DNA from: Candidatus Nomurabacteria bacterium | Lineage (GTDB): Bacteria > Patescibacteriota > Minisyncoccia > Phycocordibacterales > SBAW01 | Length of the DNA: 64,000 bases | Direction: 5' to 3' | Assembly: GCA_943349945.1 (NCBI GenBank) | Contig: CALQZS010000001.1 | Coordinates: 51,339 to 115,338 of the forward strand | Part shown: one piece after another, positions 1 to 64,000 of the stretch | Layout: every line of letters starts with the position of its first letter | How positions within the stretch are numbered: position 1 is the first letter of the stretch | Translations under genes and position numbers: made by a program | Notes under the pieces: generated by a model | What the model saw: only the letters and a program-made list of their open reading frames with translations | What the model was told of the DNA's origin: nothing | The model's database searches: none

Positions 1-953
1 CAGTCCTTACCTTTTACGCAACTCCCACCCCGTCGCACATACCCGCACAATTCTCGCCAAAAGACACTGGCGAGTTTGGGCTCCATGTCGCAGGATCGCC
101 CGAGAGTTTGGGCGAAGTGGTACTACTTAAAACACTTTTTGCAATACTCACCGAGTGGGGCGTGCCCGTGGCGCGCGTACGCGTCAACGCGCTAGGTGAC
201 AGAGACTCCAAAGCACGTTTCGAACGCGAGCTCCTTTCTTACTTACGCAGACACAGTGGCGACCTCGACCCTGCGTGCCAAGATACACTCACCACAAACC
301 CACTAGCCCCCTACACCTGCCAAAGCGAAGCGTGCCGACAGGTGCTTGCCGACGGCCCGCGTGCAGTCAACTTCCTTTCTGAAAAAAGCCGCTCGCACTT
401 TCGCGAAGTGCTCGAGCACGTAGAGAGACTAGGGCTCCCCTACGAGCTGGATGACCTGCTTGTTGGGGACGACCGCGAGCCGCGGATTGTGTTTGCAGTT
501 GATTTAGCAGAAGAGCACCCAACCGTGTTGGGCGGCACCGGCGGCCGATTTGACGAATATGTCCGCCGACTCACCAACAAAAAAGACGGCGCCGCGGTGT
601 CTGCGAGTATATTCTTTCGCAAAAAAGGAACCACAAGGTCGTGCTTTTCTGCACACACACCGCTGCGTAGTCCCAAAATATACTTTGTACAGTTGGGCCT
701 ACGCGCCAAACTCCAAGGCCTGGCTGTGGTAGATATGCTGCGCCAAGCGCAAGTACCCGTCTCGCAATCATTTGATGCAAAAAGCTTGGCGCCCCAACTT
801 GCCTCGGCAAGAACTCTGGGGGTGTCTCACCTGCTGATTATGGGCCAGCGCGAGGCGCTCGACGGCACGGTTATTGTGCGCTCGGCTACCAACAGCTCAC
901 AAACCATAATCCCGCTCACCACACTGCCTCGATTCTTGAAAAACCTGCGGTAG
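1..953 (+). CDS. hisS: histidyl-tRNA synthetase, C-terminal part (5' end lies outside the window)
   Basis: Frame is open from nt 3. The class II core region (GGTGGRFDEY) is followed by an HisRS-type anticodon-binding domain (HLLIMGQREALDGTVIVRS). Confidence 0.65.
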   Translation, partial: VLTFYATPTPSHIPAQFSPKDTGEFGLHVAGSPESLGEVVLLKTLFAILTEWGVPVARVRVNALGDRDSKARFERELLSYLRRHSGDLDPACQDTLTTNPLAPYTCQSEACRQVLADGPRAVNFLSEKSRSHFREVLEHVERLGLPYELDDLLVGDDREPRIVFAVDLAEEHPTVLGGTGGRFDEYVRRLTNKKDGAAVSASIFFRKKGTTRSCFSAHTPLRSPKIYFVQLGLRAKLQGLAVVDMLRQAQVPVSQSFDAKSLAPQLASARTLGVSHLLIMGQREALDGTVIVRSATNSSQTIIPLTTLPRFLKNLR

Positions 954-993
954 TTGCGGCCTATTTGAGCCTATGGTACTATGTGGCGTATCC

Positions 994-1248
994 ATGGCAA
1001 CAAACGCAGAAGTTACCAAAAACGACAATGAGACGGCGGTAAATCTTATCCGCCGCTTTTCTAAGCGCGTACAGGGCGCAGGCCTTATCCAACGCATGCG
1101 TAACCGCCGCTACTATGCCCGCATCAAATCACGCGAGGTGCGCCGCAAACAAACACTCAAGGTTATTAAGCGCCGAGAAAACGTGCAGGAGCTCATCAAG
1201 CTTGGCAAAATACTAGAGCGCACCACCCGCGGCCCACGTCGACGCTAA
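994..1248 (+). CDS. rpsU: 30S ribosomal protein S21
   Basis: Small basic protein with RRFSKRVQ...RRYYARIKSRE, resembling S21. Start is taken at the internal Met of ORF 973..1248. Confidence 0.65.
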   Translation: MATNAEVTKNDNETAVNLIRRFSKRVQGAGLIQRMRNRRYYARIKSREVRRKQTLKVIKRRENVQELIKLGKILERTTRGPRRR

Positions 1249-1262
1249 ATTGCGTACGTGCC

Positions 1263-1658
1263 ATGTCTCCTCAGTTCGAAAAAATAAAACAATTGGTACT
1301 TGGCAAAAAATACGACCTTTCGGTCGCTTTTTTGTCTCCCACAGAGATGCGTAAGGTAGACAAAAAGTACCCCCATCCTATCAACCCCGACGTTTCAGTC
1401 GGGGTCCCGACCAAAGCGTCGGGAAACAAGGCCAGCAACGTGCTGGCCTTCCCGCTTTCTGACACTTCAGGAGAAATTTTGCTCTGCAGAGATACTGCAG
1501 AAAAACAAGCGCCGCTGTATCACATGAGCAAGCGTACATTTGTCACGTATCTTTTTATCCACGGACTTTTGCACTTACGAGGGTTCGATCACAGTGTTAC
1601 AATGGAAGACGAAGAACGTCGAATTATGAAGAAATTCGGCCTTCGTACCCATGAGTAA
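1263..1658 (+). CDS. ybeY: rRNA maturation endoribonuclease YbeY
   Basis: Carries the zinc motif HGLLHLRGFDH in a 131-aa protein. Confidence 0.85.
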   Translation: MSPQFEKIKQLVLGKKYDLSVAFLSPTEMRKVDKKYPHPINPDVSVGVPTKASGNKASNVLAFPLSDTSGEILLCRDTAEKQAPLYHMSKRTFVTYLFIHGLLHLRGFDHSVTMEDEERRIMKKFGLRTHE

Positions 1659-2829
1659 AATTGTTACTGGCATAGATGTTGGCACACACCATGTAAAAGT
1701 GGTCATAGCGGAAGCAGCGGATGACCCGCGGCAGCCGCCGCGCATTTTGGGTACCGGCTACGCAGAAAGCCGTGGACTCAAACAAGGCTACATCGTGTCG
1801 GTACAGGAAGTATCACGCTCCATAGGGGCCGCAGTTGCACAAGCATCCAAAGCAGCACGCGTTAAGGTAAAGCGCGCCTACTTGGGGCTAGGCGGCGTCG
1901 GACTCGACGAGGCCTTTGCGCGTGGCGACGCAATGGTAGAACGCGGCAACTCCGAGGTAACCGACCGCGACATCCCCCACGCTATTGCGGCAAGCGAAAA
2001 AACACTCGCACCGTCTGCGCACCTTAACCGCAAAATCATCCACACCATACCGCTACAGTTTTCTGTCGACGGTGTACGCGTACTCGGCGGCAGCCCAATG
2101 GGCATGAAAGGCGTACGCATCTCGGTTGAAACACTTTTTATCACTTGCCTGGAGCGCCACGTCAGCGACCTTGTCGCCGCTACAGAAGACGCCGGGATAG
2201 AAGTAGAAGACGTGGTTGCATCACCCATTGCGGCAAGTTTTGTCGCACTGACCAAAATGCAAAAACGGGTCGGCTGCGTGTTGGCAAACATTGGTGCCGA
2301 AACATTGTCTATAGTGGTATTTGAAGACTCTCGCCCTATTTCTATAAAAATATTTCCTGTCGGCGCTTCTGCTATTACCCACGATTTGGCACTAGGGCTA
2401 CGCATCCCACCCGAGGATGCCGAGCAATTGAAACAAGGCGCAGTACTTGGTGCGCAATTTCCAAAAAAGAAAGTAGACGATTTGGTGTCCAGACGAGTTT
2501 CAGACATGTTTAAACTTGTCGAAGCACATTTGAAAAAAATCGGCAAAGATGAATTACTTCCTGCAGGTATTATTTTGACCGGCGGCGGCTCGTCGCTGCA
2601 GACCATGGCGGACTTAGCAAAAGCAGTGCTGCGGCTGCCGTCGCGCACCGCATCACTCACCGACAGTGCTGCAGCCAAAACCCAGCTCAAAGATGGCTCA
2701 TGGGCCGTGGCCTACGGACTTACGGTGTGGGGACTCACCCAAGGTGGCGATATGGAAGTCCACGAACCAAGCGGGTTTGGTGATTTTATAAAAAACCTCT
2801 GGCGCTGGTTTAAAAAGTTTTTACCGTAG
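1651..2829 (+). CDS. ftsA: cell division protein FtsA
   Basis: Actin-like ATPase with GIDVGT at the N-terminus and ILTGGGSSLQ, located upstream of ftsZ. Confidence 0.85.
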   Translation: MSKIVTGIDVGTHHVKVVIAEAADDPRQPPRILGTGYAESRGLKQGYIVSVQEVSRSIGAAVAQASKAARVKVKRAYLGLGGVGLDEAFARGDAMVERGNSEVTDRDIPHAIAASEKTLAPSAHLNRKIIHTIPLQFSVDGVRVLGGSPMGMKGVRISVETLFITCLERHVSDLVAATEDAGIEVEDVVASPIAASFVALTKMQKRVGCVLANIGAETLSIVVFEDSRPISIKIFPVGASAITHDLALGLRIPPEDAEQLKQGAVLGAQFPKKKVDDLVSRRVSDMFKLVEAHLKKIGKDELLPAGIILTGGGSSLQTMADLAKAVLRLPSRTASLTDSAAAKTQLKDGSWAVAYGLTVWGLTQGGDMEVHEPSGFGDFIKNLWRWFKKFLP

Positions 2830-2916
2830 GTCAAAAAACTTTGTTTGTCAAAGTTGCAAAGGGGCTCCTGAGTGGTAGAGTTGTCTCGACAGACTAACTT
2901 TAAAAAAACACTACGT

Positions 2917-4113
2917 ATGCCCCAGGTAAACCCAGAAATTGAAGCTTTCGCACGAATCCGCGTCGTCGGTGTTGGCGGCTCGGGCAAAAACGCCGTCAAC
3001 CACATGATGGAAAGCAAAGTGCGTGGCGTCGACTTTGTCGTGGTTAACACCGACGCACAAGACCTCCACCACAGCCTCGCAAAGAAAAAAATCCACATCG
3101 GCAAAAACCTGACCCGCGGTTTGGGTGCGGGCGCAAACCCAGACTTGGGCCGCCGCGCCGCCGAAGAAACTAAGGAAGAAATTCAGCAAGCCATGAAGGG
3201 CTCAGACATGGTGTTTATCGCTTGCGGTATGGGCGGCGGCACCGGCACAGGTGCCGCACCTGTGGTAGCCAAAACTGCAAAAGAGCTGGGCGCCCTGACC
3301 GTCGCAGTGGTAACCAAACCATTTTCATTCGAAGGGCAGCAGCGCCTACGCATGGCCGAGCAAGGTTTGGAGGATTTGCGCAAAGAGGTGGACGCGCTCA
3401 TCGTCATCCCCAACGACCGCATCTTGGCCACAGTAGCCAAAGACACCACGCTCAAGGCAGCGTTTGCCTTGTGTGACGATATTTTAAAACAAGCAGTCGA
3501 GGGAATTTCTGACCTTATCACCCACCCCGGCATCATCAACGTCGACTTTGCCGACATCCGCGCCGTTATGGAAAACGCCGGCTCGGCACTTATGGGTATT
3601 GGTGTTGCGTCGGGCGAAAACCGCGCAGCGGTTGCTGCCAAAGCAGCCGTATCCTCGCCACTGCTTGAGCTGTCTATAAACGGTGCAAAAGGTGTGCTGT
3701 TTGCGATCGCCGGTGGCGACGACCTGGGGATGGTAGAAGTGCACGAGGCAGCAAAAATCATCACCGAGTCAGTGGATGCAAATGCCAAAATCATCTTTGG
3801 TGCAATCAAAGACGAAAAACTCAAGAAAAACGACGTACGCGTAACGGTCATTGCAACTGGCTTCCCCGCTGTAGGCGTAACGCCTCGTGGCACACCATTG
3901 TTTAACTTTGCCCGCGACACAAAAGAAAAAGAGCCTGACGTCGCCCCTATCGGCAAAATATTTAACACACCAGCAGCACCCACAAAAGAAAAAGAGGAGG
4001 AGCCTAAAAAAGCCCCTGTCCAAGAGATTGAAGTGAAGCCAAAAAAAGACGAGGACGAAGACGATGAGTGGGGCGCGGTACCATCCTTCCTTCGCCGACC
4101 AAAAATTAAATAA
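2917..4113 (+). CDS. ftsZ: cell division GTPase FtsZ
   Basis: Contains IRVVGVGGSGKNAV and the GGGTGTGAAPVVA tubulin signature. The Met at 2917 gives an N-terminus of typical length (ORF 2872..4113). Confidence 0.95.
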   Translation: MPQVNPEIEAFARIRVVGVGGSGKNAVNHMMESKVRGVDFVVVNTDAQDLHHSLAKKKIHIGKNLTRGLGAGANPDLGRRAAEETKEEIQQAMKGSDMVFIACGMGGGTGTGAAPVVAKTAKELGALTVAVVTKPFSFEGQQRLRMAEQGLEDLRKEVDALIVIPNDRILATVAKDTTLKAAFALCDDILKQAVEGISDLITHPGIINVDFADIRAVMENAGSALMGIGVASGENRAAVAAKAAVSSPLLELSINGAKGVLFAIAGGDDLGMVEVHEAAKIITESVDANAKIIFGAIKDEKLKKNDVRVTVIATGFPAVGVTPRGTPLFNFARDTKEKEPDVAPIGKIFNTPAAPTKEKEEEPKKAPVQEIEVKPKKDEDEDDEWGAVPSFLRRPKIK

Positions 4114-4119
4114 AAATCC

Positions 4120-4192
4120 GCGAGTAAATAAGAAAAAGAGTGCGCTCCGGGCCGCTAGGCCAAGTCTAACCCTCTTTTTCTTATTTACTCGC
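4120..4192. repeat. perfect 21-bp inverted repeat (gcgagtaaataagaaaaagag / ctctttttcttatttactcgc) around a 31-nt GC-rich loop, downstream of ftsZ
   Basis: Arms at 4120-4140 and 4172-4192 are exact reverse complements. The stem is AT-rich and there is no U-tract after it. Confidence 0.8.
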
Positions 4193-4217
4193 TCCTCTCT
4201 ACTGGTATACTATCTCC

Positions 4218-5147
4218 ATGATTTATGACCTTGCAATAATTGGTGGCGGCCCTGCGGGTGTTGCTGCTGGAGTGTATGCTGCCCGCAAACGATTAAAAAC
4301 AGTTTTTCTTGCAGAGAGTATTGGTGGCCAAAGCACCGACTCCGTCGAGATACAAAACTGGATAGGCACCGAAAAAATATCCGGGCTTGATTTGGCAAAG
4401 TCGCTTGAGACACACTTGCACGCATACGCAAGCGATGTGGTGGATATACACATAGGTGCGCGTGCTACTGCGGTCACCAAAACCTCTACGGGTTTTTCTA
4501 TCCAAACAAATAAAGAGACGTTTGAGGCACGCGCCGTACTGGTAGCCACCGGTGGTTCGCGGCGCAAACTCGACATCCCCGGTGCGGCAGCGTTTGAGCA
4601 TAAAGGGGTTACCTATTGCGCATCTTGCGACGGCCCTATGTTTACAGGCCAAGACACTATTGTTGTTGGCGGCGGCAACGCCGGGTTTGAGACCGCCGCA
4701 CAACTGCTTGCGTATGCAAAATCAGTAACCCTGGTGCACCGTAGCCCCGACTTTGCCCGCGCCGACGCTGCAACCGTAAACGCCGTACTCGCCCACCCCA
4801 ACATGCGCGCCTTGGCCAACACAGAACCCGTGGAGGTAAAAGGTACTACGTTTGTAAACGCCCTTACAGTCAAAAATAAAGAAACTGGCGAAGTGTCGGA
4901 CATTCCTGTTGCTGGTATTTTTGTAGAAATTGGTATGACCGCCAACACCGACCTGGTCAAAGGCCTGGTAGACCTAGACGACTGGGGTCGCGTCAAAGTG
5001 GATGGCAAAAGCCAACGCGCATCACTACCGGGCATTTGGTCTGCGGGCGACTGCTCGGACGGTCTGTATCATCAAAACAACATCGCCGCAGGCGACGCGG
5101 TGAAAGCACTGGAAGATATCTACTTCTACCTTCGCGCAAACAAATAA
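4218..5147 (+). CDS. trxB: thioredoxin-disulfide reductase-like FAD/NAD(P) oxidoreductase
   Basis: Has the FAD-binding motif IIGGGPAGVAAGVYAARK, a redox-active CASC, and the second Rossmann motif VVGGGNAG. Confidence 0.8.
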   Translation: MIYDLAIIGGGPAGVAAGVYAARKRLKTVFLAESIGGQSTDSVEIQNWIGTEKISGLDLAKSLETHLHAYASDVVDIHIGARATAVTKTSTGFSIQTNKETFEARAVLVATGGSRRKLDIPGAAAFEHKGVTYCASCDGPMFTGQDTIVVGGGNAGFETAAQLLAYAKSVTLVHRSPDFARADAATVNAVLAHPNMRALANTEPVEVKGTTFVNALTVKNKETGEVSDIPVAGIFVEIGMTANTDLVKGLVDLDDWGRVKVDGKSQRASLPGIWSAGDCSDGLYHQNNIAAGDAVKALEDIYFYLRANK

Positions 5148-5188
5148 AAATCGGGCCGCCTTTGTAGGGCGACCCGAGCACGATTCGT

Positions 5189-5476
5189 CTATTTTCTTTT
5201 CTTGCGGACTTTTTTGGTCGGCACCCCTTCTTCGGGCCATCCGCCATAGTAATTCCACCCCAAAGCCACAGCAAGGCGAAACAGCGTGTATGCATGGGGC
5301 TTTCTGGTAATCCCCTGAGCAAAGTTGCTCACTGTCGCCGGACTCAAGCGCGCACTGTGCGCCACATGACCCCAGTTGACTCCGCGCTGACCATAAGCCC
5401 TGAACAGACGTCCACGCAGGTCGTCTACCCATTCTTCAAAATCAGATTCGTACGGCACGGGCATCTTCCGGGTCAT
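5189..5476 (-). CDS. helix-turn-helix DNA-binding protein, hypothetical
   Basis: Predicted start at MTRKMPV with a GGAG-like RBS. HTH-like segment LSPATVSNFAQG and a basic C-terminal tail (KKVRKKRK). Confidence 0.45.
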   Translation of the reverse strand: MTRKMPVPYESDFEEWVDDLRGRLFRAYGQRGVNWGHVAHSARLSPATVSNFAQGITRKPHAYTLFRLAVALGWNYYGGWPEEGVPTKKVRKKRK

Positions 5477-5751
5477 AGTAGCCCACTCCCCCCTGGAGCA
5501 AAGGCCCATACAACAGCCTCCGGTCCTTGCCGTCCTTTGCCCATACAGTAGACGATGACATCGTCCACAGTAGGGACAGTAGTCTCCCTTTCTTCCAGGA
5601 ATTCGGTCCCCTCGGGGTTCATCTTCCTACCATTTGCAGTATGGAAGAAGAGCCCACGGTGAAAGAGTCTGACCCCAAGGAAACCGAACCCTCCTCCGCT
5701 TCTGTTGGGGTAGAAGCGCACTACTCGCGCGCGTCCTATGGTTGTGTCCAT
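5473..5751 (-). CDS. hypothetical small protein (92 aa) upstream of the HTH gene
   Basis: Internal Met of ORF 5473..5928. The upstream part of that ORF lies in AT-rich promoter DNA. Its stop abuts the start of the HTH gene. Confidence 0.3.
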   Translation of the reverse strand: MDTTIGRARVVRFYPNRSGGGFGFLGVRLFHRGLFFHTANGRKMNPEGTEFLEERETTVPTVDDVIVYCMGKGRQGPEAVVWAFAPGGSGLL

Positions 5752-5920
5752 TAAAAAGAACTCACGTACACCACCTGATTTTCTTTGAACCCAAGCATTC
5801 TGCAAAGGTCTGGCGGCAAACAGACAATACAATTTATATTTAGATATGTCAAATTTCTCAACAACTGGACAGTTTGTCTTAAATATGCTATAATTAAACG
5901 CAGGGAGTAAGGAGGTAAGA

Positions 5921-6400
5921 TTGCACACACTAAAACACTACTGGCTGGGCGCTAACTATGCCCTATACCTGGCGCTCAACGGGAGCATCGACATGGGGTA
6001 CAAAGACCTGAACATGGCTATAGGTACGCTCCAGGCTGTACCAGGCATCCGACACATTCTGCGCAACAAGATCCGCGGGTGGGCTACGCTGGCAGCAGCA
6101 AAGACTACCAGCCACAAGGCCGCAAGCGCACATGAAAAAACGCTTGCGTACATCCAACTGACCTGGGCGCATATTCGCGCCCACTCAACGAGAGCCGATA
6201 CCGAGAAGTCTCTCATGTCGGCACGAAACTTGGTACCCTGGATAACCACAAACACAAAGGAAGAGCGTTTGTGGTATGCCGACAGCCTGAAAAAGATCGG
6301 CGACCTCCACATGGCGATGGGCGGAGTGTATGAGGCGCTTGCCCCAGCATTCTACCAAGAAGCCACTCGCGAAAGAGCAGCCGCCGGACAACAGGCCTAG
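5921..6400 (+). CDS. hypothetical protein
   Basis: Strong SD (AAGGAGG) 7 nt before a TTG start, with a TATAAT -10 element upstream. 159 aa with no recognised motif. Confidence 0.55.
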   Translation: MHTLKHYWLGANYALYLALNGSIDMGYKDLNMAIGTLQAVPGIRHILRNKIRGWATLAAAKTTSHKAASAHEKTLAYIQLTWAHIRAHSTRADTEKSLMSARNLVPWITTNTKEERLWYADSLKKIGDLHMAMGGVYEALAPAFYQEATRERAAAGQQA

Positions 6401-6405
6401 ACGCA

Positions 6406-6448
6406 AAAACACGCAACCCCACCCTAGGGATTGCGTGTTTCTTTTTTG
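6406..6448. terminator. bidirectional intrinsic terminator between convergent genes
   Basis: Stem aaacacgcaa / ttgcgtgttt is flanked by an A-run and a T-run. Confidence 0.6.
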
Positions 6449-6464
6449 TGTTTACCTGTGTCGC

Positions 6465-6857
6465 TTACTGTGCAAACCAGCTTGTATGCCACTGCTGCAT
6501 CATTTCAATTTCTTTTGTTTGTGCCGCAATTATATCGTTACCCAGTTTTTGTAGCTCGGAACGCTTGGTCCCTGCAATTAATACTTTCGACATCTCTATA
6601 GCGCCTTGGTGGTGCACTATCATCCCTTCCAAAAATGCCTCGTCGAGCTCGTCCCCTGTTTTGCCACTTAGCCCCATCATCATGCCACCCATCGCACCAT
6701 GCATGCCAGACTGCGCATCACGAGACTCCATACGCCAGCCCCATTTGTCATGCATACCATCCCATCTGTCTGATTTGTCTCCTACCACATACCCAAACAG
6801 CCCGCCCACCAGTAACGCGCCCGCTGCTACAAGCAGCATTTCTTTTTTTATCTGCAT
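6465..6857 (-). CDS. DUF305-family metal-binding protein, membrane-anchored
   Basis: N-terminal TM segment and the characteristic HHQGAIEM motif. Confidence 0.75.
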   Translation of the reverse strand: MQIKKEMLLVAAGALLVGGLFGYVVGDKSDRWDGMHDKWGWRMESRDAQSGMHGAMGGMMMGLSGKTGDELDEAFLEGMIVHHQGAIEMSKVLIAGTKRSELQKLGNDIIAAQTKEIEMMQQWHTSWFAQ

Positions 6858-6903
6858 ATGCCTCTAGTATACACCCGCCACACAAACCAAACCCGCCTCC
6901 CTC

Positions 6904-6942
6904 TACGAAGGTCAGTCCTTCGTCGAAGGACTGACCTTCGTA
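6904..6942. repeat. perfect palindrome (core 35 nt: cgaaggtcagtccttcg|tcgaaggactgaccttcg), copy 1
   Basis: Exact self-complement. An identical 35-mer occurs at 30898-30932. GGGATAAC-type DnaA-box-like motifs follow at 6951-6985. Confidence 0.9.
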
Positions 6943-6994
6943 AGCCAAGATGGGGATAACTTTTTTGTGGGATAATTAAAGGCTTTTGTTTATT

Positions 6995-7015
6995 TGTGAC
7001 CTCACCGGGAATCAG
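6995..7015. repeat. direct repeat of the tRNA-Glu 3' end, 175 nt downstream of that tRNA
   Basis: tgtgacctcaccgggaatc here versus tgtgaccccaccgggaatc at 7170-7188 (1 mismatch). Confidence 0.7.
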
Positions 7016-7171
7016 CTGCACGAAATTGTTTAATTTTCATGGTCACAAGTCAAATTTTGTCGTCACAAAATTCGCTCGCGACCCCGGCTCGCGATTTTGC
7101 AAGTGCAAAACATCGCTACGCCCGTCCCAAAAGCAGAAAACCTGCCGCAGGGCAGGTATTTCTGTCTTTTG

Positions 7172-7243
7172 TGACCCCACCGGGAATCGAACCCGGATTA
7201 ACGGCTTGAAAAGCCGGCGTCCTAACCGTTAGACGATGGGGCC
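7172..7243 (-). tRNA. tRNA-Glu (anticodon TTC)
   Basis: Cloverleaf GGCCCCA...CTTTTCAAG...GGTTCGATTCC...TGGGGTCA. CCA is not encoded. Confidence 0.85.
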
Positions 7244-7327
7244 GTTTACCCACCCACTTGGGCGGATACAATGCAAAATATAGCTTAAAACTCAAAAAAA
7301 TGCTATTTTGCGGAAGACTAGACTCAA

Positions 7328-7414
7328 GGAGAGGTGGCTGAGTGGTCTAAGGCACCGGTTTCGAAAACCGGCATGGGGGAAACCTCATCGAGGGTTCAAA
7401 TCCCTCCCTCTCCG
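7328..7414 (+). tRNA. tRNA-Ser (anticodon CGA)
   Basis: GGAGAGG acceptor stem, anticodon loop TTCGAAA, long variable arm, and T-loop GGTTCAAATCC. Confidence 0.9.
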
Positions 7415-7420
7415 CAAGTA

Positions 7421-7450
7421 AAAAATACGCGCCATTTGGCGCCATTTTTT
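7421..7450. terminator. intrinsic terminator after tRNA-Ser (A-run, GCGCC/GGCGC stem, T-run)
   Basis: Sequence aaaaaatacgcgccatttggcgccatttttt. Confidence 0.7.
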
Positions 7451-7583
7451 AGCGAAGAGGAACAAAGTGCGGGGCACTTTGTGTGAGGTATTTGAAAGCC
7501 GGAACGGGCCCCGGACCAGCAGGTACGGGGGTGAGGCAGGGTCGTGCGGCCAAAGTTGCGACGGGAACTTTGGGACGCCTGAC

Positions 7584-7604
7584 CAAATCCCTCCCTCTCC
7601 GCAA
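7584..7604. repeat. exact 21-nt direct repeat of the tRNA-Ser(CGA) 3' end (caaatccctccctctccgcaa)
   Basis: Identical to 7397-7417. It lies 187 nt downstream of the tRNA, at the left edge of a low-GC island. Confidence 0.85.
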
Positions 7605-7637
7605 AAGTTCGAAATTATAATATGGTATAACTCCTTT

Positions 7638-8237
7638 GTGGACATTGCTGCACAAATTTTAGCATTTTTTGGAAACAACACGCCCCTGGTATCTTTTTTT
7701 GGAGCAATTATAGGTGGCGAAGAAACTCTCGTATTGCTTGTTATTTTTGCAGCGCGAGACACGCTTAACCTTTGGCACATTGTAATCTTTTTTTATGCCG
7801 GAGTAATGGTGTCAGATGCTTTGTGGTACCTGGTCGGCAGATCCAGAGTATTTAATTGGCTCATCACGCACAGACTTACGTTTAATGCATATACCTATTG
7901 GGGAAAGATGCTATACAAAACCATGGGCAACAACACACTGGAAGTATTGTTCATGACTAAATTTTTATATGGTTTTAGAATCCCTACCATCATGTATTTT
8001 GCTCAAGAACGTTTGTCGTTTCGAGCTTTTATACAATACTCACTACTGACCAACTTGATTTGGATGACCATAATCACCGTCTTTGCATGGTTTGCAGGAA
8101 AAGGTATCAAATTTGCTATGCATTTTTCACACAACATTCTCCTGGACGTCTTCCTCATTGGTGTGGTTATGGTTCTTTTTGCTCTTGTTGCTAGAATTGC
8201 CTCAAAGTACACAAAATCATGGCTCCAAAAGAAATAA
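7638..8237 (+). CDS. DedA/VTT-family-like integral membrane protein (start uncertain)
   Basis: Multi-TM protein with a GGEETLVLL segment resembling the DedA PGE..L.LAG motif. It sits in a ~40% GC region. The GTG at 7638 is the first plausible start after the tRNA repeat; the upstream part of ORF 7467..8237 overlaps the repeat and is rejected. Confidence 0.5.
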   Translation: MDIAAQILAFFGNNTPLVSFFGAIIGGEETLVLLVIFAARDTLNLWHIVIFFYAGVMVSDALWYLVGRSRVFNWLITHRLTFNAYTYWGKMLYKTMGNNTLEVLFMTKFLYGFRIPTIMYFAQERLSFRAFIQYSLLTNLIWMTIITVFAWFAGKGIKFAMHFSHNILLDVFLIGVVMVLFALVARIASKYTKSWLQKK

Positions 8238-9661
8238 CTTCCCTCATACTCGAAGCCGAGTCAACAAGAGTTTTTTTCTTGATACACGGGTATACAGGCA
8301 GCTCGGACGACTTTCATAACTTGCCAGGTATTTTGCATAAAAAATTTAACGCAAACGTTAAAGTTATTTTGTTGCCTGGGCACGGCACCAAAGTTGAAGA
8401 CCTCGACCACATCACCTACGCAGATTTTATGTACGTGCTGCGCAACGAACTAGAAAAAGAACTGTCGAAGGGTATGGAGGTTATCTTAGGCGGGGTAAGT
8501 ATGGGTGGGCTGTTTGCGCTCTTACTTGCAGCCGAATACCCCGTACAAGGAGTTTTTAACGTTTCCTCTCCCTATGTTATGAAGTTTCCCTTTAACCTAC
8601 CTGGCTTAAAATACATTCTGAAGTACAAAAAATACTGGAAAAAGGCAACACAATCGTCGACACATTCAAAAACATCTGGGTCGTTTAGTTACACGCATAT
8701 GCACTCTAATGGATTTTATATAGCCGTGCAGGCAAAAAAAGAACTGCGGCGCGTTCTAAAAAATGTATCCAGCCCTCTACTCACCATATTTTCCACCAAA
8801 GATGACATTGGGCACATACGGTCGGTACGCAGCATACAAGAGGGCGCAAACTCCAGCATCAAAAGAGAGGGCATCTTCCACATAGAGCCGCATAATGTAT
8901 TTTATTCTAATGAAGACCACAAGGTAAATGATGAGATAGTACGATTTATTGAATATATAGATTTGCCAGAAAAGCACTTAGGCAGCCGCGAAAAAATTGC
9001 AGCCATTATCCCCGCCTATAACGAAGGGTCAAGAATAGAAGCAGTTTTGCGCGCAGTGACCGCTGTTTCTTTGATAGACGAGGTGATTGTTGTAGATGAC
9101 GGCTCTACAGACAATACACGCGAAGTAGTAACAAAATTTCCCAACGTCACCTACATACAAAACGAAGTAAATATTGGCAAAGCAGGCTCGCTAGACAAAG
9201 GAGTGACCCACACAGACGCATCTATATTGTTTTTCTGTGATGCCGATCTTAGAGGCATCACGCCTACAATGATTGAGCAGATACTCGAACCCGTCCTATT
9301 TCGCACATACGCGATGTTTATCGGCTTGCGCAATAATCCCATGCAAAAATCTGTGCACTTGTTTGCAATAAATTCTGGCGAACGCGCCCTAACACGAGAA
9401 GTATGGGAGAAACTACCCCACTATTTTAAACACCGATACCGAGTCGAAGCTGGCTTAAATTATATGGTACGAAAATATTTTGGAGGATTTGGCTACCGAA
9501 CCTTCGATTACTCGCAGCCCTTAAAAGAGAGCAAGTACGGACTAGTGAGAGGCACTTACTTGCGCTGGAGCATGAATATGGACGTCTTGCTAGCCTATAC
9601 TCGAGAAATTATCGAGCGGCTTTTTCGACCGCAAAGACTCTATACTTGCCATGACAAATAA
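8219..9661 (+). CDS. fusion protein: N-terminal alpha/beta-hydrolase (esterase) domain and C-terminal family-2 glycosyltransferase domain
   Basis: GVSMGG nucleophile elbow in the N-terminal half. The C-terminal half has IIPAYNEGSRIE...VVDDGSTDNT...CDADL. Low GC. Confidence 0.75.
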   Translation: MAPKEITSLILEAESTRVFFLIHGYTGSSDDFHNLPGILHKKFNANVKVILLPGHGTKVEDLDHITYADFMYVLRNELEKELSKGMEVILGGVSMGGLFALLLAAEYPVQGVFNVSSPYVMKFPFNLPGLKYILKYKKYWKKATQSSTHSKTSGSFSYTHMHSNGFYIAVQAKKELRRVLKNVSSPLLTIFSTKDDIGHIRSVRSIQEGANSSIKREGIFHIEPHNVFYSNEDHKVNDEIVRFIEYIDLPEKHLGSREKIAAIIPAYNEGSRIEAVLRAVTAVSLIDEVIVVDDGSTDNTREVVTKFPNVTYIQNEVNIGKAGSLDKGVTHTDASILFFCDADLRGITPTMIEQILEPVLFRTYAMFIGLRNNPMQKSVHLFAINSGERALTREVWEKLPHYFKHRYRVEAGLNYMVRKYFGGFGYRTFDYSQPLKESKYGLVRGTYLRWSMNMDVLLAYTREIIERLFRPQRLYTCHDK

Positions 9662-9688
9662 GCCTCTTTTTGCTACAGTAGGGCCAAC

Positions 9689-9764
9689 GCGCGGTTAGCT
9701 CAGTTGGTAGAGCATCCCCTTGACGTGGGGAGGGTCACAGGTTCGAGTCCTGTATCGCGCACCA
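9689..9764 (+). tRNA. tRNA-Val (anticodon GAC), CCA encoded
   Basis: GCGCGGTTAGCTCAGTTGGTAGAGC...TTGACGT...GGTTCGAGTCC...GCGCACCA. Confidence 0.9.
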
Positions 9765-10603
9765 TGGATTTCAAAGACAGAGTCATCCTCTACCACGGCA
9801 ACTGCCTCGACGGCTTTGGCGCGGCGTATGCTGCCTGGAAAAAATTTGGCGACTCCGCAAGTTATATTGCAGTCTTCCATGGCGACGCACCACCTACAGG
9901 ACTTGAGGGTAAGGAGGTATACATCGCCGACTTTAGCTATCCAAAAGAGCAGCTACTCGAGCTGGAGAGGCAGGCAAAGCGCCTGGTCGTGCTCGACCAT
10001 CACGAAGGGGCAAAGGGGTATGTCGAGCTTGTTCGCGAGCACATCTTCGACAACGACCGCTCGGGCAGCGGCATCGCGTGGGAGTATTTTAACCCCAACA
10101 TTCCCCTGCCTCGCCTACTTGCCTACATACAAGACGGCGACTTGTGGCGACACAGCCTGCCGCAGTGGCGCGAAGTTGGGGCATATCTAAGCACCGCGGC
10201 ATTTACCTTCGAAACCTTTGACACCCTCGCCATAACATTTGCAGACGATGTGGAGTTTGAAAAAATAATCCAAAAAGGCGCAGCCTTTGCCGAGTATCGC
10301 GACTACCTGTGCCAAAAGTTTATCGAGAACGCAGAAGAGGTGCAGCTGGACGAGTTTAGTGTGCTTGCCGTCAACACGCCGCGGCTTTTTAATTCTCAAG
10401 TGGGCAACCTGTTAGCACAGAAGCATCCACCCTTTGCAATTGTGTGGTATCCAAGTGATAAAGATTGGCATTTTTCGCTCCGCGGCACAGGCGAAGTAGA
10501 CTTGGCTGCTGTGGCACAGCGCCGCGGCGGCAACGGCCATCACAATGCGGCAAGCTTCCGTATCCCCTTTGGACAACCATTCCCGTTTACTCGCAAAGGT
10601 TAG
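9764..10603 (+). CDS. nrnA: DHH/DHHA1 phosphoesterase (NrnA-like nanoRNase/pAp phosphatase)
   Basis: Motifs VLDHH and GGNGHHNAASF. The ATG overlaps the tRNA-Val CCA by 1 nt. Confidence 0.8.
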   Translation: MDFKDRVILYHGNCLDGFGAAYAAWKKFGDSASYIAVFHGDAPPTGLEGKEVYIADFSYPKEQLLELERQAKRLVVLDHHEGAKGYVELVREHIFDNDRSGSGIAWEYFNPNIPLPRLLAYIQDGDLWRHSLPQWREVGAYLSTAAFTFETFDTLAITFADDVEFEKIIQKGAAFAEYRDYLCQKFIENAEEVQLDEFSVLAVNTPRLFNSQVGNLLAQKHPPFAIVWYPSDKDWHFSLRGTGEVDLAAVAQRRGGNGHHNAASFRIPFGQPFPFTRKG

Positions 10604-10605
10604 TT

Positions 10606-11850
10606 ATGCGTGTACTAGCAATAGAAACGTCGTGCGATGAGACAGGTATCGCGATAGTAGAAGGTATAAAAACTAGCGCACCAGGAGGTTTTACCTTTAC
10701 CCTTTTGGGTGCTGCGGCGCTCAACTCGCAAGCAGCACTGCACGCACACTACGGCGGCGTCTTTCCCAGCCTTGCCAAGCGCGAGCACGAAAAAAACTTG
10801 CCGGTTATTTTAGCGCAGGCACTAATGCATGCACAGCCGAAATTCGCACGAGAAAATAGTCTGGCCCGAAGCTCGTCCGAAGACGAGCAAGGGAGAACCG
10901 AGGACTTTTTCGAGGCGAATTTTGGCGAAGCAATAAACGCTTTACACATAGACGCCATAGCCGTGACCCAAGGCCCTGGGCTTGAACCCGCACTGTGGAC
11001 AGGTATCACCTTTGCACAAAACCTCGCAAAAGAAACAGGACTGCCGTTGTTGCTAGCCAACCATATGGAAGGGCATCTTATCTCATCTCTTGCACAACCC
11101 GAACATTCTAGCATTCTGCAGAATGCTAGAATGTTTACACTAGAAAATGTGCAGCTACCAGTGCTTGCACTGCTCATCTCGGGCGGACACAGCGAATTTG
11201 TGTTGATGAAAAACTGGTTCGAATACTCCGTAGTGGGAGAGACACAAGACGACGCCGTAGGCGAAGCCTTCGACAAAGTTGCACGCATGCTCGGACTCCC
11301 CTACCCAGGCGGCCCCGAGATATCCAAAATTGCTGATGTCGCTAGAAAAGCGAAGATGCAGAGTTTGGAGGGGCTCCACAGCGCGTCTGCATCTTCGCTT
11401 GTTCTCCCACGCCCTATGCTCCACAGCAAAAATTTAGACCTTTCTTTTTCTGGACTCAAGACCGCTGTACTGTACGCGCTGCGCGACTTGGGCGGCATAC
11501 AAAAACTATCGCACGAGCAGATAGCAGAATTTGCCCGAGAGTTTGAAGATGCCGTAGCCGACGTGCTGGTAGCCAAAACTCGGCGCGCATTGGAAGAAAC
11601 TGGCGCCCAAACATTTGTAATCGGCGGCGGTGTTGCAGCAAACACCTACCTACGCGAGAGGCTTAGCGCGTGCGTGCAAAACGAGTTCCCCCACGTGGCC
11701 CTGCGACTCCCCGACCTCTCTATAACAGGCGACAACGGCATCATGGTGGCACAGGCTGCGCTTGCCCGCGCACTTTCTGGCTTGGACGACACCCCAAAGG
11801 GCGAGGTACGCGCCTACAGCAATAGGTTCTCGATTTTAGCGCCAAAATAG
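10606..11850 (+). CDS. tsaD: tRNA N6-adenosine threonylcarbamoyltransferase TsaD
   Basis: Contains LAIETSCDETGIAIV and VIGGGVAANTYLRERL. Start is taken at MRVLAIE within ORF 10465..11850. Confidence 0.9.
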   Translation: MRVLAIETSCDETGIAIVEGIKTSAPGGFTFTLLGAAALNSQAALHAHYGGVFPSLAKREHEKNLPVILAQALMHAQPKFARENSLARSSSEDEQGRTEDFFEANFGEAINALHIDAIAVTQGPGLEPALWTGITFAQNLAKETGLPLLLANHMEGHLISSLAQPEHSSILQNARMFTLENVQLPVLALLISGGHSEFVLMKNWFEYSVVGETQDDAVGEAFDKVARMLGLPYPGGPEISKIADVARKAKMQSLEGLHSASASSLVLPRPMLHSKNLDLSFSGLKTAVLYALRDLGGIQKLSHEQIAEFAREFEDAVADVLVAKTRRALEETGAQTFVIGGGVAANTYLRERLSACVQNEFPHVALRLPDLSITGDNGIMVAQAALARALSGLDDTPKGEVRAYSNRFSILAPK

Positions 11851-11863
11851 CCTAGAATAGCGT

Positions 11864-13951
11864 ATGCCCGAGAAATTTCTCAAACCTTATAACGCATCTG
11901 CTGCCGAGGCAGATATATACAAAAAATGGGAGGAAAGTGGCTACTTTAACCCCGACAATTTGCCGGGCGAGCGCAGCGAGCCCTTTACCATTATCATGCC
12001 GCCGCCCAACGCCAACGGCAGCCTCCACGCGGGCCACGCATTGTTTGTAACCATCCAAGACATCATGATGCGCTTTGAGCGCATGCGTAGCAAAAAAGCG
12101 CTCTGGCTCCCCGGGGCAGACCACGCCGGGTTTGAAACCCAAGTAGTGTACGAACGCCAACTCGAAAAGAGCGGCCGTTCGCGTTTTGAGATGCAGCCGG
12201 AAGATCTTTACAAAGAGATCATGGACTTTACCCTTGCCAACAAATCCTTTATGGAAGGGCAGCTGCGCCAATTGGGCGCGAGCTGCGACTGGTCGCGCGA
12301 AATGTTTACGCTCGACGAGCGAGTCGTCAAAACGGTCTACAGTACCTTCCAAAAACTGCACGACGACGGACTGCTCTATCGCGGCTCGCGCATCGTCAAC
12401 TGGTGCCCCAAACATCAAACATCTCTCTCAAACCTCGAGACAGAGCGCGAGACTCGCACCGACAACTTTTACTATTTGAAATACGGCCCCTTTACCATAG
12501 CGACCGCCCGTCCCGAGACAAAGTTTGGCGACAAGTACGTGGTGATGCACCCTGAAGACCCTCGCTACGCACAGTACAAGGCCGGCGACACCTTTGAGCT
12601 GGAGTGGATAAACGGCCCCATCACCGCAACGGTTGTTAAAGACGAGGCAATAGACATGGAGTTGGGTACTGGCGTCATGACCATCACCCCATGGCACGAT
12701 CAGGCCGACTTTGACATTGCACAGCGCCACAACCTGCCTTTTGATCAAGTGATAGATTGGCGCGGCAAGCTGCTCCCTGTGGCGGGCGAATTTGCAGGGA
12801 TGAATATAAAAGATGCGCGCGCAAAGATTGTCGAAAAACTCCAAGAAAAAGGCCTGGTTGAGAAAATTGACGAAAAATATACTCACGAAGTACCGGTGTG
12901 CTACAAATGCAGCCGCGAGATAGAGCCTCAAGTGCGCCCACAGTGGTTTGTGAAGATGCAGCCGCTCGCAGCGCGCGCGATAACTGCCATAAAAAACGGA
13001 GAGGTTAAGGTTTTGACCGAACAGCACGAAAAAGTTCTGCTCCATTGGCTCGAAAATATTCAAGACTGGAATATCTCACGCCAAATTATCTGGGGCATCC
13101 CTATACCTGCATGGAGTAAAGGCGACGAGTGGAAAATTGGCGCAGACTCGCCCGGCGACGGATGGGTACGCGACCCCGACACTTTCGACACTTGGTTTTC
13201 ATCCGGTCAGTGGCCCTTCGCAACGCTTCAGTTCCCCGACGGTACTGATTTCAAAACCTACTACCCCACAACCGTCATGGAGACGGGGGCAGACATCCTA
13301 TTTTTTTGGGTGGCGCGCATGATTATGCTCGGACTCTACCGCACCGGCGAAGTACCGTTTAAGTACGTCTACCTCCACGGCATGGTACGCGACGCAAAAG
13401 GACAGAAGATGAGTAAATCTAAGGGTAATGTTATCTCCCCTATCGACGTTTCAAGCCAATACGGTACCGACGCACTGCGTATGGGGCTGGTAGTGGGCAA
13501 CACGCCTGGTACCGATATGAATCTTGACCCAAAGAAAATTGAGGCGTACAAAAAATTTGCAAACAAACTTTGGAATATCACTCGTTTTGTACTAGAAAAC
13601 GGCCTCGGCGACCACACACAAGCAGGTGGTGCCCTAGTAGAGGAATTTGATGCACTCGCCCAAGACGTAACTCACGAGATGGAGCTTTTTCACTTTCATC
13701 TTGCGGCAGAAAAGCTCTACCACTACGTCTGGGACCGCTTTGCGAGCGAGATATTGGAAGACAGCAAAACACTACTCAAAGGCGAAGACAGCGCACAAAA
13801 AGCCGCACGCCAAAGCGAACTTGCCTACATTTTGCGCGGCACACTCAAACTCCTGCACCCATTTATGCCGTTTATAACCGAAGAAATCTGGGGATCATTG
13901 CCCCACAATACACAGACCCTGCTGATGGTCGAGTCCTGGCCTACAAAATAG
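11864..13951 (+). CDS. valS: valyl-tRNA synthetase (short form without C-terminal coiled coil)
   Basis: HIGH-type motif PPPNANGSLHAGHA and KMSKS. The ValRS-like editing and core domains are present. Confidence 0.8.
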   Translation: MPEKFLKPYNASAAEADIYKKWEESGYFNPDNLPGERSEPFTIIMPPPNANGSLHAGHALFVTIQDIMMRFERMRSKKALWLPGADHAGFETQVVYERQLEKSGRSRFEMQPEDLYKEIMDFTLANKSFMEGQLRQLGASCDWSREMFTLDERVVKTVYSTFQKLHDDGLLYRGSRIVNWCPKHQTSLSNLETERETRTDNFYYLKYGPFTIATARPETKFGDKYVVMHPEDPRYAQYKAGDTFELEWINGPITATVVKDEAIDMELGTGVMTITPWHDQADFDIAQRHNLPFDQVIDWRGKLLPVAGEFAGMNIKDARAKIVEKLQEKGLVEKIDEKYTHEVPVCYKCSREIEPQVRPQWFVKMQPLAARAITAIKNGEVKVLTEQHEKVLLHWLENIQDWNISRQIIWGIPIPAWSKGDEWKIGADSPGDGWVRDPDTFDTWFSSGQWPFATLQFPDGTDFKTYYPTTVMETGADILFFWVARMIMLGLYRTGEVPFKYVYLHGMVRDAKGQKMSKSKGNVISPIDVSSQYGTDALRMGLVVGNTPGTDMNLDPKKIEAYKKFANKLWNITRFVLENGLGDHTQAGGALVEEFDALAQDVTHEMELFHFHLAAEKLYHYVWDRFASEILEDSKTLLKGEDSAQKAARQSELAYILRGTLKLLHPFMPFITEEIWGSLPHNTQTLLMVESWPTK

Positions 13952-13967
13952 ACGGTATACTGCAAGG

Positions 13968-14651
13968 GTGACACCGTTGGTGCTTTTTATTGCGTTTTTA
14001 GGAGGCATACTACCAGCCTGTATATGGCTGTTTTTTTGGCTACTCGAAGACCGCTGCGAGCCCGAGCCAAAGCGCTACATCTTTTTATCTTTTTTGGCCG
14101 GCATGGTGGGTGTGTTGGTAGTGTTGCCGCTCGAGCAACTAGCAGAAGGATATCTTGCTGGCACAGCGCTACTTTTTGCTTGGGCGGCACTAGAAGAGTT
14201 GGTGAAATTTGGCGCAGCGTATGTTGCCCTGCGAAGCGCCTTTTTTGACGAACCGCTTGATGCGGTCATATACCTTGTAACCGCAGCTCTGGGCTTTGCA
14301 GCACTAGAGAACGCGCTGTTTATGTTGGCACCGCTTATGGACGGCGACTTTTTGCGCAGCGTCATCACCGGAAACTTGCGGTTTATGGGCGCCATGCTTT
14401 TGCACACACTTGCTTCGGCAACTATAGGCATAGCCATAGCACTTTCGTTTTATAAACCAGCCGCCACGCGCAAAATGGTGGCCGCAGCCGGAGTTGTCCT
14501 TGCGATTGTCTTGCACACTCTTTTTAATTTTTTTATACTGAATGGAGGAAACGATGCAACGTTCTGGATTTTCCTTTGTATCTGGGTCGGTATTGTTGCA
14601 GCGCTACTGTTGGTTGAGCGGGTTAAACAGCCCGCACGTGATTATTGTTAA
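13968..14651 (+). CDS. PrsW-family intramembrane metalloprotease
   Basis: Multi-TM protein with EELVK, F..H and HTLFN motifs. Confidence 0.7.
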   Translation: MTPLVLFIAFLGGILPACIWLFFWLLEDRCEPEPKRYIFLSFLAGMVGVLVVLPLEQLAEGYLAGTALLFAWAALEELVKFGAAYVALRSAFFDEPLDAVIYLVTAALGFAALENALFMLAPLMDGDFLRSVITGNLRFMGAMLLHTLASATIGIAIALSFYKPAATRKMVAAAGVVLAIVLHTLFNFFILNGGNDATFWIFLCIWVGIVAALLLVERVKQPARDYC

Positions 14652-14672
14652 ACATTAGCACCGCACATATCT

Positions 14673-15167
14673 ATGGCTCGAGAAAAAAGATCACTATTTG
14701 ACTGGCTCACCGGCAGCGCTGGTGCAAGCGAGGACTATTCTTTTGAGGATCTCGAGAGCGGTGGTGCAGCCTATGCTCCACGCATACCCGCACATGCCGA
14801 GCGCTCTGTGCCGGTCATGAGCGTCGAGGAAGAGGCCGACGGCGAACTTGCGGTAGATGTCTACCAAACTCCTACCCACATCATCATCAAAGCCATGATA
14901 GCCGGTGTACGCCCCGAAGACCTAGACGTCTCTATTACCCGCGACATGGTGACACTGCGAGGCAAGCGAGAAAAACATGTCGAAGGCAACGCTGGGGACT
15001 TCTTCTTTTCGGAATTATACTGGGGCTCTTTTTCGCGCACTATTGTGCTGCCACAAGAGGTAGAAATAGAAGAAGCAGAAGCAAACGAGAAGCACGGCCT
15101 GCTTACTATACGCCTGCCCAAGCTCGACAAAGGCCGCCAAGCAAAGCTTAAAATAAAGTCTAACTGA
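14673..15167 (+). CDS. Hsp20/alpha-crystallin small heat-shock protein
   Basis: Alpha-crystallin domain with DVYQTP...GLLTIRLPK. Confidence 0.85.
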   Translation: MAREKRSLFDWLTGSAGASEDYSFEDLESGGAAYAPRIPAHAERSVPVMSVEEEADGELAVDVYQTPTHIIIKAMIAGVRPEDLDVSITRDMVTLRGKREKHVEGNAGDFFFSELYWGSFSRTIVLPQEVEIEEAEANEKHGLLTIRLPKLDKGRQAKLKIKSN

Positions 15168-15172
15168 GGAGT

Positions 15173-15499
15173 TTAGTGTTTTTCTTCTTTAATCCTTTTT
15201 GCGAGTTTGTCCATTTGTTTTGGAAATTCTGTTTCAAGGTCAATACCAAGCGCATCTGCTACTCGAATAGTTGACCACAAACAGTCACAAACTTCATGCC
15301 GGAGCTTTTCGTCAAGATCTTCAGCGGGAGCGCGCACACCCGACTTCATCAGAACTAACCGCGCAAGCGTGCCTAAATCTTCCATAAACCCTTGCATGTA
15401 ATGCTGCAGCTCCCATTTAGAGTGACCTTGTTCTTTATTAAGCTGATCGTATAAGAAACTAATTTCCCGAGCTTTTTTTGCAAGTTCTTGAAATTCCAT
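15173..15499 (-). CDS. MazG-like nucleotide pyrophosphohydrolase domain protein
   Basis: MazG-type helical fold motifs (EDLGTLARLVL, CDCLWSTIRVADALGIDLE). The start is 5 nt downstream of the tRNA-Phe CCA. Confidence 0.7.
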   Translation of the reverse strand: MEFQELAKKAREISFLYDQLNKEQGHSKWELQHYMQGFMEDLGTLARLVLMKSGVRAPAEDLDEKLRHEVCDCLWSTIRVADALGIDLETEFPKQMDKLAKRIKEEKH

Positions 15500-15504
15500 A
15501 CTTT

Positions 15505-15580
15505 TGGTGCTCGGGGCCGGGCTCGAACCGGCGACCCCTTCCTCTTCAGGGAAATGCTCTACCAACTGAGCTACCCGAGC
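15505..15580 (-). tRNA. tRNA-Phe (anticodon GAA), CCA encoded
   Basis: GCTCGGGTAGCTCAGTTGGTAGAGC...CTGAAGA...GGTTCGAGCCC...CCCGAGCACCA. Confidence 0.9.
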
Positions 15581-15652
15581 GTTTTTGAACCTATATTACT
15601 AAAGTCCCGACGTTTTGTCGGGAGGCCGACCAATGCGTCGGCCCTACCCGAG
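15581..15652. repeat. ~60-nt twin-hairpin element (tcccgac-N5-gtcggga, ggccgac-N6-gtcggcc) followed by a 10-nt duplicate of the tRNA-Phe 5' end (ctacccgagc)
   Basis: The duplicate at 15643-15652 is identical to 15571-15580. A homologous module sits upstream of tRNA-Gly. Confidence 0.6.
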
Positions 15653-15698
15653 CATCTAACTGCTCCATCCTACCAAAAATAGGCAGAATAACAATATT

Positions 15699-15992
15699 TT
15701 ATTGTACAGGAGTTTCAGGTGATTTTGCTCCAAAACTCTGCAAGAAATCTTGCACCTGTTGCCCGCTGGCTTTAAATTGCTCGTACATTGCTTCTATTTG
15801 CCCCACGTAAGGCTGCAGGTAGATATAATACGCAGCGCCCGAAATGGCGATAATCGCTACCCACCACACAATCTGGAAAAATCGCCCCCACAGCGCACTG
15901 CGACGCAACTTGTGGACCATGCGGTTTGTGTCTTCTGCTAATTTAGTGTTTTTTTCTATGAGAGCTCGGAGCTCTTCTATATCATCGGTCAT
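15699..15992 (-). CDS. hypothetical small membrane protein
   Basis: 97 aa with a central TM helix. Confidence 0.45.
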   Translation of the reverse strand: MTDDIEELRALIEKNTKLAEDTNRMVHKLRRSALWGRFFQIVWWVAIIAISGAAYYIYLQPYVGQIEAMYEQFKASGQQVQDFLQSFGAKSPETPVQ

Positions 15993-16032
15993 GCTTCTTA
16001 TTATACCTCAAGCGTGTTAGATTTTTTATGCA

Positions 16033-16104
16033 GCCCCTGTAGTTCAATGGATAGAACAGCCCCGTCCTAAGGGGTTAATGTGGGTCCGATTCCTGCCGGG
16101 GGCA
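16033..16104 (+). tRNA. tRNA-Arg (anticodon CCT)
   Basis: GCCCCTGTAGTTCAATGGATAGAAC...GTCCTAA...TCCGATTCC...CGGGGGCA. It is followed by a nested hairpin at 16102-16151. Confidence 0.8.
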
Positions 16105-16179
16105 TGAAAGGTATAAACATTCCGCCTGCGCGGAATTTTATGCTTTCATGCCGGCCGCTTTGTGACAACGCTCAAACCC

Positions 16180-16422
16180 CTACGCCTCTACGCCCAACTT
16201 TGCTGCCAATTTTTCGCGATCAAAGCCGATCATAATATCGCCGTCGATAACAATCACCGGCACACCAAGCTGTCCTGTCATTTGAATCATCTCTTCACGC
16301 TTCGCTGCATCTACCGAGACGTCAAAGTTGGTAAACGGTATATTTTTTTCGGCAAAAAAATCTTTTGCCATTTTGCAAAAGTGGCAAGTCGGCGTGCTGT
16401 AAATAGTGACGGTTTTTTCCAT
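16180..16422 (-). CDS. glutaredoxin/NrdH-like redoxin
   Basis: CHFC active site (TCHFCKMAK) and GVPVIVIDG. Confidence 0.8.
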   Translation of the reverse strand: MEKTVTIYSTPTCHFCKMAKDFFAEKNIPFTNFDVSVDAAKREEMIQMTGQLGVPVIVIDGDIMIGFDREKLAAKLGVEA

Positions 16423-16463
16423 AAAGATGCGGTTATTGGTTAGGCATCAATTTTATCATATTT

Positions 16464-16537
16464 TGGTGCGAGTGGGGAGAATCGAACTCCCGCCCAGTGC
16501 TTGGGAAGCACTTATTCTACCACTAAACTACACTCGC
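16464..16537 (-). tRNA. tRNA-Gly (anticodon CCC), CCA encoded
   Basis: GCGAGTGTAGTTTAGTGGTAGAA...TTCCCAA...AGTTCGATTCTCC...CACTCGCACCA. Confidence 0.9.
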
Positions 16538-16605
16538 AATGTTCTACCACTAAATCCCGACGCGAGGAGGTCGGGACCCCGACTAATCGTCGGGGCTACA
16601 CTCGC
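16538..16605. repeat. ~58-nt twin-hairpin element (tcccgac-N8-gtcggga, ccccgac-N5-gtcgggg) followed by a 10-nt duplicate of the tRNA-Gly 5' end (ctacactcgc)
   Basis: The duplicate at 16596-16605 is identical to 16528-16537. Same module as at tRNA-Phe. Confidence 0.6.
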
Positions 16606-16617
16606 TTGAGAGCTAAT

Positions 16618-17010
16618 TTACCACACAAACAACGCACGGAATATCCCCCGCCACCAGCCCTCTTTTTCTGGAGCAGGAGGCGTTAGGGCGGCGCTGTCGC
16701 GCACTATTTCTATCTCGCCTTCGCCAGGCTTTACTACGCCATAACGTTGGCGTATCTGTGCCTCGGTCCCCCGCTCTGACGAAAGCTCTGCTACCGAAGC
16801 TGCCACTTTTACTCTTTGTGCCTCCAAGGTTGCCAACTCCCGCTCTGCCTCGCTTTGCCCAGCTGTCGCCGTAGCAAGTTTGCCATACATACCAGCCGCC
16901 GCGCGCACCGACGCCACCGTTACCACAAAAAGCACCAGAACCCCCACCACCTGGAGCAAGAAAACAGCTAGAGATTTTTGGCTACTTCGGTGCTTTTTAA
17001 ACTCGCGCAT
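16618..17010 (-). CDS. septum formation initiator (FtsB/DivIC-like)
   Basis: N-terminal TM segment, a coiled coil, and a YGVVKPGE motif. Confidence 0.55.
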   Translation of the reverse strand: MREFKKHRSSQKSLAVFLLQVVGVLVLFVVTVASVRAAAGMYGKLATATAGQSEAERELATLEAQRVKVAASVAELSSERGTEAQIRQRYGVVKPGEGEIEIVRDSAALTPPAPEKEGWWRGIFRALFVW

Positions 17011-17228
17011 ACCCCAAGTCAGAGGCCTCGTGCCGCACTCTGGTAATACTCTTTTCCTGGTTCCATAGGTCTATTTTGCCTCTAACGGGGCAAGTATGCT
17101 AGTCTAGTAAGTATGTTTGGAAAAAATAGACAGCGCTACATGCGGATGCTTGCCGGTGCTATTGGCATTGTCGTCATCGCAAGTATGATTTTGTCGTACT
17201 TCTCTCTTTTGATATAACCGGCTTATCC

Positions 17229-19013
17229 CTAGTCTGACTGTATCATCTTCAAAAAAACTTCCTCGGGGATGTTTACTCGGCCGCGCTCTTTCATGCGCTC
17301 CTTACCCTTCTTTTGCTTTTCGCGCAGCTTCATCTTGCGGGTAATATCGCCGCCATACATGTGTTGTGTTACATCTTTGCTCAAGGCAGAAAGCGTCCGC
17401 GACGACACAATGCGCCCAGACGCAAGCGCCTGTATTTTTGTAGCAAACTGCTGGCGTGGCAGTATTTTATATAACTTCTCTACCGCCCCCACAGACTCCT
17501 CGTCGGTGCGGTGCCGCGCAATAATACGCGAAAACGCTGGCACAGGCTCTTCTGCGACCGCTATGTCCATACGCACCACGTCCGCCACGCGCAATTCGCG
17601 AAACTCGTACGACACGGATGCATAGCCAGACGAAACGCTCTTAAGTTTGTCGAAAAAGTTACGCATCAACTCACGCAACGGCAACACCACCCGCACAATA
17701 ACCCGCCCTTCTGAAAAGGTTTCGGTCGACTCGGTAGCTGCCTCGTGCTCAAACAACAGTGGCATAAGCATGCCCAAATATTCCCCGGGCAAAATAATCT
17801 CTGCTTCTACAAACGGCTCCCATATCTGGGCGATGTCGCCGTGGTCTGGAAACTGCGTGGGAGAGTATACCGTGTGCCGCTTGCCGTCTTTTGTCTCTAC
17901 CTCGTAGGTTATAGTAGGCGAGGTGATAACCAACGACAGCCCTGCTTCGCGCCGCAGGCGTTCCGTCACAATCTCCAAGTGAAGCATCCCGAGCAGCCCG
18001 CAACGAAAGCCCCGCCCAAGCATACCCGACGACTCTTCTTCAAAAGAAAGTGACGAGTCCGACAAGCGCAACCGAGACAATGCCTGGCGCAAAGCAACAA
18101 AATCACCCTGGTTTTCTGGATACAGCGACGCCCACACCACCGGACGAGGCTCGGCATACCCCGCAAGCGGCTCCGACCGTGTCCCATGCGCCCGCACCGT
18201 GTCGCCGACTCTCGCCAAGCCCGGCTCTTTGATGCCTGTTACCACATACCCAATAGTCCCCACGCTCAAGCCCTCGGACAAAGCCACAGGGAGCGGCGTA
18301 AAGGTGCCCACCTCGAGTGCATTAAACTTGCGTCCGGTTGCGGCAAACTCCAGAGTGTCGCCTTTTTTTATCTGACCATCAAACATTCGCAGATACACAA
18401 TAACGCCTTGGTGGTCGGAATATTGAAAGTCGAACACGAGCGCACGCGGAGGCAAACTTTGCAAAGCAACTAAAGATTTTGGCGGCGGCACCTGTTCTAT
18501 CACCGCCTTAAGCAACTCTTCTACCCCTTCGCCTGTTTTGCCCGAGCAAGTCAAAATAGACTCCGGCTCTATGCTCAAAAGCTGCGCCACCTGCACCCGC
18601 ACATCGTCGGTGCGTGCAAGCGGCGAATCAATTTTAGAAATGGCTGGCACAATAACTAGCCCAAGCTCGCGGGCAGTGCGCAGCGTGGTTAGTGTTTGCG
18701 CCTGTACGCCCTGGGTCGCATCCACCAACAAAATAGCACCCTCCACCGCAGTAAGCGCGCGCGACACTTCATAAGAAAAGTCTATGTGCCCTGGAGTGTC
18801 TATGAGGTGCAGCGTATAACCCCCGTAGCGCATCCGCACCGGCTGCATTTTTATGGTGATGCCGCGTTCGCGTTCCAGCTCCATAGAGTCCAGCACTTGG
18901 TCGCGCATGCGCCGTGGCTCTATGGTGCCTGTACACTCCAAAAAGCGGTCAGCCAAGGTCGACTTACCGTGGTCTATGTGGGCAATAATGCTGAAATTCC
19001 GTACCTGTTGCAT
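17229..19013 (-). CDS. lepA: elongation factor 4 (LepA)
   Basis: [18 protein letters not shown] with GTPase G-motifs and the LepA C-terminal domain. Confidence 0.95.
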
Positions 19014-19043
19014 TGTGCAGGCAGTCTACCATTTTTTGGCCCA

Positions 19044-20711
19044 CTATGACGAGATGTCTGTGGTTTCTAGCTGTGGCGGTGTCCCGCCAAATCGGCGCTT
19101 AAAGGCGCCCAGTGTCTCGGCCAATTCTTGGTTACCAAGGAGCCACAGCACGAGCGCTGTGGTCAAAAGCCCCGCTACCCCACCCATTGCTCCCTGTACG
19201 ATAAGCCCGAGGGCCGTGTTAATAGTCCCCACCGCGCCCGTAGCAGCCAAAACACCGTAGGCAACAGCCCCGCCGATAACTGACGCTGCAAAACTTTGGA
19301 ACAATAGTGTGTAGATAGAGCGAGACAGGTTAAAGTCTCGCATACACAGTACAAAACCGTATACAAATTGGACACTCGCGCCCACTGCAGCCCCCAACGC
19401 CAACATGAGCACAACGGTCCCTGGAACCCCATTTACACGCAGCAGCGTTTCCACAAATGCACGGACCATATCGCTCGATAAAAACACTTGCACAAACAAA
19501 AGAGCCGACCCTACAGTGGTCAACACGCCCGCAGCGGCAAAGTAAAGCGGTTTGCGTGTATTCCCCGCAGCGTAGTATGCGCGGGCGATGAGCATCGTTG
19601 CCGACTGTGCGGCCAGAGATACGATAAACAGCGCGAGCGCTGCGGCAGTTAGCCGTGTTGCATCCCAACTAAATGCACCAGCACCCAAAATGACCCGCAC
19701 CAACTGCGCGCGCAATACCACAACCATAATCGTTGCGGGTATAGACCAAAAGAAAATATGTCGCAGTGCAACTTCAACATAGCGAGCGAATGCTGCTCTT
19801 TCTCCTGCGGCATGAAGGCTTGCTAGTGTAGGAAAGGCGGCGACAGAATAGGACACACCAATAATAGTCAGCGGTACTGCTTGCAGACTATATGCAAACA
19901 TAAACACTGCAATAGAGCCTGCGGTAAAGTACGACGCAACCCCCACCAACAACAACAGCGACAACTGCCCCGCACTAAGCGTCAAAGTCCGAGGCAAAGA
20001 CAGCGCCAAAACCCCCAACAACTCTTTACCTGCTGCACGCACAGGCAGCGTCTGCTGCGTTTTTTCTTTACAGAAAAATGGCAACTGCACCAACAAATGC
20101 AAGGCGGCACCGAGCACCACACCCCAGCCCAGTCCTGCGATGCCCATATATGGGTACAGTGCTACCACGCCCACAATTATTCCTATGTTATACAGCAGCG
20201 GAGACACTGCATATAGGAAAAACCGATGACGCATTTGTGTCAGCGCCGCAATCACATTTGAAGCACCGAGCAGTATAGGCTGCAGCAACAATATACGCAC
20301 CAAACTGACAAGATCTGGGTGGGTAATGCCCGGCACCACCCACGGCACCACCCACGGTGCCGTTATATACAGCACACCCGCAACTGCTCCCATGACGACA
20401 AAAAACACAAACAAGGCTTGGCGCAAAAAAGACACTACAAGTCCTTGGTGTTTTTGCTCAAGACGAGACAATACCGGCAGCAGTGCGTATAGAGAAAGCA
20501 AGGATGCCACCGTGGCAAACAAAAAGTCAGGTATCCGAAACGCAGCGTAGTACACATCGAGTGTCTGTGATGCACCAAACGTGGACGCAAGCAACCGGTC
20601 GCGCACCAACGCCAACAACTGCGACCCTAGGGCAAAAGCAGCCAGTACGTACGCAGCCTCATGCATACCGCGCACCTCACGATTGACTGCTGCTAAAAAT
20701 GCCCCAACCAT
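19044..20711 (-). CDS. murJ: lipid II flippase MurJ
   Basis: [12 protein letters not shown]...YYAAFRIPD and a 14-TM-like profile. Confidence 0.85.
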
Positions 20712-20714
20712 ACC

Positions 20715-23093
20715 TTACTGCGCAATAGGAGCTGTAGTGCGCTCTTGCGGTGCGTCGGTTACAGGAGGTTGCGCATTTTCAAACGGAGGCTTCCCTGCGC
20801 GCAGGTTGCTCAAGATGAGTTTAACCTCTTGGTTGTCTGGATTTGTTTTTTCTAGATCCACAAACTGCTGCAGTGCCTCTTGTGTGCGTCCCTGCGCTGC
20901 GTACGACAACCCCAAAAAGTATTTAGCGTTTGCAAACTCCGGCTGTATCTTAACCGCCTGCTCGAAGACAGGTAGTGCGTTAGCTGTATCGTTTGCACTA
21001 TAGTGCAACAGTCCTAGCTCAAACCAAATTGCCGGCACACCAGGCGCACTGCGCACGGCAGCCTGCGCCGCCCGAATAGCGTTAGGTATGTCTTTGTTAG
21101 CAACATTCAGTTGCACCAAAAAGAGTATGGCGTCTGTGTAGTCTGCCTTGAGTGTGAGCGAGCGCGACAAGTGCGTCTCTATTGCCGCCAAGCCACCACC
21201 TTGCGTTGCCGCAAGCCGCGCGAGTGCCAGCGGTATTTCAGGACTGGTTGGGTGTAGCAGCGCCGCCTGTTGATACATTTTTTCTGCACTCTCTGTAGCA
21301 CCCGAGACGCCCACAGACGCCAAGAGGCTGTATATTCTACCTAGCGCCACATAGCCACGGTAGTCATTTGGAGCAGCAGCAAGTACCTGTAGTCCCAGGG
21401 GAACAACCTTTTCTACCTCGCTTCTAAACTGTTCTTGCTCTGCAGCTGAGGGCGACTCTATTGCAGCAATTCTTTGCAAGTTTGCACCATGCGCCGCTGT
21501 TTGCAGACGTGCCAAATCTTGTATTGGTTTTATTTTTTGTGCTTTTGCTGCAAGCATAAGTGCTTTTTCTGTGTCCCCTTGCGACAAAGCTTCTGCTCCT
21601 TTGTTGACATACCCTTGCGCCACAGCTTGCCGAGCAACCACGGCAGCCAACCACAGAGCCGCTACTATAATTGCGAGTGAGACGACAGCGAGCAGTAATT
21701 GTCCAAACCGGGACAACCGAGTCTTCTCTGCAACAGCATGGCCTTTCATACAAAAACCAAATGTTGCACCAAAAAGTGTAAAGGCAAGCAGGATACTATT
21801 TTGACTTGGCACGTACAACAACATGCCGACCCAAAGCAATATACTCGAAACTCCTAAAGCCAACACCAACACCTTCTCGCTCACCGCAGGCGACCGTAGT
21901 GCCCGCAGCAGTCCAAATACCACCAAAAGGAGCGGCACGAACCAGGCCAGCACACCTAAAATGCCGACGCTCGCAAGCGCTGTAGCCAAGGTGCTAAACC
22001 CGACAGCAAAATCAAGGCTCCAAAACGGCGACTGATTTACTTCGAGCGGCTTGTGCAGCAGCCAACTCTGTCCAAATGTCTGTGGTCCAGTACCCACCAA
22101 AAAACGCTCGACAGAAGTGCCGTGGGATAGGCGGGTGATGTCGAGAGTCGAACTGAATGCAGGCCGCACTTCCAAAGAGGATACTGGCAAAACACTGGTC
22201 AAGCTGGTGTTCACACTTGCTCCATACAACAAAAGTAGGGTGCTTATACCCGCACCCAAAAGCGGCACCCATGGCACATCAGCAAGCGTCCACTCGGCAG
22301 CATCGGTTGCCTGTTTGGAGAAAAAAGACCATAGCGCCAGCACCACACACACCCCAAGCACCATACCCCACACCAGCGGGAACTGTATGACCGCAAGTAG
22401 CAGCACGAGCACCAGTGCCAAGGCCCCGAGCAACAAGCGACGCACGGTGCTGAGACTTACAAACTCAAGCACGAACAAAACCAAAACCAGCAGTATGCCT
22501 GCCAATAATCCTAGGTCATTCCACTTGCCGATGAGGTTAATTGACCGGTCCGCAAAAACAGCGAAAGGCACCACACTTGTGCCGAAGAACATAACTACAT
22601 ATTGGAATAGCACTGGTGCAAGTATGCTGCCTGCAACGGTATACATAAGCGTCCGTGCCGCGCGTGCCGTAGCAAACAACCCGAACGCAAGCAAAAATGC
22701 CAGCGTCGACAAAGTAGTGAACAGCACTGTGTCTGTGTCGAACATGTACCCGACCAAACCAATGCTCCTGTCGACAGAGAAGTACCAAGAAACTAGATAC
22801 ACGAGCGGGAGCGCCACAACCAACAGAGCCGCACGAGACCCACGACTGTGCAAAAATTCACGCACCCCGCCGGCAAGCAAAAAGAACGTCAAAGAAACAG
22901 CCAAAAAAACTGCAAAAATAGCAACTTTGCCCAATTGCAGTGGAAACCAAACACTAGGAATAATAAAAAGTATCGAAAACACGGTACCGGACAGATACGT
23001 ATAGCGCGCCCAAGACATAAGACTTTGTGGTTTCATATATGGATTAGTATACTGCATCTCCCCTGTTGTGCGGAGTGACAAAATCCACAGCAA
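20715..23093 (-). CDS. O-antigen ligase/polymerase-like membrane protein with C-terminal TPR repeats
   Basis: Multi-TM N-terminal domain and a C-terminal block of TPR-like repeats (ALGRIYSLL, YFLGLSYAAQG). Confidence 0.55.
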   Translation of the reverse strand: MLWILSLRTTGEMQYTNPYMKPQSLMSWARYTYLSGTVFSILFIIPSVWFPLQLGKVAIFAVFLAVSLTFFLLAGGVREFLHSRGSRAALLVVALPLVYLVSWYFSVDRSIGLVGYMFDTDTVLFTTLSTLAFLLAFGLFATARAARTLMYTVAGSILAPVLFQYVVMFFGTSVVPFAVFADRSINLIGKWNDLGLLAGILLVLVLFVLEFVSLSTVRRLLLGALALVLVLLLAVIQFPLVWGMVLGVCVVLALWSFFSKQATDAAEWTLADVPWVPLLGAGISTLLLLYGASVNTSLTSVLPVSSLEVRPAFSSTLDITRLSHGTSVERFLVGTGPQTFGQSWLLHKPLEVNQSPFWSLDFAVGFSTLATALASVGILGVLAWFVPLLLVVFGLLRALRSPAVSEKVLVLALGVSSILLWVGMLLYVPSQNSILLAFTLFGATFGFCMKGHAVAEKTRLSRFGQLLLAVVSLAIIVAALWLAAVVARQAVAQGYVNKGAEALSQGDTEKALMLAAKAQKIKPIQDLARLQTAAHGANLQRIAAIESPSAAEQEQFRSEVEKVVPLGLQVLAAAPNDYRGYVALGRIYSLLASVGVSGATESAEKMYQQAALLHPTSPEIPLALARLAATQGGGLAAIETHLSRSLTLKADYTDAILFLVQLNVANKDIPNAIRAAQAAVRSAPGVPAIWFELGLLHYSANDTANALPVFEQAVKIQPEFANAKYFLGLSYAAQGRTQEALQQFVDLEKTNPDNQEVKLILSNLRAGKPPFENAQPPVTDAPQERTTAPIAQ

Positions 23094-23096
23094 ACG

Positions 23097-23490
23097 CCCC
23101 GCTTTTGGCGGGGCGTCTACAATATCTAGCGCGCGCGTCTGTAAGCCGAGTTCTGTCTCCGCCGGTTGGCGGAAGCAACAATTTATCTAGCTCGGGCGTT
23201 ACCGCCCGAGTCAAGCGGCACTCCCACACAAGGTGGGCACGGCCTTGCACTTGGACAAGGATTTAGCTCCGACACCCCGAAGGGGTCGGAGTCCCGGTTT
23301 ATTACGTCGGGACCGTTTCACTCCCACTGAAGGGACTCGTCTCTGTTCGCACCTCTGGTGCCCGCTAGCAGCACCCGATGGGGATTACCCACTGCCTGTC
23401 TGCACTCCACATTTCTGTAGAGGCAAGTGCTCGGACTTTCCTCTCTGACTATTCGTCAGAGCTGTTACTCGACGCGCTCTCTATATTGTA
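23097..23490 (-). ncRNA. rnpB: RNase P RNA (bacterial type)
   Basis: On the minus strand: P4 region GAGGAAAGTCCGAGCAC, GGGAGTGAAACGG, ACAGAACTCGGCTTACAG, and P1 pairing between the 23471-23490 and 23120-23140 regions. A hairpin follows at 23095-23116. Ends are approximate. Confidence 0.75.
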
Positions 23491-23929
23491 CCACAATTTT
23501 TTGCCCAACGCCAATGCCCGCCGCGGCAATATAGCCCGCAGGAACCTCCAGCACATAGCGCGCAGGCGCGTGTGGATAAAAAATCTTGGGGTAGGTATTG
23601 GGAGTAACATTTGGCCATACGGTCACAATCATCCCGTCGTCATCTGCCCAAATAATATCAATCGCAAATCGCATATCCTTCATCCAAAAACCCCACTTTC
23701 CAACTTGTGGAAACACAAACAGCATGCCGCTCCCTTGGGCGAGCGACTCCCGCCCAGAGAGTCCTTGTTGGCGCTTTGCCGGAGTATCTGCAACATCCAC
23801 CACCAATGTGTTACTACCGACAGTGATGCGTTCTGCTGTAGGCGCGGGCGTATGCTGCACTTGAAATACGCCCCACACAAGCAAGGCGACAGCACAAAAA
23901 ACAATTAATCCGAGTATATATTTGATCAT
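23465..23929 (-). CDS. DUF192-domain protein, membrane-anchored
   Basis: MIKYILGLIVF anchor and MLFVF...WMKDMRFAIDIIW motifs. The last ~9 codons overlap the inferred rnpB 5' end. Confidence 0.65.
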   Translation of the reverse strand: MIKYILGLIVFCAVALLVWGVFQVQHTPAPTAERITVGSNTLVVDVADTPAKRQQGLSGRESLAQGSGMLFVFPQVGKWGFWMKDMRFAIDIIWADDDGMIVTVWPNVTPNTYPKIFYPHAPARYVLEVPAGYIAAAGIGVGQKIVVQYRERVE

Positions 23930-25287
23930 AGTTGCCCACCGCAAGCGCGCAAAAATTGTTCGTGCATTTTTTGCAAATCGCCCTCGGGCATGGCGCCAAA
24001 CGTGTGTGCCGCATCTTCTGACTGGTCGCGAAATTGCTCGTCGCGCTCCAACACCCCAGGATGCACCTCGAACGTGCGCTTGTTCCATCCTAAAATGTAG
24101 AGTCCCGAAAGCCGACGCACACGCGAGAGCGCCACATACCCCTGCCCAAACTCGAAGGTATCGTGCAAGTCCATCACTGCTTCATCTAAACTCATACCCT
24201 GGCTTTTATGCACAGTAATGGCCCACGCTAGCCGCAGCGGCACTTGCGTGACTCGCGCATGCACCTTGCCCCCCTCTTCCACAGTCCACTCCATGGGTTC
24301 CACCTCGATAGAGCGCCCACTGCGGGTTACCACTGTCGGATATCCGTTGTAGCCACTAAACCCCTCAACCATACCGAGCGTGCCGTTGACGTAGCCCTCT
24401 TTGGGATTGTTTTTTGTAAACATAACTGACGCCCCTTTTTTGAGCTGTAAAACTTCCGGCGATATACAGCTTTTAACCAGCGCCGCCACTATTCCTGCAG
24501 TCCCCTGCGACGACATCGCAAATGACTTTTGGGTGCCGGGCAGCGCGCGCAGTGTCATATCGTTAATCCTGTCTACATCAGCATTGTGCGAAAAAAGTTT
24601 TGGTGCATTTTTGGGCACTTTGTGTGGCGCGACTTTGCGTGCGGCAATATGTTCTAGGTGTGTATCTCTAAATGTGTTTTTGCGTATCGCGTCGAGCACG
24701 CTCAAGTATGCATGGTCGTCTTGTCGGTGCTGTTCGGTTAGATAACACACAATAGGGTTTGCCCGTGCCCACACCGCGGCATCGTAGGCAAAGTGCGTGC
24801 GTGACTCGTCGACAAATAGGTCGTTATCTTCTTCTTGGGGCACGGCGCGCACAATAGGCGGTAGCTGAAAAAAGTCTCCAACCAACACCACTTGGAGCCC
24901 CCCAAAAGGTCGCGCACTACCTAACACTTCACGACACACCGCATCAACCATCGCAAGCGTGTTGTCGGCAAGCATCGACACCTCGTCGATAATTAAAATT
25001 TTGGTGCGGCGGATTTGCTTGACCACCCGCTCGAGCGAGGCGATGCGGTCAAGCTCGTAGGCATCGAGCTTTTGTTTGATGCCTATACCGCTCCAAGAAT
25101 GTACGGTCATGCCGCCTATATGCGTGGCGGCAATACCTGTAGAGGCGGTAATTGCCGGCTCTATACCCCGTGCACGCAACCATGCAATGTACTGGTTTAT
25201 AGTGTGCGTCTTGCCGGCCCCCGGCTCGCCGGTTAAAAACACATTTGCGCCAGTTTTGAGTATGTCGAGCGCTGTTTCTTGAGTCAT
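23926..25287 (-). CDS. PIF1/RecD-like ATP-dependent DNA helicase
   Basis: Walker A (GEPGAGKTH), ILIIDEVSM, VGDFFQLPP and HKSQGMSLD. Confidence 0.8.
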   Translation of the reverse strand: MTQETALDILKTGANVFLTGEPGAGKTHTINQYIAWLRARGIEPAITASTGIAATHIGGMTVHSWSGIGIKQKLDAYELDRIASLERVVKQIRRTKILIIDEVSMLADNTLAMVDAVCREVLGSARPFGGLQVVLVGDFFQLPPIVRAVPQEEDNDLFVDESRTHFAYDAAVWARANPIVCYLTEQHRQDDHAYLSVLDAIRKNTFRDTHLEHIAARKVAPHKVPKNAPKLFSHNADVDRINDMTLRALPGTQKSFAMSSQGTAGIVAALVKSCISPEVLQLKKGASVMFTKNNPKEGYVNGTLGMVEGFSGYNGYPTVVTRSGRSIEVEPMEWTVEEGGKVHARVTQVPLRLAWAITVHKSQGMSLDEAVMDLHDTFEFGQGYVALSRVRRLSGLYILGWNKRTFEVHPGVLERDEQFRDQSEDAAHTFGAMPEGDLQKMHEQFLRACGGQL

Positions 25288-25374
25288 AGGTATCTCAAAC
25301 TATACCAGAGAAGGCACGCCTGTGGTGGCTCGACCCAGATGCTGTAAAAGGCCCGAGGTTGTATACTGGTGTGT

Positions 25375-26067
25375 ATGGAATTAACACGCGGAAGTGCAGA
25401 GCTTGAAGCATTAAACGTACAGCTAAACAACGAAGAAGATTTGCTTGCCTATAAAAAGCCGCTCGACAACTACCACCCCGCGCTCGTACCGCGCTTACTG
25501 GGCCACACACTCGTGTGGTGCGGCAACACCGTGTACGGCAAGCGGCCATCGTATTTAAAATTCCGCGCAGTCGAGATTATTGCGCGCGTCCCCTACCACT
25601 CGTGGGCATCAGCTGCGTATACTATGTTGACGCTCTTTTACAATAACGAACAAAAAGCGATGCGCTTGTCCGAAACAGCAAAGTACGCACAACTTGCGCA
25701 AGACAATGAGACCATGCACGTCGTTGTTATATCGCAGCTAGCTAAACGCGAGCGTAAGGCTGGGTTTTTGCGCCACACGCTTGTACCGATGTTGTTTGCG
25801 TTTGTCTATTTTTGGGCATCATACTTGTTGTACTTGGTTAAACCGCGTTACTCGTACGAGCTTAACTACATGTTCGAAAACCATGCATTCGAACAATATA
25901 CTGAATTTATTCATCGCCATGAAGAGGGGCTTAAAAAGAAGCCTGTCGACAGCGCATTTCTTGCTTGGTATGGCCGCAACCCAGAAAATCAGTACGAGTT
26001 CTTTCGTTCTATACGCAACGACGAAATAATCCACCGCAACACCTCGATTGAAGAAATCGGAAGGTAA
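25375..26067 (+). CDS. alternative oxidase/plastid terminal oxidase-family di-iron carboxylate protein
   Basis: Four-helix ExxH signature: VEIIARVP, NETMH, ENHAFEQYTEF, RNDEIIHRN. Confidence 0.65.
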   Translation: MELTRGSAELEALNVQLNNEEDLLAYKKPLDNYHPALVPRLLGHTLVWCGNTVYGKRPSYLKFRAVEIIARVPYHSWASAAYTMLTLFYNNEQKAMRLSETAKYAQLAQDNETMHVVVISQLAKRERKAGFLRHTLVPMLFAFVYFWASYLLYLVKPRYSYELNYMFENHAFEQYTEFIHRHEEGLKKKPVDSAFLAWYGRNPENQYEFFRSIRNDEIIHRNTSIEEIGR

Positions 26068-26079
26068 AGTAAGGAGGGG

Positions 26080-26403
26080 TTAGCGGAGCTTTACCGCAGT
26101 CCCGTACGCTAAAATCTCGGCACCGCCACCAGCCACTTGCGACGTAGAGTAGCGCATACAGACAATAGCATCAGCACCCAACCCTTCCGCTTCCAAAAGC
26201 ATACGCTTGGTCGCCTCGTCGCGTGCAGACACAAACGCTTTTACATACCCCTTGATCTCGCCGCCAATAACGGAACGCAAGGATGCTACAATGTCGCTCC
26301 CTATGTGGCGTGTATAAATAGTATTGCCTTTAACCAATCCGAGAGTCTCTACAACCTCGCGCCCTGCAACCAATTCAGTAGTAGTGATGATGATATCTTT
26401 CAT
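26080..26403 (-). CDS. YbjQ/UPF0145-family protein
   Basis: 107-aa protein typical of the family (DIVASLRSVIGGE...YGTAV). Confidence 0.85.
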   Translation of the reverse strand: MKDIIITTTELVAGREVVETLGLVKGNTIYTRHIGSDIVASLRSVIGGEIKGYVKAFVSARDEATKRMLLEAEGLGADAIVCMRYSTSQVAGGGAEILAYGTAVKLR

Positions 26404-26433
26404 ATAACATTAGTATAGCAAATATAAAAAATA

Positions 26434-26455
26434 CCCCCGGGTTGTACCCCGGGGG
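26434..26455. terminator. intrinsic terminator (cccccggg ttgtac cccggggg) followed by a T-run on the minus strand
   Basis: GC hairpin followed by TATTTTTTATATTT in minus sense, downstream of the 26481..26741 gene. Confidence 0.6.
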
Positions 26456-26480
26456 CGTTGTATGCAGCAAACTGCTGCAA

Positions 26481-26741
26481 TTATACGTGCTGCATGTGTT
26501 CTGAAGTATATTTCTCCGCAATGGTCATACCCGGCCGGTAGACGAGCTCATGCCTGCCTGGCTTCTTTAGTTTGAAGCGCTCCTGTTGTACGTACACAAG
26601 GCCTTCTTCCGTTCGACGAATACGCTCGCAGAGAAAGACCCGACTGGTCAACACCAGCGCCTGCCCGATACCCGGAATATCGATTTCCGGAAGGCAAAAA
26701 CTGAACGAAGGCGGATATACTTTCTTAGGTTGCGACCACAT
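26481..26741 (-). CDS. hypothetical protein (86 aa)
   Basis: AAAGGAA RBS before the ATG, and a terminator directly downstream. No recognised motif. Confidence 0.35.
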   Translation of the reverse strand: MWSQPKKVYPPSFSFCLPEIDIPGIGQALVLTSRVFLCERIRRTEEGLVYVQQERFKLKKPGRHELVYRPGMTIAEKYTSEHMQHV

Positions 26742-26811
26742 TACGCGTTCCTTTGATAAATCTTGCAGGTACCATACCCTTAAATATAATACATCGAAAT
26801 ATAGAGAAGTA

Positions 26812-26893
26812 AAGCTGCGGAGGCGGAGAAACGATTCGGCTTCGATTCGCTGTCGCGCCGTCGCGCAACAGCGGTCTAGCCACCGCCTCGCAA
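26812..26893 (-). pseudogene. degenerate tRNA-Ser-like relic
   Basis: tgcggaggcggaga...gattcg matches the 3' end of tRNA-Ser(GGA) 190 nt away. Its 5' part (GCGAGGCGGTGGCTAGACC) is tRNA-like but cannot fold. Confidence 0.35.
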
Positions 26894-27007
26894 AAACTTT
26901 CTGCTGAAAGTTTTATGCTCCGGCGTTCGAATCTCTCACGCAAAGTACGCAGGTACTTTGCTCGCCTCTCGCAAAATCAAAACGCCCGTTTTGGGCGTTG
27001 GATTTTG

Positions 27008-27092
27008 CGGAGGCGGAGAGATTCGAACTCTCGGTGGGTTGCCCCACACAGACGTTCCAGGTCTGCGCACTAGACCACTATGCGACGCCTCC
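27008..27092 (-). tRNA. tRNA-Ser (anticodon GGA)
   Basis: GGAGGCGTCGCATAGTGGTCTAGTGCG, anticodon loop CTGGAAC, long variable arm, GAGTTCGAATCTC. CCA is not encoded. Confidence 0.85.
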
Positions 27093-27609
27093 GTGTGTGT
27101 AGTTATCGCATGCCGAGAGGTAAGTTTCAAGAAAAAAGAAAGCGACTCAAAAGAGTCGCTTAGTGTGAGTTGCTGCTACCTATTGCAGCGACCCTTGTAT
27201 TTTACCCGAAGCCAGCCCCTGCCCTTGTTTGGAGGAGCGTGGGCAGAGCCACGGCGCCGCGTGCGGTTGCCGCGAAGCGCACCACTGCGGGACTTCAAGA
27301 CCCCTTACCTTTCTTGTGGTTTCGATTTTGACCCCACAAAATGCTGTCGTAGTCGGCCACGGCACTCGTCGAGCGCTTGCCCGACTTCATAATGGCGGCG
27401 AGAGCCTGGTCATCCATACTTTGTGTTCTTTGACCGCTGCCGCGTCGCGGTGATGTAGAGGCCCTGGGCCTCCCTGAAAAAAGTTGGTAATCGTCGTTAT
27501 GTTTCAAGCCACGTCCCCTACTTTTTTGTACTCGGCACACAAACGCATTCTCCATTTTGGAGACCATCGTGCCAAAAATATCCTACAACACTAACGTACA
27601 GAAAGCAAA

Positions 27610-28494
27610 TTACCCAATTAAAGCCTTGATACGATCCTCCGTGGGCGGGTGGGTCATAAACAATTTAGAAATACCACTCATAGCAGCTTTTGCGCCAAAG
27701 GGGTTCGAAATATAGAGGTGCGCAGTGGCATTGTTGGCGCGGCGCATGGGCGCCTGGTAGGAGCCAATTTTACGCAAAGCACTCGCCAACCCCTCTGGGT
27801 AGCGGGTTAGCAGCGCGCCCGATGCGTCGGCCAAAAACTCGCGCTTGCGCGAAATAGCCAGTTGCAGCAGCGTAGCTACAATGGGCGCCAGCACAATAAG
27901 CGCAATAGAAATTATAGCCATGATGGGGTGCGACTTTTCTTCCCTATCGCGACCGCCAAACAGCATCGAATGCAAAAAGAAGTCTGAGATAAGTGTAATG
28001 AATCCAAGCAACACCACCGCCACGGTCGAGACAAGCATGTCGCGGTTGCCTACATGGCTAAGTTCGTGCGCAAGCACGCCTTCAAGCTCGTGCCGCTCCA
28101 TCATCCCCAAAAGTCCGGTAGTTACAGCCACCACAGCGTGCTTTGGGTCGCGGCCGGTAGCAAAAGCGTTGGGCGCTGGGTCTTCAATAATGTAGACCTT
28201 TGGTTTTGGCAGCCCCGCTGTGATGGCCAAGTTTTCGACAAGGCGATTAAGCTCGAGATACTCAGGCCCATCGGCTGGCTTTGCACCCGCCATTTTGACC
28301 ACTATTTTATCCGAAAACCAGTAGCTGGTGATGTTCATCACCACCGCAAACACCACCGCAAAAAGTAAGATGCCCGGGTTGTTGTAGTAAAAGGAAATAG
28401 CCCACCCCACGCCGATAACCACAGCAAAAAACAAGGTCATCAAGACCCACGTTTTTGCAACATTTTGACTCTGGTGTGTATAAAGTGTGGCCAT
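27610..28494 (-). CDS. htpX: M48 zinc metalloprotease HtpX
   Basis: HELSHV (HExxH) motif and a 4-TM topology. Confidence 0.9.
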   Translation of the reverse strand: MATLYTHQSQNVAKTWVLMTLFFAVVIGVGWAISFYYNNPGILLFAVVFAVVMNITSYWFSDKIVVKMAGAKPADGPEYLELNRLVENLAITAGLPKPKVYIIEDPAPNAFATGRDPKHAVVAVTTGLLGMMERHELEGVLAHELSHVGNRDMLVSTVAVVLLGFITLISDFFLHSMLFGGRDREEKSHPIMAIISIALIVLAPIVATLLQLAISRKREFLADASGALLTRYPEGLASALRKIGSYQAPMRRANNATAHLYISNPFGAKAAMSGISKLFMTHPPTEDRIKALIG

Positions 28495-28601
28495 GATTTG
28501 AGTCTTCGAAAATCACCCTGTTAAATTCGCGAAGCGAGGGCCGGAGGCCTATTTAACAGGGTAGTGAAAATTATATTCACTACCTATTCATTAATTTTCA
28601 A

Positions 28602-29165
28602 CTAGAACTTTACCGCAACTGGTTGGCGAGCCGCTTCTTCGTCTTGCGCAAGCTCAAAGAACTCGCGTGATTCGAAGTGGAAGAGGTTTGCAATAATATT
28701 GCCTGGGAAGCTCTGCATAGCGGTGTTTAGGTCGCGTACCACCCCGTTGTAAAAGCGGCGCGACGCTTGGATCTTGTTTTCTGTATCCGACAACTCGCGC
28801 TGCAACTCAAGGAAGTTTGTATTTGCTTTGAGGTCTGGATAATTCTCGGCAACTGCAAAAAGCGACTTGAGGGTGCTGGAGAGCATGTTTTCTGCCTCAC
28901 CACGCTGGTTTAGGTCACTGGTTGCACCCATCGCACGTGCACGAGCATTTGTGACATCGTCTAATACGGTTTTTTCGTGTGTAGCATAGCCTTTAACCGT
29001 TTCGATAAGGTTTGGGATAAGATCGTAGCGACGCTTAAGCTGCACATCAATGTCTGCCCATGCCTCACGGCCGCGCTGCACCATACTTACAAAACGGTTG
29101 TACGCAAAAACCGTCCAAAGCACCAACACAACAATAATCGCAAGCCCAATATATAGTGGTGTCAT
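28602..29165 (-). CDS. LemA-family protein
   Basis: N-terminal TM segment and the LemA signature (AYNRFVS...NYPDLKAN). Adjacent to htpX. Confidence 0.85.
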   Translation of the reverse strand: MTPLYIGLAIIVVLVLWTVFAYNRFVSMVQRGREAWADIDVQLKRRYDLIPNLIETVKGYATHEKTVLDDVTNARARAMGATSDLNQRGEAENMLSSTLKSLFAVAENYPDLKANTNFLELQRELSDTENKIQASRRFYNGVVRDLNTAMQSFPGNIIANLFHFESREFFELAQDEEAARQPVAVKF

Positions 29166-29197
29166 ATGCCTATAAGTATACAGCAAATTAGAGGAAC

Positions 29198-30847
<1,650 letters not shown>

Positions 30848-30897
30848 CTAGTGAGTGAGTGAATAAAAGGCTAAAAAGTTATCCCCAGTTCTCTCAA

Positions 30898-30932
30898 CGA
30901 AGGTCAGTCCTTCGTCGAAGGACTGACCTTCG
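30898..30932. repeat. perfect 35-nt palindrome, copy 2 (identical to 6906-6940), in the groES-groEL spacer
   Basis: Exact match to copy 1. Flanked by gttatcccca (30879-30888) and tgtggataac (30944-30953), which are DnaA-box-like. Confidence 0.9.
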
Positions 30933-30937
30933 GGTGG

Positions 30938-31321
30938 TTAGTTGTGGATAACTGCGAGAATGCTGCTTTCGGGCAAGATGTAGTACTCTACCCCGCCCAC
31001 CTTTATTTCGTCGAAGCCATACTTAGAGAACATCACTTTGTCGCCAACCTGGACCCCCATAGGCACTAGTTCGTTGTCGTCGCCGCGGCGACCGGGACCC
31101 ACCGCCACTACGGTGCCGTGTTCCGGTTTTTCTTTTGCACTGTCGGGGATAATAAGCCCAAACGAAGTCATCTCTTCGGGAGCTTGGGGCTTGATGAGTA
31201 CGCGGTCGCCCATAGGCAACACGCCCAACTCACCAAATCGACTTGTAGTAGAGGTAACTTTTTTAATGACCTGCTTTTTTGCACCACTGCGCGCGACAAC
31301 TTTTTTCTTAGTTTTTTTCAT
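30938..31321 (-). CDS. groES: co-chaperonin GroES with ~35-aa basic N-terminal extension
   Basis: GroES core (RVLIKP...GTVVAVGPG...GDKVMFSKYG) preceded by MKKTKKKVVARSGAKKQVIKK. Confidence 0.9.
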   Translation of the reverse strand: MKKTKKKVVARSGAKKQVIKKVTSTTSRFGELGVLPMGDRVLIKPQAPEEMTSFGLIIPDSAKEKPEHGTVVAVGPGRRGDDNELVPMGVQVGDKVMFSKYGFDEIKVGGVEYYILPESSILAVIHN

Positions 31322-31459
31322 AGCGAAAAAGCATTAGGAACTTGAATAAACGGGCTTTTTCTACACCCTAAAATCGCATTAAATATAGACAAAAATTGCC
31401 CACAGTCAAGGACATCGCTGGTTTGCGCACAGGCCATACCCGTGCTATATTGCTTGGCA

Positions 31460-31690
31460 ATGACCTTACACGGCATCTTGCCGTACATACAGATAGTGCT
31501 CTCGATTGTCCTGGTACTCTGCATACTCTTGCAGCAAACAGGAGCTTCGATGGGCGGCGCATTTGGCGGAGACAACTTCAGCGCGGCTTACCATACTCGT
31601 CGTGGCACTGAAAAATATCTGTTTTATACGACAATTATTGTAGGTAGCTTGTTTGCTCTATCTGCGTTTGTTGCGCTGGTCATACAGTAA
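31460..31690 (+). CDS. secG: preprotein translocase subunit SecG
   Basis: IVLVLCILLQQ...GASMGGAFGG...TRRGTEK pattern. Confidence 0.7.
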   Translation: MTLHGILPYIQIVLSIVLVLCILLQQTGASMGGAFGGDNFSAAYHTRRGTEKYLFYTTIIVGSLFALSAFVALVIQ

Positions 31691-31738
31691 TCGGTACCCC
31701 CTTTAACAACTTAGCTCTTCTCCTCCTCAACACCATTT

Positions 31739-33490
31739 ATGCGTAGTACTTCTTCGCGTTTCTCCTGGCGAGCTCGCCCGCTTGTGCGGCAAGCAAATAC
31801 AATAGTGCAGTCATTTTCGGCAAGCGGGCGAGCTTTGTTTATGTTGTTCGCGGGCATGCTTATATGTAGCAGCGTGGCGCTTGTCTATTTACTCAATGCC
31901 CAATTTTTAGTCGCTGCACCTGCTCGCGGCGGCGCACTGTCGGAAGGTATTATCGGCGCACCACGGTTTATAAACCCCGTGCTGGCCATATCCGACGCCG
32001 ACCGAGATTTGTCTGCCCTGGTGTACTCTGGCTTACTTAAAGCCGCACCCGAAGGCGGGTATGTGCCCGACTTGGCGCAAAGCTATGCAGTGTCCGACGA
32101 AGGGCGCACCTACACCTTTACCTTAAAACCAGAGGCAACCTTTCATGACGGCACACCCGTTACCGCAAGCGACGTGGTATTTACCATTACCAAAACGCAG
32201 GATCCAAAACTCAAAAGCCCAGAGCGCGCAAACTGGAATAGCGTCACCGTCGAAGAGCTAGATGCGCGCACGGTCAGGTTTACCCTCAAACAAGCGTATG
32301 CTCCATTTGTCGAAAATTTGACCTTGGGTATTTTGCCTAAACACCTCTGGCAGTCAACCACCGCCGAGGACATGACCTTTAGCAACTTAAACAGCAATCC
32401 TATAGGTTCGGGGCCATTTATGGTGAGCTCTGTGTCGCGCAACTCCTCGGGTATTCCTGCCGCCTATACACTCACCGCCTTTGCAGAGTACGCGCTGGGC
32501 GAGCCGTATCTCACACACGTCACATTCAACTTTTACAAAAACGAGGACGATTTGCTGGACGCGCTGCGCAAAGGCGAGATAGAAACCGCAAGCGGCATAT
32601 CGCCCGCGGCCTTGGCCGACCTAGACACCACAGTAGAGCGGTCCCCTCTTAACCGTATTTTTGCAGTGTTCTTTAACCAAAACCAGTCAGAGGTACTGCG
32701 CGACAAAGTGGTGCGACAAGCGCTCAACGCAGCCATTAACCGCCACGATTTAGTGGAAGAGGTGCTAGGCGGCTACGGCACACCCATAGACGGCCCTATA
32801 CCTCCCGCCATCCTCAGCACGCCCGCAGTCGAAGCGGCGGCGGATACCGCAAGCGCTGTTGCTGCCGCCCAACAAATACTCGTTGATGCCGGATGGGAAA
32901 CAGGACCGGACGGTATTTTCCAAAAAAAGACCGGTAGTGGCAGCGATGCAAAAACTGTAACCCTTTCATTTTCTCTTGCGACAGGCAATGTGCCCGAGCT
33001 GCGCGCCGCAGCAGAGTACATGCGCCACACCTGGGCAGAGATGGGCGCACAGGTAGAGGTACAGGTATACGACCAAGGCGACTTGTCGCAAAACATTATA
33101 CGACCGCGCAAATATGATGCACTTTTGTTTGGCGAAGTAGTGGGCAGAGAGATGGATCTCTTTGCGTTTTGGGACTCCAGCCAGCGCGTCGACCCAGGAC
33201 TCAATGTCGCCCTGTACGCAAACGCCACTGCAGACAAACTCCTAGCCCAGCTGCGCCAAACTGCAGACACAGCAACCCGTGGCAGTCTCTACGAGCAGTT
33301 TGCTGCCGAGCTGCGCAACGACATACCTGCACTATTTCTCTATGCGCCGGATTTCGTGTATATTGTACCCAAAGATCTCCAAGGGCTTGATCTAAAGTTT
33401 ATAGAAACGCCTAGTGACAGATTTTTGAGCGCACATCTGTGGCACCGTGAGACAGACTTTGTGTGGCCGTTTTTTGCCGCCAAAAAGTAA
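31739..33490 (+). CDS. ABC transporter substrate-binding protein (family 5, peptide/nickel-type)
   Basis: N-terminal anchor followed by an SBP_bac_5-like region (FINPVLA, YTFTLK...FHDG). No cognate permease genes are adjacent. Confidence 0.7.
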   Translation: MRSTSSRFSWRARPLVRQANTIVQSFSASGRALFMLFAGMLICSSVALVYLLNAQFLVAAPARGGALSEGIIGAPRFINPVLAISDADRDLSALVYSGLLKAAPEGGYVPDLAQSYAVSDEGRTYTFTLKPEATFHDGTPVTASDVVFTITKTQDPKLKSPERANWNSVTVEELDARTVRFTLKQAYAPFVENLTLGILPKHLWQSTTAEDMTFSNLNSNPIGSGPFMVSSVSRNSSGIPAAYTLTAFAEYALGEPYLTHVTFNFYKNEDDLLDALRKGEIETASGISPAALADLDTTVERSPLNRIFAVFFNQNQSEVLRDKVVRQALNAAINRHDLVEEVLGGYGTPIDGPIPPAILSTPAVEAAADTASAVAAAQQILVDAGWETGPDGIFQKKTGSGSDAKTVTLSFSLATGNVPELRAAAEYMRHTWAEMGAQVEVQVYDQGDLSQNIIRPRKYDALLFGEVVGREMDLFAFWDSSQRVDPGLNVALYANATADKLLAQLRQTADTATRGSLYEQFAAELRNDIPALFLYAPDFVYIVPKDLQGLDLKFIETPSDRFLSAHLWHRETDFVWPFFAAKK

Positions 33491-33533
33491 GTATTAACAA
33501 CATCTATTCGATTAATCATGTACGTATATAGTT

Positions 33534-35441
33534 ATGGAACCAAATAAAAAGCCTGTACAAGGCCGTCCGTTTGCTGCAAAAAACCCTACCAACAAACCCG
33601 GTGGCACTTTTGGCGCACAAAGAGGTGGCCGCGGCAAACGCGGCGACAGTCGCTCGTTTCGACGCAGCGGTGGCCCCAAGCCTCACCAAGTGCACCCGCC
33701 TCGCGAAATCGCGGAGCAAGGCATGCCCAACACAAACGGTGCCGAAGAAAAACCAATACCACCACTTGAGGCCGGGAACATCCGCATCATCCCGCTAGGC
33801 GGCGTCGAAGAAATCGGCCGCAACATGACCGCAATTGAATATGGCGACGACATTATCGCCATAGACTGTGGTTTCCAATTCCGCGAAGACGACACCCCTG
33901 GCATCGACTACATCCTGCCTAACACCAAATATCTAGAAGACCGTCGCGACAAAATCCGTGGACTCTTTATAACCCACGGACACCTCGACCATATCGGCGG
34001 CATCCCCTACGTTATCGACCGTATCGGCTACCCGCCGATATTTACCCGCCGCCTCTCTGCGGTCATGATCAAAAAACGCCAAGAGGAATTCCCAAACCTA
34101 AAACCTCTGGATATCCACGAAGTAGAAAAGGAGGACACTATTCGCGCAGGCAATATGCGGGTTAAGTTTTTCGCCGTGTCGCACACCATCCCCGACGCTA
34201 TGGGTATCATTATAGAAACTCCGCACGGACTCGTGGTATTTACCGGTGACTTGCGCCTCGACCACATCGACGGCATTCCTACCGAAAAAGAGGAGCAGGA
34301 ATTTGCCTACTTTAAAGACAAAAAGGTGCTCTTTTTGGCAGCAGACTCGACCAACGCCGACAAGCCAGGGTTTTCTCTGCCGGAGCGCATTGTGCAAAAA
34401 AATCTCGACGACATAATCACCAATACCAAGACGCGCTTAATAATCGGCACCTTCTCGAGCCAGCTGGAGCGTATTATGCGCATGCTCGAGTGTGCTGAAC
34501 GTACCGGACGCAAAGTCCTGGTTGAAGGCCGCTCTATGAAGGTAAACATAGAAATAGTGAAGCAGCTTGGGATGATCAAGGTAGACGAAAAAATGTTTAT
34601 CGGACCCGAGCAGCTCGAGCACTTGCCCGACCACAAGGTGATGGTCTTGGCCACCGGCGCACAAGGCGACGAATTTGCCGCACTGATGCGCGTTGCACAA
34701 AAAACCCACAAGTACGTCAAGATTAAACCCGGCGACACCGTGGTACTCTCCTCGTCTGTGGTGCCAGGCAACGAACGCGCCGTACAAAAACTCAAAGACA
34801 ACCTCTCTCGCCAAGGCGCGCGCATTATCGACAGACAAATCATGGACGTGCACGCCTCGGGCCACGCCAACCGCGACGAAACACTTTGGATACACTCCAA
34901 AATAAATCCTCGCTTCTTTATGCCGCTGCACGGCTATCACTACATGTTGCGTGTACACGCGGACATTGCCAAAGCATGCGGCCGTAGAGAAGACGAGATA
35001 ATCGTCCCCGACAACAGCTGCATTATCGAAATCCAAGACGAGGGACAAAAAATAGTACGCCGCAAAGAAATGGCTCCTGCAGGACTCCGCCTGGTAGACG
35101 GCTTTTCTATCGGCGACATCCAAGAGGTGGTTATACGCGACCGCACTGTGCTTGCCCAAGAAGGCATGTTTGTCATCATCGCAACGGTAAACCCAAAAAC
35201 CGGCCGCTTGCGCAAATCTCCAGACATCATCTCGCGCGGCTTTGTATACTTGCGCGAGTCGCAAGAACTGTTGCAACAAACACGCATCATCATCAAAAAA
35301 ACAATCGAAGACACTACCCAGGGTATGCAGCCGGTTAACTTTGACTATGTCAAAAACAACGTCACAGACGCGGTCGCACGTTTTCTATTCGAGAAGACAA
35401 ACAAGCGCCCTATCGTCATCCCTGTCGTACTTGGCGTCTAG
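33534..35441 (+). CDS. rnj: ribonuclease J (metallo-beta-lactamase/beta-CASP) with basic N-terminal extension
   Basis: ITHGHLDHIGG and beta-CASP motifs, preceded by ~70 aa that are rich in R, G and K. Confidence 0.9.
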   Translation: MEPNKKPVQGRPFAAKNPTNKPGGTFGAQRGGRGKRGDSRSFRRSGGPKPHQVHPPREIAEQGMPNTNGAEEKPIPPLEAGNIRIIPLGGVEEIGRNMTAIEYGDDIIAIDCGFQFREDDTPGIDYILPNTKYLEDRRDKIRGLFITHGHLDHIGGIPYVIDRIGYPPIFTRRLSAVMIKKRQEEFPNLKPLDIHEVEKEDTIRAGNMRVKFFAVSHTIPDAMGIIIETPHGLVVFTGDLRLDHIDGIPTEKEEQEFAYFKDKKVLFLAADSTNADKPGFSLPERIVQKNLDDIITNTKTRLIIGTFSSQLERIMRMLECAERTGRKVLVEGRSMKVNIEIVKQLGMIKVDEKMFIGPEQLEHLPDHKVMVLATGAQGDEFAALMRVAQKTHKYVKIKPGDTVVLSSSVVPGNERAVQKLKDNLSRQGARIIDRQIMDVHASGHANRDETLWIHSKINPRFFMPLHGYHYMLRVHADIAKACGRREDEIIVPDNSCIIEIQDEGQKIVRRKEMAPAGLRLVDGFSIGDIQEVVIRDRTVLAQEGMFVIIATVNPKTGRLRKSPDIISRGFVYLRESQELLQQTRIIIKKTIEDTTQGMQPVNFDYVKNNVTDAVARFLFEKTNKRPIVIPVVLGV

Positions 35442-35503
35442 CTTGCCGCCCGCTACAAACACAGTAGTATAAAGAACAGTTGCACTCATGGAGGTTAATT
35501 ACC

Positions 35504-35686
35504 ATGCCGCTTCATGCGATGTATTACACGTGCCCAGCCTGTGGGAAACAGGTCCAACTACAAGACGCCCTGGCACATACCGAAGCAGGATTTGCTCGGA
35601 GACTGCGAGAATGGTATCTGATTCCAACACACAAAAAACCCTCATCGCTTGTGTGCGAAAAATCCGGGCAAAACCCAGACTTATAG
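35504..35686 (+). CDS. small zinc-ribbon protein (CPAC...C)
   Basis: GGAGG RBS 6 nt before the ATG. CxxC motif in YTCPACGKQ. Confidence 0.4.
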   Translation: MPLHAMYYTCPACGKQVQLQDALAHTEAGFARRLREWYLIPTHKKPSSLVCEKSGQNPDL

Positions 35687-35689
35687 CAG

Positions 35690-36538
35690 CTAGCCTGCTA
35701 GCGCAAACTGCCGGCCTCGTCGTATGACGAGGCCTTCTTTTTGCAGCCGCAGAAGCTCATGCTCTATTTTGACTTCTGTGTACAGTATCGATTTTTGCGC
35801 ACGTGCGCAAAAGTCTTTAATTTGTTTTACTGTTGCGGGCCCGGCCAGAAGTGCACGTACTATAGCGCCACGCAACTGCCGTGTAGAGCCTGCAAACTTT
35901 TTTTGCTTTATATAGTGCTTGCTTTGCGCATTTAACTTAACTCCGCTTGCCTTCAAGTGCGTGCCGTAGTCCATAAGCGCCGCATAAAAATGACGCGACT
36001 CTATACCCTGCCGGTGCGCCACACGCAGCGCCTGCTCTATCAAAGGAAACAGCGTAGCGTCGGCTATTTCTCCAGCAGAAGCATCAGCAAAGCAGTGGTG
36101 CAAAAAGACCGTGCGGATATTTGTCTCGATACACACCTCCGGTTTGTTAAATGCAAAAATAGCCACTGCACGCGCAGTATAGTGTCCCACCCCGGGCAGC
36201 TCCTCAAGCCTTTTTACGTCTTGTGGGAAAGTGCGGTTATATTTCTCTGCCACCACTTTGGCCGCTTGTTGCAAGTATTTTGCCCGTCGGTTATACCCCA
36301 GTCCGCTCCACGCCAAAAGCACTTCCGACAAAGGCGCTTCAGCGAGCGCTTGCACCGTAGGAAATTTTTTTACAAAGAGTTTATATTTTGGCAGCACACG
36401 GTCCACTTGCGTTTGTTGCAGCATCACCTCCGACACCAAAATACGGTACGGGTTTTGGGTCTGTCTCCACGGCAAATGATGCCTGCCACTTTTGGCATAA
36501 TAGGAAGACACGGTGCGCACTAAGGCAGGCATGGTCAT
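35690..36538 (-). CDS. HhH-GPD DNA glycosylase (MutY/Nth-like) lacking the 4Fe-4S cysteine cluster, with a C-terminal winged-helix domain
   Basis: LPWRQTQNPYRILVSEVMLQQTQV and an HhH-GPD motif (LPGVGHYTARAV). No C-x6-C-x2-C-x5-C cluster. Confidence 0.7.
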   Translation of the reverse strand: MTMPALVRTVSSYYAKSGRHHLPWRQTQNPYRILVSEVMLQQTQVDRVLPKYKLFVKKFPTVQALAEAPLSEVLLAWSGLGYNRRAKYLQQAAKVVAEKYNRTFPQDVKRLEELPGVGHYTARAVAIFAFNKPEVCIETNIRTVFLHHCFADASAGEIADATLFPLIEQALRVAHRQGIESRHFYAALMDYGTHLKASGVKLNAQSKHYIKQKKFAGSTRQLRGAIVRALLAGPATVKQIKDFCARAQKSILYTEVKIEHELLRLQKEGLVIRRGRQFALAG

Positions 36539-36555
36539 ACAAAAATGAGCATAAC

Positions 36556-36584
36556 AAAAAACTCCGCCGAAGCGGAGTTTTTTG
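36556..36584. terminator. bidirectional intrinsic terminator (aaaaaactccgccgaagcggagtttttt)
   Basis: Perfect stem flanked by an A-run and a T-run, between convergent genes. Confidence 0.75.
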
Positions 36585-36601
36585 TACGAACCCAGTATGA
36601 A

Positions 36602-36856
36602 TTACTGAGCTTTTGGACGTGCGTCAGAAACTGTGAGCATGCGACCACCGAAGTCTTTGCCATTCCACATAGCAATAGCTTGGTCAGCACCTGCATCATC
36701 GGCCATCTCGACAAAGCCAAAGCCTCGTGAGCGACCAGTTTCGCGGTCGGTGACAATGGATGCAGAAGCAACCTCACCGGCCTGTGCGAACGCGTCTTTG
36801 AGCTCATCCCCCGTAGTACGGTATGGGAGGCCACCTACGAACAACTTGCGTGCCAT
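36602..36856 (-). CDS. RRM-type RNA-binding protein
   Basis: RNP-2 (KLFVGGL) and RNP-1 (RGFGFVEM). Confidence 0.9.
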   Translation of the reverse strand: MARKLFVGGLPYRTTGDELKDAFAQAGEVASASIVTDRETGRSRGFGFVEMADDAGADQAIAMWNGKDFGGRMLTVSDARPKAQ

Positions 36857-37005
36857 ATTGTGCGAATACAATAATTAACTAAGTTCTCTGTAAGACGACC
36901 CTCTCAAAACTCCCGAAACTTAATACAGCCCGGGTGACATGGAGAACTTACTCGAACGCCCCCAAGATAGCACGGCACCCCAAAAAGGGCAATACCGACT
37001 ATGCA

Positions 37006-37809
37006 CTACTGTACCTGTGCTGTGGTTGTGGCGGTTACCGAGGCTTCTGCCTTTTTAAGACCGTCTAGAATGGTCTGTATTGCTTTGCGCGCGTCCTGTA
37101 GGTCTTTGTGCGCTGCCTGCAAATTGGTGCGGGCTGCTTTGAGTGCTGCGGCATTTGCGGCCATTTTGGTCTTGTCGTTATTGTCGGGCGACAACACTGC
37201 ACTTGCAGACACTGCTGCCTGGGCTTGGGTGTTTGCGCTGTTTATCTTTGTATTGAGCTCGGTCAAGGCCAGGTTAAGTGCGGCTACTTCGGCACCCGCG
37301 GTCTGGGCTGCTACCACGCGCGCCTGCAGTTTTGCACCCAAGGTTGCCATCATGTTGGCAAGCACAACTTCGCGGTCGGCCATGGCCGCGATGCGTGCCT
37401 GAGGCATAAACAATGCGAAGATTTGATGTGACTGGGTTATGGACTGTACGTCAGCCTTTATCACTGCCTCGTCGGTCTCGGCGTCTATCTTAGTTTTGAG
37501 TGTCTGCAGCGCGGTTGTCTGTGTTTGCACCGCAGCGCTGAGGTTTTGTTTAAATGCATCAGTTACCTTCTGCATGGTCTGGATGCGCGCCTGCATGTCG
37601 GCCAACAAGGCGATGCGGCGATCTATCTCTTTGGTGGCTTTTGCTTTTGCGGCAGTAACCTTAGCAGAAACTGAGGCATTCACCCCGCCTACGGGTGTGG
37701 TAACTGCGGCGTTTACTCCGGCATTAACCCCAGCACCTTGCGCCAAAGCAGTGGTGGGTATCACGGCCAAACTAGCAATAAGAGCGGCTGCAAAAATTGT
37801 GTGTAACAT
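37006..37809 (-). CDS. secreted coiled-coil protein, hypothetical
   Basis: Signal peptide followed by A/Q/T-rich heptad-like sequence. Confidence 0.5.
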   Translation of the reverse strand: MLHTIFAAALIASLAVIPTTALAQGAGVNAGVNAAVTTPVGGVNASVSAKVTAAKAKATKEIDRRIALLADMQARIQTMQKVTDAFKQNLSAAVQTQTTALQTLKTKIDAETDEAVIKADVQSITQSHQIFALFMPQARIAAMADREVVLANMMATLGAKLQARVVAAQTAGAEVAALNLALTELNTKINSANTQAQAAVSASAVLSPDNNDKTKMAANAAALKAARTNLQAAHKDLQDARKAIQTILDGLKKAEASVTATTTAQVQ

Positions 37810-37828
37810 ATGAGGTATAGAAGTTAGA

Positions 37829-38125
37829 TTAGTAGTCTTGCGGTGTTTGCTTGTCGGACATGCTGCTGTCGACGTTTGCCGAGTCGGTAGTCAGCGCCTG
37901 CATCTGTACATCCACAGCAGCCGTATCTTGCGCCACAGCGGCATCAGAAGTGTCATTTGCGGCACTCATGCCGTTGGTAGGCTGCTCGGTAGTGGTAGTA
38001 GGCGCAGGCTCAACGGGTGTGGGCGTTGGCACTGGTGCTGCGCCCAACCAGCCGCTCCACCATACAAGAAATCCGGCAGCGCCAAGAATTATTACTATAA
38101 ATATCCATTTAATTGCTGTAGCCAT
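37829..38125 (-). CDS. hypothetical membrane-anchored protein
   Basis: N-terminal TM segment and a P/T-rich linker. Confidence 0.4.
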   Translation of the reverse strand: MATAIKWIFIVIILGAAGFLVWWSGWLGAAPVPTPTPVEPAPTTTTEQPTNGMSAANDTSDAAVAQDTAAVDVQMQALTTDSANVDSSMSDKQTPQDY

Positions 38126-38171
38126 AGTGTATTCATTCGGTTACGCACAGTTAGTATCTGCTTAGTATACC

Positions 38172-38846
38172 CTATTTTATAAAATAGGGCGCTTGCGGCA
38201 CATCCCCAACCCATGTTGCAGTACCCTCGCCAGACACAGGAAACGGCTCGCCGAGGTACTTTGGCACTCTATGAGTAGCCAAATCAAACAGGGCTTTGGC
38301 TGTTGCGGGCACTTCGCGGATAGAGTTCTTCACAAACGCTTCGCCATGCGACGCATCCACACCCCTTGCATCAAGCCCCAACTGCCTTGCCACAAACACC
38401 GCCCGGGGCAAGTGGAAGCCCTGCGACACAATAAGCACCGAAGTAACTCCAAACACCTCGCGGGCACGGTACATGCTGCTGTACGTGTCAAAACCTGCAT
38501 AGTCTAAAAAGATGTCCGCAGGGGGGATACCCGCTGCCAAAAGATACTTACCCACCGGGTACACTTCGTGGTAGGTAAGGCTGCCGTCGTCTCCCGTTAC
38601 CAAGATCTTGTCCACCTTGCCACTGATATACAAGCTAACCGCCGTGTCGGCGCGCTGCTGTAGCACTGGAGACAACACTCCTTTGGAGGTCACGGACGCA
38701 CCCAGCACCATTGCTACTTCGGCGGAGGGGGCATCAGATGCTGTGTAGCGGTGGTCTTTGGTTGCAAGTGCTACGTACCACACCGCACAAACACACGCCA
38801 CTACCACCCCCACGGTCAGCCATATACCAAGACGAACATATCTCAT
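38172..38846 (-). CDS. SanA/YdcF (DUF218) family protein
   Basis: N-terminal TM segment. DUF218 motifs VLGA, ILVTGDDG and VLIVSQGFHLPRA. Confidence 0.75.
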   Translation of the reverse strand: MRYVRLGIWLTVGVVVACVCAVWYVALATKDHRYTASDAPSAEVAMVLGASVTSKGVLSPVLQQRADTAVSLYISGKVDKILVTGDDGSLTYHEVYPVGKYLLAAGIPPADIFLDYAGFDTYSSMYRAREVFGVTSVLIVSQGFHLPRAVFVARQLGLDARGVDASHGEAFVKNSIREVPATAKALFDLATHRVPKYLGEPFPVSGEGTATWVGDVPQAPYFIK

Positions 38847-38873
38847 ACTTGCAGTATAGACTATTTATTTTGG

Positions 38874-39542
38874 TTAAAATTCGTCTTCCAGGGGCACCAC
38901 TTCGGTCATTTCTATTTGCGGCGCGGGGATGACACACAGCACTTTACCTGCAATTTTGAAGTCTTCTTTAAGAATAATGGGTTTGAATTTTGGGTCTTTA
39001 GACTCTGGCCACAAAATGGTCATGCCGTCGCGTTTTTCGAGCCGCTTTACCGTCACCATGTCGTTGACAATAGCCGCTACCCTGTCGCCAGTTTGTGCTT
39101 GGTCGGTAAAGCGAATGAGCACGTAGTCGCCTGTGTTGATGCCCGCATCGTTCATACTGTCGCCAATAGCGCGTACCGCCACAATGTCGCCGTCTTCTTC
39201 GTCGACAATGCGCTTGTCGACCTCTAGAAACTCGTCACACTGCTCTTGCGCAAACACACTCAAATCGTCGCAGCCGACGTTGGCTATAACCGGGATACTC
39301 ACTGTACCCCACGCACCGTCGACATTGCGCAGCTCTATGTTGCGGGTGCTATTTTTGCGCCGCACAATGTAGCCTTTGCGCTCGAGGATGTCGAGATATT
39401 GCACCACCGTGCGCAATGACTGGAAACCAAGCCGCTGCCGCAATTGTTCGAGCGTGGGCGACTCTTCTTGCAGGTCTAGATGTTCGCGAATGGCGCTTAA
39501 GACGCGCTGTTGCTTAAACGTTAAGAGGTTTTGTATTTGCAT
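38874..39542 (-). CDS. lexA: LexA repressor (S24 peptidase)
   Basis: N-terminal wHTH domain, Ser nucleophile in AIGDSMNDAGI, and a catalytic Lys in VKRLEK. Confidence 0.85.
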   Translation of the reverse strand: MQIQNLLTFKQQRVLSAIREHLDLQEESPTLEQLRQRLGFQSLRTVVQYLDILERKGYIVRRKNSTRNIELRNVDGAWGTVSIPVIANVGCDDLSVFAQEQCDEFLEVDKRIVDEEDGDIVAVRAIGDSMNDAGINTGDYVLIRFTDQAQTGDRVAAIVNDMVTVKRLEKRDGMTILWPESKDPKFKPIILKEDFKIAGKVLCVIPAPQIEMTEVVPLEDEF

Positions 39543-39650
39543 AGGCTTGTGTGTATTAGTTAGTAGTAATATACACTATTGTAGCATCTATTTTTACAAA
39601 CAATACACAAGATACACAAATCTGTGGACAACTGGCGGCATAAAAATAAA

Positions 39651-39678
39651 GGCCGAGAAGTTTTGCAACTTCTCGGCC
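39651..39678. terminator. intrinsic terminator (ggccgagaagtt ttgc aacttctcggcc) with a T-run in minus sense
   Basis: 12-bp stem, located downstream of the minus-strand small ORF. Confidence 0.65.
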
Positions 39679-39690
39679 TCATGTGTCGCC

Positions 39691-39891
39691 TTAAGGGTTT
39701 TTGTCCTTAAAGCGGATCACCTCCTTTGCTTTGGGTTGTCGCCGGTCGTACCCGATGTACGTCGGAGTGATGATGATGCCTCGCTCTACCTTTGCTGCAT
39801 CCCACCCATCTGCGAGCAACGCTCGCCTGAGCGCGGTTACTGTTTTTGCATCATCTTTTTCAGTATCAGAAAGCACTACTATATCCCCCAA
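39691..39891 (-). CDS. hypothetical small protein (start uncertain)
   Basis: Distal part of ORF 39691..40005. The N-terminal part of that ORF overlaps the neighbouring gene. Terminator directly downstream. Confidence 0.25.
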   Translation of the reverse strand: MGDIVVLSDTEKDDAKTVTALRRALLADGWDAAKVERGIIITPTYIGYDRRQPKAKEVIRFKDKNP

Positions 39892-39955
39892 CTCAACACT
39901 ACCAGTCTTAATTATAACACATATTACATGAATATGCAATGAATACTGTGTGGCG

Positions 39956-40852
39956 CTACTGAGCGCACAGCGCCTGAAGCAAGACCACGTCACTTGGCGC
40001 CGCAACGAGACTAGTGCCTTTATTAACCGGACTCATAATAGCCTCCACGTCGCTTACGTGGCCCAGCCCCAGCGCATGCCCTAGCTCGTGTGCCAAGACG
40101 CGCACAAAAGTTGTTTTGTCATCAAATTGATATATCTCTATCCGCTCGCCCTCTTTGTCGGAAATATACACTCCTTCTTCAAACTCAGCCCCAGCAAAGT
40201 CGTCGTTTATCGTGCGCACGTCTGCGTTTACCCGCTCCACCAACAAGTTATACTCGTCGATAAATGCATTTGCCTCGACTGCAAGCCGGTTAACCTTTTG
40301 TCTTGCCGCCTCTAGTGCCTCCCACTCTGCTTCGAGCCCCTCTTTTATTTTTTGGAGCGCCTCATACTCGGCTGGGCTACCTTGCTTGTTGTAGGCTGCA
40401 ACCCGCGCGTTGTAGGCGTCTTGCGCACTGGCAAAGTCGGCAGCGCGGCGCGTATAGGCGCGGCCAGCCGCAGCGTACGCTGCCTGCATCTTTTTGTACT
40501 CTTGCATCGCCGCCTCTGCAGACAACTTGCCGTCACTGATGTTGTGAGTCAGCTCTTGCACTTGTTCGGTTGTTTGCTGGCGCTCGTCATACACCAAACT
40601 CACCGTCAGCGCGGCGTCCGGGTCGTATACAAACAAGTCCGCGCCACCCAGCGCATCCTCCCATATGCGGCTAGAGGCCTCTAAGTCTGCAAGCAACTCT
40701 GCCTCGGTAAGTCCGAAGCGCGGGTCCAACGTACCTATTTTGTAGGCAATAGGCTCGGTACAAGGTGTGGGTGTTGTGTACAGGACATACCCATATACAG
40801 CGACTGCCGAGCCTAATACCAAAAGCAAGATATTTTTCTGTAGCCACTTCAT
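39956..40852 (-). CDS. matrixin-like (M10) zinc metalloprotease with coiled-coil insert
   Basis: HELGHALGLGH zincin motif, and a signal/anchor at the N-terminus. Confidence 0.7.
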   Translation of the reverse strand: MKWLQKNILLLVLGSAVAVYGYVLYTTPTPCTEPIAYKIGTLDPRFGLTEAELLADLEASSRIWEDALGGADLFVYDPDAALTVSLVYDERQQTTEQVQELTHNISDGKLSAEAAMQEYKKMQAAYAAAGRAYTRRAADFASAQDAYNARVAAYNKQGSPAEYEALQKIKEGLEAEWEALEAARQKVNRLAVEANAFIDEYNLLVERVNADVRTINDDFAGAEFEEGVYISDKEGERIEIYQFDDKTTFVRVLAHELGHALGLGHVSDVEAIMSPVNKGTSLVAAPSDVVLLQALCAQ

Positions 40853-41220
40853 ATACGGCGTGTGCGCCACGCCGCCGCGGCAAGTGCCGCAGATGCTGCA
40901 GCCAAAGCAAGGTCGCGGAACAATATCTCAAACTGAACAGGATTTAACACCACAATACCAAGCAGCATGGCGGTAGCCGCAAGCGAAGGCCAGAAGATAT
41001 GCTTGCCCGACAATAGCCACAAAGCGATGCACACCTCCACTGCACCAAAGGTGTGCAGCAGCACCAAGTCAGATATACCTACACTGTGCGCCAAGTCGCG
41101 TACAAACAGCGGAAAATACCCAACCCAGCTGTCTGGGTGAAAGAGCGCGTGCACTGCCGGATATGCAAAAGCAAAAGCGACACCGACACGCACAAGCAGG
41201 TGTGCAACCTTGTCTGTCAT
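40849..41220 (-). CDS. DoxX-like small integral membrane protein
   Basis: Four predicted TM helices over 123 aa. Confidence 0.4.
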   Translation of the reverse strand: MTDKVAHLLVRVGVAFAFAYPAVHALFHPDSWVGYFPLFVRDLAHSVGISDLVLLHTFGAVEVCIALWLLSGKHIFWPSLAATAMLLGIVVLNPVQFEILFRDLALAAASAALAAAAWRTRRI

Positions 41221-41226
41221 ACGCGA

Positions 41227-41685
41227 CTACTGCACCACCACCTTGCCTGTGGCTGCAGCGTTTATGTGGTCGTGATACTCAAACACGCCCGATTTAGTAA
41301 AAGTAAAGCTGTAGCTTGTGCCCCCTTGGCACTGGTCGAAGGCAGGCGCACCGGTGTAGCCCTCTGCACAATGCACCGCACGCGAGGTGTCGTCATATTT
41401 TGTGTGCGTAGGGTGATCATCCGCAGCAACCCACATGCGCGCACCCGAAGAGGTAAAGGTAACTACCCCACCCTTGGCTATAGTAACCGTGCCAGGCGCA
41501 TAGGTATTGCCGTCATACACAACGGCGGCGGTCATGGGCGCATCACTTTCTGTTGGTTGCTCTGGCTCTGGGATGGGTGCAAGCACTACAGGCGCAGGCG
41601 CCATGGCTGTTTTCGCAGAATATACGTACCAAACGCCACCCAAAAGAATAATAAGTATTGCGACAAAAAGTATGCTCTTTTTCAT
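41227..41685 (-). CDS. secreted cupredoxin-like protein (putative copper-binding)
   Basis: Signal anchor with His/Cys spacing of H..HC...YHDH. Confidence 0.4.
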   Translation of the reverse strand: MKKSILFVAILIILLGGVWYVYSAKTAMAPAPVVLAPIPEPEQPTESDAPMTAAVVYDGNTYAPGTVTIAKGGVVTFTSSGARMWVAADDHPTHTKYDDTSRAVHCAEGYTGAPAFDQCQGGTSYSFTFTKSGVFEYHDHINAAATGKVVVQ

Positions 41686-42013
41686 GGTAGTACAAGGTTA
41701 TTTGCCCAGTAATATACCCATTTAGTATAGCACAAACCCCGCTTTGGGCGGGGTTTGTGGCTTGAAAAAAAGAGGAGCTGTTAGCGTACAAACGCCGAGA
41801 GACAGCGTAGACACTTTTCTTGGCCTGCACGCGTTTTGAGGTAGCGGTTACTGCACGGACATATCAAAATAGCCGTCTTGTGCGGTTTTTCTATCCAGTG
41901 GCCATCCTGCTGGAAGGTCTTACTTGGCCCCCGCAGCTGCTGGTTTGGCTTGTGCACCACTGGTGTTTCTTTTTTTATTTCTTCTTTCTTTTTCATACGC
42001 AAAAATATGTGCC

Positions 42014-43273
42014 CTATGCCTCGACAAAGGTGAGCGCCTTACCCTTTTTGCCTGCACGGCCGGTGCGGCCAATGCGGTGGATGTAGTCTTCATGACTCGA
42101 CGGCAAGTCGTAGTTTATAACATGGCTAACGCCCGCGATGTCGAGCCCGCGCGCAGCCACATCGGTGGCTACCAACACCTGTACATGGTCGCGCTTAAAG
42201 AGGTCGAGCGCTTTTTGGCGTTTGTTTTGTGTTTTGTTGCCGTGTATAGACTCCGACTTAAAGCCGCGGTCGTTGAGTGTCTTGGAAAGCTTTTCTACAC
42301 CATGTTTGGTGCGTCCAAAGATAAGTACTTTGTTGAAGTCTGGCTGTACCAACAGGTCGTGCAACACGTCGAGCTTGTTTGCGCCGCGCGGTACGCGCAC
42401 TACGTCTTGCTCGATGTTGGCAGAAGTCTCGCGAGTCTTGACCGAAATGCGCACCGGCTCGCGCAAAAACTCACCGATCAAACGCTCAATCTCAGTCGAG
42501 AGTGTCGCCGAGAAAAAGAGTGTGTGTCGTGGCGCAGGCAAAAGAGAAAGGATGGTGCGCATGTCTGCAATAAAGCCCATGTCCAACATGCGGTCTGCCT
42601 CGTCGAGTACCGCTGCGGTAAAGGTAGACAGGTTAAGCGCCCGGCGTTCGAGCAAGTCTTTAAGACGTCCTGGGGTACCTATCACAAACTGCGGCTTGCG
42701 GCGGAGGTCGGACATCTGTGGACCAATCGACGCACCACCCACACAAGTGGCAGCATAAATTTGGAGCCCTGGGGTAAAGCCGCGCAGCTCGTCGTTTATC
42801 TGTGTTGCCAACTCGCGGGTCGGCACCATGATAAGCACGCGCTCGTTGCGGTTGAGCAATACTTTGTTTATGAGCGGGATAAGAAAAGCGGCTGTTTTGC
42901 CTGTGCCGGTGTTGGCGATACCCACCACATCGTCGCCACGCAAAACGTGCGGGATAGAGCGGTCTTGGATAGGCGTTGGGTCGGTGTAGCCTTTTTTGAT
43001 GATGTTTTGCTTCAAACGCTCGTCGAGCGCAAAGTCAGAAAACTTGTGTTCGGGGACAAAGCGCGGCGCCTCTTCAATTATCACCGCTTTGTTTATAAAG
43101 CGAGACAGGTCAAAGGTTGAGGCTGGTCCGCTAAAGCGCGAACGCCCGCCTGGGCGGCCACCCTGGCGTGGAGAAGAGCCCGCATATTTGCGCGGCCCAC
43201 TGCTAAAACGAGACCCTCCCGAGCGGGGAAAACGGCTTCCCCCGCCAAAGCTCTTTTTAAAATTTTCGGACAT
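42014..43273 (-). CDS. DEAD-box ATP-dependent RNA helicase
   Basis: Q-motif, ANTGTGKTAAF, DEAD, SAT and HRIGRTGRAG. The N-terminus is RGG/R-rich. Confidence 0.95.
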   Translation of the reverse strand: MSENFKKSFGGGSRFPRSGGSRFSSGPRKYAGSSPRQGGRPGGRSRFSGPASTFDLSRFINKAVIIEEAPRFVPEHKFSDFALDERLKQNIIKKGYTDPTPIQDRSIPHVLRGDDVVGIANTGTGKTAAFLIPLINKVLLNRNERVLIMVPTRELATQINDELRGFTPGLQIYAATCVGGASIGPQMSDLRRKPQFVIGTPGRLKDLLERRALNLSTFTAAVLDEADRMLDMGFIADMRTILSLLPAPRHTLFFSATLSTEIERLIGEFLREPVRISVKTRETSANIEQDVVRVPRGANKLDVLHDLLVQPDFNKVLIFGRTKHGVEKLSKTLNDRGFKSESIHGNKTQNKRQKALDLFKRDHVQVLVATDVAARGLDIAGVSHVINYDLPSSHEDYIHRIGRTGRAGKKGKALTFVEA

Positions 43274-43321
43274 GTGGCTACATTGTAATATACCACATAT
43301 TCTTTGTCAATACAGGCTTTT

Positions 43322-45439
43322 TTACTGCTCTATATAACTGGGGAGCAGGTTCACCACGACGCTTTGCGAGCGTGGGCCAAGCGCTGTGTCGCAGTTAAGT
43401 CTAAACGTGGTCTGCGCATCTAGCGGGCCCGAGTCAACTTTTGTGCCGGCATGCTCTTCACTGGAGAAGCCGTTTTGCCCTGTGAGGGTGCAGCTGGTGA
43501 TAGAGCCTGTTGCCGACCAGGTAAGTTTGGTCGAGGTGTCTTTGCGTACACGCGTTGGGTCGGCACTAAGTTTGAGTACCGGACACAGCGACTCTGCAGG
43601 GGTACTTACCGAGCATGCACTGCCGCTCGCATTGCAAGTACCAGAATTAGTCATGCCACATGAGTTTGGAGCTGATGTGCAGGTCGACGTTGGTAAACAA
43701 ACCCTAGGCACACAATTTGGCGGAGTACCAGTATATCCAGCAGGGCACGTTGGCGCAACAGTGCAGTTAGGTGGCGTGCCTGTGTAGCCTACCGGACACG
43801 AAGTCACGCACGAACCATTAAAGCAAGTCGTACCTGTAGGGCACGCAGGATTGCACTGCCCTACCACATTCACATCCGTCCATCCGCCACAGTTATTAAG
43901 CTCGTTTGACTCGTCAATAACACCCACAGCATCACCACTATTTGATTTGTCTGCACAGACACGCACACCGTAGGTGCCCGCTTGTGGGAAGGTATAGACC
44001 TGTGTCGCGACACTGCTTGCGCCCACCGCAAGCGCGCCCATGTTCGAAGCGGCAAGGTCGGTGATGACTTCTGCTGCGTGGGCGATGTTAAAGAGTTTGG
44101 TGAATATATTTTGTGGAGCAGTAGCCGCTGTGTTACTGCGCACTTGATAGAAGTTTTTAAAGCCCACGCCTGTTGAACCGCCGCCGGTGTTGGTGACTGT
44201 GGCAGAAAAAGTAGTGGGCGTGCCTGCTACAGCACTAGTTGGAGTAATTCCCGAGACGGTGAGGTCGGGTTGGGATCCGGTTGGGGTACACACACCATCT
44301 CCTGCGCGGACAAAGCGATATTGTATTGGGTTGGTGGTGGTTTTTTCCCACCACTGCCAGTAGTTGCCGTTGGGGTCGCTGCCGCCGGTGCAATAGGGGG
44401 TCCAGGTACCCGCCTGCCCCACTACCACCGCAACAGCACTGCTGTAGACATCTGTCGTACTAAACCCTGTATTGTGGTTGTATACGCCAAACACGTGCGA
44501 GCCCGCGAGCGAGCTTGGTATGGCAAGCGAGCCACTTGCCGGCTTGCTTGCATACAATAAGCCGCTGTTGGTACCGTCGGGACGCAGCATAATAATGTCT
44601 ACCAAGCCGCTGTTGGTGTTGCCCGACGTCCACGAGAGAGTCATATTGCACGTGCCGCCGCCCGCGGGCAAGGTACACCCGCTAGCAACCGCGTTTATTG
44701 TTGGGGCCACAGGTGCACTACAGTCCCCCGGACTGTCTGCACCGTCGACGTTTACTGTTTTTGTTTGTACCAAAAAGTATGTACCGTCGCGTATTACTCC
44801 CCCGTTTGTGCTCCAGTCTATAAGGGGAAAAAGTGTACGCGCCCACTGCCAACTGTTGTCGCCATAGATGTCGCCATTTACCCGCATCTCGAGCGAAATG
44901 GTTTGTGCACCGCTTAGGTTGGTAAAGACGCTGCCGCCGTTTATACACCCAGCCGTCTGGCTGGATCCGCCCACAGACACGCGCGAGCCACCACACAGCG
45001 ACACGCCGTCTGTGTAGAGCGTGTAGGTATTGTAAAGATTATACGATACTACGACTGATTTAGAATTATCGACACAGGTAGGAGATGCAACAATGAGGTT
45101 AAGCTGCGTTGTAGGTATAGGGTTGTAGCCGTCTGGAGTGCTTGGAGTACCGTCGTTTACGTCTGCCACACCGCCAGTATCTTGGTCTGCACCGGTGTCT
45201 GTGGAGCCGGAGGCACCACTTTCATTATCAGCACCACCTTCAGCTCCTGTTCCTTCGCCTGACCCTCCCGATCCACCTGTACCCTCTGCACCAGCACCAC
45301 CGCTACTATCATTTGCATCTTGCGCATACACCAACGGCGTTTGCAGCATACTGACGCTCCCCACTGCTACTATTAAAAAAACAATGCTTAAAAAAGCTGC
45401 AAAAAATGCACGCGTCATATTGCTAAGCATAGCAAACAT
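43322..45439 (-). CDS. large secreted/surface protein with Gly/Ser/Thr-rich linker, CARDB-like segment and Cys-rich CPxGYTGTPPNC repeats
   Basis: Signal anchor. TTFSATVTNTGGG segment, and a repeated C-P-x-G-Y-T-G-T-P-P-N-C unit. Confidence 0.65.
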   Translation of the reverse strand: MFAMLSNMTRAFFAAFLSIVFLIVAVGSVSMLQTPLVYAQDANDSSGGAGAEGTGGSGGSGEGTGAEGGADNESGASGSTDTGADQDTGGVADVNDGTPSTPDGYNPIPTTQLNLIVASPTCVDNSKSVVVSYNLYNTYTLYTDGVSLCGGSRVSVGGSSQTAGCINGGSVFTNLSGAQTISLEMRVNGDIYGDNSWQWARTLFPLIDWSTNGGVIRDGTYFLVQTKTVNVDGADSPGDCSAPVAPTINAVASGCTLPAGGGTCNMTLSWTSGNTNSGLVDIIMLRPDGTNSGLLYASKPASGSLAIPSSLAGSHVFGVYNHNTGFSTTDVYSSAVAVVVGQAGTWTPYCTGGSDPNGNYWQWWEKTTTNPIQYRFVRAGDGVCTPTGSQPDLTVSGITPTSAVAGTPTTFSATVTNTGGGSTGVGFKNFYQVRSNTAATAPQNIFTKLFNIAHAAEVITDLAASNMGALAVGASSVATQVYTFPQAGTYGVRVCADKSNSGDAVGVIDESNELNNCGGWTDVNVVGQCNPACPTGTTCFNGSCVTSCPVGYTGTPPNCTVAPTCPAGYTGTPPNCVPRVCLPTSTCTSAPNSCGMTNSGTCNASGSACSVSTPAESLCPVLKLSADPTRVRKDTSTKLTWSATGSITSCTLTGQNGFSSEEHAGTKVDSGPLDAQTTFRLNCDTALGPRSQSVVVNLLPSYIEQ

Positions 45440-45525
45440 TATGCATCACATACTTGTTTGGGTGTGGATAGTAAGAAAGTAGAAATGCCGCTGGGTAATC
45501 CAGCGGCATTAGTAGGCGAAAAATA

Positions 45526-46176
45526 TCAACTACCAGGAACAGGCAACACGGTGATGCTTGCGAGCATAGCCAGCAAGGCATTCTCGAGTTGCCACTTCTC
45601 AGTAAACAGTCCGACACCTCGCGCCGTAACGGTCAGGGAGTACTCCGGCCACACTGGGAATGTGGCCAGTAGGAAGTTGCTCTTGGATGACCACGAGTCG
45701 AATCGACCGTCTCGATAGATACAATCAATACGAGAGGTCACCAGCAAACCCCTTGGTCCTTGTACGGGAAAACTAAACGGGGCGGTACACGTAGTACCCT
45801 CCTCATTTAGAGACCGCGGTTTTGCCCAACGATACTCTGGACCTCCTGTGCGGTCATAATACACAAGTCTGTCCACCAATCCTTTGTGGTAAGGTTCCGC
45901 AGGATTTGCCCCACGCCAAACCAACCACAACGACGGCCCATTTCCTCCGGCTGGAACCCAGCATGCCGTATACGGAGACATGCCGCGGGATGGAATTACC
46001 TTCTTTGCTTCGCAAAGTATTTGCGATTGATATCCACCTGCAATAGAGACACCATGACTCGCTAAATACGCTATGGAGTCATTGCCAGTTAATGGCCATT
46101 CCTTTTGTTGCGCCAAAACCGGCGATGCAGTGATAGTCACGAAGAGCGCCATCAGCGCCCAAGTTAATGTACGCAT
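45526..46176 (-). CDS. secreted hypothetical protein
   Basis: Signal peptide (LAQQ). A hairpin terminator lies downstream at 45485-45512. Confidence 0.5.
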   Translation of the reverse strand: MRTLTWALMALFVTITASPVLAQQKEWPLTGNDSIAYLASHGVSIAGGYQSQILCEAKKVIPSRGMSPYTACWVPAGGNGPSLWLVWRGANPAEPYHKGLVDRLVYYDRTGGPEYRWAKPRSLNEEGTTCTAPFSFPVQGPRGLLVTSRIDCIYRDGRFDSWSSKSNFLLATFPVWPEYSLTVTARGVGLFTEKWQLENALLAMLASITVLPVPGS

Positions 46177-46272
46177 TGATAGGCCCTCTCTTTTTATGTA
46201 TCACCCCACCGCGGGGTGAACTCCTGCAAAAACACTACTTTACTAAAATGGATTTGTCAAGTTTTGTACCCA

Positions 46273-47346
46273 CTACCGCCACCCGCCAAGCCAGATAAAA
46301 CCGGGATTATAGCTACTTAGGTCGAGCACCTCATTCATACGCAGGTCAGACAGCTTGTACACAGCAATTTTTGCATTCGCAAGCTCCCCACCTACTAGCT
46401 GTGCTTGTTGTAAAGCCAAAAACTGATTGTCAGGAGAAAAGGCCCCGCCGTAGGCGATGGTGTGTATATCTGCATCCTTAACCAAAGTTAGCGGCGACCA
46501 GTTTTCGACAGTAAACACGCGTACAAAATGCTCTTTGGGCACCAACCACGCAAGTTTTGCATGGTCGGGCGACACCACTACCTTTGCCGAACGCGACGCA
46601 GGAAGATCTGGGTTGGTGATTGTGGGCACTACCAAGGTGCCATCCAACGCATCAGGCACGCCTGCGTCATTTGCCGTAAATTGCTCCACAGGGAATGCGT
46701 ATATACCATTTGCCCGTAGTACAAAAAGTGTTTTGTCGTCAGGAGAGAAAAAAGGATGCAAGCCCCCCACCACACCAAGTGTCTTGCCTACCCTGTCCAC
46801 CAAAAAAGTCTGCCATCTGTCCGGATTGCTCAAGTCTGCGCCCTGGAGCCCCGCAGGCTGCACCACGTATGCAATGTAGGCACCACTGCGACTCCACACC
46901 GGTTCGCGTTTGATGCGGTTTGCGTCGTTGGTTACTTGCGTGAGTGCTTTTGTAGCTGTGTTCATTACATACAGCTGGTACGCTTGGTCGTTTGTCTGTC
47001 TGCTCATGTATGCAACCTGCGTACCATCGGCGGAAAAAGCCCCGGTCAAATTATTTTGATTGTTTGCAAAAAGCGGCTCAAGCGCCCCTGTCGCAAAAGA
47101 GTATTCGCGCATAGTAAAATTTTTTGTATCCTTGTCTTGCAAGGTAAGCAAAAGTCCGCCCGTCTGCGGCATCCCCAAAAGTGAGTCTTTACCTCCTGCC
47201 CCATACCAAAATGCACCCAAAGCAAGTAGCACAAGCACGCCCACGAGAGCGAGTATTTTAAACCGCCAAGGTCGAGCTGGTTGTGTGGTTGTAGTTAGAG
47301 GAGGCATGGTGCGTATAGAAACGTATACATACATTAGAGCACACAA
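46273..47346 (-). CDS. TolB-like/PD40 beta-propeller protein
   Basis: Repeated FSPDG, FSPDD and VSPDH blades. Confidence 0.7.
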   Translation of the reverse strand: MCALMYVYVSIRTMPPLTTTTQPARPWRFKILALVGVLVLLALGAFWYGAGGKDSLLGMPQTGGLLLTLQDKDTKNFTMREYSFATGALEPLFANNQNNLTGAFSADGTQVAYMSRQTNDQAYQLYVMNTATKALTQVTNDANRIKREPVWSRSGAYIAYVVQPAGLQGADLSNPDRWQTFLVDRVGKTLGVVGGLHPFFSPDDKTLFVLRANGIYAFPVEQFTANDAGVPDALDGTLVVPTITNPDLPASRSAKVVVSPDHAKLAWLVPKEHFVRVFTVENWSPLTLVKDADIHTIAYGGAFSPDNQFLALQQAQLVGGELANAKIAVYKLSDLRMNEVLDLSSYNPGFIWLGGWR

Positions 47347-47478
47347 GGAGGCGTAGTCGAAACAAGTTTATCCACCGCACAATTGCGAATGCCGCGGCTG
47401 TCACTAACTTTTAAAGTTATGTGTACAAGCCGCGGCATTTTATTTGGATTATAGTATCCAACTCAAGCCCCCCTTTTT

Positions 47479-47718
47479 TTAGTCTTTTTTTTCTCCGCCC
47501 GCCACTTCAGCAGGCGAAGCTGGAGCGGCGGCATACACTGCCGCCCTGTCCCAGAGGCACGCCTCTGCCGTCCTCCACGGCGACGCCGGTGGCAGTGCCA
47601 GACGAAGCTCGAGCTGCCGCAAAGCAGTCGAACCCGGGCACGCATTGGGAGGCGGACCCTGCCCAGCGAATGCCGGGAAGGGAAACAGCAGCAAGGCTGC
47701 CAAAAAAAGAATGTTCAT
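47479..47718 (-). CDS. small secreted protein, hypothetical
   Basis: AGGAGG RBS 6 nt upstream, a signal peptide, and a nested-palindrome terminator downstream. Confidence 0.5.
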   Translation of the reverse strand: MNILFLAALLLFPFPAFAGQGPPPNACPGSTALRQLELRLALPPASPWRTAEACLWDRAAVYAAAPASPAEVAGGEKKD

Positions 47719-47821
47719 TTTGACCTCCTAAGGTCGACTACGGGGCACCATTGCCCCATTTCCTGAAACAACAGTAGCAGGTTATGATTTTTTGTCAAGC
47801 CCCGCTGGGGATAGGCTGAAG

Positions 47822-49138
47822 TTACCGCAGGGGCGGCTTGGCGGCCACGTCGCGTAGTGCTTGTATAAGCGACAAAGATTCAAAGTGCTTGGGCAGCTCT
47901 TGCTGCCAACTTGGCTTGGACGTATCGATGTCTGGCTCTATGCCACGACCCTCGACCGGCTGGTTGTCCTCGCGGAGCGTGATGTTGTTGACCAACAGCA
48001 GCGAGTACTTGGTGGGCGGGTCTATCATAGTTTGCAGTGGGTAGGTGTTTTCTACCGTCCCCCACCCGCGCGTTTTGGTGCCCACTACCACCCCAAGCTT
48101 AAATCGCTTAAACGCTGCGGTCGTAAGCTCGGCCGTGGACTGAGTATTGCCATCGGTCAAAAGCGCAATGTCGCCATAGCGCTCGAGTCTATCAAATTTC
48201 TGCAGCACCGTGCGCTGCACCGCGTACTCGCCCTGATGAAAAAGGTCGAACGCGTACTGGTCTTTGCCTATAAACAGCCCGAGGAAGTATTGCGTAAAGT
48301 CCAAAGAGCCGCCCACGTTGCCGCGCAGGTCGAGTATCATACTGTCGAGCCCGGGCGTCGTGGACGCCGCCTCCACAGCCATACCAAACTCCTGCAGCGT
48401 GGTAGGAGATATTTTAGTCAAATTGACGTACAGGGTTTTACCCAACACACGGGTAAAGGCGGTCGGCTCTACTTTATGTTCGTCGTAGAGCGCCTTGCTC
48501 CCCGGCGCGGTCAACACCTCTTTTGCATAGGCAATCTTTTTAAGTTCCTCGGCTGCTTCGGGTGCGGCACTGCTTTTGAGTATCGCTTCTTTGCTTGCTG
48601 CGGCGGCCGCCACTTGTTCTGCACTTGCGCCCGCACTAAGCCCCAAGTCGCTATAGAGGTCTTTGGTTGGGTTTACGTTTGCGACATTTTGACGAAGTTC
48701 TTTTTCTTGCGCATCCGACAACAAGCCGCTGCGCCCGTTGGGCGGCAAGTTGTAGAGCACCACAATCAACACGTTGCGCGCCAAGTCTTGTTTGGCCAGG
48801 GTGCTGGTTGCAGCCCCCGCGGCCTCTGCAAGCAACGCCGCCACACCACTGCGGTCTGGCGAGGCAAGTTGTGGCGAGGATGTTGCGTTGGTCGCCTTTT
48901 GTACTGCAAGTTGGAAGAGCTGTGCCAAGTCTTTGTCTTCTGCCTTCATCCAAAAGTTTTGCTGCAGCGTGTCGTACCCTTCCATCATAAAGCGCACATA
49001 CACATCAGCTTCATGCGGTGTTTTGTATGCAGCCTCTGGGGTAGCTGGCGCATATATATAGAAGTAGTATGCCGCCCCGCCTGCAAGCAGCGCCGCCACA
49101 CACGCCACCGCCGTAAGTTTTTTTCGCCACGCGCGCAT
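47822..49138 (-). CDS. S41-family C-terminal processing peptidase
   Basis: MILDLRGNVGGSLD and the catalytic-region motifs. N-terminal anchor. Confidence 0.8.
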   Translation of the reverse strand: MRAWRKKLTAVACVAALLAGGAAYYFYIYAPATPEAAYKTPHEADVYVRFMMEGYDTLQQNFWMKAEDKDLAQLFQLAVQKATNATSSPQLASPDRSGVAALLAEAAGAATSTLAKQDLARNVLIVVLYNLPPNGRSGLLSDAQEKELRQNVANVNPTKDLYSDLGLSAGASAEQVAAAAASKEAILKSSAAPEAAEELKKIAYAKEVLTAPGSKALYDEHKVEPTAFTRVLGKTLYVNLTKISPTTLQEFGMAVEAASTTPGLDSMILDLRGNVGGSLDFTQYFLGLFIGKDQYAFDLFHQGEYAVQRTVLQKFDRLERYGDIALLTDGNTQSTAELTTAAFKRFKLGVVVGTKTRGWGTVENTYPLQTMIDPPTKYSLLLVNNITLREDNQPVEGRGIEPDIDTSKPSWQQELPKHFESLSLIQALRDVAAKPPLR

Positions 49139-49177
49139 AATACAAAATAGTATACACCCTGCTATACTGGCACCGTA

Positions 49178-50284
49178 ATGCAGGCCCTGTTTGCAACACT
49201 GTTGTGTATATCGTTTTTACTGCCCAGCACGGCGCTGGCGCAAAACGAGGTGGTACTTGATGTGCACGCTATATATAAAGCGCGCGTCACCGCGGTAGCC
49301 GACCAACAAACCATCACCCTACCCGGCACACAAACCACAGCACAGGTGCAGACACTCACCGCACAGCTGCTCGAGGGTCCGCACAAAGGCACCGAAGTGG
49401 TGTTTGAGAACGACTACACACAGCTTGCGCTGGGCGACAAGTTTTATCTGCGCCACATCACCAACGACCTAGACCAAACATCCTTCTATAGCGTCGCCGA
49501 CCCAGACCGCCTGCCCGTGTTGGCAATACTGTTGGCGCTGTTTATATTTTTGATTTTTATCTTTGGCGGCATCCAAGGTGTGCGCGGGCTTGCAAGCCTG
49601 TGCGGCAGCATACTGCTTATTTTCTATCTGTTGCTGCCGGGCATCTATGACGGCTACTCACCCATACTCGTGAGCATAGGTGTTGCGTCGCTGATTATTG
49701 TGGTGGGCTCATACATCACCCACGGGTTTAACAAAACTACCTCTGCTGCGGTGTTGGGGATGCTCGGCACCGTATGCATCACCGGCGTGGCCGCATACGT
49801 GGCGATGGACGCGGCCAACTTGAGCGGTTTTACTTCGGACGAAAGCGTATACCTTAACTTCGACACAGGCGGCAACATAAGCATGGTGGGCCTGCTCTTT
49901 GGCGGCATCATGATAGGTCTGTTGGGCGTGTTGTATGACATGGCCATAGGTCAAGCTGTGGCCGTAGAAGAATTATTTGCCGCAGGTAGCCTCACCCCGG
50001 CAGAGGTGTACCGCCGGGCGATACGCATCGGGCGCGAGCATATTGGCGCGTTGGTAAACACACTAGCCATTGCCTACGTGGGTGCGGCGCTGCCCTTGCT
50101 GCTGTTGCTCCAAAGCTCCGACAACAGCATGCTGTTTATACTCAACAAAGAAGTCTTTGCCACCGAGATAGTGCGCATCTTAATAGGCAGCATCGGGCTC
50201 ATCTTGGCGGTCCCTATAACCACAGCTATAGCCGCGTTTGTGTTGGTGGGCAAACCGCGCGGCGCACACGCACACAAACACTAG
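49178..50284 (+). CDS. YibE/F-family membrane protein
   Basis: Signal peptide, an extracellular domain, then a polytopic YibE/F-like region. Confidence 0.65.
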   Translation: MQALFATLLCISFLLPSTALAQNEVVLDVHAIYKARVTAVADQQTITLPGTQTTAQVQTLTAQLLEGPHKGTEVVFENDYTQLALGDKFYLRHITNDLDQTSFYSVADPDRLPVLAILLALFIFLIFIFGGIQGVRGLASLCGSILLIFYLLLPGIYDGYSPILVSIGVASLIIVVGSYITHGFNKTTSAAVLGMLGTVCITGVAAYVAMDAANLSGFTSDESVYLNFDTGGNISMVGLLFGGIMIGLLGVLYDMAIGQAVAVEELFAAGSLTPAEVYRRAIRIGREHIGALVNTLAIAYVGAALPLLLLLQSSDNSMLFILNKEVFATEIVRILIGSIGLILAVPITTAIAAFVLVGKPRGAHAHKH

Positions 50285-50285
50285 C

Positions 50286-51005
50286 CTAGTGCCCGGCCAA
50301 ACGTATCACCACAAAGAGTACTGCTGCGCCAAAAATAGTCATCGCTGTTGTCCAAAACGCCGGATGCGCATGATGGCTTTCGGGCACCAACTCGGATGCG
50401 CCAATATAGAGGAAGAATCCCGAAAAGAGCGCGAGCAGTACAGCTAGCGTCCCCTCGCTAACCGAAAAGAAGAATGTAGATACGATACCGAGCATGGGCG
50501 CTGTGCCGTTTATAGCCAGCCACCGCAGCGCACGCAAGCGTTCGCCCCCGTGGCGAATGATGGCGTTGACTGTGTTGATACCGTCAGAAAATCCGTGTGC
50601 CAACACCGCGATACCAACCACTATGCCGGCCTCCAGCGACAACTGCGACGCTAGCCCCACACCCACACCATCCAAAAAGCTGTGTACCGAAAACGAGCCC
50701 GCCCGCATCTGCCCGCGCGACGGCGCATGATGCTCGGCGTCGGCATGGTTGTGCAACACCAGCACACGGTCGAGCAGCAAGTAGACCAAAAATCCAACTG
50801 CCACCAAAGACACGATGGTGTGCACCTCAAACCCGTGACCCATTTCAATCGCCTCGGGGATAAGATCAAAAAAAGCGACCGCAATAACCGCGCCAGCACC
50901 AAAGCCCAAAATCAAATGCAGCCTGTCGCGCAGCCGCAGCGCAAACAACCCCCCAAGCATCGTCGACGCAAACGCCGCAACTCCAACCAACAACATAGTA
51001 CTCAT
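50286..51005 (-). CDS. zupT: ZIP-family zinc transporter ZupT
   Basis: HNHADAEHH loop and LAHGFSDG. Start taken at MSTMLLVG. Confidence 0.85.
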   Translation of the reverse strand: MSTMLLVGVAAFASTMLGGLFALRLRDRLHLILGFGAGAVIAVAFFDLIPEAIEMGHGFEVHTIVSLVAVGFLVYLLLDRVLVLHNHADAEHHAPSRGQMRAGSFSVHSFLDGVGVGLASQLSLEAGIVVGIAVLAHGFSDGINTVNAIIRHGGERLRALRWLAINGTAPMLGIVSTFFFSVSEGTLAVLLALFSGFFLYIGASELVPESHHAHPAFWTTAMTIFGAAVLFVVIRLAGH

Positions 51006-51105
51006 GGTTAGAATATACACCCATGCACACATAATCGCATAATTGATTGACAAAAAGTATTTTTCGTACTATTATTAAAGAGATCGATCTTTGGAGAACT
51101 TGGAA

Positions 51106-51405
51106 ATGCACTATGTTGTAGTTTTACTGCTCGTGTTACTCACCGGCTGCTCCTTGGAGACCAGCGTGGTGGGTACCAGGCCCTCGCATAGCCCCTCGTA
51201 CGGCTACGTCTACCCTGGATGGGAACAGCCTGGCGTCTGGGTGGCACCAGGATACAGCTATCGTCCACCGAGGCATCACTATTACAAGCCGCCAAGATAC
51301 TATCATTCACCACAGCGGTACCGTCGGCCACACTACTACCACTCACCAGGGCACCGGCCGCAGCAATACCAGAGGCCACACTACCGGCCGTGGAGACACC
51401 ACTAG
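51106..51405 (+). CDS. lipoprotein with Tyr/His/Pro/Arg-rich low-complexity C-terminus
   Basis: Lipobox LLTGC, followed by PRHHYYKPPRYYHSP-like repeats. Divergent from zupT. Confidence 0.5.
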   Translation: MHYVVVLLLVLLTGCSLETSVVGTRPSHSPSYGYVYPGWEQPGVWVAPGYSYRPPRHHYYKPPRYYHSPQRYRRPHYYHSPGHRPQQYQRPHYRPWRHH

Positions 51406-51410
51406 ACCAC

Positions 51411-51441
51411 AGCGAGCACTTCGGTGCTCGCTCTTTTTTTA
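51411..51441 (+). terminator. rho-independent terminator (agcgagcac ttcg gtgctcgct + T9)
   Basis: Perfect 9-bp GC-rich stem followed by tttttttta. Confidence 0.85.
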
Positions 51442-52290
51442 TTTAGGAAAAATATCGGTCAACTCGGCCGAGTTATAAAAACTCTCCCCCAGCTGGCCGT
51501 AGGTGTAGCGCACACCGCCTATCACAATGCCGGCGCCGCCCACCGCAGGAGCCGCATGCGGATTAGAATTTTGGAATCCGATATTAAACAAGGTCACCAC
51601 CACACCCGGACTATTTGCAATAGAAAATCCCGCACGCTGCCACTGTGTCTGTATCTCTTTTATATATAGAGCAGTATAGAGGTATGAGTAGTAGTGGTCT
51701 TTTGGATTGGTCAGACGGTTATACAACTCGGCCTTTTGGTCGACACCCGGCGGGTAGGTAATAAGCTGCCGCATCCCTGCGCCCGGATAAAACGGCGACG
51801 TGGTACTTGCCGCATGTAGCTCTATCTCCTCTGCGGTCTCTTGCTTGATGCCCGATACCCCTAAAGAGAATTGCGAAAGCGAGCCCAAAATCTTGAGCGG
51901 CTCGAAGTAGCGTTTAAATACCTCGCGCTCTGCCGTAAAAAACCGCAGCTGCTCGGGCACTGCAGCGGCGGCTATCAGCCGCGCGGGCACACCTGTTTGC
52001 ATACTGACTTTCGCTATCACCTCTTGGTCTTTGATAAGCCCGCCCTTAATAGTCTCCCACTGTGGAGTCTCCTTCCAGTCGCAGGCAGGCTGTCCGTCGA
52101 TGCAGTCGGGCACGTCTTCTGCCAACACGGTACTTTGCCCCTGCATAAAAAAAGCGTTGCGCTCTAAACTGGAGCCCCGCACATTCAACAAGTCAAAACG
52201 CATCGCCACAAACACCGCCACAAAGAGCACGCCCACCAGCGCAAAAAGCCCCACCACACCCAAAAAGCTGTACCACAAAAAATTCCGCAT
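51439..52290 (-). CDS. hypothetical membrane-anchored protein
   Basis: N-terminal TM segment. 283 aa with no recognised motif. Confidence 0.5.
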   Translation of the reverse strand: MRNFLWYSFLGVVGLFALVGVLFVAVFVAMRFDLLNVRGSSLERNAFFMQGQSTVLAEDVPDCIDGQPACDWKETPQWETIKGGLIKDQEVIAKVSMQTGVPARLIAAAAVPEQLRFFTAEREVFKRYFEPLKILGSLSQFSLGVSGIKQETAEEIELHAASTTSPFYPGAGMRQLITYPPGVDQKAELYNRLTNPKDHYYSYLYTALYIKEIQTQWQRAGFSIANSPGVVVTLFNIGFQNSNPHAAPAVGGAGIVIGGVRYTYGQLGESFYNSAELTDIFPK

Positions 52291-52361
52291 CTGCGTATAG
52301 TATTCTATTTTTTACAAAATCAGAAACTTTTCCCTTTAAAATAACGGACCAGGTCAGGTTA

Positions 52362-52389
52362 TTGACAAAGCTGGTAGATTTGTTATAAT
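52362..52389 (+). promoter_or_regulatory. consensus sigma70-like promoter (TTGACA -16 nt- TATAAT) upstream of the MFP/RND operon
   Basis: ttgaca at 52362-52367 and tataat at 52384-52389, 8 nt before the ATG region. Confidence 0.55.
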
Positions 52390-52397
52390 TAAGTTAT

Positions 52398-53987
52398 ATG
52401 GATATACGTTCAGTACGGGCTCGGGCGGGTGCTTTTTTTGTGTCTATGCGCACTAAAGTAGTTGTACTTTGGGCAGGGTACCGCGCACGGCCACTGTGGC
52501 AGCAGGGACTTTTGGCACTTGTAGCACTTGCACTGCTCTGGGGCCTTTTTTCTTTTTTTACGACAAGCCCGACTGTAGAGTCTGCAAACAAACCTCGCGC
52601 CGTGGCGCTTGCTAGTGTGGGCGAGTTAAACGGCGGCTCAGTCGGCGGCAACTTCATAGGCACCGTGCGCTCAATAACCGAGGCAAATATTTTGGCACAA
52701 AGCGGCGGCACGGTGCGCGCAGTGCACGCTAGCTTGGGCAGATACATCCCTGCTGGATTTATCATTGCCGAACTCGACAATGCATCCGAGCGCGCAGCGG
52801 TGCTCCAAGCAGAAGGTTCGTACGAAGCAGCACTTGCCGCACGCACTGTGGCACAGCAGCAAGCACAAAACACCAACCAATCTTTGACCGAGGCTGCGGT
52901 GTCTGCACGCAACACCTACCGCAGCAGCTACACCACGCTCGACATCACGCTCAACACCTATGTCGATACTTTTTTTGGCTCCGCAACTTCGTTCGGGCCA
53001 AAGCTTCTTATTAACCCAGACTTGGGGCCTTACTACACCCTACCTAAAGCGCGCCGCGAAATAACCGACCAGATGCGCGATTGGAAAAATGCACTAGGCA
53101 CCGCACAAACACGCGACCCAGAAACACTGCTTGCAGAGGCCGAGGTGGTGGCACGCAGCATCTCTGACTTGCTGGTCAAGCTGGGTAGCGCAGCCAACCG
53201 CCGCGACTCTGGAGCTAACGCAACACAACTAAGCGCACTCGCCACAGCACAAACTACCGTCGATGCACAACTAACCGCGCTCTCCACCGCGCGCAGCTCA
53301 TACCGTGCCGCAGCAACTGCAGCCGCAGTGGGCAAAACACAAACCGAGTCTGGCACCGCCACAGCCAGCGCCGACGCCGCAGTCAAACAAGCACTGGGGG
53401 CGCTGCGCGGTGCACAAGCAAATTTTGAAAAAACAGTAGTCCGCGCACCCCTGGCCGGCACGATAAACTTCTTGCCGCTTCGCGTGGGCGACTATGTTAC
53501 CTCGTTTACCCATGTCGCAACGGTGGCACAAAACGGCGCGCTCGAGGTAGTTACCTATGTCTCGCAAGCCGACCGCGACTTACTCTCTGTGGGAGCCAAA
53601 GTAACTCTCGACGGGGCACCCGGCACTGTTACCTCCATTGCCCCAGCACTCGACCCCGTGCGCAAACAAATTGAGGTACGCATCGCCGCAGCAGCAGGCA
53701 GCACATTGGTCAACGGCCAGTCGGTGCAGGTACGCTTGGCGAGCGCTACCCCAAGCCCCACCACCAGCAAAGGTCCCACAACCCTTCCCCTCTCGGCAGT
53801 CAAACTCCTCACCGACAAGCGCATCGTGTTTGTGGTCGAGGATGGCCGCCTTGTAGCACAAGAAGTCGAGGTGGGCGAAGTACGCGGTGACCGCATCGAG
53901 ATAGTCAGTCCGCTTGCTGCCGACTTGCGCATTGTTGTAGACGCACGCGGCTTGGTCGACGGCGAAAAGGTAGTAACCCTCCCCTAA
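52398..53987 (+). CDS. efflux transporter periplasmic adaptor (membrane fusion protein)
   Basis: Anchor, coiled coil, and barrel-sandwich motif (VVRAPLAGTINFLPLRVGDYV). Confidence 0.75.
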   Translation: MDIRSVRARAGAFFVSMRTKVVVLWAGYRARPLWQQGLLALVALALLWGLFSFFTTSPTVESANKPRAVALASVGELNGGSVGGNFIGTVRSITEANILAQSGGTVRAVHASLGRYIPAGFIIAELDNASERAAVLQAEGSYEAALAARTVAQQQAQNTNQSLTEAAVSARNTYRSSYTTLDITLNTYVDTFFGSATSFGPKLLINPDLGPYYTLPKARREITDQMRDWKNALGTAQTRDPETLLAEAEVVARSISDLLVKLGSAANRRDSGANATQLSALATAQTTVDAQLTALSTARSSYRAAATAAAVGKTQTESGTATASADAAVKQALGALRGAQANFEKTVVRAPLAGTINFLPLRVGDYVTSFTHVATVAQNGALEVVTYVSQADRDLLSVGAKVTLDGAPGTVTSIAPALDPVRKQIEVRIAAAAGSTLVNGQSVQVRLASATPSPTTSKGPTTLPLSAVKLLTDKRIVFVVEDGRLVAQEVEVGEVRGDRIEIVSPLAADLRIVVDARGLVDGEKVVTLP

Positions 53988-53990
53988 CAT

Positions 53991-56900
53991 ATGACAAAAT
54001 TCTGGGTATTTTTTATTACCAAACACAACTTCACCATTTTGCTTGGTGTGGTGCTTATGGCGGCGGGCGTCTATACGGCCATTGCTATACCCAAAGAATC
54101 TTCTCCTGAGATCCAGATACCAATAGGGATCATCACCACCGTACTACCCGGCGCCTCGAGCGAAGACGTGGAGCGCCTTATCACCAACAAAGTCGAGGAC
54201 CGCGTACTTGGCGTCGAGAATGTATCCAAAGTTACCTCCACCTCGGGCGACGGTGTGTCGTCTATTACCGTCGAGTTTACCGCTTCGGCCAACATCGACA
54301 AATCTATCCAGCTCCTTAAAGACGAGGTAGACAAAGTTAAAGCAGAGTTGCCCGCCGAAGCCGAAGACCCAAGCGTCACCGACGTAAACTTTGCCGACCA
54401 GCCTATACTCATCGCCTCAATCTCGGGTGACTTGAGCCCCGCCGAGCTGACGACGTTGGGCGAAAGCGTTAAAGACGAACTAGAGCGTGTAGGCGGCGTG
54501 TCGTCTGTGTCGCTCTCGGGTGTGCGTGCCCGCCAAGTAACAGTGGTCGTCGAGCAAACAAAGTTGCGCCAGTACGGACTTACCTTGTCCGAGGTAACCG
54601 CCGCTATACGCGCCTCGGGCGTTGCATCGCCGCTTGGCTCTATCACGGTCAACAATATTTCTTATGCTGTCCGTCTTGAAGCGGGCGTGGGCGACACCTC
54701 GGACGTTGCCAACATTTCTTTTGTATCTAAAAGCGGCGCAGTGGTGCATGTGCGCGATGTCGCAAACGTCATAGACGGACTCGAAGACGCGCGCACCTAT
54801 TCGCGTGTGTCGGTCGAGGGCGCACCTTCATCCCCCGCACTTAGCTTGTCTGTGTTTAAAAGCCGCGGCGGAAACATAGTCGAGACAGGAGACGCAATCA
54901 AAGCCAAACTTGCCGAGCTCGAGAGCGGCCCCTTGGCAGGCACCAAAACAGTCATCTCCTACGACGCCGCTAAAGATGTGCAAAAAGACCTCACAGAGCT
55001 GACCCGTGTCGGGCTCGAGACTGTGGCGCTCGTGATGTTGATGCTGTTTTTGACCTTGGGCTGGCGCGAGTCTGTGGCTGCGGCACTGTCCATCCCCCTT
55101 TCTTTCCTTATTGCATTCATTGGTATATACGCCTCGGGCAACACCATAAACTTTATTTCTTTGTTCTCGCTTATTTTAGCCATCGGCATTTTGGTCGACT
55201 CCGGCATCGTAGTGGTCGAGGCGATACACACCCGTTTTGTCGAGCTACGCAACAAAAAAGAGGCTGCCGTGCTTGCGATACGTGAGTACGCTTGGCCGCT
55301 TATTGCCGGCACCTTTACCACCATAGCGGTGTTTGTACCGCTCTTCTTCCTCTCGGGCATTGTCGGCAAGTTTTTGGCCTCTATTCCGTTTACGGTTATC
55401 TTTGTGCTGCTTGCATCCATTTTGGTTGCGCTGGGTTTTGTGCCGCTTATTGCGCTTTACATTATCCGCCCGACCCTTTCACCTTTGGAGATTAAACAAG
55501 AGGAGTACAACGTACGCGCTAAACAATGGTACGAAGCATTTTTGCGCCGCATACTAGGGAACCGCAAAAACGAAAACCGCTTTTTGGCTGGTATAGTTCT
55601 GCTCTTTTTTATCGCCCTATCGCTCCCGGCCATTGGCGCGGTCAAGGTAGTCTTCTTCCCCGCAGAAAACGGCAACTTGGTTACTATCGAAGTTGAGAAG
55701 CCACAAGGCAGCACCCTTGCCGACACCGACTTGGCCGTGCGCGAAGTCGAAGAGGTGCTCTATGCCGACACCCGCATTGACTCGTTTGTAACCGAAGTAG
55801 GTAGCGGTAGCTCGTTTGCACAAAGTGGCCTCTCGGGTAGCCGCGCGGGCAACATCACCATAAACCTCGACCCAGATAAAAAAGAAACGAGCGCCGACAT
55901 CGTAGTCGACCTACGCCAAAAGCTTGACCCTATAACCTCGGCGCGCATCAGTGTGTCGGAACCTGCAGGCGGCCCACCAACCGCCGCAGCAGTAAGCATC
56001 ACACTGCAAGGCGACGACTTGGGTAGTTTGACCGCAGCCGTTACAAACGCGCAGCGCATTTTGGCAGACACTCCAGGCACCACAAACATCAACACTTCTA
56101 TGCGCGACAACAGCGCCGAGTTTGTGGTGTCGCTCGACACCGCACGCGCAGCCGAGCTGGGCGTGTCGCCCTTGGCCGTAGCCGACGTCTTGCGCACCGC
56201 GCTGTACGGCGCTAAAGCCACCGACATCCGCGGCGAAACAGATATAGAAGTCCGCACCAAACTCGACCTTAACCCTGCATACACCGACCCGTCTGAAACC
56301 ACGCACGTATCCATAGATGCAGTCCGCGAATTGAGCATCGCCGGAGCGCGCGGCCCCGTGCCACTTTCGAGCATCGCTACCATTTCCTACGAGCCTGCCA
56401 ACACCATCATCCGCCACGAAGACGGTACGCGCGTTGCAACACTCACCGCCGACGCAGCCGCAGGCGCCAACCCAATTGAAATAACCAACGCCTTCCGCAA
56501 AAACATGGAAGAGGTGCAGCTCCCCGAGGGAGTTGTGATGAAAATCGGCGGCGAGAGCGAAGACGTTAACCAGTCCTTTGCCGAAATGGGGCTCGCCCTC
56601 TTGGCAGGTGCGGCGTTGATGCTTGGAATATTGGTGTTGGAGTTTAACTCATTCCGCCACTCACTGTACCTGCTCTCTATAATCCCCTTCTCGCTTATTG
56701 GCGTATTGGTAGGGCTTATGCTCACTGGCTCGCCGCTTTCACTTCCGTCAATGCTCGGCGTTATTGCGCTTGCAGGCGTCATCATCAACCACGCCATTAT
56801 TTTGATGGACTCCATTGCCCGTATCAGCAAACAAAACCCAGGGCAAAGTTTGACCGACGTGGTGGTAACCGCATCCGCAAGCCGCTTCCGCCCCATATTG

Positions 56901-57092
56901 CTCACCACCGCCACCACTGTTGTGGGCATGATCCCGCTTTCGTTTGCATCGGCCATTTGGGGCCCGTTGGCATTCTCTATTATGTTTGGACTTGCCTTCT
57001 CTATGTTGCTCACACTGGTGCTTATACCTGTGCTCTATCACCGCTGGCCAGGCAAAGCTGTACGCGACCAGTTTGCTTCAACCACAAACTAA
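53991..57092 (+). CDS. RND-family efflux permease (AcrB-like)
   Basis: 1033 aa with 12 TM helices and two large loops. Conserved RND TM4/TM10 regions. Confidence 0.9.
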   Translation: MTKFWVFFITKHNFTILLGVVLMAAGVYTAIAIPKESSPEIQIPIGIITTVLPGASSEDVERLITNKVEDRVLGVENVSKVTSTSGDGVSSITVEFTASANIDKSIQLLKDEVDKVKAELPAEAEDPSVTDVNFADQPILIASISGDLSPAELTTLGESVKDELERVGGVSSVSLSGVRARQVTVVVEQTKLRQYGLTLSEVTAAIRASGVASPLGSITVNNISYAVRLEAGVGDTSDVANISFVSKSGAVVHVRDVANVIDGLEDARTYSRVSVEGAPSSPALSLSVFKSRGGNIVETGDAIKAKLAELESGPLAGTKTVISYDAAKDVQKDLTELTRVGLETVALVMLMLFLTLGWRESVAAALSIPLSFLIAFIGIYASGNTINFISLFSLILAIGILVDSGIVVVEAIHTRFVELRNKKEAAVLAIREYAWPLIAGTFTTIAVFVPLFFLSGIVGKFLASIPFTVIFVLLASILVALGFVPLIALYIIRPTLSPLEIKQEEYNVRAKQWYEAFLRRILGNRKNENRFLAGIVLLFFIALSLPAIGAVKVVFFPAENGNLVTIEVEKPQGSTLADTDLAVREVEEVLYADTRIDSFVTEVGSGSSFAQSGLSGSRAGNITINLDPDKKETSADIVVDLRQKLDPITSARISVSEPAGGPPTAAAVSITLQGDDLGSLTAAVTNAQRILADTPGTTNINTSMRDNSAEFVVSLDTARAAELGVSPLAVADVLRTALYGAKATDIRGETDIEVRTKLDLNPAYTDPSETTHVSIDAVRELSIAGARGPVPLSSIATISYEPANTIIRHEDGTRVATLTADAAAGANPIEITNAFRKNMEEVQLPEGVVMKIGGESEDVNQSFAEMGLALLAGAALMLGILVLEFNSFRHSLYLLSIIPFSLIGVLVGLMLTGSPLSLPSMLGVIALAGVIINHAIILMDSIARISKQNPGQSLTDVVVTASASRFRPILLTTATTVVGMIPLSFASAIWGPLAFSIMFGLAFSMLLTLVLIPVLYHRWPGKAVRDQFASTTN

Positions 57093-57802
57093 AGTCCTAC
57101 AACACCAAAAAGCTTTCCGACGCCGAATGTAATAATCATCGCCAAAGCGCCGCCCGCAATGTTGCGCAGTGTTGCTGTTTTTTTGTCCGCACCACCCACG
57201 TGTGCGCTCAAGCTCCCGGTGATAGCTAGCGCTACAAGTACTCCGGCAAAAATCGCCGGTACACGCATATACTCGGGTGTAAATACCATAGCCAGCGGTA
57301 TAATGCCGCCCACTAAAAATGATGCTGCGGAAGCATACGCCGCATGCCACGGGTTGGTTAGATCGTGTGGGTCGATACCCAACTCCGCGTCCACGTGCGC
57401 TGCGAATGCGTCTTTTGCCGTAAGCTCACGCGCGACCACGTGCGCTGTTTCGCTCGAGAGTCCCTTTTTTTGATAAATATCTGCAAGCTCCTCGAGCTCT
57501 TGTTCGGGATAATTTTCTAGTTCAAACCGCTCTTTTTGCAAGAGCGCTTTTTCGGTATCACGTTGTGTACTGACCGAGACATATTCCCCCACAGCCATAG
57601 ACAACGCGCCTCCCACAAGCGCCGCAACGCCTGCCGTCAAAATAAAATTCACATCCGCGGCAGCACCCGCCACACCCACCACCACTGCCGCCACCGACAC
57701 GATGCCGTCGTTAGCACCAAGTACGGCTGCGCGCAGCCAGTTAAGTTGTGAGCTATCAGTGCCGGTGTGCCATTCTGGATGAGCGTTTAGATGTGGTTGC
57801 AT
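57089..57802 (-). CDS. VIT1/CCC1-family iron/manganese transporter
   Basis: LRAAVLGANDGIVS signature. Confidence 0.8.
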   Translation of the reverse strand: MQPHLNAHPEWHTGTDSSQLNWLRAAVLGANDGIVSVAAVVVGVAGAAADVNFILTAGVAALVGGALSMAVGEYVSVSTQRDTEKALLQKERFELENYPEQELEELADIYQKKGLSSETAHVVARELTAKDAFAAHVDAELGIDPHDLTNPWHAAYASAASFLVGGIIPLAMVFTPEYMRVPAIFAGVLVALAITGSLSAHVGGADKKTATLRNIAGGALAMIITFGVGKLFGVVGL

Positions 57803-57826
57803 ATACCCAAGTAGTATAGCAAACGT

Positions 57827-59053
57827 TTAGGCAGCTTTGTGATACGCCGCATTCAACCGAGCCAGCGCCACCACAAACGCAGCACGACGCAGATCGGTCT
57901 CTAGCTCTACTGCGTGCTTCCATACATGAGCCGCCTCTTTTGTAAGCAGCTGCTGCAGCTTTTGAAGCACCACCTCCTCGCTCCAGTGTTCGTTTTTTAA
58001 ATTTTGCTCCCACTCAAAGGTCGACACCACCACTCCGCCCGCGTTTGCCAAGATGTCGGGTACCATAGGGATACCGCGCGCAAACAATATGTCGTCTGCC
58101 TCGGGCGTGGTGGGACCGTTTGCCAACTCGAGCACCAGTTTGGCTTGTATGCGAGGCGCGTTATCTTTGGTGATTTGATTTTCGAGCGCTGCGGGTATAA
58201 GCACGTCGCACGGCAACTCCAACAACTCTGTGTTAGACACCACACGTGCACCGGGAAAACCAGCCAAAGTACCATTCTCTTTTTTGTACGCCTCTACTGC
58301 CGCTATATCGAGCCCAGACTCGTTTACAATGCCACCCCTGGAGTCGGAAATTGCAACTATTTTGTGCCCATGTTTTTGAAATATCGCCGCCGCGTTGCCA
58401 CCCACGTTGCCCATCCCCTGCACCACAACGCGGCACTCACCCGGCAACTGCAAAAACTCTTTAAGCGCCTCGAACACATAAAAACCACCCATACCCGTGG
58501 CCTGCCCACGGCCCTCTGATCCACCCTTACCCACCGGCTTGCCAGTAAACGCGGCGCCTGTAGTATCGCCCGTAAGCAATGCGTACTCATCTGCCATCCA
58601 ACCTAAAATCTCGGGTGTTGTATTCACGTCCGGCGCAGGCACGTCTACATGCGGACCAAACACTGGGTACAGCATGCGCACAAAGCCGCGAGACAACCGC
58701 TCCAACTCTGTTTTGGAAAGTAGTTTTGGATTCACCGTTATGCCGCCCTTGCCGCCACCCATGGGGATGTTGGCCACCGCACACTTTAGTGTCATCCAAA
58801 ATGCCAAAGCGCGCACCTCGTTTTCGTCGGCTTGTTCGTGGTAGCGTATGCCACCTTTGTATGGCCCGCGCACGCTCGAGTGCTGCACACGATACCCTTC
58901 GAACAACCGCGTACTACCGTCGTCCATACGCACAGGTATAGACACACGCACCTCGCGCTCGGGCACAGACAACCGCTCAAGCAGCGTCCTATCAAATGCT
59001 TTAACCGCTACCGCCCGCCCCAACTGCTCGAGTGCACTCTGGAATTGATTCAT
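57827..59053 (-). CDS. gdhA: glutamate dehydrogenase (Glu/Leu/Phe/Val DH family)
   Basis: GGGKGG, GKPVGKGGS and GMGNVGGNAA. Confidence 0.9.
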   Translation of the reverse strand: MNQFQSALEQLGRAVAVKAFDRTLLERLSVPEREVRVSIPVRMDDGSTRLFEGYRVQHSSVRGPYKGGIRYHEQADENEVRALAFWMTLKCAVANIPMGGGKGGITVNPKLLSKTELERLSRGFVRMLYPVFGPHVDVPAPDVNTTPEILGWMADEYALLTGDTTGAAFTGKPVGKGGSEGRGQATGMGGFYVFEALKEFLQLPGECRVVVQGMGNVGGNAAAIFQKHGHKIVAISDSRGGIVNESGLDIAAVEAYKKENGTLAGFPGARVVSNTELLELPCDVLIPAALENQITKDNAPRIQAKLVLELANGPTTPEADDILFARGIPMVPDILANAGGVVVSTFEWEQNLKNEHWSEEVVLQKLQQLLTKEAAHVWKHAVELETDLRRAAFVVALARLNAAYHKAA

Positions 59054-59196
59054 GCTGGAATAATGCTTAATTCAGTACTGCTGAAATTAGTATGGGGCCA
59101 GTATACACTAGGCCCCTGCCCGACACAGCTTGCCAATAATGCCAAGCAGACGTACTCTAGTCTCTTGAGTACGGCAGTAGCCTACCCCAAACCCAT

Positions 59197-61290
59197 ATGT
59201 TTACCACAGCAAGCGCATTCGCTCTCTTTTTTATGCTCGCCCTGGCGGGCATTGCCTCGTATGTAGCTACCAAACTCAAACAGCCCTACACTGTGGTGCT
59301 AGTGCTGCTTGGTATCGTCTTGGCAGCCGCATCCTATGCAGAGCCGTTGCGCTTTTTGCGCGAATTCCACCTTACACCCGAGCTGCTTTTTTTCATCTTT
59401 TTGCCAACACTGCTGTTTGAGTCCGCATACAACATGAACATCCGCCGCATCGTAGACGATTGGCGGCCTATTATGCTGCTTGCAGTAGGCGGACTGCTAG
59501 TTTCGGCGTTTGTGATTGGTGGCGCGCTGTGGGGCGCACTCACCCTTTTGGGTTTGGGCGTGCCATTTACCATCACACTGCTGTTTGGTGCACTTATCTC
59601 TGCCACCGACCCCGTTGCAGTGCTAGCACTCTTTAAAGAGTATGGGGCACCGCGACGTTTGACGCTTTTGTTTGAGGGCGAATCTATCGCCAACGATGCC
59701 ACATCGCTTGCGCTCTTTTTAGTTGTACTGGGCCTGGTGGGCCAGCAGATAACCGTCCTGTCTTTAGCGACGGGCGGCATGGTCTTTACCACCATGTTGT
59801 TTGGTGGCGCAATTGTTGGCTTGCTTGTGGGCGCCGTGTTTATTGCGTTTATCGGCATGTTCCGCGAAGACGAAGTGGTGGCTATAACGCTCATGCTGGT
59901 GCTTGCACACCTGACCTTCCTTATTGCCGAAGGCGCCAACGAGATAGCGCAGCATGCCGGAGTGCCTGCGCTACAATTCTCGCCTATCATCGCCACAACC
60001 GTTGCGTCGCTTTTGATGGGCAACTATGGCCGATTTAAAATCACGCCGCGTGCCGAGGAGTTTGTCGACAAGTTTTGGACCCAATTTGCATTTATGGCAA
60101 ACTCGCTGGTATTTATTTTGGTGGGTTTTTTGGCAGCGTCACTACCCGCGCACAGCAGCAGCCTAGTTATACCGGCACTAGTGACGGTACTCATTGTTGC
60201 CCTAGCCCGCGCACTGTCCATATATGGCATCCTTGTGCCGTACAACTTTTTTGCCACACCAGAGTGTCGCGTACCAGCCGCTTGGCAACACTTGCTGTCT
60301 TGGGGGTCACTGCGCGGCGCCCTGGCGGTTATGTTGGTGTTACTGGTGCCCGCAGAGCTTGCGGTCGACGGGTGGGGGCTCGAGGTGTCGGTGCGTGACT
60401 TTTTGCTTGTGCTCACGCTTGCGTGCGTATTTGCGACACTGTTCATCAAAGCTACTACTATCGGGCCAATAATGCGTCGACTCAGAGTCGATGCCCTCAC
60501 TCCGCTTGAAGATGCTGCCGAGTCGGAGGCCGCGTCCATCATCCATGCAATTACCAGCATCAAACTCAAAGCCTTTGCCGAAAAAGGCTACGTCCCAAGC
60601 GAGGTCGCCACGCACATGATAGCCGAGCACGAGCGGGTATTTGGCGATGTATCCAAAAAAATCACCACCGACACGGCGTCTCCTTTTACCTTGCGAGCGC
60701 TTCGACTGTATTTGATCGGACTGGAAAAAGAGGTGCTTAAAGATCTGTTTGCGTTTGATGAGATACCTGAGCGCGTCTTCCGACGCATACACGGCAAACT
60801 CACCCTCCAGAGCGAGGCAATAGAGCGAGGCGACGCACCAGACAAACACAGAGTCCGCGACAAGCGCGACTTGTTTGAGAATGCTGCAGAATATGTGTAC
60901 AACCTTGTATCCAAAGAAAACCAGACACAAGCCACAGAAGACGAGATACTCTACTATCGTGCACAGGCAATACTTTCACGCAAAGTGCTTAAAGAATTGT
61001 CACTGTTTGAAAATGAGTTTAAGGTACCCGTCTTTTCTCCCCAGATATTGAGCACTGCACGCGCCGAGTACTATGCATGGCGCGCCGAAGCAAACGAAAA
61101 AGTCGTGGCACTGCGTGCCAACTCGCCGCACATCGCCCGCGCGCTCGACGAGCAGCTTGCACACAAAAGTGCGCTGCGGGTAGAAAAACACCATCTCGAA
61201 ACCCTCTCCACGCGAGGACTTCTTACTCCAAAGCTATTTATCAAACTCGAGCAAGCATACGAAGAACACTCCGAGCGCCCCGGCGCCTAG
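59197..61290 (+). CDS. Na+/H+ (cation:proton) antiporter, NhaP/CPA1-type, with cytoplasmic C-terminal domain
   Basis: Thirteen TM helices (ATDPVAV), followed by a ~250-aa soluble tail. Confidence 0.75.
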   Translation: MFTTASAFALFFMLALAGIASYVATKLKQPYTVVLVLLGIVLAAASYAEPLRFLREFHLTPELLFFIFLPTLLFESAYNMNIRRIVDDWRPIMLLAVGGLLVSAFVIGGALWGALTLLGLGVPFTITLLFGALISATDPVAVLALFKEYGAPRRLTLLFEGESIANDATSLALFLVVLGLVGQQITVLSLATGGMVFTTMLFGGAIVGLLVGAVFIAFIGMFREDEVVAITLMLVLAHLTFLIAEGANEIAQHAGVPALQFSPIIATTVASLLMGNYGRFKITPRAEEFVDKFWTQFAFMANSLVFILVGFLAASLPAHSSSLVIPALVTVLIVALARALSIYGILVPYNFFATPECRVPAAWQHLLSWGSLRGALAVMLVLLVPAELAVDGWGLEVSVRDFLLVLTLACVFATLFIKATTIGPIMRRLRVDALTPLEDAAESEAASIIHAITSIKLKAFAEKGYVPSEVATHMIAEHERVFGDVSKKITTDTASPFTLRALRLYLIGLEKEVLKDLFAFDEIPERVFRRIHGKLTLQSEAIERGDAPDKHRVRDKRDLFENAAEYVYNLVSKENQTQATEDEILYYRAQAILSRKVLKELSLFENEFKVPVFSPQILSTARAEYYAWRAEANEKVVALRANSPHIARALDEQLAHKSALRVEKHHLETLSTRGLLTPKLFIKLEQAYEEHSERPGA

Positions 61291-61856
61291 TACTCTATAG
61301 TGATAGGAAACGACACAGACGCCTCATGCTCGGGCAGCCCCGATGGGTTGTCTTTATGCAAGATGAGCGTGGCAGGTCCTATGTAACTTTGCGGCACCGC
61401 AAGCTCTGCCACAAAAGGCACGAACTCGGTCGTCATCCACTCGCCCTGTGCTTGCGCGGGGACAATGGCCAAGCGCTTGCTGTCTTTGTCTAGCACTTCG
61501 ACAGGAAATGATGCCTCAAAATACCAATTACCGCGCGCCGTACCACGAACACTAAACTTCTTTCCTACCACAGCGCCGGGGAATGGTAGCTCAACAACCA
61601 CCAAGTCGGCAGACGCATTGGTGTAGGTTATTTTTTCGGGCAGCTCTTCCGCATACGTGCGCCCGTCGGGGGTACGGCACTGGCGCGGATGACTCTCCAT
61701 TACTGGGTACCCAGCATTGGCGCAGTCCTCAAAAGACAACACCTGCGGGGTTGGCGTGGGAGACGGTGCGTGTGTGCTCTTGGGGTACAGCAGCCACGCT
61801 GCTGCCAGCAATGCAATAATACCCACAAACACTCCTATGCGACGTAGTGTATACAT
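61287..61856 (-). CDS. Gmad2 Ig-like-domain secreted protein
   Basis: Anchor plus a Gmad2-like C-terminal beta domain. Start taken at MYTLRRIG. Confidence 0.45.
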   Translation of the reverse strand: MYTLRRIGVFVGIIALLAAAWLLYPKSTHAPSPTPTPQVLSFEDCANAGYPVMESHPRQCRTPDGRTYAEELPEKITYTNASADLVVVELPFPGAVVGKKFSVRGTARGNWYFEASFPVEVLDKDSKRLAIVPAQAQGEWMTTEFVPFVAELAVPQSYIGPATLILHKDNPSGLPEHEASVSFPITIEY

Positions 61857-61918
61857 GTGGCTATTGTACCCCGCCCGTACACACAACACAAAAACACGAG
61901 ACAGGGTATAGTAAGGCC

Positions 61919-62557
61919 ATGTCTGCGCCACGCACAAAACCAGCACCCACCAGCCTTATTGTTGCAGTAGGGGTCGTGGCGCTGTTTGTCCTGGCGTCTA
62001 TACTAGCCAACCAATACCAAGACACACTTTTTGTGCTCGCAGAGCAAGGGCTGTTGGGGATGGGTGTCTACGTCGCCATAACCATTGTGGCCATAGTGCT
62101 TGCCCCTCTCTCTACCTTTCCGCTCATTCCCGTAGCTGTGCATATGTGGGGTTGGTTCATCACTGCCCTACTCTCAATTGCAGGCTGGACTATTGGATCG
62201 CAAATTGCTTTTTACATCGCACGCACCTATGGCCAAGGCGTGGTGCGAAGGTACATGTCGCTCGAGCGTCTGCGCACGTTTGAAAAACGCTTCTCGCGCC
62301 ATGACTTGTTTTGGACGGTGGTGTTTTTGCGCATGACCGTGCCAGTCGACATACTCTCCTATGCTCTGGGGCTGTTTTCTACCATATCTGCTCGGTCGTT
62401 TTTTGTGGCAACAATTATTGGAGTCACTCCTTTTGCGTTTATATTTGCGTACGTGGGCACCTTGCCGCCCTACACGCAAATACTCGCTCTGGGGCTAGCG
62501 GGACTCTTGGTCGCCACACTGCACTTTGCCAGGCAGCCAAAAATACATGAGGATTAA
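61919..62557 (+). CDS. TVP38/TMEM64 (DedA superfamily) membrane protein
   Basis: VTT-domain-like segment FPLIPVAV...GW.IG. Confidence 0.65.
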   Translation: MSAPRTKPAPTSLIVAVGVVALFVLASILANQYQDTLFVLAEQGLLGMGVYVAITIVAIVLAPLSTFPLIPVAVHMWGWFITALLSIAGWTIGSQIAFYIARTYGQGVVRRYMSLERLRTFEKRFSRHDLFWTVVFLRMTVPVDILSYALGLFSTISARSFFVATIIGVTPFAFIFAYVGTLPPYTQILALGLAGLLVATLHFARQPKIHED

Positions 62558-62584
62558 AAGAACACGCGCTACAGCGTACGCTCT

Positions 62585-63163
62585 TTAACGAGACTCGCCT
62601 TCAAAGTTAGGTTCGACTATACCCCACTGCATAGTCGATGGGTCAAGCTTTATATATGCGCTCTTGCCCATAGATGGTCGCGCGGTCATCGGCTCGCCAG
62701 GCGCACGGTCGGCATAATTTACCACCACCACATTTTTGTGCCGCGGATTCTGGCTCAGCTCTGTCGTTTGTGGCGCCACCCTGTCGCCAAGCAAGTATGC
62801 GTCCGAGCCCACATACCCACGTGGTGTATTGAGCGCCGCTACTGCATAGTAAAAAGTCCCGCTCCCTCCGGTATTTTGTGTCAAAAGAAATACCACGTCC
62901 TTGCGGCCATCGTTGTTTAAGTCTGCCTCGAGCTCGTTACCAAAATATTTAGTCACCACTTTTGTCGCCGAGCCTGGCGCAGCCTCCGTTTCTACTTCGC
63001 CTCCAGAGAGCTGCACGAGCGTGCCGTCAATGTAGTATGCAGCGTCTTTATAACTTGCCGCACCAGCCGCCTGCTTTTCGTTATAGATATACGTGTTAAA
63101 CGCAAAAAACCCACCCACTGCGACAATAATAAGACTTAGACTCCCCCATAGCCATGTATTCAT
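62585..63163 (-). CDS. hypothetical membrane-anchored protein
   Basis: N-terminal TM segment and a soluble domain with no recognised motif. Confidence 0.45.
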   Translation of the reverse strand: MNTWLWGSLSLIIVAVGGFFAFNTYIYNEKQAAGAASYKDAAYYIDGTLVQLSGGEVETEAAPGSATKVVTKYFGNELEADLNNDGRKDVVFLLTQNTGGSGTFYYAVAALNTPRGYVGSDAYLLGDRVAPQTTELSQNPRHKNVVVVNYADRAPGEPMTARPSMGKSAYIKLDPSTMQWGIVEPNFEGESR

Positions 63164-63221
63164 ATGGATACAGTATATCAAATACAACTACTCTGATTTC
63201 CGCAAACCATGCTCCAAACTT

Positions 63222-63242
63222 TTGCTGCCAGACTAGGATTCG
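63222..63242. repeat. exact 21-nt direct repeat of the tRNA-Gln 3' end (ttgctgccagactaggattcg)
   Basis: Identical to 63411-63431, with an offset of 189 nt. Confidence 0.8.
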
Positions 63243-63413
63243 GTCACGAATCACTAACTATTTTACTTCGGCACCTCGTAAAATACTAAGTGTTCTCGAC
63301 CCCGACTCAAAAATTCATTCCCCGAACGAATTTTTTCCGTCCTTCGAATCCTCAACTTCAAGCAGATTAGCGCACAGAAAAACCGCCCTCTCGGGCGGCC
63401 ATCTGTGCGCTTG

Positions 63414-63484
63414 CTGCCAGACTAGGATTCGAACCTAGATAAACAGATTCAGAGTCTGTTGTCCTACCATTAGACGATCTGGCA
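63414..63484 (-). tRNA. tRNA-Gln (anticodon CTG)
   Basis: U1:A72 acceptor (TGCCAGA / TCTGGCA), anticodon loop CTCTGAA, GGTTCGAATCC. CCA is not encoded. Confidence 0.85.
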
Positions 63485-63597
63485 ATGTAGGCGCATCATA
63501 ACGAGAAAATGGCTTTATTTCAAGCATACAAAGGCCACTGACACCACAAAACAGTGGTACTATAGAAGCATTAGTTATTAGCGATATATAGCACTAT

Positions 63598-63981
63598 ATG
63601 GAAACGACTATCTTCCTTGCGCAGATATGGGGCCCGGTCATCTTTGCAGTGGGTCTGGGTATTTTTGTTAGCCGCGATTACTACATCAAAATCTATCGCG
63701 ATCTCGAAAAAGAAAAGTTTGCCGCACTGGTGTTTGGCATGATGGCTATTGCCGCCGGCGCCGCACATATTGGGGTACACAACACCTGGGGCACTTTGCC
63801 CGAGATTGTTATCAGCTTTCTTGGTTGGGGGCTGTTTGCCAAAGGTGCAGTGCTTGCTATTGCACCAAAGTTTGCCGACAAAGCTGGCGACTGGACAGTG
63901 CGCTCTAAAATGGTCCCTGCAGCGGGCGGCTTTGCCTTACTGGTGGGTGTCTACCTCTCGTGGCTTGGATACTTGGTCTAA
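63598..63981 (+). CDS. hypothetical 4-TM membrane protein
   Basis: 127-aa hydrophobic protein. Confidence 0.5.
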   Translation: METTIFLAQIWGPVIFAVGLGIFVSRDYYIKIYRDLEKEKFAALVFGMMAIAAGAAHIGVHNTWGTLPEIVISFLGWGLFAKGAVLAIAPKFADKAGDWTVRSKMVPAAGGFALLVGVYLSWLGYLV

Positions 63982-64000
63982 ACATATTCAAAAAATCCCC

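Follow-up and report, generated by a model that had tools for sequence, protein, structure and literature searches.

Start codons abutting tRNA genes suggest that tRNA excision may generate leaderless mRNAs in Paceibacteria

How might a gene be expressed if its start codon begins on the last base of a tRNA gene? The question is raised by a locus in 64,000 nucleotides of DNA from a Candidatus Nomurabacteria bacterium (contig CALQZS010000001.1, positions 51,339 to 115,338). We refer to this whole stretch as the window. According to the initial annotation, the ATG of a gene labelled nrnA shares its A with the encoded CCA of a tRNA-Val gene, leaving no space for a promoter or ribosome-binding site. 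The mRNA was proposed to result, without a leader, from processing of the tRNA 3' end. The features involved are listed below.

9651..9679, + strand: promoter-like site of the tRNA-Val unit, found by consensus scan (ATGACA, 17 nt, TACAGT, with an upstream TG)
9689..9764, + strand: tRNA-Val(GAC), encoded CCA included (ARAGORN)
9689..9761, + strand: body of tRNA-Val(GAC), to discriminator A73 at 9761 (ARAGORN, Rfam, and covariation)
9762..9766, + strand: junction CCATG, in which C74, C75, and A76 are encoded and one base, A9764, overlaps the ATG (sequence)
9764..10603, + strand: gene for a DHH/DHHA1-family phosphoesterase of 279 aa, NrnB-like/COG2404 (weak Pfam DHH and DHHA1 matches; homologs)

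The overlap is as described. ARAGORN detects the tRNA and Rfam family RF00005 matches positions 9689..9761 with 67 bits, where the gathering score is 29. Read directly, the junction is GCGC-A-C-C-A-T-G. The first of these A residues (9761) is the discriminator and the second (9764) is both the last base of the CCA and the first of the ATG (9764-9766). Three assemblies of this population, made independently and obtained from NCBI, ENA, and JGI, all have the same junction, so an assembly artefact is ruled out. Samples with this population include those behind JGI 3300002138, ENA ERZ27280275, and GCA_943353785.1. The sequence also bears out that no promoter or ribosome-binding site could fit between tRNA-Val and the ATG, and the junction contains no terminator. 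The tRNA itself is a bona fide gene, with an anticodon, a high covariance score, and base pairs kept by compensatory change. Among 21 tRNA-Val genes that abut an ORF, compensatory changes are seen at 14 of 21 cloverleaf pairs, and no pair is disrupted. The covarying pairs include the 3' strand of the acceptor stem, which provides the bases directly 5' of the abutting ATG. Folding of the precursor gave z = 0.3 and a minimum-free-energy structure without the cloverleaf.

The name nrnA could not be substantiated. Pfam matches to DHH (19.6 bits) and DHHA1 (18.4 bits) are both under their gathering scores. A search of NCBIfam found no family at E<=0.01, and a PDB sequence search returned only 6mtz_A (DHH-like protein, E=0.034) and no NrnA chain. 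We rejected the assignment for these reasons; many homologs have precomputed PF01368/PF02272 matches and the names given by JGI are NrnB/COG2404-like. In the family alignment, D78-H79-H80, G256, and G258 are invariant, while G255 and H259 are nearly so. The window protein keeps every invariant residue, DHH 78-80 included, and by this measure is a member of the DHH/DHHA1 phosphoesterase superfamily.

The initial annotation had also taken the N-terminus to be genuine. This part of the claim stands, although the family is not demonstrably NrnA. Around 3,000 homologs in Patescibacteria match the protein in length (~275-285 aa, compared with 279 aa in the window) and at the N-terminus, where MDFKDRVILYHGNCLDG aligns with the family pattern M-x(0-4)-K-[DN]-IVVLYH..C.DG. 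In three assemblies, gene callers return a protein of 279 aa. Initiation at GTG 9989, the first in-frame alternative on the downstream side, would cost the protein invariant Y10-K27 and D56. Upstream, TTG 9704 and GTG 9725 are both inside tRNA-Val, through which the frame stays open to give an ORF of 299 aa. However, in related loci L002, L004, L005, and L014, an in-frame stop within the tRNA leaves the abutting ATG as the sole start available. These stops, together with the family N-terminus, led us to reject other start codons. Note that in database homologs P0043 and P0086 the N-terminus is extended by tRNA sequence that has been translated as protein. Calling ORFs through tRNAs can therefore create false extensions. 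If the explanation preferred below is right, starts that abut tRNAs might be used to anchor start-codon calls in CPR genomes with high confidence.

Transcription signals were found elsewhere than at the junction. The consensus promoter scan detected no promoter inside tRNA-Val. The sole promoter-like site is upstream of the tRNA; 9 nt separate its -10 box from the start of the tRNA. In most related loci, a TAnnnT box (mostly TGnTATAGT) ends 8-12 nt before tRNA-Val, whether or not an ORF abuts. The situation at the DHH start codon depends on the arrangement. At abutting loci, TAnnnT ending 3-14 nt before the ATG occurs in 0 of 12 cases. At unfused loci, it ends 5-9 nt before the ATG in 35 of 67 (mode 6-8 nt; background 6.7%). 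This difference, in the presence of a -10 box at the DHH ATG, is significant (0/12 vs 35/67; Fisher p = 8e-4), with counts that are not phylogenetically independent. A Shine-Dalgarno (SD) sequence is absent before the ATG in 56 of the 67 unfused loci. For the SpoU gene, a -10 box ending 8-9 nt before the ATG is present in all seven loci that have a gap between tRNA and gene; in five the box is TGcTATAAT/TATAGT. Similar signals occur throughout the window and in the same gene row as the DHH gene.

10606..11850, + strand: tsaD, second cistron (Pfam TsaD; NCBIfam TIGR03723, 307 bits)
11853..13951, + strand: valS (Pfam tRNA-synt_1 and Anticodon_1; upstream sequence)

At valS, a -10-like box (TAGAAT, 11853-11858) ends 5 nt before ATG 11864, which marks the gene as a likely promoter-type leaderless start. 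Across the window, TAnnnT is found 5-10 nt upstream of 19/56 first ATGs of long ORFs vs 15/334 internal ATGs. SD-like motifs are not enriched in the same comparison (4/56 vs 27/334). An SD candidate within tRNA-Val, GGGGAGGG at 9726-9733 (anticodon stem/variable region), was rejected; it is ~30 nt upstream of the ATG and is not conserved in L074, L075, and L076. Taken together, -10 boxes ~7 nt before starts, with no SD enrichment, indicate that this lineage uses leaderless initiation. Tsurumaki et al. (2022; PMC9297842) report that around half of Parcubacteria lack the anti-SD motif. Among open-access full texts, we found no report of leaderless mRNAs in Parcubacteria/Patescibacteria.

Comparison with related genomes, as the initial annotation had suggested, separates what is conserved at the junction from what is not. 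An ATG-led ORF begins 1-6 nt past the tRNA-Val discriminator in about half of 80 related Paceibacteria loci, and <=12 nt after tRNA-Val in 34 of 65. For all 118 tRNAs of the window and related loci, an ATG-opened ORF of >=70 aa starts 1-6 nt past the discriminator in 34 instances, compared with 2.7% of random positions, the counts being uncorrected for shared ancestry and not phylogenetically independent. The distribution of tRNA-to-ORF distances has its peak at 1-6 nt. Genes found after tRNA-Val encode DHH, SpoU methylase, DUF475/TerC, Exo_endo_phos, and a 393-aa membrane protein. Overall, abutting pairs involve >9 downstream gene families and four tRNA species (tRNA-Val, tRNA-Phe, tRNA-Ser, and tRNA-Glu). 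These counts point to a recurrent, clade-wide arrangement, irrespective of the downstream gene, and not to a single locus. With tsaD and valS adjoining, one might suspect that tRNA-Val and the DHH gene are linked by a specific function. We do not favour this idea, since other lineages have tRNA-Val next to at least five unrelated genes.

The DHH ATG abuts tRNA-Val(GAC) in nine related loci, 1-5 nt past the discriminator; the gap is 4 nt in L076 and 12 nt in L075. On the DHH tree, abutting loci are spread over at least 4-5 separate clades, with identities as low as ~43%. The CCATG junction recurs in L003, L024, L042, L052, L065, and L077, and other relatives have spacers of 1-5 nt. Across tRNA-Val loci the spacer is C in eight cases, CC in eight, and CA in two, with the remainder 3-5 nt. 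Hence, abutment recurs but the shared A varies (ACATG, ACAATG, ACAAATG, and ACCCATG are all found). The conserved feature is abutment, and the CCA/ATG overlap is only one of the forms that the junction takes. ATG serves as the abutting start in 41 cases and TTG in one, as expected for leaderless initiation. The window contains a second tRNA that abuts an ORF, as follows.

15505..15580, - strand: tRNA-Phe(GAA), CCA encoded (ARAGORN and Rfam)
15173..15499, - strand: gene for a MazG-like NTP pyrophosphohydrolase of 108 aa (ORF and upstream sequence)

The 3' flank of this tRNA is ACCA-aaagt-ATG, so that the MazG-like ATG is 5 nt past the CCA. Homologs with full coverage are mostly 108 aa (range 105-109), and the abutment is kept in metagenome loci L081 (CCA+gttgt+ATG) and L083/L084 (A+CACT+ATG).

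The overlap places a constraint on how the tRNA 3' end could be made. Cleavage 3' of the CCA would give an mRNA beginning UG..., so that the window's start codon would be lost. The cut must therefore be 5' of A76, with the tRNA subsequently completed by CCA-adding enzyme. Such an enzyme must exist, since 5 of 8 window tRNA genes have no encoded CCA. In the window and related loci, C74 is encoded in 111/118 tRNAs and the complete CCA in 30/118. For DHH-abutting loci, CCA is encoded in 2 of 12 only, namely the window and L003. The encoded CCA at tRNA-Val is thus not conserved across relatives and does not qualify as class I CCA encoding, in which exonucleases trim the tRNA back to its encoded CCA. 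Note that tRNAs with an encoded CCA usually end after A76, which counts against processing in the variant found in the window. A further objection is that Bacillus-type RNase Z is inhibited by an encoded CCA.

Our preferred explanation is that the DHH gene belongs to the transcription unit of tRNA-Val, from which tRNA excision yields a leaderless mRNA. We consider this probable. It is the most economical reading because the junction has no promoter or ribosome-binding site, the sole promoter-like site precedes the tRNA, the family start coincides with the ATG, and promoters of leaderless type are present where the gene is unfused. We infer the following steps. The promoter just upstream of tRNA-Val would drive a joint tRNA-Val/DHH transcript, from which RNase P would take off the few-nucleotide 5' leader. 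An endonuclease would then cut the 3' end of the tRNA after A73, C74, or C75, and CCA-adding enzyme would complete the tRNA. The DHH mRNA so freed would have a 5' monophosphate, begin 0-2 nt before the AUG, and have no SD. Its translation would proceed by the leaderless pathway, of which the lineage appears to make wide use. For leaders of 1-5 nt, we assume efficient translation by analogy with other bacteria. The proposal of a leaderless mRNA made by tRNA 3' processing therefore gains comparative support, but with a cut 5' of A76 and not after the CCA. Two further features of the window are pertinent.

23126-23480: RNase P RNA
33534-35441: RNase J gene

An mRNA with a 5' monophosphate is a preferred substrate of RNase J. 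Since RNase J is encoded in the window, the DHH message may be short-lived. Genes for RNase Z and CCA-adding enzyme, and the 16S 3' end, are absent from the window.

Could the fusion transcript instead be translated uncut? This would require SD-independent internal initiation at the AUG, and tight spacing would simply reflect genome compaction. In line with this, intergenic gaps are short in general; for example, the tsaD ATG is 2 nt past the DHH stop codon (TAG 10601-10603). Furthermore, no start in the window shows SD enrichment, so some SD-independent internal initiation must exist. We nevertheless regard this explanation as unlikely. No translating ribosome would be present upstream for coupling or unwinding, and a stable acceptor stem, conserved by covariation and positioned right at the AUG, would fill the 30S mRNA channel. 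The tRNA also needs release for function in any case. Moreover, unfused copies of the same genes have promoters placed for 5'-terminal AUGs, which argues for initiation that depends on the 5' end and is not internal. That abutting start codons are almost exclusively ATG argues in the same direction.

A different route to the same leaderless mRNA is a promoter in the 3' part of the tRNA gene. This would generate a primary transcript from A9764, with no need for tRNA processing. The clade has many leaderless promoters, in which 6-8 nt lie between -10 box and ATG. In addition, TATCGC is found at 9753-9758 in the window, and TACACC at the matching site in L001 and L002. However, the essential T at the final -10 position is missing. 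The sequence here is a GC-rich acceptor/T stem (CACCGCGCAC in most loci), where compensatory changes follow tRNA pairing and not the -10 consensus. With no TAnnnT box in the abutting loci and a negative promoter scan, we rejected an internal promoter as the main explanation and consider it very improbable. We give even less credence to the idea that the start is mis-assigned (the true one being TTG 9704, GTG 9725, or a downstream codon), the gene not expressed from ATG 9764, or the ORF decaying. The 299-aa frame that is open through the tRNA, and the extended homologs, might be read in this way. The tRNA-internal stops in relatives, the fit of the ATG to the family N-terminus and length, the 279-aa calls in three assemblies, and the intact invariant residues, some of which a start at GTG 9989 would remove, all argue otherwise.

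Excision of the tRNA, with release of a leaderless mRNA, may have implications beyond the DHH gene. Because tRNA-Val precedes at least five unrelated genes, and tRNA-Phe, tRNA-Ser, and tRNA-Glu are found in similar positions, the tRNA gene can be viewed as a module that would supply a promoter and generate a 5' end. This would be a bacterial counterpart of mitochondrial tRNA punctuation. In a broader form, for which we judge the case evenly balanced, Paceibacteria (Parcubacteria, CPR) would run mitochondria-like punctuation, with tRNAs, especially tRNA-Val(GAC), as portable promoter-plus-processing modules. The cut might be after C74, and the nuclease that makes it might not be RNase Z. The resulting mRNAs of any gene that happens to follow, with a 5' monophosphate and a 5'-AUG, would, alongside promoter-derived leaderless mRNAs, provide for translation start in a lineage that has for the most part lost the SD/anti-SD interaction. 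If our preferred explanation is right, this would be a conserved bacterial case of tRNA excision making translatable leaderless mRNAs, otherwise regarded as a hallmark of animal mitochondria. It would also mean that bacteria can couple the start of translation mechanistically to the processing of tRNA, and would bear on translation start in Parcubacteria without an anti-SD motif. We found no report of tRNA-punctuated leaderless mRNAs in bacteria among open-access full texts.

The closest parallel is the tRNA punctuation of animal mitochondrial transcripts, reportedly described by Ojala, Montoya, and Attardi in 1981. There, RNase P and a 3' endonuclease excise the tRNA from a longer transcript, and the freed mRNA, whose AUG is the 5' end or lies a few nucleotides inside it, is translated with no leader or SD; the same would hold here. 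Animal mitochondria also have 1-base overlaps between a tRNA 3' end and a gene, which are mended on the tRNA side by nucleotide addition, as we propose here. Unlike animal mitochondria, this bacterium has many separate promoters and would use single promoter-tRNA-mRNA modules, not a genome-length polycistron. Nor did we see mRNA 3' ends defined by tRNAs, or incomplete stop codons. In E. coli, leaderless mRNAs are said to be generated by MazF (Vesper et al., in 2011). MazF, like the endonuclease proposed here, cuts post-transcriptionally just 5' of the AUG. However, the MazF cut is stress-induced and directed by the sequence ACA, whereas the proposed cut would be constitutive, defined by tRNA structure, and would release a functional tRNA too.

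Co-transcripts of tRNA and mRNA are not new. The E. coli thrU-tyrU-glyT-thrT-tufB transcript is one. Other instances (PMC4247193) are TK0306 of Thermococcus, which has a tRNA-Lys within its 5' UTR, and precursors joining a tRNA to a snoRNA, which RNase Z cuts. In these cases, as in our proposal, the tRNA promoter drives the downstream gene and tRNA processing parts the RNAs. The difference is that these downstream RNAs have a normal leader, of tens to >100 nt, with their own ribosome-binding signals or no need of any. Here, the spacer is 1-6 nt and so the processing site itself would define a leaderless 5' end. A bacterial cut 5' of A76 is known from Propionibacterium acnes which, without RNase Z, cuts inside the encoded CCA, between the two Cs (PMC3848588), with CCA repair after. 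This C74/C75 cut fits the near-universal C74, and variable C75 and A76, of the tRNAs described above. Unlike the cut proposed here, it is not tied to release of a translatable downstream mRNA. Finally, promoter-derived leaderless mRNAs are found in Actinobacteria and Deinococcus, for example in Mycobacterium (PMC4633059) and Streptomyces (PMC4681348). They share the 5'-terminal AUG start, the absence of an SD, and a strong preference for ATG, and their promoter configuration is also present in this window and among relatives of the genes discussed here. Unlike in those bacteria, the 5' end of an abutting gene's mRNA would most probably not stem from transcription initiation, but result from RNA processing and have a 5' monophosphate. 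Since tRNA punctuation in mitochondria and leaderless mRNAs in bacteria are both already known, the arrangement described here would be a variant of both.

The window's source group is Patescibacteria (CPR), Paceibacteria/Parcubacteria, and the nearest public loci are from MAGs labelled Candidatus Nomurabacteria or Adlerbacteria. An initial annotation held that a DHH gene start codon shares one A with the encoded CCA of tRNA-Val. ARAGORN, Rfam and direct reading of the sequence agree. The tRNA ends GCGC-A-CCA, and the last A (9764) doubles as the A of the ATG. The relevant features are as follows.

9651-9679, forward strand: promoter-like site (ATGACA, 17 nt, TG-n-TACAGT), with the -10 box ending 9 nt before tRNA-Val
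9689..9764, forward strand: tRNA-Val(GAC), ARAGORN; Rfam tRNA model 67 bits over 9689..9761
9764..10603, forward strand: DHH ORF, 279 aa, opened by ATG 9764-9766

The junction is identical across three assemblies made independently from one population. Start codon assignment is supported by approximately 3,000 patescibacterial homologs, nearly all 275-285 aa long. Family members begin with M-x(0-4)-K-[DN]-IVVLYH..C.DG, to which MDFKDRVILYHGNCLDG in the window conforms. The next in-frame start is GTG 9989, and its use would delete invariant residues; upstream, TTG 9704 and GTG 9725 are both within tRNA-Val. Furthermore, in four related loci (L002, L004, L005, and L014) the tRNA contains an in-frame stop. 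Hence, no start other than the abutting ATG is possible in these relatives, and mis-assignment is excluded. Given this evidence, and the matching assemblies, we conclude that the junction is real and that the ATG encodes the true N-terminus, as first proposed. Note that some ORFs are open in frame across tRNA genes (9704-10603, forward, giving 299 aa; 15173-15565, reverse, giving 130 aa). In some database homologs, there is also an N-terminal extension of translated tRNA (P0043, ...ARLAQLVERPLDVRKVRRFDP...; P0086, GVRIPHRAP), an annotation error due to tRNA-ORF abutment. The protein has weak Pfam matches to DHH and DHHA1, and is a divergent DHH/DHHA1 phosphoesterase that sources name NrnB-like/COG2404. 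The 'nrnA' label was dropped, since NCBIfam and PDB sequence searches did not place the protein in NrnA.

Scanning one genome per species identified 80 loci (L001-L080) coding for relatives of the DHH protein. In most, tRNA-Val(GAC) is upstream of the DHH gene on the same strand. The tRNA directly abuts the DHH ATG, with 1-5 nt past the discriminator, in the loci below.

Junctions between tRNA-Val and the DHH ATG
GCGCA-CC-ATG: window, L003
GCGCA-C-ATG: L002, L004, L005, L014
GCGCA-CA-ATG: L001
GCGCA-CAA-ATG: L012
GCGCA-CCC-ATG: L074
GCGCA-CCCAA-ATG: L046

The gap is 4 nt in L076 and 12 nt in L075. In a neighbour-joining tree of DHH proteins, abutting loci are spread over at least 4-5 separate clades, and identities go as low as ~43%. 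Because the junction sequence varies, the shared A loses the prominence it was originally given; the conserved feature is abutment, not CCA overlap.

We next consider all 118 tRNAs from the window and the 80 loci, and ask which are followed by an ATG-opened ORF of at least 70 aa. For 41 of the 118 tRNAs, the 3' end is 12 nt or less from the start of such an ORF. Distances from the discriminator peak sharply at 1-6 nt (34/118 tRNAs, compared with 2.7% of random positions; binomial p = 1e-25, uncorrected for shared phylogeny) before a flat, sparse tail. Abutting start codons are ATG (41 cases) or TTG (one case). For tRNA-Val, 34 of 65 occurrences abut an ORF start (12 nt or less), and the genes downstream differ.

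Genes 3' of tRNA-Val
DHH gene
SpoU-family RNA methyltransferase (MRPKR...IYGKH, ~255-276 aa)
DUF475/TerC membrane protein
Exo_endo_phos protein
393-aa membrane protein

CCATG, the overlap found in the window, also occurs with the SpoU gene (L024, L042, L052, L065, and L077). Other tRNAs abut ORFs as well: tRNA-Ser(CGA) does so in 5/23 occurrences, and one tRNA-Glu is next to a gene for a low-molecular-weight phosphatase. A dedicated functional link between tRNA-Val and DHH is unlikely, since the downstream genes are too varied. We conclude that abutment is a clade-wide architecture independent of the gene downstream, with the 3' end of a tRNA probably standing in for a leaderless promoter. Synteny of the tRNA-Glu(TTC)/tRNA-Ser(CGA)/tRNA-Val(GAC) cluster (window 7171-9764; also L001, L002, L008, and L012) extends to distant Paceibacteria; orientation and intervening genes vary.

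A second abutting pair is present in the window.

15505..15580, reverse strand: tRNA-Phe, followed by CCA-aaagt-ATG of a MazG-like gene (108 aa)

Full-coverage homologs of the MazG-like protein are mostly 108 aa (range 105-109), and the abutment is kept in metagenome loci L081 and L083/L084. In one relative (L082:1117-1500), an insertion of ~385 nt carrying a small ORF (ending ...KREVQLKGWSREKKEKLIKGNWK) separates tRNA-Phe from the MazG-like gene. This breaks the abutment, and the MazG ATG is now 6 nt past the stop of the inserted ORF. Downstream of tRNA-Gly(CCC), within 16422-16464 (reverse), is an extended -10-like TGaTAAAAT. Some 27 nt further on is the ATG of ORF 16180-16422 (reverse; glutaredoxin-like, 80 aa). 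Here, the leader is ~20 nt without a Shine-Dalgarno (SD) motif and the start is neither leaderless nor abutting.

How do the same genes start when unfused? SD-like motifs are missing from 56 of 67 such DHH loci; what lies just 5' of the start is a -10 box (TACACT, TAGACT, GATAAT or TATAAT). The gap from the end of a TAnnnT hexamer to the ATG is 5-9 nt in 35/67 (mode 6-8 nt; background 6.7% of ATG triplets), compared with 0/12 abutting DHH loci (Fisher p = 8e-4). With this spacing, transcription would start at, or next to, the A of the ATG. This is a signature of promoter-derived leaderless mRNAs. Likewise, SpoU is either fused to tRNA-Val or has a -10 box ending 8-9 nt before the ATG (L019, L043, L045, L057, L069, L070, and L071; TGcTATAAT or TATAGT in 5/7). 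For DUF475, TACAGT ends 6 nt before the ATG in L053. The comparison of fused and unfused DHH and SpoU genes points to leaderless translation. Promoter-type DHH starts (in loci such as L029, L031, L034, L050, and L065) have in common a longer conserved motif, TTTGTGCG(G/A)TA(C/A)ACT or ...GCGATAAT, suggesting that an extended promoter specific to the clade, or else an operator, is located 5' of the leaderless start.

Across the window, a -10 box is 5-10 nt upstream of 19/56 first ATGs of long ORFs, compared with 15/334 internal ATGs. Gene starts in the window show no enrichment of SD-like motifs (4/56 first versus 27/334 internal ATGs), which agrees with a published finding that about half of Parcubacteria have no detectable anti-SD motif (PMC9297842). 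The source genome thus appears, from its sequence, to rely largely on leaderless or very-short-leader mRNAs. Starts with a -10 box (TATACT, TATAAT, TAGACT) 5-10 nt upstream and no SD are at 4218, 11864, 13968, and 25375 (forward), and 15992 and 19013 (reverse). Further -10-box starts without SD are at 52398 (forward), and 26403, 38846, 52290, and 63163 (reverse).

Most related loci, both abutting and non-abutting, have a TAnnnT box (typically TGnTATAGT) that ends 8-12 nt 5' of tRNA-Val. The gene 5' of this promoter in the window (8219-9661, forward) encodes an alpha/beta-hydrolase domain (residues ~16-220) fused to a family-2 glycosyltransferase domain (~260-377). The bases directly 5' of the DHH ATG belong to the acceptor and T stems of the tRNA. 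In 21 tRNA-Val genes that abut an ORF, compensatory changes affect 14 of the 21 pairs of the cloverleaf and no pair is broken; covarying acceptor pairs include 2-72, 3-71, 6-68, and 7-67. Hence, the stretch before the ATG evolves under tRNA, rather than promoter or ribosome binding site, constraints. Typically, non-abutting tRNAs have terminator-like hairpins downstream, for which abutting tRNAs have no room. Together, the promoter box, tRNA-constrained junction and lack of terminator space strongly imply that tRNA and ORF are co-transcribed.

The 3' ends of the tRNA genes bear on processing.

With CCA: Val 9689-9764 (forward), Phe 15505-15580 (reverse), Gly 16464-16537 (reverse)
Without CCA: 7328-7415 and 16033-16104 (forward); 7171-7243, 27007-27092, and 63413-63484 (reverse)

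Since five of the eight window tRNA genes lack CCA, CCA repair must exist. The CCA-encoding genes are exactly those with a co-oriented ORF next, at 0, 5, and 41 nt, respectively. At least 4/5 CCA-less genes have GC-rich terminator-like hairpins downstream, and such genes typically run on as C-AAA(A/G). Across the 118 tRNAs, C74 is encoded in 111 but full CCA in only 30. This suggests that 3' maturation retains or recognises C74, and is compatible with a cut after this base. In P. acnes, which has no RNase Z, cleavage was mapped "between the Cs" of encoded CCA (PMC3848588).

We consider the following pathway probable. A promoter 5' of the tRNA would fire, generating pre-tRNA with a leader of a few nucleotides that RNase P trims. 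An endonuclease would cleave at the tRNA 3' end and CCA-adding enzyme would complete the tRNA. The released RNA would start 0-2 nt (window) or 0-5 nt (relatives) before the AUG, and undergo leaderless translation. The tsaD gene, starting 2 nt past the DHH stop, is the second cistron. For the CCATG variant of the window, cleavage would have to be 5' of A76, followed by CCA repair, because a cut after CCA leaves UGGAUU... with no start codon. Cleavage after C74 would give an exact 5'-AUG at the commonest junction, A-C-ATG, and a 1-nt leader in the window. Two relevant genes are present.

23126-23480, reverse strand: bacterial class A RNase P RNA (Rfam 106.3 bits, only just above the gathering threshold of 100 bits)
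33534-35441, forward strand: RNase J, with beta-CASP and RNase J C-terminal domains

The RNase P RNA gene partly overlaps, and sits at the 5' end of, a long open frame (20715-23186). RNase J has both 5'-3' exonuclease and endonuclease activity, stimulated by a 5' monophosphate. It would be a candidate processing enzyme and also a decay route, shortening the lifetime of 5'-monophosphate mRNA.

Alternatively, the uncut tRNA-mRNA fusion might be translated directly, as is possible in an SD-less genome. We disfavour this since a stable, conserved acceptor stem is up against the AUG, no upstream ribosome is available for coupling, and the tRNA needs release in any case. Moreover, the same genes elsewhere use a promoter-type 5'-terminal AUG. 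An internal promoter, within the tRNA gene, could also provide a leaderless mRNA; the -10 box is wholly absent from all abutting loci, so this too is disfavoured. The core of the initial annotation, a tRNA-mRNA fusion probably giving leaderless mRNA, has strong comparative evidence in its favour; its gene name and emphasis on CCA overlap should be revised.

Full-text searches of open-access literature retrieved no account of leaderless mRNAs in Parcubacteria, nor any of tRNA-punctuated leaderless mRNAs in bacteria. In function, tRNA-ORF abutment would be akin to mitochondrial tRNA punctuation together with leaderless translation as known from bacteria. Conversely, classical bacterial tRNA-mRNA operons, and the Thermococcus tRNA-Lys/TK0306 co-transcript, have a normal leader after the tRNA, unlike the window junction. 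Leaderless mRNAs made by MazF differ again; there, the cut is set by sequence, whereas in the window arrangement it would be set by tRNA structure.

Follow-up and report, generated by a model that had tools for sequence, protein, structure and literature searches.

A twin-hairpin block flanked by two copies of the first ten nucleotides of tRNA-Phe, located in a 64,000-nt stretch of Candidatus Nomurabacteria DNA (GCA_943349945.1, contig CALQZS010000001.1, 51,339-115,338; hereafter the window), is a real and recent insertion, and we consider it, with a probability of roughly 70%, to be an ORF-less member, most likely a decayed remnant, of a compact mobile cassette that colonizes Patescibacteria tRNA genes in their 5′ part. 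Because full-length relatives have a GIY-YIG nuclease gene placed between hairpins and tRNA, the repeated 10-mer can be understood as the displaced old 5′ end of the tRNA gene together with the regenerated one.

Twin-Hairpin Inserts in the Window

The initial annotation had described two adjacent hairpins and a 10-nt repeat of the tRNA-Phe 5′ end directly upstream of this gene, and direct reading of the sequence bears this out (Table 1). On the plus strand, the hairpins lie at 15605-15623 (tcccgac-gtttt-gtcggga) and 15624-15643 (ggccgac-caatgc-gtcggcc), and ctacccgagc at 15644-15653 is identical to 15571-15580, which corresponds to nt 1-10 of tRNA-Phe. The block ends at 15653, the coordinate first given (15652) being one base short, and the insert between the two copies of the 10-mer measures 63 nt instead of about 62. 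In the tRNA sense, the order is GTTAGAT, GCTCGGGTAG, the module, CTTTAGTAATATAGGTTCAAAAAC, and then GCTCGGGTAG-CTCAGTTGG, which is tRNA-Phe. The module is composed of hairpin 1 (GGCCGAC-gcattg-GTCGGCC) and hairpin 2 (TCCCGAC-aaaac-GTCGGGA), which adjoin each other and have 7-bp stems, and the TC/GA hairpin 2 faces the tRNA side, as in the family as a whole. By analogy of position, the filler occupies the place that is held by a D-arm remnant, a leader, and a GIY-YIG ORF in full-length cassettes.

Table 1. tRNA genes and components of the inserts in the window.
Feature	Position	Strand	Basis
tRNA-Phe (GAA), intact, CCA encoded	15505-15580	minus	ARAGORN; Rfam 68.6 bits
Filler CTTTAGTAATATAGGTTCAAAAAC, 24 nt, from module to tRNA-Phe +1	15581-15604	minus	direct sequence reading
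Twin-hairpin module at tRNA-Phe	15605-15643	minus	direct reading; matches family consensus; fold
X1, upstream copy of tRNA-Phe nt 1-10, GCTCGGGTAG	15644-15653	minus	exact 10-mer repeat
tRNA-Gly (CCC), intact	16464-16537	minus	ARAGORN; Rfam 69.3 bits
Copy of tRNA-Gly nt 11-23 (TTTAGTGGTAGAA) and 4-nt spacer CATT	16538-16554	minus	13-mer match to tRNA
Twin-hairpin module at tRNA-Gly	16555-16595	minus	direct reading; fold
Upstream copy of tRNA-Gly nt 1-10, GCGAGTGTAG	16596-16605	minus	direct reading; repeat search
Third module copy, solo, in frame in ybeY-like ORF (1263-1658)	1385-1424	plus	hairpin pattern search

The homologous insert that had been reported at tRNA-Gly, with a 10-nt repeat of its own, is present at 16605-16596 (repeat) and 16595-16555 (module), and its hairpins read CCCCGAC-gatta-GTCGGGG and then TCCCGAC-ctcctcgc-GTCGGGA in the tRNA sense. 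The 10-nt repeat stands as described, but nt 11-23 of the tRNA are also repeated past the module, which had been missed. As TTTAGTGGTAGAA repeats nt 11-23, the upstream element at tRNA-Gly is a copy of nt 1-23 that is split after G10. The repeat is locus-specific, as originally claimed, the Phe and Gly loci each repeating their own tRNA sequence. The third module copy, in the ybeY-like ORF, is accompanied by neither a tRNA nor a flanking repeat. The two tRNA-linked blocks (15581-15653 and 16538-16605) display the family module, its orientation, the insertion point after G10, and the flanking fragments, and they contain no ORF.

Within the window, the pattern CCGAC-N3-12-GTCGG occurs seven times versus 0.34 expected, and 0 of 100 shuffles reach seven. 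Self-repeats of ≥10 nt within 200 nt upstream are found at tRNA-Phe and tRNA-Gly only, among the eight tRNAs of the window, and the leaders of both fold as two adjacent hairpins, with an MFE of -30 and -28.9 kcal/mol and z-scores of -3.8 and -2.5, respectively. The inserts measure 63-68 nt, with fillers of 17-24 nt. Scanning of the window with Rfam returned tRNAs and RNase P only, with no match to the module and none to an intron model. There is no GIY-YIG ORF among the ORFs of ≥55 aa searched in the 64-kb window, and no integrase among the ORFs neighbouring the insert. An apparent twin hairpin in the RNase P RNA (23269-23320) was discarded as a fourth module copy, as it aligns to native P13/P14. 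A candidate promoter, TTGTTA-16-TAGGAT, lies in a conserved block upstream of the stranded Phe 10-mer, below the threshold of the scanner, which found no consensus sigma-70 promoter in or beside the Phe block; from the position of this candidate, the block is probably transcribed as a 5′ leader.

The fillers of the window inserts show no above-chance similarity to full cassettes in a shuffle test, the Phe filler scoring 11 against a shuffle mean of 10.7, with 100 of 200 shuffles equal or better; a match between CTTTAGTAATAT and CTCAGTAATATGGC, found by eye and considered as a remnant of the ORF, failed this test. It is for this reason that the descent of the window copies from an ORF-bearing copy is read from the family rather than from the fillers themselves. 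The window copies have most likely decayed, and may have arrived already ORF-less.

Empty Sites in Relatives

Syntenic relatives were found through homologues of the neighbouring mazG-like protein, and their loci uphold the earlier proposal of an insertion footprint. In L210, in which the neighbouring protein is 87% identical, tRNA-Phe is uninterrupted: AATATTGTTAATTTGGCTACTTTTGGTAAGATGGGTATGTT is followed by GCTTGGGTAGCTCAG, and the window's upstream block runs directly into tRNA-Phe. In L207/L208 (80%) and L213, tRNA-Phe and tRNA-Gly are both uninterrupted, and the neighbourhood in L207/L208 is the same as in the window (LepA, glutaredoxin, tRNA-Arg, HSP20, PrsW, and ValRS). Once one repeat and the insert are subtracted, the window and L207 are collinear at the Phe locus as well as at the Gly locus. 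The X1 copy at tRNA-Phe adjoins the native upstream flank, which is collinear with that of the empty-site relatives, and the two 10-mer copies in the window are identical, tRNA-Phe differing from the relatives at pair 4:69 in both of them.

The site at tRNA-Phe is filled in the window and empty in L210, L207/L208, and L213, which supplies the insert-free tRNA-Phe loci that the initial annotation had proposed to look for. The same annotation had named a leader present before all tRNAs as the outcome contrary to its reading; as six of the eight tRNAs of the window and the orthologous loci of the relatives have no module, the block is an insertion and not a universal tRNA leader or promoter.

The Twin-Hairpin Module as a Dispersed Family

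A double-hairpin search of one genome per species returned at least 120 loci. Among the matches listed, most of the 80 loci with a listed source belong to Patescibacteria lineages (Saccharibacteria, Paceibacterota, Nomura-, Adler-, Taylor-, Wolfe-, Kerfeld-, Yanofsky-, and Berkelbacteria), and those from elsewhere are high-GC, chance-like matches and a few Bacteroidota. The genome search suggested in the initial annotation thus finds the module to be widespread in Patescibacteria and not local: it is a dyad of two hairpins, an inverted repeat in dispersed copies, of which three lie in the 64-kb window, and the loci elsewhere number in the hundreds. Although the search left the two outer stem pairs unconstrained, they are Watson-Crick in 66-70 of 70 distinct modules versus 15-38 of 70 in mismatched controls, and they vary between CC/GG, GG/CC, TC/GA, AG/CT, and others with complementarity retained.

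In the genome sample, approximately 20% of the module copies among the matches listed lie at tRNAs, and approximately 80% are solo elsewhere. The tRNA-linked modules are located directly upstream of the gene, flanked by pieces of the 5′ part of the same tRNA, and at no fewer than 12 genome loci a tRNA 5′ fragment is split by the module, after nt 10, 12, or 15/16, with an intact tRNA downstream. The left flank of oriented copies is T in 14/28, A in 21/28, and G/A in 27/28, a preference that derives in part from tRNA U8-A9-G10. Flanking direct repeats of ≥10 nt accompany 14% of module copies versus 1.9% of controls (for example, L007, L031, L051, and L070). With only about a fifth of its copies at tRNAs and one in frame in ybeY, the module leads an existence of its own for which homing does not account.

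Several other identities of the module were considered and set aside. When the module was excised in silico, with its boundaries shifted by up to 2 nt in both directions, neither L001-L120 nor the window yielded a tRNA, and no intron model matched, so that the module is not the intron of a working tRNA gene; one module locus outside the excision-test set, L156, contains a nearly full-length, interrupted tRNA-Val-like pseudogene. A phage vector was rejected, since no canonical module was found in IMG/VR viral contigs. TIGR-Tas arrays, which reportedly occur in these bacteria, were dismissed as the modules are dispersed singletons, not arrays.

Full-Length Cassettes with a GIY-YIG Nuclease Gene

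A metagenome scan with the pattern TAG-module-CTCAG recovered 86 loci with 90 instances, and 77 of the 90 have an intact tRNA on the same strand within 400 nt downstream of the module. The architecture occurs at at least 13 tRNA species, the 77 loci representing 13 anticodon species (Thr, Val, Ile, Phe, Asn, Met, and Lys). The filler between module and tRNA is bimodal in length, with 50 fillers of ≤50 nt and 21 of 251-320 nt, and the latter encode a GIY-YIG nuclease of approximately 86 aa (Pfam domain match). The ORFs of L126 and L135 match PF01541 with E = 5.3e-14 and 3.9e-11, respectively, and a precomputed PF01541 annotation is present on 40 of 41 homologues of the cassette ORF. All 29 sequences compared have the same catalytic residues (the GIY Tyr, Tyr-x-Gly, Arg, and Glu), at Y5, Y15, G17, R25, and E61. 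Of the 86 residues, 1-70 belong to the Pfam domain, and the remainder is a basic tail of approximately 15 aa; no separate DNA-recognition domain is found in the 86-aa protein, the sole NCBIfam match being sub-threshold and N-terminal. The closest solved relatives by sequence are UPF0213 proteins (PDB 1zg2, E = 4.5e-9).

The module precedes the ATG by 6-38 nt in 27 ORFs, each with the tRNA directly behind it; 17 of these 27 end at the T8-A9-G10 of the tRNA itself, which provides a TAG stop. Homologues fetched by protein alone, and hence free of module bias, have the same architecture in 4/4 cases: tRNA nt 1-10, module, D-arm remnant, ORF, and intact tRNA. The remnant that follows the module is specific to the tRNA type, being CTCAAT at tRNA-Asn and TTAAACGGATA at tRNA-Arg. 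A duplicate of the gene terminus flanks the nuclease ORF, as in mORF-type elements, and the tRNA downstream is intact (ARAGORN). In L066, a different GIY-YIG subfamily occupies the same position behind a different hairpin module, which argues for co-evolving nuclease and module partners.

Two loci have tandem units. Those of L214 differ in their modules, whereas the full and the short unit of L197 have identical modules, and the 20 nt that come next are also the same in both. L126 (with the ORF) and L141 (without it) are orthologous loci; in at least one locus, the short forms are deletion derivatives of long ones.

The upstream 10-mer equals that of the resident tRNA in 50 of the 77 metagenome loci and differs in 27. 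The classical target-site duplication of fixed length first suggested for the window does not survive this comparison: the repeat spans 10 nt at tRNA-Phe and nt 1-23, with the module inside, at tRNA-Gly, a variable filler separates the module from the second copy, and identity of the 10-mer is restricted to those 50 loci. The gist of the earlier footprint reading, an insertion, is thereby kept, but its mechanism is not. On one contig, L159 and L177 share an upstream 10-mer at two different tRNA-Thr genes that matches neither, which indicates that the tRNA fragment can travel with the module; together with the 27 differing 10-mers, this fits a transfer with flanks, in what is an uncontrolled comparison. 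In 18 of the 50 loci with an identical 10-mer, the repeat reaches 2-8 nt upstream of +1, often by 2-4 nt, and a retro-copy, in which the repeat would begin at the mature +1 of a tRNA with encoded CCA, was rejected for this reason. The tRNA-type specificity of the flanking fragments is not paralleled by the ORFs, whose similarity follows the tRNA type weakly (identity 0.60 versus 0.565), and the idea of ORF lineages tied to tRNA type was dropped, the signal being weak.

Proposed Mechanism

The architecture, its recurrence at many tRNA species, the insertion polymorphism, the conserved active site of the nuclease, and the decay to short forms are established by the data above; the mechanism of mobility and the role of the hairpins we infer. 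In the full-length layout, read in the tRNA sense, the native promoter and leader are followed by tRNA nt 1-10 ending in T8-A9-G10, then by a dyad-symmetric module of approximately 40 nt ([NN]CCGAC-loop-GTCGG[NN] and then TCCCGAC-loop-GTCGGGA), and finally by a few D-arm nucleotides, the ORF of the ~86-aa GIY-YIG protein, and the complete tRNA. The cassette sits after G10 and is followed by fresh nt 1-10, which often supply the TAG stop of the nuclease; as the cassette would bring these nucleotides with it, the tRNA would be regenerated and the old 5′ end stranded as the 10-mer repeat. Transcription would start at the tRNA promoter and take in the whole block as a long 5′ leader, from which RNase P would free the tRNA, and the block in the window would correspondingly form a structured 5′ leader of approximately 80 nt that is removed by RNase P.

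The putative nuclease would cut a tRNA gene that lacks the cassette, close to the D-arm, and the cassette would be copied from a filled allele as the break is mended, with the tRNA sequence on both sides serving as homology, i.e., homing with co-conversion. The hairpin module would be the cis element of the cassette and could persist or spread alone.

For a homing enzyme with site specificity, a bare catalytic domain of 86 aa is unusual. The lack of a DNA-binding domain, the weak dependence of ORF similarity on tRNA type beside type-specific flanking fragments, the foreign 10-mers, and the solo modules with a T-A-[G/A] flank and repeats are the grounds on which a hairpin-recognizing, transposon-like mode is retained as a rival. 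It is conceivable, although we hold it to be rather doubtful, that the hairpin and the minimal nuclease constitute an unrecognized two-part mobile system, in which the nuclease would read a hairpin or cruciform and a TAG-type flank instead of a long sequence. The universally conserved U8-A9-G10/D-arm of tRNA genes would then be a safe harbour that gives a promoter and a stop codon, and ORF-less units would be mobilized in trans and scattered over Patescibacteria genomes, also in frame into proteins and possibly as the short uncharacterized rRNA insertions known from this group.

Alternative Explanations

The alternative that best withstands the data, although an unlikely one, is that the twin hairpin is a MITE/REP-like palindromic element, autonomous in trans, that inserts 3′ of TAG/TAA-like sites including tRNA U8-A9-G10 by a transposition chemistry of its own, in which case the window copies came without an ORF and the GIY-YIG gene would be a frequent neighbour or passenger and not the parent. 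The predominance of solo copies away from tRNAs among the matches listed, including the in-frame ybeY copy, the T-A-[G/A] left flank of most oriented copies, and the excess of direct repeats of ≥10 nt (14% versus 1.9%) would all be expected of such an element, as would a window with no ORF remnant. However, in every ORF-bearing unit found the module has the same position with respect to ORF and tRNA, including the four fetched by protein alone; the full and short pairs have module and leader in common; and a passenger would hardly account for L066, where another subfamily occupies this position with a different module, as co-evolving partners would. The varying length of the repeat and the location of the Gly module inside the repeated segment are likewise at odds with it. 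For the rest, the MITE/REP-like reading largely overlaps with the cassette reading, in which the module is a non-autonomous partner.

It is very improbable that the module and repeat form a conserved pre-tRNA leader or promoter, for instance one with a decoy 5′ strand competing for the acceptor stem, that is immobile and maintained by selection on tRNA expression. Compensatory changes have kept the hairpins, and the block lies between the candidate promoter and the tRNA +1 and is thus probably transcribed; yet most window tRNAs (six of eight) do without the module, as do the Phe and Gly orthologues in three related genomes; the module also occurs inside a protein-coding gene, and the block has no Rfam match and no consensus promoter in or beside it. 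Hardly credible at all is an attachment-site scar left by a lost tyrosine- or serine-recombinase element (prophage or island) once resident in the tRNA gene, since integrative elements do produce partial tRNA duplications, but usually at the 3′ end, whereas here the repeat is at the 5′ end and just 10-23 nt long, no integrase lies near the 63-68-nt insert, the gene that accompanies the module at its many tRNA species encodes a GIY-YIG protein and not an integrase, and neither a canonical module in IMG/VR nor an integrase-bearing island at the module in 200+ loci was found.

Significance

The genomes of Patescibacteria are tiny, and their tRNA genes are present in single copy. To live within the 5′ end of such a gene without killing it is, for a selfish cassette, an elegant and apparently unreported solution, and the relic in the window exposes a widespread, apparently undescribed variant of endonuclease-driven mobile DNA. 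The cassette accounts for hairpin repeats and stray 5′ fragments of tRNAs by which the annotation of Patescibacteria genomes is confused, and it presents a natural case of a nuclease gene that would be expressed from a pre-tRNA leader, with its stop codon inside the tRNA. It also offers a candidate function for the minimal GIY-YIG proteins of the UPF0213 type, and if the nuclease does read a hairpin and a short motif, this very small enzyme would find its target by a new principle. The local consequence is modest, in that two tRNAs of the window have an extra structured leader of approximately 70 nt.

Comparison with Known Systems

Neither the module nor a GIY-YIG cassette at the 5′ side of tRNA genes is described in the full-text literature searched, the coverage of which is incomplete, and the cassette is, provisionally, apparently undescribed so far. 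A study of CPR rRNA genes reported non-intron insertions encoding GIY-YIG proteins, along with many short unexplained insertions (PMC11270868), and these may be related to the cassette. Group I introns have been described in Patescibacteria tRNA genes (PMC13011429), in a survey that makes no mention of the cassette. These introns are likewise selfish insertions in tRNA genes in the same phylum; they self-splice and reside at anticodon-loop positions, whereas the cassette block lies outside the mature tRNA.

As short, dispersed, dyad-symmetric hairpin repeats, REP/REPIN-RAYT elements, IS200/IS605-derived PATEs, and Rickettsia palindromic elements resemble the module. REP-type elements have a preferred short flank, E. 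coli REPs carrying a 5′ GTAG, to which the T-A-[G/A] flank of the module, in part a product of tRNA U8-A9-G10, may be comparable, and Rickettsia palindromic elements share with the module the occasional in-frame insertion into proteins. The module differs from REP/RAYT in that its partner gene encodes a GIY-YIG nuclease and not a Y1/HUH transposase, its ORF-bearing copies occur exclusively at tRNA 5′ ends, and its core is common to many Patescibacteria lineages instead of being lineage-specific. On the protein side, the UPF0213/YhbQ-type GIY-YIG proteins (1zg2 BH0048 and 1ywl EF2693) resemble the cassette protein, being approximately 90-100 aa in size with the catalytic domain only; no link of UPF0213 proteins to tRNA genes or hairpin modules was found in the literature searched.

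The GIY-YIG endonuclease SegB of T4 recognizes the conserved TΨC motif of tRNA genes (PMC2330249). Like the cassette gene, SegB of T4-like phages is a free-standing GIY-YIG gene that lies outside an intron, amid tRNA genes, and its spread relies on the repair of a break in which the flanks are co-converted, as is proposed for the cassette. The cassette gene also shares with free-standing homing genes its location outside introns and inteins and its presence or absence at conserved loci (L126/L141; window versus relatives). SegB is much larger, with a DNA-binding region, and has neither a split 5′ fragment nor a hairpin module; it targets the TΨC arm, whereas the cassette has its insertion point in the D-arm after G10.

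Fungal mitochondrial mORFs, found in Allomyces atp6 and in Glomus atp6, atp9, cox2, and nad3, duplicate and replace a gene terminus and carry the replacement with them (PMC3630166). As in the cassette, an endonuclease ORF (GIY-YIG in atp9) has entered an essential gene, accompanied by a second copy of the gene end, and the host gene is still functional; the mORF leaves the native end behind as a displaced remnant, as is proposed for the cassette, its ORF may be in phase with the host gene, and the element is polymorphic between close relatives. The two are mirror images in that the mORF duplicates the 3′ end and the cassette the 5′ end. The cassette further differs in its host, a bacterial tRNA gene, in the size of the duplicated piece (10-24 nt), in the bare 86-aa catalytic domain, and in the conserved twin hairpin that splits the displaced fragment, for which mORFs have no equivalent. 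The classical definitions of a target-site duplication, a MITE, an intron, and an integrase scar do not fit it. Considering these likenesses and differences together, the cassette would work most like an mORF-type or free-standing homing endonuclease cassette.

Displaced tRNA fragments

Two units (each a displaced copy of tRNA nt 1-10, the twin-hairpin module and an intact tRNA), which lie 430 nt apart in L159/L177, carry nearly identical modules and the same upstream 10-mer, GCCGAAGTAG, although their resident tRNAs start differently, with GCCGTTGTAG (Thr-GGT) and GCCGCCTTAG (Thr-CGT), both unlike that 10-mer. This combination suggests that the stranded tRNA fragment can move or convert jointly with the module. 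In L156, the module splits a tRNA-Val(CAC)-like pseudogene of almost full length at nt 10|11, which may capture a disrupted tRNA copy prior to the loss of its 3' part by deletion. Copies of tRNA 5' ends also host other types of insert, at tRNA-Lys and at tRNA-Ser.

Features in the window and in related loci
Feature	Location	Strand	Remarks
GIY-YIG ORF, intact tRNA-Val(CAC), then directly tRNA-Val(CAC)-like pseudogene	L156 ~5343-5520		
84-aa GIY-YIG ORF (MQWYVYITSAASGYYYVG...)	L207/L208 2117-2500		3' of tRNA-Phe, before mazG-like gene
Tandem fragments of tRNA-Lys nt 1-17, then 'tccgccaaaggcgga...' hairpin	L130, L200		at tRNA-Lys
CCGCC/GGCGG hairpin module, then 92-aa GIY-YIG ORF	L066 5640-5810		at tRNA-Ser
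Solo twin-hairpin module	window 1385-1424	+	in frame in ybeY-like endoribonuclease ORF 1263-1658
RNase P RNA	window 23126-23480	-	106 bits

The tRNA-Phe locus and other window tRNA genes

The syntenic relative with an uninterrupted tRNA-Phe (L207/L208) has a GIY-YIG ORF that differs from the cassette nuclease and sits 3' of the tRNA, and no insert matching it is found between tRNA-Phe and the mazG-like gene of the window; thus, two kinds of GIY-YIG element flank tRNA-Phe, in different lineages. The mechanical ORF list of the window contains a 130-aa ORF (15173-15565, minus strand) that swallows tRNA-Phe. The true start of the mazG-like gene is the ATG at ~15499, 4 nt past the tRNA CCA, and the two genes therefore almost abut.

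A 3' CCA is encoded in tRNA-Phe, tRNA-Gly and tRNA-Val only, the five other window tRNAs (range 7171-63484) being without it. The module is present at two of these three CCA-encoding genes, a proportion that eight tRNAs are too few to interpret.

Modules beyond tRNA genes

Beyond Patescibacteria, module-like twin hairpins occur in some Bacteroidota too (L026, L059 and L078; Chitinophaga, a Bacteroidetes MAG and Terrimonas), with complementary outer pairs, TGCCGAC...GTCGGCA TCCCGAC...GTCGGGA.

The RNase P RNA of the window scores barely over the gathering threshold of 100. Its CCGAC-like hairpin pair at ~23269-23320 aligns to native P13/P14, which rules out a module insertion.

The ybeY-like ORF gains ~14 residues (PDVSVGVPTKASG) from its in-frame module, immediately ahead of the conserved (T/S)(D/N)VL(S/A)FP motif, an arrangement reminiscent of the Rickettsia palindromic elements.

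Follow-up and report, generated by a model that had tools for sequence, protein, structure and literature searches.

The 68 nucleotides upstream of the tRNA-Gly gene at positions 16538–16605 of the window (the whole 64,000-nt stretch of DNA analyzed) are probably a short, ORF-less member of a Patescibacteria-wide group of selfish elements that occupy the 5' halves of tRNA genes. The insert belongs to a recurrent, polymorphic and oriented module in which a twin hairpin displaces the start of a tRNA gene, with a new start downstream of it: the displaced upstream piece is the old start, now dead, and the downstream 5' part starts at the mature +1 position. Long forms of this module carry a mini GIY-YIG gene. 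The twin-hairpin element is mobile and common in the ultra-small Patescibacteria, and the family appears to be selfish, nuclease-associated and able to exploit the tRNA promoter. We found neither the hairpin family nor the nuclease-tRNA layout described in the literature searched, and a paper on group I introns in Patescibacteria tRNA genes mentions neither; the element is apparently undescribed so far.

Anatomy of the tRNA-Gly insert

All parts of the tRNA-Gly module lie on the minus strand. The intact tRNA-Gly(CCC) gene, with an encoded CCA, occupies 16464–16537 (ARAGORN; Rfam tRNA, 69.3 bits) and starts at 16537 with GCGAGTGTAGTTTAGTGGTAGAA on the tRNA strand. Upstream of it, reading the window from 16605 to 16538, the order is tRNA nt 1–10, two perfect 7-bp hairpins, tRNA nt 11–23, CATT and the intact tRNA. 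The displaced copy of nt 1–10, GCGAGTGTAG, is found at 16596–16605 and is still attached to the native leader of tRNA-Gly at 16606–16620, which includes the −10-like hexamer TAAATT and then 9 nt. Motif scanning and folding place hairpin 1 (CCCCGAC-GATTA-GTCGGGG) at 16577–16595 and hairpin 2 (TCCCGAC-CTCCTCGC-GTCGGGA) at 16555–16576, each with a 7-bp stem. These are followed by the D-arm remnant, an exact copy of tRNA-Gly nt 11–23 (TTTAGTGGTAGAA) at 16542–16554, and by the spacer at 16538–16541, which reads CATT on the tRNA strand and joins the remnant to tRNA +1. The duplicated tRNA segment is nt 1–23, with the hairpins lodged between nt 10 and nt 11. The initial annotation had correctly recognized that 16596–16605 repeats nt 1–10 of the tRNA, and its coordinates for the insert hold, but the stretch aatgttctaccactaaa that it took for insert sequence is CATT plus tRNA nt 11–23. 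The spacer differs from the native leader, which ends in ...CTCAA here and in ...GTTCAT in the empty allele. The gap from the hairpins to +1 is 17 nt at tRNA-Gly and 24 nt at tRNA-Phe, the site of a second copy.

Two stable hairpins had been predicted, and both fold as expected. As DNA, the pair has a free energy of −14.7 kcal/mol (z = −3.4), and none of 200 shuffles was equally stable. The RNA fold of the leader plus tRNA-Gly (z = −3.5) retains both hairpins together with the acceptor stem of the tRNA. The 68-nt insert contains no ORF, in keeping with the earlier description of a small repeated insert without coding capacity. The native tRNA-Gly promoter would appear to drive transcription through the insert; its −10-like hexamer was judged by eye from conservation and was not called by a simple sigma-70 scan. 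That the hairpins themselves create a promoter is unsupported, as their resemblance to a −35 element is weak and the consensus scan found nothing.

Further copies in the window

The intact tRNA-Phe(GAA) gene (15505–15580, minus strand; ARAGORN, Rfam) is preceded by a sister module at 15581–15653 of the same strand, with the same layout as that at tRNA-Gly according to sequence, motif scan and folding; the initial annotation had pointed to this second copy. The module consists of a displaced copy of nt 1–10 (15644–15653), a twin hairpin (15605–15643) and 24 nt of decayed D-arm remnant plus spacer (15581–15604).

A third twin hairpin, found by motif scan on the plus strand at 1385–1424, lies in frame within ybeY (ORF 1263–1658). 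It has no flanking repeat, is far from any tRNA and folds stably as DNA (z = −4.4). YbeY has 131 aa here vs 116 aa in relatives without the hairpin, 15 residues having been added. A decayed version of this hairpin is present in a 78% relative, and the ybeY copy is older. The motif CCGAC-N3-12-GTCGG occurs seven times in the window vs 0.34 times expected, a count reached in 0/100 shuffles.

A family of twin hairpins

The copies define a family in which two hairpins lie side by side, each with a 7-bp stem (NNCCGAC...GTCGGNN) and a variable loop of 4–9 nt; the tRNA-Gly pair at 16555–16595 has this form. The pattern is present at more than 120 loci among the matches listed from contigs representing one genome per species, nearly all of them labelled Patescibacteria, the taxon labels of the MAGs being the depositors' own. 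It is also present at 65 metagenome loci, in a scan that required a GTAG left flank as well as the hairpin. The window as a whole is most similar to Nomurabacteria and Minisyncoccia MAGs. Only two of 2.9 million viral contigs carry the pattern, and a phage origin was rejected on this count.

Covariation among copies, which the initial annotation had suggested looking for, is evident. Stem pairs 6 and 7, outside the CCGAC core, are paired in 95–96% of 270 hairpins, compared with 62–70% for shuffled partners, and all four pair types (CG, TA, GC and AT) are used at these positions. The stems are exactly 7 bp, because the next pair outward is not paired. The loops of the same 270 hairpins are highly variable, with 153 distinct sequences of 4–9 nt. 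The bases on the left side of the hairpins tend to be Y-A-(G/A/T), never with C at −1, and read GTAG at tRNA sites. No Rfam family corresponds to the hairpins: searches at gathering and E-value thresholds gave only tRNAs and RNase P, and a known RNA family was ruled out on this basis.

Modules at tRNA genes

The element had been proposed to be specific for tRNA genes. Enrichment at tRNA 5' regions is indeed strong: in an unselected genome sample, 19 of 134 twin hairpins (~14%) are located upstream of a tRNA gene and no more than 120 nt from its 5' end, the flanks of about 16 of these 19 are a partial 5' copy of their own downstream tRNA, and the orientation of the module is shared in 16 of 17 cases. 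Exclusivity does not hold, and copies away from tRNAs, the very observation that the initial annotation had set against its own model, exist: the ybeY copy at 1385–1424 and ~86% of the 134 are not beside tRNAs.

Fifty non-redundant modules were assembled from the genome sample and the metagenome scan. Their order is native promoter and leader, tRNA nt 1–k, twin hairpin, nt k+1 to m, a spacer or a nuclease gene, and the intact tRNA; the tRNA-Gly module has k = 10, m = 23 and a 4-nt spacer. In 41/50 modules k is 10, and in the others it is 11, 12, 15, 16 or 22. The tRNAs concerned are those for Gly, Phe, Thr, Arg, Pro, Met, Asp, Ala, Lys, Asn, Ile, Glu and Leu; no tRNA-His module was present among the fetched loci. 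A tRNA-specific D-arm remnant follows the hairpins in about 50 modules. The distance from the hairpins to the tRNA is bimodal, either 17–29 nt or 255–333 nt. Short forms favor T at −1 and prefer ...TAT| before +1, and no convincing 3' terminus motif common to long and short forms was found.

These features do not fit an insertion exactly at the tRNA 5' boundary, as had been proposed. The hairpins lie after nt 10 of the displaced copy (elsewhere after nt 11, 12, 15, 16 or 22), and the native promoter and leader are upstream of the displaced partial copy. The 10-nt repeat is likewise not a generic target-site duplication, since the tRNA copy resumes past the hairpins with nt 11–23 and the non-tRNA copies lack a repeat; flank repeats are confined to tRNA sites. 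For the 35 modules whose upstream copy is perfect, the two copies are 100% identical from +1 to +10, 46% identical at −1/−2 and ~30% identical further upstream. In L222, the repeat boundary has an extra AAATAT.

In the fetched loci, a 10/10 copy of nt 1–10 was found within 200 nt upstream of 11 of 76 tRNAs and within 200 nt downstream of none. In the hairpin-selected loci, 40 of 196 tRNAs are preceded by a copy of their nt 1–10, and no exact upstream 5' copy without a structured insert was found among these 196 tRNAs. Frequencies among the loci are biased to this hairpin type and to tRNA sites, because the loci were fetched by hairpin pattern or by the GTAG scan. Tandem or nested modules occur at five loci (L168, L185, L200, L010 and L210), and two others (L104 and L156) have full tandem tRNA copies, one of which is disrupted by hairpins.

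The modules are not tRNA introns or expanded D-loops, since no tRNA spanning the site is restored when the hairpins are removed in silico, and the tRNA downstream is intact; no Rfam intron family matched at the insert.

Hairpins of other kinds were also seen at tRNA genes. Other GC-rich hairpin families occupy an equal layout at tRNA-Ser and tRNA-Leu, and at tRNA-Thr a further hairpin family follows a pseudo-copy ending near nt 34.

Filled and empty sites in relatives

Both window modules are unchanged in at least 16 same-species contigs from different samples, in which tRNA-Gly is also identical. The tRNA-Gly site is empty in relatives whose neighboring 97-aa protein is 80% or 65% identical (L143–146); there the allele reads ...ggtaaattagcgttcat|GCGAGTGTAGTTTAGTGG, and the intergenic region measures 127 nt vs 195 nt here. 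The difference of 68 nt is the length of the module and bears out the earlier view of a mobile insert. The tRNA-Phe site is empty in L141/142, of which L141 is a 96% relative. The 85% relative L139 has this site filled, and its remnant, still CTCAGT, is less decayed than that in the window. The window modules are fixed in the species and absent from the same sites in relatives. At tRNA-Gly, a syntenic but distant genome of ~70% nucleotide identity (L083) carries a module whose loops differ and whose stem is GGCC/GGCC, which represents either an independent hit or an old polymorphism.

The tRNA-Gly leader and its −10-like hexamer are conserved between filled and empty alleles. The conserved hexamer and leader adjoin the displaced fragment. 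This fragment is therefore where the gene originally started, and the new DNA is the 5' part of the functional tRNA.

A GIY-YIG nuclease in the long forms

In long forms of the module, a GIY-YIG nuclease gene of 85–97 aa lies between the hairpins and the tRNA. An ORF of this kind, with 74–97 aa, is directly 3' of the hairpins at 16 of the 65 metagenome loci and at five further loci (L055, L071, L097, L010 and L038). It starts 4–38 nt past the hairpins and ends at the intact tRNA, 255–333 nt downstream. The ORFs match the Pfam GIY-YIG family with E-values of 3e-13 to 3e-15, and a structure model (pLDDT 89.5) has UPF0213 proteins and Slx1 as its nearest solved structures, ahead of UvrC and I-TevI. 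Many of the ORFs read into the tRNA and use T8-A9-G10 as their stop codon; that of L097 stops at the TAG of nt 20–22. In each case, the coordinate of the stop is the position of the hairpins in the displaced copy. A protein search for homologues gave 107 matches, all annotated ones being from Patescibacteria. Four homologues were chosen without reference to hairpins, and at all four loci the ORF is flanked by a D-arm remnant and an intact tRNA, with a displaced tRNA 5' fragment and a hairpin cluster ahead of the remnant. Since the tRNA-specific D-arm remnant separates the hairpins from the ORF, the two are not one contiguous insert.

At two loci (L210 and L010), a module with the ORF precedes one that lacks it, and the hairpins of the two are near-identical. 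At L194, a decayed C-terminus of the ORF is recognizable in a 182-nt spacer (E = 8e-4, vs 0.68 for the best control); among the short and intermediate spacers this is the only significant ORF remnant. A search of the 64-kb window with the nuclease HMM gave no match, and Pfam scans of its ~50 ORFs detected no transposase, recombinase, integrase, Y1 or Nop-domain protein. A mobilizing enzyme encoded within the window was rejected on the basis of these scans.

A model for the origin of the modules

The data presented above lead us to propose a model whereby the hairpin pair, which would favor ...YAG| sites (for example, G7-U8-A9-G10), enters the D-arm region of a tRNA gene, being mobile in its own right or helped by the Slx1-like structure-specific nuclease. 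Each tRNA being essential, survival would be limited to lineages that had the 5' part rebuilt downstream. The element would then ride the strong tRNA promoter, and its transcript would form a structured 5' leader for removal by RNase P. The window copies might derive from long forms by internal deletion, or the same process might have produced them without capture of an ORF. Random deletion is argued against by the short spacers, which cluster tightly near 20 nt and, with the exception of L194, lack detectable ORF remnants.

How the 5' half was rebuilt is a separate matter. One idea, which we regard as unlikely, is that it was copied from the mature tRNA by RNA-templated DNA synthesis followed by end-joining. 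A break in the hairpin-invaded D-arm region would provide an antisense 3' end that could be extended on the mature tRNA; synthesis would run off at the 5' end made by RNase P, and the product would be end-joined to the hairpin-bearing left end. Such a process, though speculative, would fit all of the features: it would explain the exact start at +1 and the constant tRNA specificity of the new copy, the stacking of older fragments upstream with short fillers between them, and the ending of nuclease ORFs on the tRNA's own TAG. Target-site duplication, tandem duplication and sister-chromatid repair fail here because of the copy of nt 11–23, the spacer unlike the leader and the exact +1 boundary.

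The hairpins may be an independent repeat family. It is rather unlikely, though conceivable, that the twin hairpin is a REP/MITE-like repeat mobilized by another enzyme (for example, a transposase of Y1/RAYT type that acts on single-stranded hairpins beside a GTAG-like tetranucleotide) and only indirectly linked to the nuclease, having gathered in dispensable tRNA 5' pseudo-fragments that a separate process, such as invasion by the nuclease gene or partial duplication, had made. Such independence would suit the ~86% of copies that lie away from tRNAs, one of them in frame in ybeY, the missing flank repeats at non-tRNA sites and the redundant, hairpin-disrupted tRNA copies in L104 and L156. The left flank also agrees, being Y-A-(G/A/T) without C at −1 and GTAG at tRNA sites, as the 5' GTAG of REPs is recognized by RAYTs. 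Speaking against the nuclease reading, the hairpins far outnumber the nuclease genes and occur at coding and intergenic sites without them. On the other hand, none of the 40 exact upstream 5' copies among the 196 tRNAs is free of a structured insert; hairpins occupy the equal junction in 4/4 nuclease loci sampled without bias; the stop of the nuclease ORF coincides with the coordinate of hairpin insertion; and no Y1 transposase was seen in the window. The invariance and fixation of the module within the species, its constant orientation, its spacing of ~20 nt with T favored at −1, its stable leader fold and the compensatory changes that keep the stems, both across the family and between the window and L083, could instead point to a selected cis-acting leader in which the hairpins and a 5'-strand decoy regulate processing, stability or transcription of the tRNA. 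This is quite improbable given that close relatives lack the module at the same tRNAs, that equal hairpins occur within coding regions and at random intergenic sites, and that the D-arm remnant decays (window tRNA-Phe compared with L139); tandem and nested copies resemble repeated invasion, and no Rfam family matches.

The initial annotation had favored a small non-autonomous transposon that inserts at tRNA 5' boundaries with a 10-bp target-site duplication. The exact 10-nt direct repeats at two window tRNAs, the value k = 10 in 41/50 modules and empty sites that differ by the exact length of the module are what such a transposon would leave. It would not also duplicate tRNA nt 11–23 inside the supposed element, vary the repeat length with the tRNA (10, 11, 12, 15, 16 or 22) from a constant end at +1, leave non-tRNA copies without duplication or, in the long forms, place a whole gene between the repeats, and we consider it very improbable. 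A remnant of tandem tRNA gene duplication, in which the upstream copy was struck by hairpins and then decayed, has a precedent in the full tandem copies of L104 and L156, one of them disrupted. Tandem duplication or unequal sister exchange predicts a spacer identical to the native leader, and the tRNA-Gly module, 23/23 nt identical, has CATT vs TCAA of the leader. The boundary is moreover sharp at +1 in 35 modules, and upstream copies stop abruptly without gradual decay, leaving this origin extremely improbable.

Invasion of a tRNA 5' half by a selfish element, followed by its restoration, is the reading we prefer, and it implies that essential tRNA genes in the ultra-reduced genomes of Patescibacteria are recurrently invaded and repaired, as at 40/196 tRNAs of hairpin-selected loci. 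An abundant, uncharacterized twin-hairpin repeat is linked to a mini GIY-YIG (Slx1-like) nuclease, which provides a candidate enzyme along with its candidate substrate. The exact +1 boundary is a testable hint of a repair step that is RNA-templated or defined by a transcript end; if copying from the tRNA were true, it would constitute a natural RNA-templated repair that shapes bacterial genomes, together with a new class of hairpin and mini-GIY-YIG element. The modules yield long structured tRNA leaders and pseudo-tRNA fragments, the hairpins add 13–15 in-frame residues to proteins such as YbeY, and annotation, tRNA counting and assembly of Patescibacteria genomes are affected.

Comparison with known systems

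Islands and prophages with tyrosine integrases target tRNA genes and restore them with a copy that they carry. The modules share with them the tRNA target, a flanking direct repeat of tRNA sequence and a tRNA that stays functional. In those islands, however, the 3' part is duplicated, the insert measures kilobases and an integrase is encoded, whereas here the 5' part is duplicated, the length is 68 to ~400 nt and there is no integrase. The inverted ends of the element (YCCCGAC / GTCGGGR) match those expected of a MITE, but unlike a MITE the non-tRNA copies have no duplication and the repeat length at tRNAs is variable.

In fungal mitochondria, mobile endonuclease ORFs make partial duplications of their host genes, as in the Allomyces atp6 type. 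As in the modules, invasion of an essential gene is tolerated, a replacement end is supplied and the old end persists as a pseudo-fragment. Here, in contrast, it is the 5' end of an RNA gene that is replaced, exactly from its mature end; the replacement is host-specific and not visibly foreign, and the window copy has no ORF.

REP and BIME sequences are paired short GC-rich palindromes, present in many dispersed copies with a GTAG-like flanking tetranucleotide and kept as hairpins. The hairpins described here are also paired and dispersed; their palindromes are perfect, and their flank is GTAG at tRNA sites and otherwise Y-A-(G/A/T). They differ in that no RAYT was found among the ~50 ORFs scanned in the window, the associated protein is GIY-YIG and not HUH/Y1, and some copies are in-frame parts of coding genes or lie within fragments of tRNA genes.

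Mitochondrial double-hairpin elements and Rickettsia palindromic elements are tiny mobile sequences, intergenic or in frame in protein genes. With these and with GC clusters our family shares the two hairpins and a TAG-like insertion preference, but its sequence and host clade are unrelated, and none of these elements is known to be linked with a GIY-YIG gene or with rebuilding of the 5' half of a tRNA. The GC clusters of yeast mitochondria provide a comparison for tiny mobile hairpin elements (PMC4478555). TIGR-Tas arrays (PMC12045711) were rejected as a match, since the window has single dispersed twin hairpins, no array and no Nop-domain or Tas gene.

The long forms can be compared with free-standing GIY-YIG homing endonucleases such as SegB, which is encoded in the tRNA gene cluster of phage T4 and recognizes a conserved tRNA motif, the T-psi-C stem-loop (PMC2330249). 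Unlike those of the SegB type, the nuclease is a bare catalytic domain of 85–97 aa near UPF0213 and Slx1, lacking a DNA-binding domain, and its ORF may take its stop codon from the tRNA. The element lies within the duplicated 5' part of the tRNA beside a twin hairpin, and the window copy encodes no endonuclease. In both systems a small nuclease gene is located among or against tRNA genes (PMC2330249), presence and absence vary between relatives, as seen here from the empty Gly sites of L143–146 and the empty Phe sites of L141/142, and the cassette is inherited along with flanking tRNA sequence.

The ybeY and tRNA-Phe regions

One twin hairpin (two adjacent hairpins with 7-bp stems, NNCCGAC...GTCGGNN) lies in frame within ybeY, at 1385–1424 of a forward-strand ORF spanning 1263–1658 that reads ...NPDVSVGVPTKASG... 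across the insert. YbeY is 131 aa long in the window versus 116 aa in homologues without the insert, and a decayed version of the insert is present in a 78% relative.

Comparison of window positions 15173–15700 with the related loci L141/L142 and L143–L147 revealed that the surroundings of tRNA-Phe vary between relatives. In the 96% relative (L141) the tRNA is inverted and a gene for a 108-aa MazG-like protein is absent; the 80% and 65% relatives carry a 48-nt insert within the tRNA-Phe leader that includes an inverted tRNA-like fragment.

Other genes of the window

The gene for bacterial class A RNase P RNA (reverse strand, 23126–23480) scored barely above the gathering threshold, at 106 versus 100 bits; it contains a CCGAC...GTCGG hairpin at 23269–23289 and is immediately adjoined by a reverse-strand PIF1-like helicase gene (23926–25287). 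A forward-strand ORF at 25369–26067 has a match to PF01786, the family of alternative oxidases, with E = 4e-13, which is surprising for a Patescibacteria genome. Two forward-strand ORFs resemble fusions: that at 8219–9661 joins an alpha/beta hydrolase to a family 2 glycosyltransferase, and that at 10465–11850 encodes TsaD extended N-terminally by ~150 residues.

Variants of the tRNA modules

Further GC-rich hairpin families (CCACCGCC/GGCGGTGG and TGCCCGCC/GGCGGGGCA) are arranged like the twin-hairpin modules, lying within displaced 5' fragments of tRNAs, at tRNA-Ser of locus L038 (1817 and 6370), tRNA-Leu of L185 (3224) and tRNA-Thr of L200, L205, L209 and L054. One of these families bears a different GIY-YIG subfamily. 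Modules also occur in tandem (L168, L185, L200) or nested (L010, L210), such that a single tRNA is preceded by two to three successive modules with near-identical hairpins, which suggests repeated rounds or unequal exchange. In L104 (1480–1668) and L156 the polarity is reversed: the intact tRNA comes first, and behind it lies a second copy without the first ~7 nt, in which the hairpins sit in the D-arm and the 3' part is retained.

A single Taylorbacteria MAG (L090, L095, L106, L110, L116) contains numerous near-identical twin hairpins, CTCCGAC-GCTTCG-GTCGGAG CCCCGAC-CGAAGC-GTCGGGG, within a longer repeat (...TATACGA / hairpins / ATGAATACGAAT...), in what looks like a lineage-specific burst.

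The nuclease ORF, a small GIY-YIG gene between the hairpins and the intact tRNA of long-form modules, lacks its own stop codon in L152, L160, L162, L180, L201, L071, L224 and L097. These ORFs end at the conserved T8-A9-G10 of the tRNA, or in L097 at a TAG at nt 20–22 instead, so RNase P cutting at +1 would part the ORF from its stop codon.
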